43,490 nt of DNA from Lama guanicoe (Eukaryota). Made by a program: the position numbers and the translations under genes. Shown in pieces: positions 1-43,490 of this stretch. A model generated the notes under the pieces. It did not search any database, was not told the DNA's origin, and saw only the letters and a program-made list of their open reading frames with translations. Location of the stretch: assembly GCA_013239625.1 (NCBI GenBank), contig MU053859.1:155563-199052 (forward strand), in the 5' to 3' direction. Numbering within the stretch: the first letter of the stretch is position 1; each line of letters starts with the position of its first letter.

Positions 1-560
1 CAGCACTATTTACAATAGCCAAAACATGGAAACAGCCTAAATGTCCATCAACAGGTGACTGGATAAAGAAGATGTGGTATATTTATACAATGGAATACTA
101 CTCAGCCATAAAAACCGACAACATAATGCTATTTGCAGCAACATGGATGCTCCTGGAGAATGTCATTCTAAGTGAAGTAAGCCAGAAAGAGAAAGAAAAA
201 TACCACATGAGATCGCTCATATGTGGAATCTAAAAAACAAAAACAAACAAACAAACAAAAACAAAGTGTAAATACAGGACAGAAATAGACTCACAGACAG
301 AGAATACAGACTTGTGGTTACCAGGGGGGTGGAGGGTGGGAAGGGATAGACTGGGATTTCAAAATTGTAGAATAGATAAACAAGATTACACTGTATAGCA
401 CAGGGAAATATACACAAAATGTTATGATAACTCACAGAGAAAAAAATGTGACAATGAGTGTGTATATGTCCATGAATGACTGAAAAATTGTGCTGAACAC
501 TGGAATTTGACACAACATTGTAAAATGATTATAAATGAATAAAAATGTTAAAAAAAAAAA
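1..560 (+). mobile_element. Young L1 3' end (ORF2 C-terminus, 3'UTR, polyA tail); continues off the left edge
   Basis: Encodes [37 protein letters not shown], typical of the L1 ORF2 end. AATAAA near 538 and an A-tail ending at 560. Nearly the reverse complement of the L1 at 39097-39670. Confidence 0.97.
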
Positions 561-1450
561 GAGTTTATTCCATATTTCAGTGATACTACAATTGCACCAG
601 TCATTTCTGGGCAATCAGAGATGGAAGTTGTACCTGTCAAGTCAGTCCAGGGCACTGCTTTATGATTGGGTAGCCCAGAGCCAAGGTAGGCATCTGGGTT
701 GGGTAACTTTTCAGCAGAGTCTGCTTCTGAGCGCCATCTGCATCAACAGCTTACAGCTTCTAGGGGCTGCAGATCATTCACGTGGCTCTTTTCATGTGAG
801 GAGTATTTCAGAGGATGAAGAGGGTGCTTTTTGCTTTGTTCTTCTCAAAGCCGAGTTCTCTAAGGAAGTGGTTCTCAGCTGCAGGGAGCCTGTTCTCACA
901 GTACCTGCTCTACAGAGATCTAATCTGTTTCATTAACACTCGTGGAATTCACTCCACAAACAGCCGGTTTCCCTTGGGTTTTGGGCGAGTCCCATGGGGC
1001 ACTCTGGGACTCTCACACTGAAGCAAGGGATGTCATGTCTTCGTAGGTGGAGCCGACAGTAAGGGTTCGAACTGCATGATTTGGAATTGATTTTGAACCT
1101 CATAAAAGTCAGGCAAGGCTTACTTACTAGAAGCATTAAAAAGGCACCTGCGATTTCCTCCTGCTTTTTCTTGCTGCTTTGGAAAAAGCTGAAAACCCCT
1201 TTATTTTCTTTCTCTTTCACGGTGTCTGGGTTCTGTGATGTTTGACAGGACTCTGCTGGTATCTACGGCATCCCATTCTTTTGGTCAGGAGGGGACTTTG
1301 TTGGGTAGAGAGGCTCCTGAGTGTGACAATTCCTCAAAAGCAGGGTGTGCTGGTCAGTCTCACATGTGCTGCAAATGACAGGGACAAGGTGCTGAAGTGA
1401 CCCACGCACTGACCCTCGCCATTGTCTTCCGAGTTTTCTTTTCTTTGAAA
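561..1450 (-). pseudogene. COBLL1: Decayed, apparently processed copy of COBLL1 (cordon-bleu-like 1), interrupted on the left by the L1
   Basis: The minus strand gives collinear peptides [109 protein letters not shown] and CPEMTGAIVVSLKYGINS. These match recalled COBLL1 ([89 protein letters not shown]). Several stops and frameshifts, no introns. Confidence 0.88.
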
Positions 1451-2347
1451 CTTTGCAATGACTGTATTTCCATGAAAAGTGAAGACAGTACACTTCAGAA
1501 TTTGGGATGAGGAAAGGCAGACGGTAAAAATCAGATACCATTTTTAAATGTTTCACTTCAGTTTACCAAAGGACCTATTCGATTGTTGAGTTACAGACAG
1601 CTTTAAAAAAAAAAAATGTTCCCTGATAGATACGGGAAATCAAGCATTAAAACAATGTAGACAGAATTCCAAACGACCACAGTAAAATAGTCCCTATCAG
1701 TTCACGCAGCCTCATTCTTCTGGACTTGGGGTCAGCAGTCTCATGAAGCTGTCTGTTTCTCAACTACAAAGAGTTCTGGAAATCTTGATCAACACGCTGG
1801 AAAGGTCTGACCAGTGTCCAGGCAAGGCCACCAGAAGCCTGTCCCCACAAATCTATTTTTTGGATGGGAGTGTGAGGAGTTTGAAGTGCCCGGTACAGTC
1901 CCTTTCTGTGGGCTCTGAGGTGGTCCTTCGTCCTTGAAGTCACAAACTCTGACCCTACCAAGTTGCAGACACTTCCTTTTTATTGTTTTGTTTGTTTGTT
2001 TTCTCTCTCTCTCTCTCTTTTTTTTCTTTTTTTTTTTCATGGCCACAAGCTGGAATCAGCTGAGGCGGGGCTAGAAAATGCACTGGTGCGTATAGTTTTG
2101 TCCCACAGTTGGCGGACCTGATTTAACTGGGCTGGGGTGTGGCCTTGATACTGTTTGTTTTTTTTCTCCCTCGCAAGCTTTCCAAATGTTTCCTGTGCAG
2201 CCAAGATTAGAGAACGGCTGTATTTAAAGCTAAGCTTCCTTCCTGCCTTTGCTTACACAGGGTTGACATAAGTTGGGCGTAACTAACAGAGTGGGATGCG
2301 TGGTTAAAATAAAAAATCATTCTAAGTTAATAGGAACACTTATTAAT

Positions 2348-2465
2348 TTAATTTGAGGGGACAGGTAATTAAGTTTACTTATTTTTATAACAGAGATACT
2401 GGGGATTGAACCCAGGACTTCACACAAGCTAAGCACACGCTCTACCACTGAGGTAGACCCTCGCC
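2348..2465 (-). mobile_element. tRNA-derived SINE (camelid Vic-1-like)
   Basis: Reverse-strand A/B boxes (ggggattgaacccagg ... ctaccactgag). 16-bp TSD aggaacacttattaat (2332-2347) / aggaccacttattaat (2466-2481). Confidence 0.9.
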
Positions 2466-2632
2466 AGGACCACTTATTAATATGGAGCCTTTAAATGCCC
2501 ATTCTTTGTAACATTCCACAAAATCAAAAGAACAATTAAAAACAAAAGCCCACATACAGGCCCTTCAGACAAGCGTCAGAGTGAAACAGAGCGGGCTGCA
2601 GGTGGACAGCCACACCTTTTCTTTTCTTTACG

Positions 2633-2740
2633 CCCATTTTACGAAAGATAAAATTGGAGTGCAGAGAATTTGAGTGGCCTGCACAGGGTCGGGGGAGTAA
2701 TAATCAGAGTCAAGAATTCTTACCAGGCAGCCTGGCTCCC
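2633..2740 (-). mobile_element. MIR fragment
   Basis: Degenerate match to the MIR core (cccattttac..a.a..aaa.tg.g..cagaga.....agtg.c.tgc.caggtc ... ccaggcag.ctggctcc). Confidence 0.6.
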
Positions 2741-2978
2741 ACACTGCAAGCACAAACCACTAAAGTGGAAGAGCGCCCCCACCACCGCTAAGCTGGTGCC
2801 CCTGGCAAAGCAAACTTCCTTCTGACCAAAGTCCGAGGAGCCTCCCCGCCTTCACAGGCTGAGCTCCCGTGATCAGCCCCTCCTCCTGGCCTCCTGAGGG
2901 GCTGCTGATGCAGGTGTGCCCACTTCGAGTGAGCCCCACGGGGCCCATGGTTTGAACCCGTCTTGCCAAATGCAATGG

Positions 2979-3568
2979 TGTTGTGGAAAAATGTGTTCCA
3001 GGTCAGCATTACAGCTCGTTGTTGCAGCTCAGTCGTGACAGCAACCTGGGTCCAGGCGAGAGACCAAGCCGCACCCCTAGAGTTGGAGAACTCAGGTTTA
3101 TAAGGCCTACAGGACCAGAGAAGTTAACACTCCAAGCTCTGGACCCCGTCTGTATGTTTACACAGGCTTTTATAGGCTGTAGTTTACACTTTGCAACATC
3201 ATATGCAAATAAAGTATAACAAAAGTTCACCAACCAGGAACAAGCTTTGTAGAAATAGACCAATCAGGAGTGAGGGAAAAGGACCAATCAGGAGTGAGAG
3301 AAATAACCAATCAGGAGTGAGCTCCATGCAAATGAAGTACTACAAATGGACCAATCAGAAGTTACTGAAGTGGGCCAATCAGGAGTGAAGGAAATAACCA
3401 ATCAGAAGTGAGCTCAAGGAACCCATAGAATTTTAGGGGTAATTAAGCCATTTCAGAGGCAAAAGGTGAGATAGAGCCTTTGGGCCAGGGAACCAGACTG
3501 TGCTGGCAGGAGAGTAGTGGCCCTGCTTGGGGGGTCCTGCTGGTCTTTTTATGGGGCTTCCTGCCTCA
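2979..3568 (-). mobile_element. Solo LTR, class I ERV, CCAAT/octamer-rich family (copy 1)
   Basis: TG...CA termini; flanks atgg/atga (3 of 4 TSD bases match). TATA box (cctataaaag on minus), six ccaatcag repeats, ATGCAAAT at 3203 and 3326. Homologous to 6059-6548 and 37137-37655. Confidence 0.93.
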
Positions 3569-6058
3569 ATGAAGTGAATGTAACTCCAAGATCAATCCCT
3601 GTGAACTCAGAGGGGCTGAGACAAGACCCCCCCCCCCTCTAGTCATCTGATGTCCTTTGCACACATAAGATAAAGCACCCCTTTGGGGCTAGGGAGACTT
3701 TTTATAAAATTACCATATCTGCCCCTTCTGGGCTGAGACAGAGCCACCCCAACCCACCCAGATACAGACATCATGTGAGCTTTCTTAAAATTGATCATGC
3801 CCTAGGGCGTTCTCCCGCTACAGGTCGTAGGGCTCTTTTTTCATCCAAAATAGTTCTCTTTAAAATGACCCTCTCCACATCCAACATTCCAATCAGAGTA
3901 TTTGGCTTAGAGCTAGATAATGAAATTATTTACAACCGGCAGCGGATCAGCCCTGCGGCTTGGAGGCTGTAATGACACTGTGCACACAGGAGCGTCAACA
4001 AGCCGTGTGCTACCTGGAAGAGTAGTAGATGAATTTCCTGCAGAGGGCGATGTCTTAACCACGTTTGCCTTTTGTTCCAAGATGAAAGGAAATTTCACAG
4101 ATCTGTCAGCAGAAGAAACCTCTATTTATGGTCTCAGCTGAAGGAAGTGGGGCACTGGTTCGCGTCTTCTCTGCGGTGACAGCTGCAGGCAGAGGGTGGG
4201 ACTGCAAGGGCAAGTGATAACAACCTGTGTTTGTGGTACTCAATAGCCCTGCCCTATAGGTGTCTGCACCTGCTCTCTGTCCTCCCACTCATGCTTCCTG
4301 GGAAGAAGTAGCAACTTCTCCATAGTTCAGTCCAGCGCCTAAGGTCACCATGCCCTTCCAAGGCACAACAGGGCTTTCCCCCACACCCTGCACCATTTGC
4401 CTACCCAGAACTCAGGACCTGCTGCGCCTCCTCCAGAGCATCGCCCGGAAGTGGTGGCGAGGCTGGCTGCATCCCAGCCAGAGAGGCATCCGGCCAGAGG
4501 GAGTGTTCGAGGGTGGGGGAGGGAGACACTGACTCTAGGTTTCCACTGAAAGGAGGTCACTGGTGACCCTGACAGGAGCCGTTTTGGTGAAGTGATAGGG
4601 AAAAAAACCAAAAACATAAACAAGCAAACTAAAGCAGACATCCACGTGGGGTCAAGAGAAAATGAGCGGAGAGTAAGAGAAGAGGGGATTATCGACATCT
4701 CTTTTGAAGGTGTTGCTGTGAAAGGAGCATCAAAGTAGCTGATCATTGTCATTCTCACAGTGCAGCTGTGATGGGAGCTGTTTAACCCAAAGGAATCCTT
4801 GATTTTAGTTCCTGACGCTGCTCTTTCACTTATTGTTTTAATTTCTTTGGGAGTTTAATCAGCTAGCTTGAAACCATAGACTGTTTCGTTCCTGCCAAGT
4901 GCTTAGGTAAAGGGACAAGAAAGTTTGGATGGAATGGTTGAAGATGAAGAAAAATCTGATGCAACACAACATTGTGGAGAGAAGTGGGAGGGTGGAGGAC
5001 AACAGAAGCAGGACTGGAGCGTTAAGATTTGCAAAGAGGGCACTAGAAACTGGGAAGCAGAACAAACAATGTTGACAGACAACATAAAAACATTTATTCT
5101 TCCAAATTTTTCTCAAGGCACACCCTGCTGACAGTCTTCTCCTTATCATTTGGATTTTGCCACCAGAAGTCACTAGAGCTCAACTTTGTCCATCAGAGAT
5201 GAAGCCTTCCCAAGAAACTTACCAATGGTTTTCAAAGACAAATGAAACATGGCTGAAAAGCAGAACGAGCTGTAAAGAAAAAACACGCTGCTGTGGTCAT
5301 TATCTAGGGTTCTAGATGCAGAGGACTTGACTACATGATGTCCAGAGTCTTTATTTAACACATGGCAAAAGGGATTTTCTTTGCAATTATATTTTTCTGT
5401 TATTCCTTTCTGTGACAACAACAACAAAAGCAAACAATAAACCACTGTGAGAAGGATATTTTAAGTCAGTTACTGAGCAAGGGCGTGCTTGTTAACTATT
5501 TTTGGCTCCTGGGGCACAAAACAGATAGGTCCCTCCACGCAAAGGGCTGACCTGGAGGATCAACACAAGTTTAACTGAGGACGTAAAGCCTGAGGTGCAT
5601 TTGAGTGAAGTAGGAGTCAACCTGAAGAAGTAAACTGGAGAGGCGGTCCAGGGTGTGGAGGAGGTGGAGGAAGGCTTTCTGAGTAGTGAAAGCAGGCTTT
5701 TAAGTTCGTCAAGGCTTGCTGAAGATTTTTGTTAGTTTCTCTTTTCTTTTCTTTGCCATAAAAAATAAAACTGTACCTGTTTTGAAACTGGAAAAACTTG
5801 GAGCTGTATCTTTTTTTGGCGACTCGCATTCCATAGGATGAAGCTGATATTCTGCATTCTGTTCTACATAGTATTCTATCCAGTTTGTACACTGAGATCC
5901 CCACTGTGAACGGAAGTTCTTATTTCACCATGTTTCAGTTTGCACGTAATAGTAGTTTTCACAGCAGTAACCAAGATCAACCACTGTATGCACTTTTACC
6001 TCTTTTTCTTCTGTTCCCAGTCTCCTCAGAATCAGAACACATACATCCCCTGTGCTTG

Positions 6059-6548
6059 TGAGGCGGGAAGCCCCATAAAAAGACCAGCGGGACCCCCAGG
6101 GAGGGGCACTGCTCTCCGGCCAGCACCATCTGATTCCCTGGCGCAGAGGCTCTCTCACTTTTTGCCTGAAACTGCTCACTTACCCCTAAAATTCTATTGG
6201 TTCCCTGAGCTCACTCCTGATTGCTTATTTCCCTCACTCCTGATTGGTTGTTTCCTTCACTCTGATTGGTTATTTCTCTCCCTCCTGATTGGTCTATTTC
6301 TACAAAGCTTGTTCCTAGTTGGTCAACTTTTGTTATACCTTATTTGCATATGATGTTGCAAAGTGTAAACTGGCAGCCTATAAAAGCCTGTGTAAACTTA
6401 CAGACCTGGTCGAGAGCTTGGAGTGTTAACTTCTGTGGGCCTACTGGTGTAATAAACCTGAGTCCTCCAACTCTCCAAGTGCTGCTTGGTCTCTTGCACA
6501 GATCCATGTTGCTGTCACAAGTGAGCTGTAACACAATTTTCTGCAACA
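6059..6548 (+). mobile_element. Solo LTR, same family (copy 2)
   Basis: TGAGGC...CAACA with a perfect 4-bp TSD cttg. ctgattgg repeats, octamer atttgcat at 6342-6349, TATA cctataaaag near 6377, AATAAA at 6451. Confidence 0.95.
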
Positions 6549-7400
6549 CTTGCAATATGGTGTCCTCAACACTGGCCAGAGAACCGTGGTCCAAGCCTGG
6601 TGATGGTATTATGTATACCCAGGGCCCCTCAACACTCCTGGCAGGTGAATATTTGAGTTTCTCCATCAATCACCCATGTCTCTTAATTTTTCCATATTTT
6701 TCAATGCTCTGCCTTTCCATTCTGTTCTGTGACAATTTCAGTACAATCTGCTTGCTACCTCACCACTTTGCTTTTTGTTTTCAGCTAGGTCCATTCTTCT
6801 GTTTAGCCTTTCTATTCAGTATGTTTCAACAATAATTTGCTTTGTTTTGTTTTCAAGATTACAATCAGGCCCAGCCTGGTTGACACAAAAAGTAACCCTC
6901 TCCCACACTTATGGATCTCCCCAGTTCAGCACATACTGGGGAACATAAGCCAAATTCCCTGCAGTGAATCACAGCACTTTGGATGGAGAAGCAATGGAAG
7001 GAGAAGGAAGCCTCAGCTGAGGCCTTGCGGAGCAACAGACCTGAGGAAGCCCACACAGGTGGCTCAAGGAGAAGGGAGCTCAGTAGACCTTACCACACAC
7101 CCATCTTTTTAACCTTGTGTGCCAATAGGTGAGAACCAAGTTAGTCAGAAAAACAGTAACCACAAGAACAGACTTTAAACAGACAGGATTCTACTACTAG
7201 AAAACTGAAGAAAATGAAAGCACTGGATTTCAAGCAAAGTAATTACATTAGAGAAAGATTTAAAAGGGGACCCTAAGCAGTGTCTTGGCTTCACCCCGTT
7301 ACCAAAAGCAACATCTTCAGTTGGTTTATCAGTATAAATGAATGCAAGGAAAGCATGGGGAGACTAATCTATTAAGCACCTACAAATGTACGTCTGAAGG

Positions 7401-7539
7401 TCATTTCGGGCTTTGTCTCCTCATCTGGACGTACACGTCTGGCTTTGAACAAATCCACTTCCTCTCTGAGTAGTGCCTGGCACTGCTGGCCCCTTTGTCA
7501 TTCAAATAGGCACACTCGCCTCCTCCTTTAATAGGAAAA
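7401..7539 (-). CDS. CLEC2D: CLEC2D coding exon 5
   Basis: Acceptor ccattgcag|. Encodes FPIKGGGECAYLNDKGASSARHYSERKWICSKPDVYVQMRRQSPK, with TGA at 7403-7401. Confidence 0.95.
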
Positions 7540-10500
7540 CTGCAATGGATGAAGCAGAATCAATCAGTTGGTCACTGGACAATCCTTCAAATGCAGAGAG
7601 AATGAAGATGGAAAAATAAACAACATTAACTCAGCTTTTAAATAGAAGACACATCACACATGCCATCTCTTCAATATTAAAGATTACCCAGTAAGATATT
7701 TATTATTATTATCTCTTTCTAGAAACAAAAACAAAAAATAACCTTTGAACTTTCCAAGGTCCCATAACAAATAAAACTAGGATTTATACCTAAATCCATG
7801 AAAAACCTGGGCCTAAGCTATTTCCACCTTCCTCACTCTGAGAAAGAGAGAAGTGAAGAAATGCTACTATGTTGCAGGCACCTTCTTTTCATTCTTAGGG
7901 CCAGATTTTCTCCTGGCTTATGTGTTGATCACTAGTCAATGGGCTTTGATTAGCTGCAGCTACAAGAAATCAACTAGAGAGTCAATGAAGCAAATCTGTC
8001 TCCCATCTATAAGCGTAGTGTTCTTTTTCTTTTTTTTTTAACATTTTCTTATTGAGTTATAGTCATTTTACAATGTTGTATCAATTTCCAGTGCAGAGCA
8101 CAATTTTTCAGTTATACACGAACATACACTTATTCATTGTCACATTTTTTCTTCGCTGTGAGCTACCACCAGATCTTGTATACATTTCCCTGTGCTCTAC
8201 AGTATAACCTTGTTTCTCTATTCTGCATATGCCTGTCGGTAGCTACAAATTTTGAAGCGCAGTGTTCCTTACTACATCCAAAGCTCCAGTTGGCTCGTGG
8301 GAAAGGTCAGACCCATGGTCTTTTCCCAACAGTTTCAGCAATATTCCACTTCCTTAAATAGCTGGAGACCTCAGCAGCTTTTTCTAAGCCCCAGATTTCA
8401 CGACAGTCTTCATACTTCCCTGGTTGTTCTAGTACTAAAAATATGATGCTGTTCAGCTGAGTTTCATGGCCTGACACAGACATTTGGGTCAGCATTTAGA
8501 CTGTAAGTTTCTCCGCTTTGCTAGTTGAAATTTCAGTACTCTGTTGGGATTTGCTAATTGTTGAGACATGCTAGGTCTTAATAAATATAATGTTTTTCAT
8601 TTCCATAGTGATCATCAGTTTTCAATAACTGGATAGTTAACAATGTATTTGATCCTTAAAACACGTTTAGACAGAGTAAATACATCAGAATTGTAAAGAA
8701 AGAAAGGTTAATTCTAATATTTATCAAGCATCCAAAATTAGGCACTGCAGATACCACAGTGGATAAATATACATTCTAATTCCTAAAACTTACTATCTGT
8801 CCAAGGTCAAAGAGTTAATGAGTAAGAACTAGCTTTCAGACCTACTAATGTCCAGTCCAGGGCCCTTGTCACTAAATGTTTTCAGTGTTGGCTATTTTAT
8901 CATCATAAAGCAGCTTTTCAAAATCCCCTCATCTCCTCAGACAAGAAAGCATTTAGTGAAAATATCTGAATCCAAGTCTTTCAGCATTATCCAAAATGTT
9001 TTCAGTAATAGGAAGATCTTATAAATATACAATTGAGATTAAATTTGACAACGCCAAACTTTGCCTGTCCTATACCTTATAGCTATAATTTTATAAATAT
9101 TAGGTATTATTACCATCTCTCGTCATCCCCCTGTAAAGGGCCAAAGACTGATGCAATGGTAGTTTAATTTAGCAACTTATCTTGCATTTATGCAATATTT
9201 TAATGTTAAGCACATCACAGTCATACACCTCAAAACTCTGATCCTTTTGTCAACCGTAAGATCAACAGGGCAAGTACAATTGATTTTGTTACAGAGGTAG
9301 TAAGATGTTGTGTGGTTTGCTCAAACTGAAAAAGTTGGTAAATGACGTAGATAAGATTGGCATCAAATCTGTAGTCCTTGTACCGTGCCACCTGTGATAG
9401 GCTTTGGGTTGGTTCAAAGAGCTTGCAAAGCCCTTGCAACGTACAAACTGGCACTTCCTTTATGACTAATCATAAAATAAGAATTTTTAGAGCAAACAAC
9501 TGAAGAACACTCTCATTTTCAGGCAAAGTAAATTCAAACACAAACATTGCTGCCGTGTTTTTCAGAACTTACAAACTGTTCCATTCAGTGCCATTTATCC
9601 ATTTCCACAGCTGTCCTTCTTCTCTGCTCAGCCCAATCCAGTGGTCATAAGGGCCTTTATCCCTTAACAGGAAACCCTTCCAGAAAACACAGAGATAATA
9701 TTCATTAACCTGGCATTACTCAGCCTCTCCCAGAAGAAATGCCGCTTTTACGCTGGGTTTTTAACTGTTCTTTTAATTTTCTTCTTTTTAATCTTATATT
9801 GCTTAATAATACACAGAGAATACATTTAAGCTATCTATTTCCCTCAGTACTGCATCCATTGTACACCTTCAGTTTGGGTGTTTTGTGTTTTCATTTACTT
9901 TGTGTCAATGTATTTTCTAATTCCTCTGTGATTTCTTTTTTCATCATTCGATATTATGAGTGAGTTCTTTAGTTTCCACATGGTTGTGAATTTTTCCATT
10001 TTCCTTCTGTTATTGATTTCTAGCCTGATTCCATTATGACTGCAACAGGAACTTGGCATGGTTTCAACCTTGATGTTTTAAAAACAAACCTTGGGTTTAT
10101 CCTGCTAACACGGCAAGTCATTATATACTTAACACAACTGAGATGCACCATTTTGATGAGCAGACCATTGCTTGGAAACACTATTTTCATAGTACATGAA
10201 ATACAAGAGCTTAGGGTAACATGAGATTAACTCTGCTGTTGAACCTGTTAGTAAGGTTTTAATTCTTTTTGTCCTTTTCAGCTCCAGAATTTGTTTGGTT
10301 CCTTTCTATCTTTTTATTGATATTCTCATTTTATTTATATTGTTATGGAAATGACAGGCCAGCCAAGAAACAAGCACCACTCGGAGGGTTGGAGTACTCA
10401 GGTTTACTACGCCAGCGGGCTCAGAGGGGCTTCTGCTCCAAAGCTCTGAGCACTTCCAAGACGTGCACATGAGGTTTTATAGGGTTAATTACAAGTATGG

Positions 10501-13500
10501 GGCTATTAGCCAATGAGGTTCAAACAACAAAAAGCAAGGAATCAGTACACTGGAGCTTATCAATTTGGAACAGATCACGTTACTGACACTTGTTGAGCTT
10601 GGATTTACGAGTTAGCTTGTTAGCCCAGTAAACTGACACTAAACTTTAGATTTACAAGTTAGCCCGGCAGAACTTATATCAGTAAACCGACACTTATCAC
10701 ACTTAGATTTGTGACTGAGCTCGTTAGCCCAATAGACTGACACTAAACTTCAGATTTATGAGTTATCTTGTTAGCCCAGCTGGGCTTTTCCTTCACATTC
10801 CCCCTTCTTGATGCTTTCACAACCCTTGTTGGAGTAAGCATCATAAATTACATGTTGCAGGGGCTCATAATTGGAGGCTAACATCTGAAGTTTTATCGCC
10901 TCTATCCGCTCACTGACAAAGCGGGTCAGGAAGTTTAGGACACAGGGCCCAAACAGAGCTGCACAAATTAGGAGCAAGGGACTTATTTATGAACGGTGCC
11001 AGCCAGGAGGTCCAGCCCCAGGGGCCTGTCCATGGGCTCTTATCTAAAATATGTTTTCTCTTTTCCACTCGGTCTTGTAACTCTTGAACCATTCCTCTGA
11101 CAATTCCTGATTGATTGGCATAAAAACAACACTCTTCGTTTAGGAAGAGGCATAATCCCCCCTCTTTGGCTGTGAGTAAGTCCAGACCCCTCTTGTTTTG
11201 TAAGACCACCTCGGCCGGAGAGTCAGTCTGATTTTGCTGAGTTCCCAGGGTTTCTGCTATTCGTTGGAGGTCATGGCTGAATTTACATTTAACAGCTGCA
11301 TTGAGCTTTCCTCAAGCTTTGGCCGTGCGTTGACTAGCCAGGTTCCGGGTGTGGCTAGAGCAGGGCTCGTCGATCTTTTTTTTTTTTTTTGGTCCCTCTT
11401 GATCTTGATCTTGAGCGGGTCTCCCGGGACACTCTTAATATTTTTTAGGGACCCTCTGTCTGAGGTGCAGTCGCTGTCTTGACCCTGGAGTGGTGGATCC
11501 AAGGGATGATTCCTGCAACTTTAACAGCTGTAGGAGTAGTTAATACCACTAAATATGGTCCCTTCCATGTTGGTTTGAGAGGTTTCTTTTTCCAATCCTT
11601 TACCCATACCTGGTCACCTGGTTTATGGGGATGTACTTGAACCCCTAATGAAATGGGGGTTTTCTCTATCACCCAACCCCAAACTTCTCGTAGTGCTTTT
11701 CCTAGTCCCAACAGTTGTTGGTGGAGCCCTAAATTTCCTATTTCTGGGGTGGGATTTCTCATCCTGACTAAAGGTGGCGGTCGCCCATAGAGGATTTCAA
11801 AGGGAGAGTACCCAATATTAAATCTTGGGGTGCATCTAATTTGCAACAGAGCCAGGGGTAGAATGTCCACCCAGGGGAGCTGGGTTTCTTGGCTGATTTT
11901 AGCTATAATTTGTTTTAGAGTTCTGTTCATTCGTTCTACCTTCCCTGAACTTTGAGGCCGGTATGCTGTGTGCAGGTTCCAGCGGATGCTCAGTGCCTTT
12001 GCCACTTGCTGTACAATTTCTGACACAAAGGCGGGTCCATTGTCAGACCCGATGGAGGTAGGCATTCCAAATCGAGGGATAACATCCCTGAGAAGAGCCT
12101 TTGTCACTTCCCTTGCTTTCTCTGTCCTGGTGGGGTAGGCCTCTACCCACCCTGTGAAGGTGCAGACGAAAACCAGCAGGTACTTATATCCCTTACTGGG
12201 CCCAAGTTCAGTAAAGTCCACTTTTAAATCTTTAAAGGGAGCCAATCCGCATCGTTGTATTCCCATTGGCCCAGTTAGCCCTTGTTTTGGATTGTTTTGT
12301 GCACAGAGCAAGCAGCGTTGGGAAACTGATGCACACAGAGTAGGGAGACGAGAAATTAGGAAATATCGCTTTAAGAGGGCCTCCAAAGCCGTTTTTCCCA
12401 TATGTGTGGCTTCCTGTTGTTGTTGGACTAGATGATAAGCTAGTCGTTCTGGGATGAAAACACTTCCATCCACCATCCGTCCTTTCCTTTCTCTCCTCGT
12501 TCAGCCTGTGCCCACTTGTTTTCGTCGTGACTATATTCTGGGGCAGTGGGTAGCTCTGGCGCTGCCATAACTTTAATTATTGAGTGTTTTCAGGCGGCTG
12601 CTTTTCTTGCCTTTTGATTAGCTAGCCTGTTTTCCTGGCTCACAGGATCATTTTCTCTTTGGTGTCCCTTACAGTGAATAATGGCCACTTTCTTTGGATC
12701 CCACACTGTCTCCAGTAACTGTAAAATTTTTCTTTGTTTTTGATTTCTTTTTCCCCAGCAGTCAAAAGTCCCCTCTCTTTATAGATGGCTACATGTCCAT
12801 GCAAGGTTGCAAATGCATATTTGGAATCAGTGTATATGTTGACTTGCTTTCCTTTTTCTTCCCTTAGTGCCTGGACCAGTGCCCAGATCTCTGCTCGCTG
12901 AGCAGACCATCCTGGGGGAAGGGACTCTGCCTTTGTTACCTCTCGGGTTGTTGTTACAGCGTAACCTGCTCGCCGTTGTCCATCTTGAATGTAACTGCTG
13001 CTGTCTGTGAAAAGTTCCAGGTCTGGGTTTTGCAGGGGCTTGTCGGTTAGATCAGGTCTGCTTGCATACACCTCTTCCATGATTTTTTTCGCAGTCGTGG
13101 TCAGGCTGCCCTTCCCCCTCAGGCAAATATTTGGCTGGGTTTAAGGTTCACACAGTCTCTAGATGGACTCGTGGATTTTTATATAGAAGCCTCTGGTAGT
13201 GGGTCATCCTTGTGTTAGTTATCCATTTGTAACCTGGGCCGTTCATCAGGGCCACGACAGAATGGGGCACCTTTACATTTAAAGTCTGTCCCAGTATGAG
13301 TTTGTCTGCCTCATTGACCAGGAGGGCTGTGGCAGCGAGGGCCCGTAAACAGGGTGGCCATCCTGATGCTACAGGGTCCAGTCTTTCAGATAAATAGGAC
13401 ATAGGGCACTGCCATGGCCCCACATTCTGAGTTAGGACTCCAAGAGCAGTTTGGTCTCTTTTATGTACAAACAGATTAAACTCTCATGTTACATCTGGTA

Positions 13501-16500
13501 AGCCTAGTGCTGGGGCTTGGGTTAGTAGTTCCTTTAATTGCCTAAAGGCATTTTCTTGTTTAGTTTCCCATTTGAGGGTCTCTTTTTCTGATCCAGCAGT
13601 TGCTTCGTAGAGGGGCTTGGCTATTCTTGAAAACCCGGGGATCCATATACAGCAAAACCCAGCTGCGCCCAGGAACTCTCGCAGTTTTCTTTTGTTTCCG
13701 GTCTGGGTATGGTGCAAATAACTTGTTTTCGTTCTGGTCCTGGGGCTCGGTGTCCCTCTGAGATAATAAATCCCAAGTATTTGACTGTCTTTTTGGCCTG
13801 GACCGGCTGAGCTGCTAATATCTTGCATTGCCCAGGTTCATTTGAGCAAAACCAAATCCATGGGGGTGGAGTCTGGGCGATATTTAGCCAGGAGTCAATG
13901 TAAGGGAGTTGATCTGGGTGGCCTGGGGTTCCAGTGATTATTTGATAGACTGTTCACACTGTTGCTAGGTCCAGAGTTCCTCCTGAGGGCCACCCGACTC
14001 CAAAGGCCGGCCATTCAAGCTCACACAAAGTGTAGAGCCTGCCAGGGGTCATTTAAATTTTACAGTTTCCTGAGAACCCCTTTTTGAAATTTTTAATCAT
14101 GCAGTCTAGAGTGGTGGGTTTTGACTTAGAGCCTCCCATTCTTTTTAGATGTTTAAGGATAATAGTTCTGTTGCTTTAGACGTTTGGGAAGGTAGCCTTT
14201 ATATCTTTTTTCTTCACTCTTCAAAACACCGAAGTTCCCAGAGAGACTGCTCTCTTGCTGGGTCTATGAGTTGTTTTAAGGCTAACTTGATCAGGGACTC
14301 TGGGTTCCAGTCACAGCTGATGTCTCTGGATCTCAAGGCCTCAAGCAGTTTCAGGGGCTTTCTTCATTAAATCCTCTCTATATCCTGAACTAACGTATCA
14401 GGGGTGTGGGACTGAAGGCAGATGGCAAAACAAATGGACTAGAAAAGGGACCTCCGGGGCCGGGCAAGCCCGGTCCTGAAGGAATTTGTCTTCTAAACTT
14501 GAGTCCTGGGGGTCTGAGGCTAGGCAAAAGGGGCACTACTTGGGTCAGTTCAGTAGGGGAACAATAAGTCTCGGGTGTTCTGTGACAGAGTCAGGTAGGA
14601 GACTTTCTCAAAGAAATAGCATCCTAGCCTCCGAGGGCACAGGGGCGTTGACTCGTTGGCTGTGTATGTCCTTTTCCCTCCCAGTGTAGCCACCCTGTGC
14701 CGGTGTCGCAGACAAGACAAGGGAGGGTTTTCGTTGCGTCCGCCTGGCCGCTCCCCTCGCGGGGACGAAGGTGCCTCTTAGCTTTGGCGGGTCAGTATAA
14801 GCCGCTGACTCCGATCGGGACCCTGAGGGACCGATACCGCCCTGAGCCGTATGAGGTCACCACGGAACCGCAGGTTGGGACTCACTCGAACTCCGTAGCA
14901 GAATGCCGTGGAGCTACGAACTCGAGCCTGATCGCATGCTTCACAGGCCGCTCATTCACACATACACACACATACACACACACACACAGAGGTTAACAAC
15001 AGTCCTCCCACCAATTCCAGTATTCTGTTTCCTGTAGGAGGGGATCAGCCTTCTCTTCTGTCCACTGGGACAGGACCTGATCCCTGACCTGATTCCTGAT
15101 TTCCCCGTCTGAAATACCATCATACGGAGAGCCTGTAGGAGGGGACCAGCCTCCTCTTCTGTCCAATGGGACAGGACCTGATTCTTCCCGGGGGATCTTA
15201 CCTTGTCCAGACGGCCACCTGGTGAGTCTGTCCGTCCCTCCACAGAGTCTGGCTCTGATTGTAGCCCAGCCACCCGGGGACCGAGTTGCCATCACGAAAG
15301 AGAACCCGGAATACCGTCGGGCGGCGCCACCTCGTTCGCTGCCGGAGTCCCGTCCCCCGGTCGGCCGGAGCCACCAGTCCAGCGGCTCAAGGGGCCGGCG
15401 TGGTTGTATCTCGCTGGGGCCTCCAGAAATGTTACGGAAATGACAGGCCAGCCAAGAAACAATCACCACTCGGAGGGTTGGAGTACTCAGATTTATTACG
15501 CCGGCGGGCTCAGAGGGGCTTCTGCTCCGAAGCTCTGAGCACCTCCAAGACGTGCACATGAGGTTTTATAGGGTTAATTACAAGTATGGGGCTATTAGCC
15601 AATAAGGTTCAAACAACAAAAAGCAAGGAATCAGTACACTGGAGCTTATCAATTTGGAACAGATCACGTTACTGACACTTGTTGAGCTTGGATTTACGAG
15701 TTAGCTTGTTAGCCCAGTAAACTGACACTAAACTTATGAGCTTGGATTTACGAGTTAGCTTGTTAGCCCAGTAAACTGAAACTAAACTTTAGATTTACAA
15801 GTTAGCCCGGCGGAACTTGTATCAGTAAACCGACACTTATCACACTTAGATTTGTGACTGAGCTCGTTAGCCCAATAGACTGACACTAAACTTCAGATTT
15901 ATGAGTTATCTTGTTAGCCCAGCTGGGCTTTTCCTTCACAATATCATTTTCCTGATTTCTTTTCATTTCTTGCCTGTAGTTTCCTTCAGCTCACTGAACA
16001 TATTTTAAACAGCAGATTTAACATATTTGACTAAAATTTCCAATGTCTAAGTTCCCTTAGGGATGATTTCTGTCAGGTATTTTTTTTTTTCCTATGAATG
16101 GTCTATACTTTTCTATTCCTTTATATGTTTTGTAATTTATTGTTGACAGTTGGAAATTATGGGTATTTTGTAATAACTGAATCTTATTCTCCTGTTCTTC
16201 AGGGATTCTTGAATTTTTGATCATTGAAGCTTGGAGTCATCTCTTTGTGATGTTTCGGAACTGCTTTTGCAGAAAACGTATTCCCTTTTGCATGTGGTCA
16301 CTAAAATTTCTGTTCTGTTATCTCTCTATGATCAAGTTATCTGCCAAATATTTTCTTAAATGTTTGGTCCTCAAAAGGGAAAAATCAAACGCTATTTCTT
16401 TATGCCCCTTGGAAACCACTTCAGTTGGTGGAGTTTTAAAAATGGCACCTTTGTGCCTGCCCCTTAGCAATGAAAAGCAGATCTCAGAACTGACAATACA

Positions 16501-19500
16501 TAACCCCAGTATCTGGAGGTCCTCATTGTCAACCCTGGCTCCAGCAAGCTGCACCAGGACCAAGGACAGCAGTCCCCTGGCTCCCTGCTATAATGGGGTG
16601 TGAAGAATGGGGTGTGAAGAATGGTGGCCACTACTGAGCAGAAAGGCTGAACTTCACTAGATAAACTGAAATTTACCAACCTCTTCAACAAGCGTTCATC
16701 TAGACTCCACAGTTTCAAATTAGTTATTTTGGAGAGTTTCTGTCAATTCAATAGTTATTTAGGTGGAGGCACAAATTCCAGGGGCTTCCCACTCTGCCGT
16801 CTTCTCCAACATCACTCCTCCTTGACTTATTTTGAAGCAGTGTTATTAACTTCACAGAAATTTAAAATTGTTTCCACCTCTAATTTTGAAACCCCTATTT
16901 GCACAACCCTTGCTCATAATGAGACGGGAAGTGGGCAAGGTACAGCCATTCAAGGAATGCTACAGCAATTAACATCAAAATGGTAAAAGATTCAACCCCT
17001 AGGAGGCCTTGAGGCTCCAGATGGTGTGAGATTTAACTTCTAGCAGATCTTGAGCTTCATTATACGCTCATTGTAATATATTAACACGGTGAATAACATG
17101 CCCACAGGCACCAGGGCAGGCCCAAAGCTAGCCACAAAAGGTCAGAGTGGGAAATAGCCAACTTCCTGGGAATCCCAGCCCCTTCCCCAGACTAGTCAGA
17201 ATGGCCCTTCCACTTATTAGCATATGAAGCCACTGAGCCCATAAAAACTGGCAACACTGCCCCCACCCCCCCATTTGGAGACAGTGCACACTCTGTCTAT
17301 GGGGTATGTACCTACTTTTAATCTGAGCACTCAACCCCCACACTTCATAGCCTTTCTCTTGCCTTTCAGTGTATCTCTCTGAATAAATTTACCTTTACTC
17401 AACTATGGCTCGCTCTTGAATTCTTTCTTGCACAAAGCCAAGGAACCATACTTGGTGGGGCACGTCCCAGGGGCTCAGCTGAAGCCTGGGACATGGCCCC
17501 ACCTCATGCCCCACATCCATTTTTCGTGCATCAATAAGTCAAAGAAGGCACTGGCTTGCTCTCTGACTATCTTCCTGCTGTGAACGTTAGGGGAATTATA
17601 GATGGCACACATCAGAATGAAGGACCTGCTGGATTCCTCTCTTCTTATGCTGAAAGTTAAGTATCTAGGTAAATATAAAAACACAAAGAATGTCATAGTG
17701 TCTTGATGGGGTCAAAAATTTTTATTCTAGCCAGAAGTATTTTCTTACCAGTTCCTGGAGAGTTTCAACCTGAACAAGGTCAGCACCTTGTGAGTTACAA
17801 AATCTCTGGCTGAATGTCCAGTTCTTGGTGTCATCAGAAAAGTAGAAACACTTTCTTTGGAAACCAATCCAGTATTCTGGGCATGCAGGTACGAGACATT
17901 CTGATGGGTTTTGGTGGAAGATAGCTCTAGTTACTGAAATGAAAAACAACTGAAGTTTATATATTCCTACATAGATTTCCAAACAGAGCAATCCCCAGAT
18001 GGGCTTTCTAGAGAACAGGCCCTTTCATGTTCCCCACCTCTTGCTTAAAGAAAAACTTCTATAACTTCTATTTCCTGAATCTTCCCTGAATTTCAAAAAG
18101 TCTTACTCACCAGTTAATTATCAGAGAAGTCAGAACACACAGAGACAAAGAATAGCAATGGGCAGGAGAACTGGCAACAATTTAAACAATGATCACTCAG
18201 ATAGCAGTCACTGTGTGTTTATTTTCCCCTGAAGCACACAGGTAGCAATCGATGATTCACATTCCTAAATTGTTTTTACAGAAACCAGACTCCCATAAGA
18301 TGAAACCAAGCACTTAAAACCCAGACCCCTGAGAACTAGAAGGTTAATGATTGAAATTCCTGAAACATCACCCTGTGACCTCACTTTCAGCCAATCAGAG
18401 AGCTGTGCACACGCTGATCACGCACTCCACAACCCTTTCCCTCACACTGTCTTTAAAAACCCTTCCCTGAAAGCTGCTGGGGAGTTTGAGTCTTTTGAGC
18501 ATTAGCTGCTCATTGCTCCCTGTTTGGTGTCCTGCAGTAAACACTGCACTTCCTTCACCACAACCAGGTGTCAGTAGCTTGGCTTTGCTGTTCTTCAAGT
18601 GAGCAGACCCAAGGTGAGTTTGGTAACACAGGTGCTTTCTAATGCATTTTCCACCAGTTTTGTGAAATACTAAAAGTGCTATCGCATCTGCTCTGATTCA
18701 TGCAGCATGTGTGTTGTGGAAGTAAAAACAAATCTCTGTCTCCAGCTGTGACAGAATAGAGACTGCTACACATACTGGACAACAAACCTATTGACCAAAG
18801 TCCAAGCAAATCTTTCTTCTTTGTATTTGTTTTGCAAAATTCAAGTTTTGTTAGAGAAAGTGGTGAGTAATCACTCTGCTCCACAGTTCTGTCCAGAGAA
18901 TCTTGAGCACTAAGAAATTTTGGTAGGTGACCATGAGGATGACCATGAAGGGTTAATTATTACTTCTGTCTTAAGTCCGTTGTCCAAGCTCAATCGTATA
19001 CAAGTTTTATCATTACAAAACAAACGAGTAAACTGAAGCACAGAGTAGTTATTAGAGCTGTCCAAGGTTACAGAGCCATCACAAGTAAAAGAGCTGAAAT
19101 TCAATTCTGAGACAGCTGAATCCAGAATCTGCACTCAGATCTGTGCTCTTAAACGTTACACTGTCACTTGTAATTTGACTGGCAACTTGGTGACCTGAGA
19201 GCAATTTAATAAAAGATGAACAAGTATGCATTTAGGTGTGGTGAGGATGACAAAGGACATAAAAATATAAGAGGACATGAGCATATACTTCAATAAGTTA
19301 TTACCTGTCTTTGAATTGAATCGTAGATTTTATTTTAAATTGCTCAGAGTTATAAGATTCTGTATTATTCTGATCACGCCAAAACTTATCAGGAAGTCTG
19401 ACCTGGGACCTCAATGTTTTTTGACCCTCTCTTCTTTGCAATGTCATTAGCCTATACCCTAACTAATATGTTTTTTAAAAAATACACACTGAATCCTTGC

Positions 19501-22500
19501 CCAAAAGTCAACCATAAACACAATTTTACAAATTGTACACATAGGCTGTTACTGGTCTATTTCAATATATCTTCTACTAGAATCCTAGGCCCAATGACAC
19601 TGAAGTGATTTTAACTGAAAACACAGTTTCTGAGAGAAAATATATATAGTAAAACCACATGATAAAAGGCCTGGTAACAATGTAAATTAAAGCATAATCT
19701 GGCTGTCAATTGGGTTCTGCTTTCTGTAGATTCTGGTCATTCCATTAAATTTGTGGCAATGTGACTTCTATCTTACCTGGTTAAAACTTAAAACCCTCTT
19801 ATAAGGTTATTGGGATTTAATTCACTTGGTGAAATTAAAAAAAAACTATTAGAAGCTATAAAAGACAAGAAAATTATCATGCCTTCTTTTAGTAAATGGA
19901 ATTCTCCAGGTGAACAAAGATTGCAATTCACTTACCGAAAAAAGTAACCAGTACACACACCATGAATGTCAGACATAGGATAAGAACCACATGTAGTTTC
20001 AGGTTAAGTTCACCAGAATGCCTTTTGGAAGGACAATAACCTGGAAAAATCGTCGAAAAATATTTTTTGCATTAAATACAGACATCAGACTACTAGATGC
20101 ATTCCTCATCAAAATGTTACTTCCGTTTAATTCCTCCTCTTTTCACCAGAGAGATCTATTGACCTGTCATTTTACGAATTTACAATGCAGTCTTTAAAGT
20201 TGTATTGTTCATAGAAGTTAAAATTAAACACATAAACTATGAATTAGCCTTGCTGTGTCTCGAACTAGCTTGGTACATTTGTCACGATTGATGAGAGAAT
20301 TATCAGTACATTATTATTAATTATAAGTTTATAGTTTGCATTAGAGTTCACTCTTTGAGTTGTACATTATGGGTTTTGACAAATGAATAAGGAAATGTAC
20401 CCACCGTTAGTGTCATACAGAATGGTTCCACCGCTCCCCAAATCCACTGTGCCCCACCCATTCATTCTTCTTCTTGCTCTCACCCAACCCCAAAACCCTG
20501 GCAACCACTAATCTTTTTACTATCTCCCTTGCCTCTTCCAGAATATCATAGAAGTAGACTTATAGCATGTGTGTTTAGATAGCCACCTTTCCCGTATCAG
20601 TAGCATTTAAGGTTCCTTCATCACTTTGTGTCTTGATAGCTCATTTCTGTTTATCACTTAATAATACTCCAGAGTATGGATGTAATAGTTGGTGAATTCA
20701 CCTATTGAAGGAATTCTTTTTTTTTTTCAATTTTTCTCTTCTTTTTTGGGGGGGTGGTAATTAGGTTTGTTTATTTACTTATTCCTTTTTAGAGGAGGTG
20801 CTCGGGATTGAACCCAGGACTTTGAGCATGCTAGGCATGCACTCTAACGTTTGAGCTATATCCTCCCCCGAAGGACTTCTTGATTGTTTCCAACTTTTGC
20901 AATTATGAATAAAGTGGCTATATACACTCATGTTCAGGTTTTTGTGCAGATGTAGGTTCTCAGTTCATTTGGGTAAATACCAGAGTGCAATTTCTTGGTC
21001 ATAGGGTAAGAGTATGTTTAGTTCTGCAAAACGCTGACAAACTGTCTTCCAAAGTGGCTGTGCTATTTTGCAGTGCAGCAGCAGTGAATGAGAGTGCCTG
21101 TTGCTCCACAGCATCACCAGGACTTGGCGTCTAGGATTTCAGCCATCCTAAAGGGCACATGGTGGTCACATTGGTGTTTTGATTTTCAGCCCCCTGATGT
21201 TGTTCTACCAAGCAGAATATGATTATTTGCACTCTGTGTATCTTTTTTTTAGTGAGGTGTCAGTTGAAAGCTTTTGCCCACTTTTTAACTGGGATTTTTG
21301 TTTTCTTACTGTTGAGTTTAAGAATTCTTTATATGTTTTGAGTATCAATCCTTTATCAGATATACGTTTTGCAAAGACTTTCTCCAGTCTTCTCATTCAC
21401 TTAGTGGTATTTTTTATAGAACAGAAGTTTTTTATTTTGATGAAGCCCAACTTTATTAATTTTTTTTCTTTCGTGGATCATGCTTTTAGCCTTGTATTTA
21501 AAAACTCCTTACTGAACCCAAGGTCACCTAAAATTTCTGTGTTATCTTCTAGAAGTTTTACAGCTTTCCAGTTCACATTTAGGTCTTTGACCCATTTTAA
21601 CTTTTGTGAAAGGTGTGACGTCTGGGTCTAGATCCTTTTTTCTTTTTCTTTTTTTTTTTTGCATATGGCTGTTCAGTTGTTTCACCACCATATGTTGTAA
21701 ATACTGTCATTTCTCCATTGCCTTTGCTCCTCTGTCAAAATCAGTTGATGAGAGATGAGTCTGTTTCTGGGGTCTCTTTTCTCTTCCATTGGCCTGTTTG
21801 TCTATGTTTTCACCAATACCACACAGTCTTAATTGCTGTAGCTTTATAGTAAGTCTTGAAGTTAGGTAGTGTCAGCCCTCCAACTTTGTTCTTCAAAACT
21901 GTATTGGCTATTCTGGACTTTTCATCTTTCTGTGTAAACTTTAGAATAAGTTTGTAGATACCAATAAAATACCTCGGTGGGACTTTGAATTGAATGACTA
22001 GATTAAGTTGGGGAGAACTGACATTGTGACATTACTAAGTCTTTCTTTCCAAGTACATGGAATATACCTCCATTTATATTTTTACTAATTTCTCTCATCA
22101 AAGTTTTATAGTATTCTTTATATAAATCTTATATATATATTTGGTTATATTTATTCAAATTTTTGTTTCATGCTAATATAACTGGCATTGTGTTTTTAGA
22201 TTTTTAAAATTTTCTATATGGACATCAGTTTTCTATTTTAATTCCATTATGGCCCGAGAGCATATATTGTCTGATTTTTCTTCTTTTAATTTTTAAGCTA
22301 TGTTTTAAGGCTCAGAATGTGATCTAACTTGGTGGATGCTTAATGGGACCTTGAGACAAATGTGTATTCTACTGTTGTTAGATAAAATAGTTTTATCTAA
22401 TTACTGCTATCTTTAATTTGTGAGATCTGATGCAAACTACAATTAGAGTCAGAACTGAATTGAATTACAGGATACCCAATTGGTGTCAGAACACAAAGCC

Positions 22501-25232
22501 ACAGAAGATATACTGGTCAAAGAAACCGGGTACTGTTCCCTGTGGAGTTTCCTTTCCCTGGGTTCCTGCTCCAGTCAGGTGTGGTGTCTGTATCCAGTAG
22601 TATCTCTCTGCAGTTCTGGGGCAGTGATTTTCCATATCACCTCAGTTGTCCGGTTGACATAAGAAGAGATGTTAATTTTTTTTTCAGTTTTTTCTTGTTC
22701 TATAGATGGGAGCAATGACTTTTAAGCCCCTTTTATGGTAGACCAGATATCTAAAGTCCTTTAGGAGACAGTTTTCTCTTTTATGCCCTGGTGCTAAATT
22801 CATATACCCGCAGGACAGGACAGGGCAGGACAGAGGTCTCAGGTTAAGCCTAAACCATAAATTCTAGGCATCTATGAACATTTCTGAGGGCAAGAGGATA
22901 GGCCAGTCAAGAGATCTCAAATAGGAGATGGGGTTATCTGAAAAAGCACGGACCAAAGGCAAAATAGGCTAGGTTAATACAGAAAAGAAAGGGGGAAGGT
23001 ATATAGCTCAGTGGTAGCACACATGCCTAGCATGCATGAGGTCCTGGGTTCAATCCCCTGTACCTCCATTAAATAAATAAATAAATAAACCTAATTACTC
23101 CCCCCAACCCCCCCAAAAACAAACAACAAAATTTTTAAAAATAAAAAAGGAAAGTTGATTAATAAAAACTTTTTGTCATTTTATTGTAAGCTCTATCAAG
23201 GACAGAACTTTGTCGATTTGCTTGCCATTTCATTGTATCTCCAGCATCTAGGTCAGTGTCTATGAAATAGAAAGGATTCGATAAACACCGGACAAATGGG
23301 TGATTCTGGTTCCATGTAAGTGGAGTTAGCACAACACAGACTGTCTCTCCTACTGAATGTAACTATATAGCCTTGACAGAAAGCGTAGAACAGCTACTTG
23401 AGGACTCTAAAAACTATATAGCAGCAGTAATTCTATGAAAAACACCAGAATTTGAGGTGCCCTCAAGTCCGTGTTGAATAAGCCCTCCTCCATCTCCCCA
23501 GTGGCCGTGCCCTGAGTGTAACACACCCAGAAGCCAGGGATGGAGCGCCCATCAGGGCGCAGACCGAGAGAGCCTCCGGAGAAGCAGTCTGGCTCCACCT
23601 TGAGTAGGGAAGTGAGCTCCTAATCCAGACAGTATGAAATTACGTCATTTTTTTCTCGCTTTGTTCTGCATTCTTGTGTGCCTCAAACCTCGGGCAATCT
23701 CAAGACAGCAGCAGCAGTGACAATCATGACACCTCATGCCCGAATCCCGGAGGGAGGTGAGCCACCCTCTTCACTTGGTGGAACTGTGGTTCCAAGAAGG
23801 TGGAGCCAAGTGCTTTGCTTTCTTCCGCCTCCTTTCTCTCTTTCTTCCTGCTATGTGGGCTTACAGATGCAGCCACAATTGCAGAAGTGTATGTTCTAGT
23901 AGGGTAACTACAGTCACAAATTTCGGGCTGAAGGATGGAAAGAAAAAAGCTTCTGGGAACCATTAAAGTGTCAGACAGATGACGAAGAGGGAGGAAGTCT
24001 GTAGAGACCTCTGAACCTTATTTGTTAACTCCTGGCCTCACCTCTACCCTCCACATACACACACAAGCTGTGCATGTGTACCCTTGACTCAAATTAAAGC
24101 ACTGAAGACATTAAGACCTAAATTATTCATAATAGAACATTGCCACAATCCCAGATCGGCCACTGGGTGAAGCACTTACAAGAAATATCTGAGTAACACT
24201 CCAAAGGCTCTGAAAACTGAACTGACGTTGGGACTAGAGACCACAGAAGGCCTGAACGTAGCCAGAGTGATTTCCTGCTAAAACCAATGCTACTTACATG
24301 CTCTAAAAATATAGACACCGTCCAAGAGTCTCATAAAAAAAACTTATCCAAAATGTCCAGAATATAATCCAAAATGATTCAGCATATGAACAGCCATGAA
24401 AGTTTTAACTTGCATGGGGAAAGTCAGTCAACAGAACCCAAGCTGAAGTAACACAGAGGCTGCAATTATCTGGCAAAGATTTTAAAGCAGCTGTTATAAA
24501 AATACTCAAAATATCAAATGAATGAAGAAATACATGAAATAATTAAACAAGAATTAGAAATCTTTTTCTCATCTAAATTGCCTTCTCTCTAAGTTGATTA
24601 CTACTTTTATCAAGGACAAAAATACCTTTTCTATCCTAAATTATGGTATCTCAATTTTCCCCAACTAATAAAAATCACCTGGATTGAACCCAGGACCTCA
24701 TGGATGCTAAGTACATGCTCTTCCACTTGAGCTATCCCTTCCCCCTTGCTCAGCTTTTTTATTTGTAAATATCTTTACTTAATTTTTAATGTTTTCTCTC
24801 CTATGATCTCCCATGATAGGTTTTCTAACTTATTGAATAATAATAATACGTTACGTCTGTGTAACACTCCACAGTTGGTACTGCTCTCAGTGAAATTAAC
24901 CATTTCATTCTCAGTCATAAATTTAGCTCAACTCCGTCCTCTCACATCTTTCTCGTAATAATCCCCTCTCCGTACCTGTTAGTGCAAGGACTTCAATATC
25001 TGCTAATGGTCACACAAATTATAAACCAGTATGTGACCTCCAGCACTTCATCTCTCATCCTTGGAAGCTCTGTACCAGCTAACCATTTTCCGTGTAAAAA
25101 CTAGAGTCCATCAGGATCACTACCTTCCCACCCTGCTTACTACACTCACTCCATGCAGCCCAGCCTCTTACCTGAATTTTTAATCAATTCAGTTGGAACA
25201 AAGTCTTTCTCTATGTTATCAGCTCTGCGCAT
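7401..25232 (-). CDS. CLEC2D: CLEC2D / LLT1-like type II membrane C-type lectin-like protein, complete 5-exon CDS, 197 aa: join(25172-25232, 19936-20040, 17749-17933, 9573-9676, 7401-7539)
   Basis: Exons of 61+105+185+104+139 = 594 nt join in frame with GT-AG sites: [197 protein letters not shown]. Closely matches recalled human LLT1. Confidence 0.93.
8024..8254 (-). mobile_element. 5'-truncated L1 3'UTR insertion in CLEC2D intron 4
   Basis: T-tail at left and homology to the L1 3'UTRs at 1-560 and 39097+. TSD aagcgtagtgttc (8011-8023) / aagcgcagtgttc (8255-8267). Confidence 0.92.
9573..9676 (-). CDS. CLEC2D: CLEC2D coding exon 4
   Basis: 104 nt, ttttctggaag| ... |gtaagt. Encodes [34 protein letters not shown], including the WIGL motif. 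Confidence 0.95.
10341..10797 (-). repeat. Provirus 3' LTR (457 bp)
   Basis: TGTGAAGG...TAACA on minus, preceded by the PPT. The polyA hexamer reads AGTAAA (10408-10403). Confidence 0.97.
10798..10809 (-). other. Polypurine tract
   Basis: AAGAAGGGGGAA immediately before the TG of the 3' LTR. Confidence 0.92.
10810..11290 (-). pseudogene. env: env remnant: TM subunit only, frameshifted; SU deleted
   Basis: [59 protein letters not shown] contains the immunosuppressive domain and CX6CC. After a frameshift near 10985 comes LLICAALFGPCVLNFLTRFVSERIEAIKLQM. Confidence 0.93.
11445..12476 (-). CDS. pol: Retroviral integrase region of pol, uninterrupted 343-codon frame (expression not shown)
   Basis: VDFTE, SDNG and KVERMN supply the D,D(35)E triad; CLLC zinc-finger cysteines and the WKGPY motif are present. 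The first His of HHCC appears replaced (QQQQEATHMG). Confidence 0.85.
   Translation of the reverse strand: MVDGSVFIPERLAYHLVQQQQEATHMGKTALEALLKRYFLISRLPTLCASVSQRCLLCAQNNPKQGLTGPMGIQRCGLAPFKDLKVDFTELGPSKGYKYLLVFVCTFTGWVEAYPTRTEKAREVTKALLRDVIPRFGMPTSIGSDNGPAFVSEIVQQVAKALSIRWNLHTAYRPQSSGKVERMNRTLKQIIAKISQETQLPWVDILPLALLQIRCTPRFNIGYSPFEILYGRPPPLVRMRNPTPEIGNLGLHQQLLGLGKALREVWGWVIEKTPISLGVQVHPHKPGDQVWVKDWKKKPLKPTWKGPYLVVLTTPTAVKVAGIIPWIHHSRVKTATAPQTEGP
12477..13790 (-). pseudogene. pol: pol remnant: RT thumb/connection and RNase H, frameshifted; RT catalytic core absent
   Basis: VKYLGFII, LREFLGAAGFC, APALGLPD, LDPVASGWPPCLRALAATALL, LFTDSSS, SAQRAE and NIYTDSKYAF occur in several frames. No LPQG or YVDD motif seen. 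Confidence 0.93.
13791..14139 (-). pseudogene. gag: gag matrix (MA) remnant with two in-frame stops
   Basis: ATG at 14139: MGGSKSKPTTLDCMIKNFKKGFSGNCKI*MTPGRLYTLCELEWPAFGVGWPSGGTLDLATV*TVYQIITGTPGHPDQLPYIDSW. Gammaretroviral MA motifs (EWP.F.VGWP..GT, GHPDQ.PYI). Confidence 0.92.
15196..15204 (-). promoter_or_regulatory. Candidate major splice donor in the proviral leader
   Basis: AAG|GTAAGA on the minus strand, about 225 nt downstream of the 5' LTR. Confidence 0.6.
15408..15425 (-). other. Primer binding site, tRNA-Thr(UGU)
   Basis: TGGAGGCCCCAGCGAGAT, 4 nt after the 5' LTR. Complementary to the recalled tRNA-Thr(TGT) 3' end ...ATCTCGCTGGGGCCTCCA. Confidence 0.85.
15430..15940 (-). repeat. 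Provirus 5' LTR (511 bp)
   Basis: About 10 substitutions plus a 54-bp tandem duplication relative to the 3' LTR. TATA cctataaaac; AATAAA at 15497-15492. Confidence 0.97.
16920..17533 (+). mobile_element. MER41-like solo LTR in CLEC2D intron 3
   Basis: TG...CA with TSD ataa. Collinear MER41 hallmark blocks: cattatacgct, ttcc-gggaat..cccctt, ttagcatat, ccataaaaa.tggcaac, ctctg.ctatgg, aataaa, ctatggctcgc..tgaattctttcttgc. Confidence 0.85.
17749..17933 (-). CDS. CLEC2D: CLEC2D coding exon 3
   Basis: 185 nt, atttcag| ... |gtaaga. Encodes TRAIFHQNPSECLVPACPEYWIGFQRKCFYFSDDTKNWTFSQRFCNSQGADLVQVETLQEL. Confidence 0.96.
17976..18628 (+). mobile_element. Older class I ERV solo LTR (left boundary approximate)
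   Basis: ccaatcag, tttaaaaacc TATA-like box, gggagtttgagtcttttgagcattagctgc, polyA-like agtaaa, and a typical U5 ending gagcagaccc...ttggtaaca. Confidence 0.7.
19010..19150 (-). mobile_element. MIR fragment
   Basis: aaactgaagcacagag...tgtccaaggttacagagc...aagtaaaagagctgaaattcaa resembles the MIR core. Confidence 0.6.
19936..20040 (-). CDS. CLEC2D: CLEC2D coding exon 2 (transmembrane)
   Basis: 105 nt, tttttccag| ... |gtaagt. Encodes YCPSKRHSGELNLKLHVVLILCLTFMVCVLVTFF with a hydrophobic segment; phase 1-1 fits both neighbouring exons. Confidence 0.9.
20260..22430 (-). mobile_element. Old L1M-type fragment(s)
   Basis: Antisense L1 ORF2-end/3'UTR phrases (caaactgtcttccaaagtggctg, gtagctttatagtaagtcttgaa, ccctccaactttgttcttc). 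Boundaries approximate. Confidence 0.8.
20719..20869 (-). mobile_element. Vic-1-like SINE nested in the old L1
   Basis: T-tail plus gggattgaacccagg...tgagctata. TSD gaaggaattctt / gaaggacttctt. Confidence 0.9.
22991..23147 (+). mobile_element. Vic-1-like SINE
   Basis: A box tagctcagtggtag, B box ggttcaatccc, (aaat)n, cctaattac and an A-rich tail. Confidence 0.92.
23300..24560 (+). mobile_element. Old L1 5'/ORF1-region fragments (approximate)
   Basis: Phrases typical of old L1 5' regions (aaaatgtccagaatataatccaaaat, aattatctggcaaagattttaaagcagctgttataaaaatactc). Confidence 0.5.
24681..24744 (-). mobile_element. Truncated Vic-1-like SINE head
   Basis: ggattgaacccaggacctc...ccacttgagctatcccttcccc. 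Confidence 0.8.
25172..25232 (-). CDS. CLEC2D: CLEC2D coding exon 1
   Basis: aaaATG at 25232, 61 coding nt, donor CAG|gtaaga. MRRADNIEKDFVPTELIKNS aligns with human MHDSNNVEKDITPSELPANP. Confidence 0.9.
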
Positions 25233-25425
25233 TTTCTCTTCTGTTTTAAGAGTAAGCTAAAATTACAGTCAACCATTTGAGCTTCAGGAAGCATGTAAAG
25301 TATAGCACTAAGGAAATGAGACAGTTAAGCTAGGCAAAATATGAGTGGTGTAAAGATAGATCCGTGAAACACGTCATAACAGAATACACTGAGTTTTTCC
25401 GTGATCTCTTTAACAGGTAGTGAAG

Positions 25426-26900
25426 GTACAAAAACAGATATATGGATCAATAGATAAGAACAGAGAGCCCAGAAACAAACACACAAACTTTTGGTCAATT
25501 AATCTTTGACAAAAGACGCAAGAACATATAATAGAGTAAAGACAGTCTCTTCTTCAGTGTTGGGATAACTGTACAGCTGCATGTAAAGCAGTGAACTTAG
25601 AATACCCCCTCACACCATACACAAAAATAAACTCAAAATGGCTTAAAGACTTAAAGACAAGACAAGAAACTATAAACCTCTTAGAAGAAAACATAGGCAA
25701 AGCATTATCGGACATAAATCTCAGCAGTGTTCTCCTAGGGCAGTCTACCCAGGCAATAGAATTAAAAGCAAAAACAAACAAATGGGACCTAATTAAACGT
25801 GTAAGCTTTTGCATAACAAAGGAAACCATAAGCAAAACAAAACAACCTATGGAATGGGAGAAAATATTTGCAAAATATGAGACTGACAAGGGCTTAATTT
25901 CCAGAATACATAAACAGCTCCTATAACTTAATAAGAAAAAAACAAACAACCCAATCAAAACATGGGCAGAAGAACTAAACAAGCAATTAATTTTCTAATG
26001 AAGACACACAAATGGCCAATAGGCACATGAAAAAATGTTCAATATCACTAATTATCAGAGAAATGCAAATCAAAACTACAGTGAGGTATCACCTCACACC
26101 GGTCAGAATAGCCATCATTCAAAAGTCCACAAATGATAAATGCTGGAGAGAAGATAGAGAAAAGGGAAACTCCTACATTGTTGGTGGGAATGTAAACTGG
26201 TGCAGCCATTGTGGAAAACAGTATGGAGATTCCTCAAAAAAACTAAACTGGACTTACCATATGATCCAGCAATCCCACTCCTGGGCATATATCCAGAGGG
26301 AACTTTAATTCAAAAAGATACCTGCACCCCAATGTTCATAGCAGCACTATTTACAATGGCCAAAACATTGAAACAACTTAAACGTCCATCAACAGATGAC
26401 TGGATAAAGAAGCAGTGGTATATTTATACAATGGAATACTACTCAGTCATAAAAAAGAATAAACAATGCCATTTGCAGCAACACGGATGGCCCTGGAGAA
26501 TGTCATTCTAAGTGAAGTAAGCCAGAAAGAGACAGAAAAATACCGTAAGATTACCACTCATATGTGGAGTCTAAAAAAAAAGCCAAATAAACTTAATTAC
26601 AAATCAGAAACAGACTCACAGACCTAGTAAACAATCTTATGGTTATGGAAGGTGGGGAAGGATAAGTTGGGAGTTCGAGATTTGCAGATACTAACTACTA
26701 TATATAAAACACATAAACAAGTTTCTACTGTATAGCACAGGGAACTACATTCAATATCTTGTAGTAGCTTATGGTGAAAAGAATATGAAAACAAATATAT
26801 GTACGTTTGTGTATGATGGAAGCACTGTGCTGTACACCAGAAATTGACACAACATTGTAAACTGACTATACTTCAATAAATAAACAAATAATATTTTTTA
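25426..26900 (+). mobile_element. 5'-truncated L1 (ORF2 C-terminal part + 3'UTR) about 190 bp upstream of the CLEC2D ATG
   Basis: Frameshifted ORF2 peptides ([45 protein letters not shown]). Possible degenerate TSD aggtagtgaag / aggcaatgaag. Confidence 0.95.
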
Positions 26901-27519
26901 AGGCAATGAAGCTCTTTCACTAATTGTACTTTTGTTGCAAGACAGATTGATGCTTGTTCATTTGAACAAAGAAAATAAGGACTTATTAAAAGCAATAAGG
27001 AGGCTGTCAGAGGAAGAGAATATTATGTAAGTGGAAACGGCAACAACTCTATTCCAAATTAAAATCCATGCCTCTGTTTTTCTGGCCATTATGAAAAAGC
27101 AGCTATGAACATTCATGTACAAGGCCTTTGGGTGGACATTCATACATCTCCTTGTTGGGTATGTATCTGGGAAGGGAGCTTCTGACTGATAGGGGTTGCT
27201 TAGATTTCACTTTAGTAGATTCATCGGTGTTTTCCAATCCTTAATGTTTTCAAAGAACCAGTCTTTAGTTTGGCTGGTTCTCTCCACTGCATGCCCTTTT
27301 CTATTGTCTACACATCTGACCTTTAATCTTCCCTTTTTCTACCTTTGGGAGATCCAATATGCTGTTTTTTTAATCTCACTTTTTGGGACGATTTGCTCAT
27401 TCATTATTTCCTTTCTCCTTTACCAATACATGCATTTAAGTTTAAAAAATTCTTTATGAGTATAATATTAATTAAATCGTGCACGTTTTGATTTCTGGTT
27501 GATTGTCATTGTTTGTGGT

Positions 27520-27680
27520 CGTTAGGTTCCATAAAGTTTCCATAAACTGAATCAGTGACTATTGACCCCATTGCTCCTGGAGAAATAAAAGTTAAAGTTC
27601 CTATGATCCTCTAGGCAAAGCATTTACATCAACCAATCAACAGGTAGCCTTGTTTTATGTGTGTTTCTATTTCAAGACAG
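27520..27680. mobile_element. TcMar-Tigger-type DNA transposon fragment (MER82-like)
   Basis: ccattgctcctgga..aaata....ttaa.gttcct...tcaaccaatcaa....agccttgttttatgtgtgtttct matches a recalled Tigger-family terminal region. Confidence 0.55.
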
Positions 27681-27689
27681 AAGCAATTT

Positions 27690-28125
27690 TTCATTCATGA
27701 GCATGGAGGTCTCATAGAAATGAGACCTAATAAGTGTTCAAAACAGGCAGCTTTTATCCTGTTTAGGAAAACAAACAATAAATTTGTGAGAAATTGACAG
27801 GGCAAAGAAATTTACGCTTTGGGTGCTTAATTAGTGAAAAATCTAAACTGAGTTTGGGCTTGGAGTAGTCAATCAAACAAGTAACAGAGTTTGTTTATGC
27901 AGGTTTCTCAGCCCCAAATTCCCTGTCTCTGGTGGTAAGAGCGTCCTTCCACCCCCAGAAGCAAACAGTGTTCTTCCTATGAGAGACTTACACTCTGCAT
28001 TCAGGGAGACAGGCGGGAGGGTCAAAATGTCCATCCTGCGTCCGCCATTTCTTAAGTGACTTTCATTCAAAATAGTCCGTATGCCATTGAGGCACATTCA
28101 GGGACAGTCTACCCTGGGCCCCAAC
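27690..28125 (-). mobile_element. Old class I ERV LTR fragment
   Basis: Ends in cttaagtgactttcattcaaaatagtc..tatgcca...ggcacatt, as in antisense MER31/MER34-group LTRs. Confidence 0.55.
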
Positions 28126-30039
28126 GATAGCCTGCATGTAACAAACTTTTCTGAGTATTTCAAATTCCCTAGAAAAGAATCATCACTCATCATTGGTTAG
28201 CATGTTTTCTCTGACAACTAGTCAACCATTATTGTACCTATTGTTTTTGTGTTTCTTCTAAGATAAAAAGAGTATCCTTCACTTTATGCTGTCTCATATA
28301 TTTTGGGACTTAACCACTTCCAAGAACTGCTAGAACTCAATGCTTTAACTCAAATGACTTCTTTCCCAACTTTTTATTGTTGTCATGCACTTAATTCTAG
28401 TTTTACTTTTTACACTTCTCAAGGTATTTTTATTATTGTTTTGTGTAATCAATATTAATTTATATTCCCCTTTCCATGGCTCTTTGGCTCTTGGCCACAT
28501 TTCCATGTTTCTATCTGAAATCATTTTTCTCCTGCTTGAGGAATTCGTTTTAATGTTTCCAGGATTGGGGCTGATAAATTCTTTTACGCTCTACATAAAT
28601 GTCTTCATGCTAACTTATTTAATTCTTGCTGCAGTTTGGGGTTATAAAATTTCCACTGGATTTGTATTTAGAGAATCCACTTCTCTGGTAAAACATGTCA
28701 TTTTCATCGACTATTGTCTGGAATGTGTTAATCATAATCAGAGTTATTTTAAAGTTTGGGTTTGATCATTCCAATTTCTGAGTCATCTATGTGTCTGCTT
28801 CTTATTTGTTTATATGTTTGTTTGTTTTACCTCTTGACACAACAAGAGAATTTTTGCTTGACTTTTGTCAGTGTAAATACATCTGTATCTAGATCTAGAT
28901 CTAGATCTATATATAATAAGAAAGCTTCCTCCAGGAGTATTCACATGATCACATTATCCTCTGGTCAGCATTAGATTGGGTAGCTATTGCCTTAATCCAC
29001 CAAGGACTGAGTGGATTTAAATCTACATTGCAGTTTCTGCAAGATTCTGTCTACCCTTTCTCTACCATTCCACCATTTCTTGTTTGTTTTGGTACCAATG
29101 GTTAAGCCTTCTAGAAATTCCACCTGTGAGCTCAGATTATTACTAAAGCTCCTTCTCCTTGTTGGAGATTGAATTTTTTTCTCCTCAACATCAGATGACT
29201 GTCAAAAATCCACTCTGCTTTTCACATTTGTCTTCCTAGTCTCTCCCTGTAAAGTTGAAGAATCTGCAAATGGCTCGAGGGGAAAAGATTCATCTCACTT
29301 CTCTGGCTTTCTCTTCTGTTTGGAATTTTGGCTCTTCAAGGACATTGACAAAGATTTTTTATCTCTCCTAGGGGACTGCCTGCTAGCCCAGAGCATGTCA
29401 CCCATCACCAAGGGGCCTCTAGGAGAAGAATCTCTCACAAAATGTTTACTCACATCTCTGAATCTTTCCTTGGAAATGTTCCAATTCCTTAAAAAATGTT
29501 TTTTTTAACTTGCATCTGGCTCCTCTAACTTCTCAGTAGCAGTTTGGTGTCTCTCAACTTGTATTATAGACAGAAGTACAACTTTCAGGTTTATCCTTTT
29601 TCCATCATTTCTTTATTTTGTTATCAAAGAGGAAAAGAAATAAACCTTGATAAATTTCACATTTTCTCGGAATTCCCATATAGGTGACAGAATTAATAAC
29701 GTTACTTTTACCGCTATTCTCATGGCATGATGACCTAAAGCTGCAGTTTATTATCACTTCCTGTGATCTCGAAACTTTGGGCAAAGATTGAAAGATATGT
29801 TCTCATTTAATGGGTCCAAATATTATTACTTTGATTTTAAGAAGAGTTCCTTGAGTGAGAGTTCAAGTAACTTTGTCTAAGTTCACAGTTAGGGGCAGAG
29901 TCCATGATTAAATGATTTGATTTGGAAATTAGTTTGAAATGAAGGTCAGTAAATAAAGGTCAAGTGTTGACTCATGTGGCATTTCTGCATTAGTCACACC
30001 GTCTATTAATATAAAATTTCTCAGTTTCTACTAGAAACT

Positions 30040-30540
30040 ACTAACCGAAAACTAGCCTTGCCACCTGCCTCTACAAGGATATGATCACATTGGCATTTGC
30101 CATCCACCTCTGCTGGCATTAAATCATGAGCGGCAGCCACTGACCTCCAACCCTCCCTGAAAGGGGCTCAGGGCGGAGACCAGGAATGATCAGTCCATGC
30201 TCTGGAAAAACTGGCAGAACAGGGCTTCAGACAGTCAGATATTTTCAGAAGATTTTTATGAGCCCAAATGCTTGCATCTCCTCCTATCTAGAAAAGCACT
30301 AAAACCATTAACGGCGACATCTGCTCCTCATGACCAGCAGCAGCCTCTGCCTGTGTGAGTGCTTGACTGCACGACCCCCCTCTTCACTGACATCGTATAT
30401 AATGCTGGGTTTTCTCCACCTCTTTGGAACAGTTTCTCAGAGCTTTCTGAGATGCTGTCTCCCAGGCTACAGTCTCCATTTTGCCCCAGATAAAAGTTAA
30501 ACAACAACTCTCACACTGTGCAGTTCTGTTTCAGTCAGTA
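30040..30540 (+). mobile_element. Old class I ERV solo LTR (approximate)
   Basis: LTR-like R/U5 (cagtttctcagagctttctgagatgctgtctcccaggctacagtc...cccagataaaa...tttcagtca). Confidence 0.55.
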
Positions 30541-31489
30541 ACTGCCTTACACCAAGTGAAGTTCCTTATTAAACCACGTGATTCCCGTAACCGCTGAGCC
30601 AAATCGGCCTGTTTGCTGTAACTGCTCCTCTTTCTGAGGAAACGAAACTGAACATTTTGTGGCTGGAGTCAGAATTATACGATTACTCGATTACCATTTA
30701 GAGCATGTTTCTGAAGCTTCATAGTTTAGCTCACCATGCCAGGTGAATTCTAAGCATACAATAATGAAAAGATATAATCTTCTCCTTTCAGGAACTTAAA
30801 GGGGAACTGGAAAGCTGAATGAGTATTTAAGATGATTCACTGGGACAAGTTGCAAAAGACAACAGAAAAAGTTATTATGAGAGCACTTAAGGAGAACCCT
30901 GATCCCAGGGAAATTTTTCCAAGGAGATGTTAACTAAATTTGCAAACTGAAGAACTGAGTAGGTGTTAGCTAAATGTGAGGCATTTGAGGTGCATGGAGA
31001 AGTGTTCTAGTTGAAAGGAACTGCATTAATTTATGCCCAAAGAGAACATAATACATAGTAGACTTGGGAAACCTTCTTAAATTTAAAATGGCTTGAGTAC
31101 AAATTATGAAAGAAAGATGAGAAAATAACTGTCCAGTTAACACAAGGGCTCCTTATCCATCTATGTGAGTTCATAACTCCTAAGCCATAGCCTCTTGTCT
31201 ATTTTCTTATAAAACCCCATCTGATAGCTGATACCATATGTGAGACATAGCGATATGTTTTCACATGGTCCTTAGGGAGTTGTGGTATGAAGGGGGATAG
31301 TACACAGAATCATTTTAATTTCACTGGGGAAAGAATAAATTTTTTTTAATTGCACCTACATTTAGGAGACAGAAATGAGTAATTGACTGGATGTGAAGAC
31401 AGAAGAAAAAGCCCCTTCAAGTTACCCACTACTCCATTTTATTCCCTGACAAATACAGAATCATAATCACTAACATATATACCTTGAAA

Positions 31490-31975
31490 TAGAAGCATTT
31501 GAAATTATACTGAGTGAGAAAAGCTAAACTCAAAAGACCACCACCGTTATGATTCCACTTATACAATATTCTCAAAATGACAGAATTACAGAGATGGACA
31601 CATTAGTGGTTGCCAGGGGCTAGAAACTGGTTCAGAGGGTGTGGAGAGAGAAGGAGATGGATGTAACTGTGAGAGAGAAGCAAGGGGAATGCTTGTGGTG
31701 ATGCAGCAGGTCTGTATCTTGGTTATGGAGCTGGCACACAAATTTGCACATGATAAAATTGCATAGAACTTTAGACACACACAAGTGCATATAAAACTGG
31801 CAAAATCTGCATAAGATTGGTGAATTGTACCAACTTCTTGCTTTTGTTGTAGTTATTAAGACATTACCATTGACCAAAACTGAGTGAAGAGTACATAGAA
31901 CCTCTTTGAACTTCTTTTTAAACTTCCCATGACTCTATGATTATTTCAAAATAAAACAATAATAAAAGAAAAAGA
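31490..31975 (+). mobile_element. Old L1 3' end
   Basis: tatgattccacttatacaatattctcaaaatgacagaattacagagatgga, ttagtggttgccagggg, and an A-rich end. Confidence 0.75.
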
Positions 31976-32299
31976 AATCTTGCAAGTTACCCATCAAGTT
32001 ACCCATTACTGCTCTAAAGAAGTGTCTGTCTCAAGCGATTAAAATAAAAGTACTACAATCACTGATATGTGATTGGATGTATCAGCTCACGTCTATGAGT
32101 TACCAGGTGACTTTTGCCCCTGCTTCCCTCGGGCCTTTCTGCCTTTGACAACAGAATGGATGGTAGATGTAGTCAGTGAAAGAGGAACGCATTCAAGGAG
32201 AGAGACAGGAAAGAAAGAGCCTTTGGAGCCAAATAAGTCCAACACAAATAATGACTCTTCACCCTGGTGGTAATTTGACTTCACATACACACAGTAGAT

Positions 32300-32670
32300 A
32301 GGACACCAGGCCCCCCAAAGAAACCAAGTCCTAATCCCCCAAACCTGTTGATATGTACCTTATATTTTTTAAACATGAGTCTTTGAAGTTGTGGTTAATT
32401 AAGGATCTTGAGATGGGGAGATTATCCTGAATTATGTGGGTTGGACCAATTGAATCCCATGGCTTCTTGTTAGGGGAAGGAAGCAATGTCACCGTCAGAG
32501 AGAGATTTATGATGCTACGCTGCTGGCTTTGCAGATGGAGCAAGAGGCTACAGCCAAGGAATTCAAAGGACCGCTAGACGCCCTAAAAGGTGAGGAAACA
32601 GATTCTGCCCTAGAGCCTACAAAAGGCACACGGCTCTTCCAATACCTTGATTTTGGCTTGATCCATTTTG
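32300..32670 (+). mobile_element. MLT1 (MaLR) LTR fragment
   Basis: gtcctaatcccc, ttaaggatcttgagatggggagattatcctg, gctggctttgcagatggag, ggaaacagattct.ccctagagcct. Confidence 0.85.
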
Positions 32671-33625
32671 AACAAACAGCCCAATCAAAAAATGAGCAGA
32701 TCTAAATAGATATTTCCCCAAAGAAGACACACACAGATGGCCAACAGGCATATGAAAAGATGCTCAATATCACTATTGGAGAAATGTGAATCAAAAGTAC
32801 ATTGAGGTGTCACCTCACATCAGTCAGAATGGCCATCATTAAGATATCCATAAATAACAAATGCTGGAGGGGGTGTGGAGAAAAGGGAACCTAACTATAC
32901 TGTTGATGGGAATGTAAACTGGTGAAGCCACTATGGAAAATAGTATGGAAATTCCTTAAAAACTAGAAATAGAGTTACCATATGATCCAGCAATCCCATT
33001 CTTGGGTGTATATCTGGAGAAACACAAAATTCAAAAAGATACATGCACCCCAATGTTCATAGCAGCACTATTTACAATAGCCAAGACATGGAAGCAACCT
33101 AAAGGTCCATTGACAGATGGCCGGATAAAAACGTTGTGGTATTTCTATACAATGGAATACTACTCAGCCATAAAAAAGAATAAAATAATGTCATTTGCAG
33201 GAACATGGATGGACCTAGAGACCATCACTCTAAGTGAAGTAAGCCAGAAAGAGAAAGAAAAATGCCATATGATATCACTCATATGTGGAATTTTTAAAAA
33301 GAAAAAAGAAGATACTAATGAACTCATCTACAAAACAGACTTGCAGACATAGCAGGCAGTCTTACGGTTATGGGGGGAAAGGGGGTGGGAAGGGATAAAT
33401 TTGGGAGTGTGAGATTTGCAAATGTTAGTCACTATATATAAAAACAGATTTAACAAATTTCTTCTGTATAGCATGGGGGACTCTATTCAGTATCTTATAA
33501 AAGCCTTTAATGAAAACGAATATGAAAACAAATATATGCATGTATATACATGTCTGGGATATTGTGCTGTACACCAGAAATTGACACATTTTTGTAAATG
33601 ACTATACTTCAGTTTTTTTTTAAAA
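32671..33625 (+). mobile_element. 5'-truncated L1 3' end
   Basis: Encodes [23 protein letters not shown]...[12 protein letters not shown]; 3'UTR similar to that at 26550-26880. Confidence 0.95.
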
Positions 33626-33629
33626 AGCT

Positions 33630-34060
33630 GTCAATTCATAAAAAGACATTGAGGTAATGGGTCTTAAATATTCATTACTAAATGAAAGAAATCAATCTGA
33701 AAAGCTGTACAATTCCAACTATATGATATCCTGAAAAAGGCCAAGCTATGGAGACAATTAAAAAAAAAACAGTTATGGGGGTGGAGGGAATGGAGGGAGA
33801 TAAATTGGCCCAGAAGGGAGTATTTTAGGGCAGTGAAATTGTAATTATGCATATATGTCAATATACTTTTGTCCAAACCCATGGAATACAAAACACCAAA
33901 AATGAACAGTAAAGGAAACTATAGACTTTGGGTGATGATGACGTGTCAATGTAGGTTCATCTTTGGTGAAAGATGTCCCATTCTGATTAGTGTTACTGAT
34001 AACTGAGGAGGCTATGTATGTGTGTCGTTAGGGAGTATATGGAAAATCTCTGTAGCTTCC
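33630..34060 (+). mobile_element. Old L1MC-type 3' end
   Basis: attactaaatgaaagaaatcaatctgaaaag, tttgtccaaacccatggaat, aactatagactttgggtgatgatgacgtgtcaatgtaggttcat. Confidence 0.75.
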
Positions 34061-34099
34061 TGTCTGTGGTTTTTGAAGTTATCTCTGTTGCAACTGGAC

Positions 34100-35440
34100 C
34101 TTTTTTATTGTTGAGTTTTGAGAGCCCTGTATTCTAGGTGTGAGTCCTTTGTCAGACATCTGATGTGCATATTTTCCTCCCACTCCCAGGCTTCTATTTT
34201 TATTCTCTTACAAAGTATTATACAAAATAAAAGTTTTTCATTTTGATGAGATCTAGTTTTTAAATTTTTTTTCCTTTTATAAATCATGCTTTTGGTGTCA
34301 GGTCTAAGAATTTATTGCCTAGCTCTATATCCAAAATTTTTTCTCCTGTGTTGTTGTTTTTTTGTTCTCAAAATTTTCTAGTTTTATGTTTTAGATTTAA
34401 GCCTAGAGTCCCTTTGGGGCTAATATTTGCTTCAGATGTAAGATTAGGTTGAAGTTCATTTTTGCCAGTGGATGTCCAATTACTCCAGCATCATTTACTT
34501 ACTGAATTGCTTTTGTACCCTTGTGAAAATTCAGTTGGTCATATTCGTGTGGGTCTATTTATGGGTTCTCTATTCTGTTATGTTAATCCATGTGCCCAGC
34601 ACTCTGCCAATATTACTTTAATGACCTTAGCAATAGAGTAAGTCTTAACATCATATAGAATAATTCCTTCCACTTTATTCACCTTTTTCAAGATCATTTT
34701 AGTTATTCTAGGCCCTAGGGCCTTCCATTTGAATTTTGGAATAAGTTTGTCTATAGTCTATATATCTACAAAAATCCTGCTGAATTTTGATGAAAATTGC
34801 ACTGAACCTATAGGTCACTTTGGGAAGAACTGATATTTTTAGTATGTTAAGGCTTCAAATCCATGAATACAATCTTTACCTCCATTTATATGTAGTTTTT
34901 CTCTCATTCTGTATCAGCACTTTAAAATTTCAGCATTCCTATCTAGAATACGTTTTAATTTTATACATAAGTATTTCACTTTCTTTGGAATGATTATAGG
35001 TGCTACTGTGCTTTTGTTTCCACATGTTAATTGTTAGTATGTAAACAGTGATTAATTTTTGTGTGTTGAACTTGTATCCTGCAACTCGCTGGACCCACTT
35101 AATTCTAAGAGGTTGCTATTTTTTCTATTTTGAGGTGTTTTTTACATAGATAATCTTGTGATCTGCAAATTGGGGCAGTTTTCTTTCTAATCTGTATGTC
35201 TTATTATTTTTATTTTTTTTTATTTTTATTTTTATCCTATTGTATCACCTAGAACTTTCACTCTGATGTTGAATACTGATGGAGAGAGAGGACATAATTA
35301 CTTTGTTCCTGATACTAAGGAGAAATCATTTAGTCTTTCATCATTAAAAATGATGTTAGCTGTAAATTTTTTTTTTTTTGGTAGATGATGTTTATTGAGT
35401 TGAAGTGCTTCCCCTATTCCTAATTTTCTGAGAGTTTTTA
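34100..35440 (-). mobile_element. Old L1 ORF2 fragment
   Basis: Antisense ORF2 phrases (gtgggtctattt.tgggttctctattctgtt, ttagtctttcatcattaa..atgatgttagctgta). Confidence 0.8.
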
Positions 35441-37136
35441 ATCAAGTTTTTCCCTGGTTCCTTTAGGTGACTTTCTGTTGTATCCTAGACCTTTGGCTAT
35501 TATGTTTGGAAATTTAGGGAACTATTTATTTTTATTTTATTTTAGACTGCCTGTCTAAACAGGCAGCCATCCTGTTTAGACTTAGCATGCATGTTCTGAT
35601 GTACTGTTGTGATCAGTGGTTCCAATGACATTCTAATTTTCAGAGACTTTCCAGTGTTATTTTGATCTCCTTGGTTGATCTGGTGCCGCAAAGGCTCCCT
35701 TGGTCTCTGCTGGTGCTGCTTTACGGGGCAGAAGGACTTTCCCAAGCTACTCAGCCTGGCCCATCTCATTGGAGGAAGTGAGATTCCACCCCACAGAGAT
35801 GAAGGAAGCTTCATAGATGGTGATGAATTCACCCTTACTGGTGTTCCTGGCCATATGGTGTCTCTGGGTGGGACAGGGGGGTCTCAGATCTGGAAGAATG
35901 AGAGCTTTCCTTAGCTGCTCATGTCACTGGGCTCCACTAGGCCCCCTTTGCTGGTGCTGCTGGACTCCCCTGGAGTTGTCAGTGGGAAGCCATCAATCAG
36001 GGAGAGGAAAGAGACTACCTGGGTTGCCTTTTATCATTAGATTGGGGAATCAGGAAATGCCAAGTCATAGTAACTTTCTTCTGTTGGGTGTCATGGGAAG
36101 GGAACACAGAATTCTCTGACAGTTTTAGTTCTCCAGTCCTGGGGTCCCAAATCTTAAAACATTCTCCACAGGTAGTTCCTTGAGTTATTTCCAGACAAAG
36201 ATCAGGGACAGATGTGTCTACACCAGCTTGTCCTACAGGAAGTCATAGTCCCACCCACATTTTCCATCGAACTCCTCTTGCAGTAAGTCTAATCTAAACT
36301 CACTTCTTTTGACCTCGCTTCTCTTCTTTTCCATTTTTATTACTCTGGGTCTTTCTGTTTCTTGCTTTCTTCCTGTTCTTTGGTCATCTCTGCTCTTGAA
36401 GTCTCAATACACTCTCTGGTTATTACATTATATTCTGAGAAACACCAGAAGTCCAATTCTAATATTCTAGTATTCTGACTGGAATATTAAGAGCATCCAA
36501 TTTTCAAAATGAAACAGCCTCCATGGGCATTCCCACTGAAAAGATTTAAACACCAGCCCTAAATCTGTTTCACACATTGCAAAATAACAGCTGTACACAC
36601 ATGGGACATCCTTTCCAATGAACAAACATTGAAATACATTTCCAGTTTATTTATTTCATAATCAGAACATTAGCCTAATGAACAATGAGCTCAAATGAGT
36701 TTAAACATAACTTGCATCATTGCTGTGTTTAAAGCGGGTGCCCTTTATCTCAAGTGTTCCTAGATGACTTTCAGGAGAGTGTTTCATTGCTAAACTCTCC
36801 TTGACTCAGAGCCAAGAAACTCAGAAGAGTATTAAGTACACTCCATAACATAGCAGGACTACATGTTTTTAAGTAAACTGGCCACAAACTATTAAGAGTA
36901 ATTAGGGTGTTTTAAAAAATACACAACAGAAAAATATGTCACTCAAAAATATATTTATTTTATTTAATACAAAATAATAGCATCCCCACCATCTGCTAGG
37001 GAGTACACAAAGCACAGACAACATGGTGAAGGAAAAGCACTGTAGTCTCTCCCCACACGTGGACCCTACTTCTGCACCCACTGTGTGCCTCCAGCTGCTC
37101 TCCTCGAGTGGGCGCCCAGTTTGTCCCAGCTCTCAT

Positions 37137-37655
37137 TGTTGCGGAAAAATGTGTTACAGCTCGGTGTTATAGCTCAGTTGTGACAGCAACCTGGATCTGA
37201 GCGAGAGACTAAGCAACAGTCAGAGAGTTCGAGAACTCAGCTTTATTATGCCAGTGGGCCCAGAGGAGTTAACACTCCAAGCTCTGGACCCCGTCTGTAG
37301 GTTTGCACAGGACTTTATCATATGCAAATAAAGTATAACAAGTTGACCAACTAGGAATAAGCTTTGTAGAAATAGACCAATCAGGAGTGAGAGAAATACC
37401 CAATCAGGAGTGAGCTCCATGCAAATGAAGTACTACAAATGGACCAATCAGAAGTGAGAGTAATAACCAATCAGGAGTGAAGGAAACAATCAATCAGAAG
37501 TGAGCTCAGGGAACCAATAGAATTTTAGGGGTAAGTAAGCCGTTTCAGAGGCAAAAAGTGAGATCTTCCTGGTCAGGGAACCGGATGGTGCTGGCAGGAG
37601 AGAAGTGGCCCTGCCTGGGGGTCCTGCCAGTCTTTTTATGGGGCTTCCTGCCTCA
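37137..37655 (-). mobile_element. Solo LTR, CCAAT/octamer-rich family (copy 3)
   Basis: TG...CA with a perfect TSD tcat. ccaatcag repeats; ATGCAAAT at 37322 and 37419; a short deletion through the TATA region. Confidence 0.95.
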
Positions 37656-39096
37656 TCATGACCACAACTTACGGTGTGATGAGCATCCTGTTCCATGAGA
37701 GGTGGTCTGAACCACATATCCCAAGAAAGGCTGCCTGGTGGTGGACTGTGAGTAATTCTCAGTCAGCAAGCGTGTGTACATTTATGTATTGATGGGTGGC
37801 TCCTGTTTTCATGAAAGCAAAGAGAAGATAAGTAGAAACCATGCCTAAAGTTACAATTTTTAAATGTGTTATTTCATCCTGATTATAAAATTATACTCAC
37901 TGAAGACATTTTTGAAATTCCCAAAGAGTATATGAAGAAAAATTAAATTCAGTCATTAGAGAAGCATCATTAAAAAGTCGGGAAATGAGAAAACTGATTA
38001 AGAAAGAGCAACACAATGTAAATGAGGTTTAGATGGCGGAAATAAACGCTGTGAGAACACAGGAATGGGGAAACACAACCTGATGCAAAGATCAGAAAGT
38101 ACCTCCATGGATGGTGATGGTTAAATTAAGAGTCGCGATGAGCCAACCAAAGGACCTGCCTATGGCTGCAGCTCGCTGCTCACTGGGCACAACCAAAGAT
38201 GATCTACACCTCAGTCTTCACTCTCTGCTGAACTTCAGCTCTTTATGACACTGCAGCAGCCAACGTGGCTTTATATAATTCCAATTACTCCCGAATAGCT
38301 ATGCCCTGATTGCTTATACACGTTGCTGGAACAGCAAGATTATTCCCAATGGTTGTGAACACCATGGACGTTCTGTACAAGCCCTGCTTTGACAAGTTGC
38401 ACCCTCTGGAACAGTCCCACAAGTTGGGGTTCTGTGCGCTAGCAGAAAAATTGCTCAATATATGATCGCTTTTCTTCATTTTTTAATGGCAATTTGGAGG
38501 TGGGGGCAGAGATTTTAAAGAAAATGACTAAGAGAAGAAGATAGAAAACATTGACATAATTATATTTTATGACTTTGATTACCATGAGGCATTTGGGTTG
38601 TATACTGAAAGTAAAGGAGAAATCATTAAAAGATTTTTCAAAGGAGTGACCCATTCATATTTTGCATTAGGACAAACATTTTGATTACAATGTAAAGAAA
38701 GAGTCAGAACAAATTTAAAGTGGAAAAATGGGTAAGTCCCAAATTATGCAGATTTCTCTTTCTGTTGCAATCCCTGTAATTTTGGACGCTTGTTCCTATG
38801 AAGAAATGTTTCCCACATGAATTTTGAATAATTAATTCAACCAGTAATGATTTCCACTGAAGCATTAGAAACTGATTTATACAGCGGACAGACTTCCTGC
38901 TAGGGGCAGAGGAAAATAACAACGTAACATCACTTAGACATTCCCACAGGGGTGGCAGAAGTATTGGGGCCATTTTTTACTTTTATTTCCATTGAGCAAT
39001 AATGGAAGAATTCCATTGAGAATAATGGAAAAACTATTTAAATATTTACTATGAGGCAGATACAGTGGGAAGAGATTTTCATCTCTTAGCTCATTT

Positions 39097-40351
39097 GTTG
39101 TTTTTTTATTTAACATTTTTTATTGATTTATAATCATTATACAATGTTGTGTCAAACTCCAGTGTTCAGCACAATTTTTCAGTCATTCATGGATATATAC
39201 ACATTCATTGTCACATTTATTTCTCTGTGAGTTATCATAACATATTGTGTATATTTCCCTGTGCTATACAGTGTAATCTTGTTTCTCTTTTCTACAATTT
39301 TGAATTCCCAGTCTATCCCTTCCCGCCCTCCACCCTCCTGGCAACCACAAGTCTGTATTCTCTGTCTGTGAGTCTATTTCTGTCCTGTATTTACGCTTTG
39401 TTTTTGTTTGTTTGTTTGTTTTTGTTTTTGTTTTTAAGATTCCACATATGAGCGATCTCATATGGTATTTTTCTTTCTCTTTCTGGCTTACTTCACTTAG
39501 AATGACATTCTCCAGGAGCGTCCATGTTGCTGCAAGTGGCATTATGTTGTCAGTTTTTATAGCTGAGTAGTATTCCATTGTATAAATATACCACATCTTC
39601 TTTATCCAGTCACCTGTTGATGGACATTTAGGCTGTTTCCATGTTTTGGCTATTGTAAATAGTGCTGCTATGAACAGTGGGGTGCAGGCGTCATCCTGAA
39701 GTAGAGTTCCTTCTGGATACAAGCCCAGGAGTGGGATTCCTGGGTCATATGGTAAGTCTATTCCTAGTCTTTTGAGGAATCTCCACACTGTTTTCCATAG
39801 TGGCTGCACCAAACTACATTCCCACCAGCAGTGTAGGAGGGTTCGCCTTTCTCCACAGCCTCTCCAGCATTTTTCATTTGTGGATTTTTCCATGACGGCC
39901 ATTCTGACTGGTGTGAGGTGATACCTCATTGTAGTTTTATTTTGCATTTCTCTGATAATTAGTGATACTGAGCATTTTTTCGTGTGCCTTTTGATCATCT
40001 GTATGTCTTCCTTAGAGAATTGCTTGTTTAGGTCTTCTGCCCATTTTTGGTTTGGGTTGTTTATTTTTTTCTTATTGAGTCATAAGAGCTGCTTATATAT
40101 TCTGGAGATCAAGCCTTTGTCGGTTTCATTTGCAAAAATTTTCTCCCATTCCAAAGGTTGTCTTCTTTTTTACTTCTGGTTTCCTTTGCTGTGCAGAAGC
40201 TTGTAAGTTTCATTAGGCCCCATCTGTTTATTCTTGCTTTTATTTCTACTAGGAGAAAATTTTTGAAATGTATGTCAGATAATGTTTTGCCTATGTTTTC
40301 CTCTAGGAGCTTTATTGTATTTTGTCTTATGTTTAAGTCTTTGATCCATTT
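39097..40351 (-). mobile_element. Young L1 3' segment (ORF2 C-terminus + 3'UTR)
   Basis: ORF 39264-39998 is the L1 ORF2 end ([36 protein letters not shown]). Same subfamily 3'UTR as 1-560. Confidence 0.97.
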
Positions 40352-40352
40352 A

Positions 40353-40988
40353 CCATGAAACTGGAAATCAACAACAGAGAAACAAAGGAGAAAAAAAGGA
40401 AAGCATGGAGATTAAACAATATGTTACTGAAAAAACAAAGGGTCAATGAGGAAATCAAAGCTGAAATTAAAAAATACCTCAAGACAAATGACAATGAAAG
40501 CACAACTACTCAAAATCTATGAGACACAGTAAAAGCAGTGCTAAGAGGGAAATTTATAGTGATACAGGCCTTCCTCAAAAAAGAAGAACAATCTCAAATA
40601 AAAAATTTAACCCACCACCTGAATGAATTAGAACAAGAAGAACAAAAAGCCCCAAAAAGCAGCAGGAAGTAGGAAAGAATAAAGATCAGAAAGGAAATAA
40701 ATACAATAGAGAATGACAAGACCATAGAAAAAAATCAATGAAACCAAAATCTGGTTTTTTGAAAAAGTAAATAAAATCGACAAACCTCTGGCCAAACTCA
40801 CAAAGAAGAAAAAACAGAGAGCACAAATTAGCAAAATAAGAAAGGAATATGGAGAAATTACAACAAATAAAATAGAAGTACAGAATATCATATGAGAATA
40901 TTATGATAAACTATATGGAACCAAACTGGATAACCTAGAGGAGATGGACAAGTTTCTGGAAAAATACTGTCCACCAAGATGGAATCAA
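40353..40988 (+). mobile_element. L1 ORF2 segment (just after the endonuclease) in inverted orientation, joined to the preceding L1
   Basis: Plus strand reads MKLEINN...WRLNNMLL...KAVLRGKFI...WFFEKVNKIDKPLAKL...[12 protein letters not shown]. Confidence 0.93.
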
Positions 40989-41103
40989 TACTGAGAATTC
41001 TTTACAAGAAGCACAGTCCCTTTACACAGGAGCAGGTATGATACCATGTTCCAGACCATCCTCTCTCTCCCTGACAAATCTGCCCAGTGTCCCCTCTTAC
41101 CTA

Positions 41104-41215
41104 CTACTTAATATTCACCTTGCTACAAATCCAGTTCCTTTCTGTGTAGGTCCTGGAGGTGCTAATTCCATTGTCATTCAGGTAGGCATACTCCCCAACT
41201 CCTGTGATGGCAAAC
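41104..41215 (-). CDS. CLEC2 paralogue last coding exon
   Basis: ttggttttag|. Encodes [36 protein letters not shown], then TAG TAG. Confidence 0.93.
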
Positions 41216-43048
41216 CTAAAACCAAACACAAAAATATTAACAACAATGACAACAAAAAATCACAAGTGGGTCACCTACATTTATTGCCCCTCTATGTTCT
41301 ATTATCGTAGGTAAAATTACCTACTCCAGGTATTTTTAATGTGAACGAGAGAAAAGTGAAAATCTGTCATTCACATCACTTCTTAAATATACACCATTTC
41401 TGTATTTCGTTCCTTTTGTATTCTCAAAATCCCTGCTTCAATATCGCGAGATTAGCACCACCGATATCACACCCAGCTGGTACCGGGCAGGTGTTTAACG
41501 AGAGCTTGCTGTTGTAGCCAAGTGAGCTGTGGCCTTCGGGGGCCTCCAGTGAGGCTCATCCGCAGGGTCTCCTCACCTGCTTCGTGCATGTGGGGAAATA
41601 ACAGTGTTTACTTACTAGTCAATCCCTAAGAGGACTGAGCTTTGATAGAAGGAAGCAAAGGAGCCCCTCCGTTTTATCTGCTCCAATGCAACGGTTACAT
41701 GCACATTCCTCCCACTGAGATGTTCTCAATCCAAGGAGCGGTTACCGAGTTCCCTCCGGTGAGGAAACCTCAGGAGGGATTCCCGCTGGCTCCCTGACCA
41801 CCTCCTCTAACGGGGAGACGCAGCAGCTGGGAGAGTGGACTCCAGAGCCTGCGGGTGGCGAGTGCTCAGCGGCTTCCTGGGATTGCAGGACCGCCGTCGT
41901 GCACCGGCGGCTCCCTCCACATTCTTAATAAACATCTCAGCGCAGTTGAAGTCAGAGGGCGAAAGTGGCGGAATCATGTCAAATGTCATCCTTGCATGAA
42001 AGATTTAAGCTGAAGTCACAATAAGGCAAGTTTTTTCAAAGGCACAGCTAATAAATGCAAGAGTACGTAAAGGATTTATATTTCTTACCCCATTGTGCAA
42101 TAGCTTCCCATGATGTTAAATTTCTTTTCTCAGGAACAAATTCACATGCAAAACCACATTCCAACACCATGGAAGGAAAAGAAACCTAAAAACTTACAGG
42201 GCGTTATATGCACTGGAGTCTGTCCACTGCCAAACGTGACGTGGTGATTCTCTGCTAAGGCCAATCCAGTGATCAGGAGGGCCTTTGTATCTCCTCAGGA
42301 AATTCTGTTATAAAACACAGAAAGTAAATACATGTCTCTTTCACACTTCTCTTGAGTCTCTCTTCTCTCTGGCCTCCTTCTCCCTTTGGGTGGGAGCCTC
42401 GTAATAACTGAGAACCTTAGACTCCAGAGACAGCCCAGTCCTCAATCCTCAGCTTACGTCACTGAAATGTCTCTGAGCTTCAATTACTTGAAAGGGACCA
42501 TCCAACCCAAGTTGATTATGAAATTCCCAGTTTACGCCTGCGGTTCCAACGTAATATTAATATTAATATTGTAAGTCCCCCAAATGTCCCAATTTGGGTG
42601 ATAAATTACACGATTACCATGTTGCTTGATTCAATGGGAAGAATGTCTGGTCTCATAGGTTAACTGTGAGGATGACATGCAAGAATGTATCTAACTTGTC
42701 TCACAGAGTTTCAGGCAGAGAATACAACCCCAACAAATGTTAGGCGCCATCATGCGGCCCCCGCCACCACGTCTGCCCAGACCGGGCTCCTTCCTCCTCG
42801 TCCAGCTGCAACCTGACGCAGCCGGTCCTTCTCGGGGGGCTAAAGATTCAACAAAGACCGTGATCCGAAAATATTTCTTACCAGCTCCTCCTTGGTTTCA
42901 AACTGAGCAAGACCAGCATCTAACGAGGCACAGAACATCTGGCTGAATGTCCAATTCCTTGAGTCTTCAGAAAAATAAAAGCAGTTACTCCCAAATCTGA
43001 TCCATCCTTTTGGGCAGGTAACACACGGAACGCGCTCTGTGTTTTTTC
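41104..43048 (-). CDS. Second CLEC2-family (CLEC2D/Clr-like) gene, exons 3-5; exons 1-2 expected beyond the right edge: join(42882-43048, 42198-42304, 41104-41215)
   Basis: Exons of 167+107+112 nt, GT-AG and in phase: [127 protein letters not shown]. No lesions in the visible part. Confidence 0.92.
42198..42304 (-). CDS. CLEC2 paralogue WIGL exon
   Basis: ttttataacag| ... |gtaagt. Encodes [35 protein letters not shown]. Confidence 0.94.
42882..43048 (-). CDS. CLEC2 paralogue stalk/CTLD N-terminal exon
   Basis: aaattttag| ... |gtaaga. Encodes [29 protein letters not shown]...EEL. Confidence 0.93.
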
Positions 43049-43490
43049 CTAAAATTTGGACACACACAGCGAATGACAATGAATACACTTTCTCATCCCT
43101 TTTACCTATTTTTCCACTTAACCATCCTGAGGTCAGTCTTATTTTTTCACACATGTGTGTACAGACATATATACACATGTGTATGTGCGTGTGAATGTAT
43201 ACAACCAAATTCCAAAGTGAGGAACTTGAAGAAAAACACACCCAATTACCAACTGGACTCTTGGACTTTTATGGCCTTTGCTGAAACCATTTTGTTTTTC
43301 ATAAAATCTGAACAGGGGCTACTTTCTACAGGTAGACAGATTGTTAGAAATGCATGGATTTCTCCCAATAAATAGTTTTCCTTTATACCTATTTTGACAG
43401 CGTTCCTTACATCATTTCCTTCATCATCCATCATCTCATTCTGCTTCCGGAAGTGGAGCCCCAAGTGCCTGGCTCTGTAATGCATCCTCC

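Follow-up and report, generated by a model that had tools for sequence, protein, structure and literature searches.

The provirus that lies in sense orientation within intron 3 of CLEC2D in the window (the whole stretch of 43,490 nucleotides of Lama guanicoe DNA analysed here) is probably a tolerated passenger, judging from its own sequence and that of the surrounding gene. Exon 3 would join exon 4, removing the provirus together with intron 3, and at most minor side transcripts would arise from it. All features given below are on the minus strand, where a previous sequence-only reading had placed both the provirus (15940-10341) and CLEC2D, as we confirm.

The host gene is the ortholog of CLEC2D (LLT1): its best match is annotated as CLEC2D, and it consists of five exons (coding exon 1, 25172..25232; exon 2, encoding the transmembrane part, 19936..20040; exon 3, 17749..17933; exon 4, 9573..9676; exon 5, coding part up to the stop, 7401..7539). 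All splice sites are GT-AG and the frame is open, in agreement with the description of the gene as intact in the sequence-only reading. The encoded protein differs from the alpaca RefSeq protein at 4 of 194 residues and from Camelus at 9-10, which rules out an Old World camel as host, while the part encoded by exon 3 is identical to that of all four camelid RefSeq-type proteins. The open host frame, the GT-AG sites and the nearness to the alpaca protein all argue for a tolerated insertion.

The provirus (10341..15940, 5600 nt) was delimited by its LTR pair, termini and flanks and by Pfam and tblastn matches. It has TG...CA ends, a 4-bp target-site duplication (upstream copy 15941..15944; downstream copy 10337..10340, followed by host-side AATAAA hexamers at 10335 and 10318), a primer-binding site read from the sequence (15408..15425), which we take to be of the tRNA-Thr type, and a polypurine tract (10798..10809). 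The LTR pair and the target duplication far exceed what chance would produce, and the host flanks resemble what is presumably an old L1 fragment. The 5' LTR (15430..15940, 511 nt) has an extra 54-nt U3 repeat and carries the TATA and AATAAA motifs previously reported (TATAAA at 15570; AATAAA at 15497, then a GU/U-rich stretch); the poly(A) hexamer of the 3' LTR (10341..10797, 457 nt), which had been passed over, is AGTAAA at 10408. The R/U5/leader region (14600..15560) is CpG-rich (59 CpG in 961 nt, GC 0.59, observed/expected 0.72) and likely a methylation target.

The coding parts comprise a gag matrix stub with two in-frame stops (13846..14139; Pfam and tblastn), the end of RT with RNase H, interrupted by three stops and four frame changes (12500..13812; Pfam and tblastn), an integrase frame of 351 open codons (11448..12500; rve, MLVIN_C) and an env transmembrane stub (10913..11311; TLV_coat positions 431-537 of 560) whose surface part is missing. 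A deletion of ~880 reference codons after the matrix stub has removed the remaining gag, pro and most of RT. A replication-competent provirus is therefore ruled out by the two large deletions, five stops and four frame changes; these heavy defects had been omitted from the sequence-only reading. By its LTR structure and domain matches (Gag_MA, E 3e-06, below the curated cut-off; MLVIN_C, E 3e-20; TLV_coat, E 4e-36), the element is a class I or gamma-like ERV (ERV1), most of whose RT is deleted. Its matrix shares 52% identity with P0059 over 100 residues, and its integrase is best matched, among proteins of 616-2000 residues, by bat ERV proteins, including the gamma-like ERV pol of Cnephaeus nilssonii (P0049-P0051), at 61-66% identity, too distant for one family; named exogenous gammaretroviruses reach 44-47%. 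A relative was encoded by 0 of 102 metagenome-contig and 0 of 13 viral-contig pattern matches. Rfam gave no match over 4500-17600, where a discontinuous hammerhead ribozyme (compare rodent Clec2 3' UTRs) would escape Rfam.

The two LTRs differ by 10 substitutions in 457 aligned columns (2.2%), the figure given before, and additionally by the 54-nt U3 repeat indel, which that count had left out. At assumed rates this divergence likely corresponds to an age of about 3-5 Myr, and by the same dating the provirus is likely restricted to South American camelids, with insertion having taken place in that line. Nine breaks fall in the coding parts outside the integrase frame and none inside it (P = 0.012 if uniform), which fits a progenitor that was already broken; the element would have been non-autonomous before insertion, its copying helped by intact relatives. 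An ERV1 burst at 1.5-4 Mya and short, possibly non-autonomous ERV1 clusters are described in the alpaca, Vicugna pacos (PMC8605555), and speak for the passenger reading. By description these clusters resemble the provirus in class, host lineage, age range and internal deletions, but the provirus retains its long integrase frame. Because of the insertion age, ordinary within-species polymorphism is unlikely. When only the upstream host flank (15941-20100) was used as query in a search of sequencing runs, 20 of the 24 runs listed matched in part and 14 by half or more; these 14, all contigs under five organism labels, matched with a share of 0.73-0.79, and three RNA runs with 0.06-0.08; these shares bear on the flank, not on the insertion or on expression.

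The position of the insertion is nevertheless one that carries risk. The provirus is sense and longer than 5 kb; 1808 nt separate it from the donor of exon 3 and 664 nt from the acceptor of exon 4. It thus has the features of mutagenic-type insertions (full-length, in sense orientation and no more than 2 kb away from an exon) and falls inside the ERV-poor zone described near exons (PMC3088655). Among mouse mutagenic LTR insertions, 29 of 40 are in the 2-kb zone and 20 of 26 of those are sense (PMC3088655). However, the strong antisense bias on which the sequence-only reading had relied, while real, amounts to no more than a two- to threefold excess (PMC1794541), and reference genomes contain hundreds of such sense copies; in mouse, 435 of the 1447 full-length LTR elements (30%) that lie no further than 2 kb from an exon have sense orientation (PMC3088655). 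A sense provirus in an intron is an uncommon but known arrangement. As for outcomes, 2.9% of the human LTR elements lying within the 5-kb zone overlap a chimeric EST, and 19 of 44 mouse polymorphic full-length insertions have chimeric transcripts (PMC3088655).

These features raise the possibility, which we consider unlikely, that the provirus draws off a substantial part of the CLEC2D transcripts and lowers full-length LLT1. Exon 3 would be spliced to an acceptor at 17127, 16587, 14579, 14411 or 12151, or read through, and the RNA would end either at the AATAAA of the 5' LTR or close to the 3' LTR, yielding exon 1-3 membrane forms with a tail of 0-89 residues. Besides a sense, full-length provirus within the hazard zone, diversion is favoured by a weak exon-4 acceptor and by precedent in the IAP insertions of mouse Trpc6 and Kcnh6 (PMC3088655) and in the modes described for ETn (PMC1794541). 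The mouse ETn/MusD and IAP insertions in Trpc6, Kcnh6 and Adamts13 (PMC1794541, PMC3088655) are like the provirus in being sense, longer than 5 kb and within 2 kb of an exon, with two LTRs and an internal donor and poly(A) signal. They differ in being recent inbred-strain polymorphisms with demonstrated chimeric RNA and acceptors in the 5' LTR, whereas the provirus, known here from DNA, has LTRs that are 2.2% diverged and a 5' LTR lacking any acceptor that passes our filter. Moreover, no more than 5 of those 44 cases in mouse had a demonstrated effect, and these were inbred-strain polymorphisms (PMC3088655); the provirus, for its part, has been retained for some Myr by a gene whose frame is open.

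The signals within the provirus likewise argue against extensive diversion. With a crude custom filter for splice acceptors, none passed in 15940-14600 (5' LTR and leader), the first being at 14579. The 5.6-kb provirus holds 4 donors with at least a 7/9 U1 match, 7 acceptors and 1 AATAAA; 200 first-order Markov controls average 4.5, 8.9 and 2.7, and AGGTAAG occurs by chance in 44% of them. Per kb, these amount to 0.71 donors, 1.25 acceptors and 0.18 AATAAA, against 0.87, 1.83 and 1.13 on the sense strand of the host introns; motif enrichment is thus ruled out, densities being at or below those of host introns and Markov controls. What marks the motifs as the virus's own signals is their position, not their counts: a TATA box and then a poly(A) signal in the LTR, and a donor (15196..15204, AAG/GTAAGA, cut after 15202, U1 match 7/9) that lies between primer-binding site and gag, the place of the retroviral major donor, 295 nt behind the 5' LTR AATAAA. 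In HIV-1 a donor located 195 nt downstream represses poly(A) site use in the 5' LTR, while MoMLV depends on weak sites (PMC3694450); MoMLV is the closer model for the provirus, and its U1 shielding is donor-independent, which counts against the passenger reading. So does the exon-4 acceptor, the weakest-looking of the four, which ends AAG (the other three end CAG) and whose pyrimidine count is equalled or exceeded by all seven proviral candidates.

Truncated transcripts would themselves not implicate the provirus, since the annotations of bats, gibbon and lemur include forms that terminate with exon 3 (P0005, P0007, P0008, P0020, P0042) and a host AATAAA follows exon 3. This hexamer (17721..17726) is 23 nt into intron 3 and overlaps the stop of an 8-residue read-through tail; a second is found at 16141. 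Both come earlier than the provirus, which is therefore not required for early termination. The human CLEC2D splice variants (PMC4041007) and the forms in bats, gibbon and lemur are of the same type as the truncated isoforms predicted by the sequence-only reading, and because these lineages split long before the insertion, the isoform type is independent of the provirus. No truncated camelid CLEC2D appeared in two shallow protein searches (45 and 2 candidates), in which the one camelid cluster had 4 of 4 members full length, as read from proteins alone, with or without the provirus at their loci. Alpaca residues 1-55, used as the truncated-isoform query, matched one of the 2 candidates, which was the full-length cluster; the same search did not turn up the X1 and X2 isoforms of alpaca, whose existence an X3 label implies. 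PMC7409338 holds nothing on LLT1 isoforms.

A second proposal, which we regard as highly improbable, was that the 5' LTR promotes RNA in which the donor at 15202 is joined to exon 4, so that LTR-exon 4-5 chimeras arise. The TATA box, the CpG-rich leader and the 7/9 donor are all retained in the 5' LTR region, and all four CpG differences between the LTRs are losses in the 3' LTR (1 in 8 by chance, not significant). The donor indeed faces the exon-4 acceptor, as had been claimed, but from 5.5 kb away, with seven candidate acceptors in between; exon 4 is also preceded by three poly(A) hexamers in or close to the 3' LTR (AGTAAA at 10408, AATAAA at 10335 and 10318). Retroviral env acceptors are usually located in the integrase region, and one of the candidate acceptors is within it. 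A coding chimera is ruled out by the leader ATG frames: the only ATG in the leader starts a 36-codon frame that is out of register, and translation from the first ATG in frame with CLEC2D would give 7 residues, lacking any transmembrane part. Any LTR-exon 4 RNA would for these reasons be non-coding. Of the earlier claim of risk to CLEC2D, the sense orientation, length and exon proximity therefore stand, but neither a filter-passing acceptor in the 5' LTR or leader nor a useful chimeric frame was found.

Within exon 4, codon 9661-9659, which the sequence-only reading had not mentioned, encodes Asp in place of the equivalent of Tyr125, which belongs to the dimer core of human LLT1 (PMC4356368). 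Among 47 proteins examined, Tyr is present in all 42 that bear the motif, including alpaca and three Camelus, and the other 5 are without that exon. The Asp, a one-base change, may be an allele or an assembly error, and would matter for the function of LLT1 irrespective of any effect of the provirus. It could also mirror relaxed selection on the provirus haplotype, which counts against the passenger reading. We think it very doubtful that this is a decaying, low-function allele, in which the provirus cut expression, selection was relaxed and the dimer-core Tyr was lost. The Asp against Tyr in 42 of 42 homologs suggests such decay, but a single base may come from faulty assembly or be a rare variant of unrelated origin, there is neither stop nor frameshift, and lineage-specific residue changes relative to Camelus appear balanced (2 here, 2 in the alpaca RefSeq). 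A still broader scenario, to which we give very little weight, is a low-function LLT1 haplotype segregating in South American camelids, combining the lineage-restricted provirus, exon 1-3 diversion and Tyr loss, and spread by llama-alpaca introgression. If true, it would provide a natural test of NKR-P1:LLT1 loss in livestock that are nanobody-source species.

Overall, a tolerated passenger is the reading that we favour, based on the intact host gene, the lack of filter-passing acceptors in 15940-14600, the ordinary motif density and the AGTAAA of the 3' LTR, and in spite of the presence of all risk features, the AATAAA with GU-rich downstream stretch retained in the 5' LTR and the weak exon-4 acceptor. 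If transcripts were diverted, llamas or alpacas would have in this insertion a naturally occurring regulatory allele for an inhibitory NK/T-cell ligand. If the provirus is a passenger, it would join the several hundred full-length ERVs that lie in sense near exons in a mammalian genome, and would serve at most as a lineage marker of South American camelids.

The ERV1 provirus occupies 15940-10341 (minus strand) within intron 3 of CLEC2D, and has TG...CA termini, a 4-bp target duplication, a polypurine tract and a primer-binding site that we take to be of the tRNA-Thr type. The LTR ends, the duplication and the minus-strand CLEC2D exons bear out the coordinates and sense orientation proposed in the sequence-only reading. 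The stretch between the 5' LTR (15940-15430) and the 3' LTR (10797-10341) keeps a stub of matrix, then lacks ~880 reference codons, and goes on with the end of RT, RNase H, integrase and a stub of env TM. Among the 120 of 261 matches listed, the 351-codon integrase frame best matches, for long proteins, bat ERVs (61-66%) and then lizard ERVs (~50-55%). We class the provirus as a gamma-like ERV1, and it is defective.

Aligned over 457 columns, the two LTRs show 10 differences (nine transitions, four at CpG), as had been estimated, and the U3 repeats of the 5' LTR hold 54 nt extra besides. If the neutral rate per site per year is 1.1, 2.2 or 3.5e-9, values that are assumed rather than measured, these differences correspond to 10, 5.0 or 3.1 Myr respectively, with a 95% range of 2.4-9.2 Myr at the middle rate, or 3.0 Myr without CpG sites. 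What was called a young provirus is better described as moderately young (3.1-10 Myr under the assumed rates). Since the South American and Old World camels split far earlier, the provirus is likely absent from Camelus, its insertion likely falling near or before the Lama-Vicugna split, and ordinary within-species polymorphism is unlikely at this age. That split is placed at 2-3 Mya, and llama ancestry in alpacas is 36% (PMC7331169); because of this ancestry, an insertion confined to one genus would segregate in alpacas. Alpacas had an LTR burst 1.5-4 Mya, and carry short, possibly non-autonomous ERV1 clusters (PMC8605555).

Five stops and four frame changes interrupt 14139-12500, while the integrase frame has none. 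With 1.1% change after insertion, 0.8 stops would be expected (P = 0.002, or 0.019 if the upper bound is used). All nine breaks fall outside integrase (P = 0.012 if uniform); the frameshift rates in this test are assumed values. The excess of stops and the break-free integrase point either to a progenitor already broken before insertion, which we favour, or to homogenised LTRs on a copy older than their difference implies; 1787 alpaca elements show signs of conversion (PMC8605555).

The 5' LTR and leader do contain the claimed TATAAA (15570), AATAAA (15497) and, after 15202, the donor. Between this donor and exon 4 are seven candidate acceptors. A short way behind the donor is a 51-nt direct repeat (94%; 15031-15081 and 15132-15182), followed by a TG microsatellite at ~14990-14958. 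Candidates were predicted with a motif filter (U1 matches for donors, pyrimidine count plus YAG for acceptors) so crude that CLEC2D's own exon-4 acceptor would fail it. By this filter the provirus has 4 donors, 7 acceptors and 1 AATAAA, against means of 4.5, 8.9 and 2.7 in 200 Markov controls, or 0.71, 1.25 and 0.18 per kb against 0.87, 1.83 and 1.13 in host introns; such numbers are ordinary. In the 5' LTR and leader, where ETn has its acceptors (PMC1794541), none passes the filter. The donor follows the poly(A) signal of the 5' LTR by 295 nt. [quoted passage not shown] The 3' LTR has the hexamer AGTAAA, with host AATAAA motifs 6 and 23 nt past it. Because the exon-4 acceptor ends in AAG (CLEC2D's three others end in CAG) and all seven proviral candidates equal or exceed it in pyrimidine count, some acceptor competition is plausible. 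Set beside the ordinary motif numbers, partial diversion of CLEC2D transcripts by the provirus nevertheless seems unlikely, if conceivable.

Whichever of ten candidate acceptors, intronic or proviral, exon 3 were joined to, the frame would run on for 0-89 residues before a stop. Intron 3 has a host AATAAA (17726-17721, minus) 23 nt from its start, where it overlaps the stop codon that closes an 8-residue read-through tail. In bats, gibbon and lemur, five homologs terminate at exon 3, and several splice variants exist for human CLEC2D, of which some stay in the ER (PMC4041007); exon 1-3 forms alone would therefore not implicate the provirus. The read-through frame and this AATAAA would make a ready-made truncated isoform without need of the provirus. 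Two shallow protein searches, covering annotated genomes that may or may not carry the insertion, returned no truncated camelid CLEC2D form. Chimeras of the LTR with exons 4-5 could draw on the TATAAA and donor but would have to bypass the 3' poly(A) region as well as the seven candidate acceptors; they would be non-coding, because the sole leader ATG is out of frame with CLEC2D and translation from the first in-frame one would yield 7 residues. We regard such products as quite improbable.

CLEC2D itself has five coding exons on the minus strand (25232-25172, 20040-19936, 17933-17749, 9676-9573 and 7539-7401), with every intron GT-AG and a single open frame. A protein search with exon 3 gave 44 homologs among 45 candidates, with a cluster of four camelid proteins at the head. 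Because, exon by exon, 4 of 194 residues differ from the alpaca RefSeq protein against 9-10 from three Camelus proteins, this copy is, on sequence grounds, most likely of South American camelid type and distinct from the alpaca reference haplotype. The alpaca entry (P0047) bears the label isoform X3, for a gene called 'CLEC2D-like'; two protein searches turned up neither isoform X1 nor X2 of that gene, either of which might prove informative. The description of the gene as intact holds for frame and splice sites, with a caveat at codon 9661-9659 (minus) in exon 4, which encodes Asp at the equivalent of human Tyr125, one of five aromatic residues making up the LLT1 dimer core (PMC4356368); Tyr stands there in 42 of 47 proteins examined, the other five being without that exon. 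The Asp may be genuine, marking a damaging allele, or may come from an assembly error at one base. A decaying CLEC2D allele on the insertion haplotype would accommodate it, but the frame is open, and we consider such an allele very doubtful.

Upstream of CLEC2D a further gene of the CLEC2 family is represented by its exons 3-5 (~43050-41100, minus; exon-4 acceptor ending in CAG). It is possibly the CLEC2F of the camel NK-gene paper, in which CLEC2D is named a single time, in a passage without mention of an LTR (PMC6614441). Three related LTR-like repeats (3009-3568, 6059-6534 and 37154-37655) share 75-79% identity, the second ~0.9 kb beyond the CLEC2D stop and perhaps within the 3' UTR. Rodent Clec2 3' UTRs contain discontinuous hammerhead ribozymes (PMC4041007); Rfam gave no match in 7400-4500 (minus), although a split ribozyme would escape it.

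The strong antisense bias invoked in the sequence-only reading is real but smaller than supposed: sense copies are under-represented two- to threefold in human ERV families (PMC1794541), and 435 of the 1447 mouse full-length intronic LTR elements within 2 kb of an exon (of 10150) are sense (PMC3088655). The sense position is less unusual than that reading implied. An LTR-like piece at ~16870-17540 in intron 3, older than the provirus and with AATAAA on the plus strand (17382), is antisense to CLEC2D, as the usual bias would predict. Of mutagenic insertions, 29 of 40 lie in the exon-near zone and 20 of 26 of the zone ones are sense; chimeric transcripts, minor in most cases, come from 19 of 44 polymorphic full-length insertions, and an effect is documented for five genes. 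Chimeric ESTs touch 2.9% of the human LTR elements that lie in the 5-kb zone (PMC3088655). For the CLEC2D provirus, exon 4 is 664 nt away and exon 3 is 1808 nt away, a geometry that is by this analogy risky; we infer from its age that the provirus stands closer to the filtered than to the fresh class. A literature search, made mainly at the level of titles and abstracts, found no published report of this insertion; the supplements of PMC8605555 may list the element. Overall, the ERV1 provirus is genuine, defective and moderately young, its position is risky yet not rare, and it is probably a tolerated passenger in CLEC2D.
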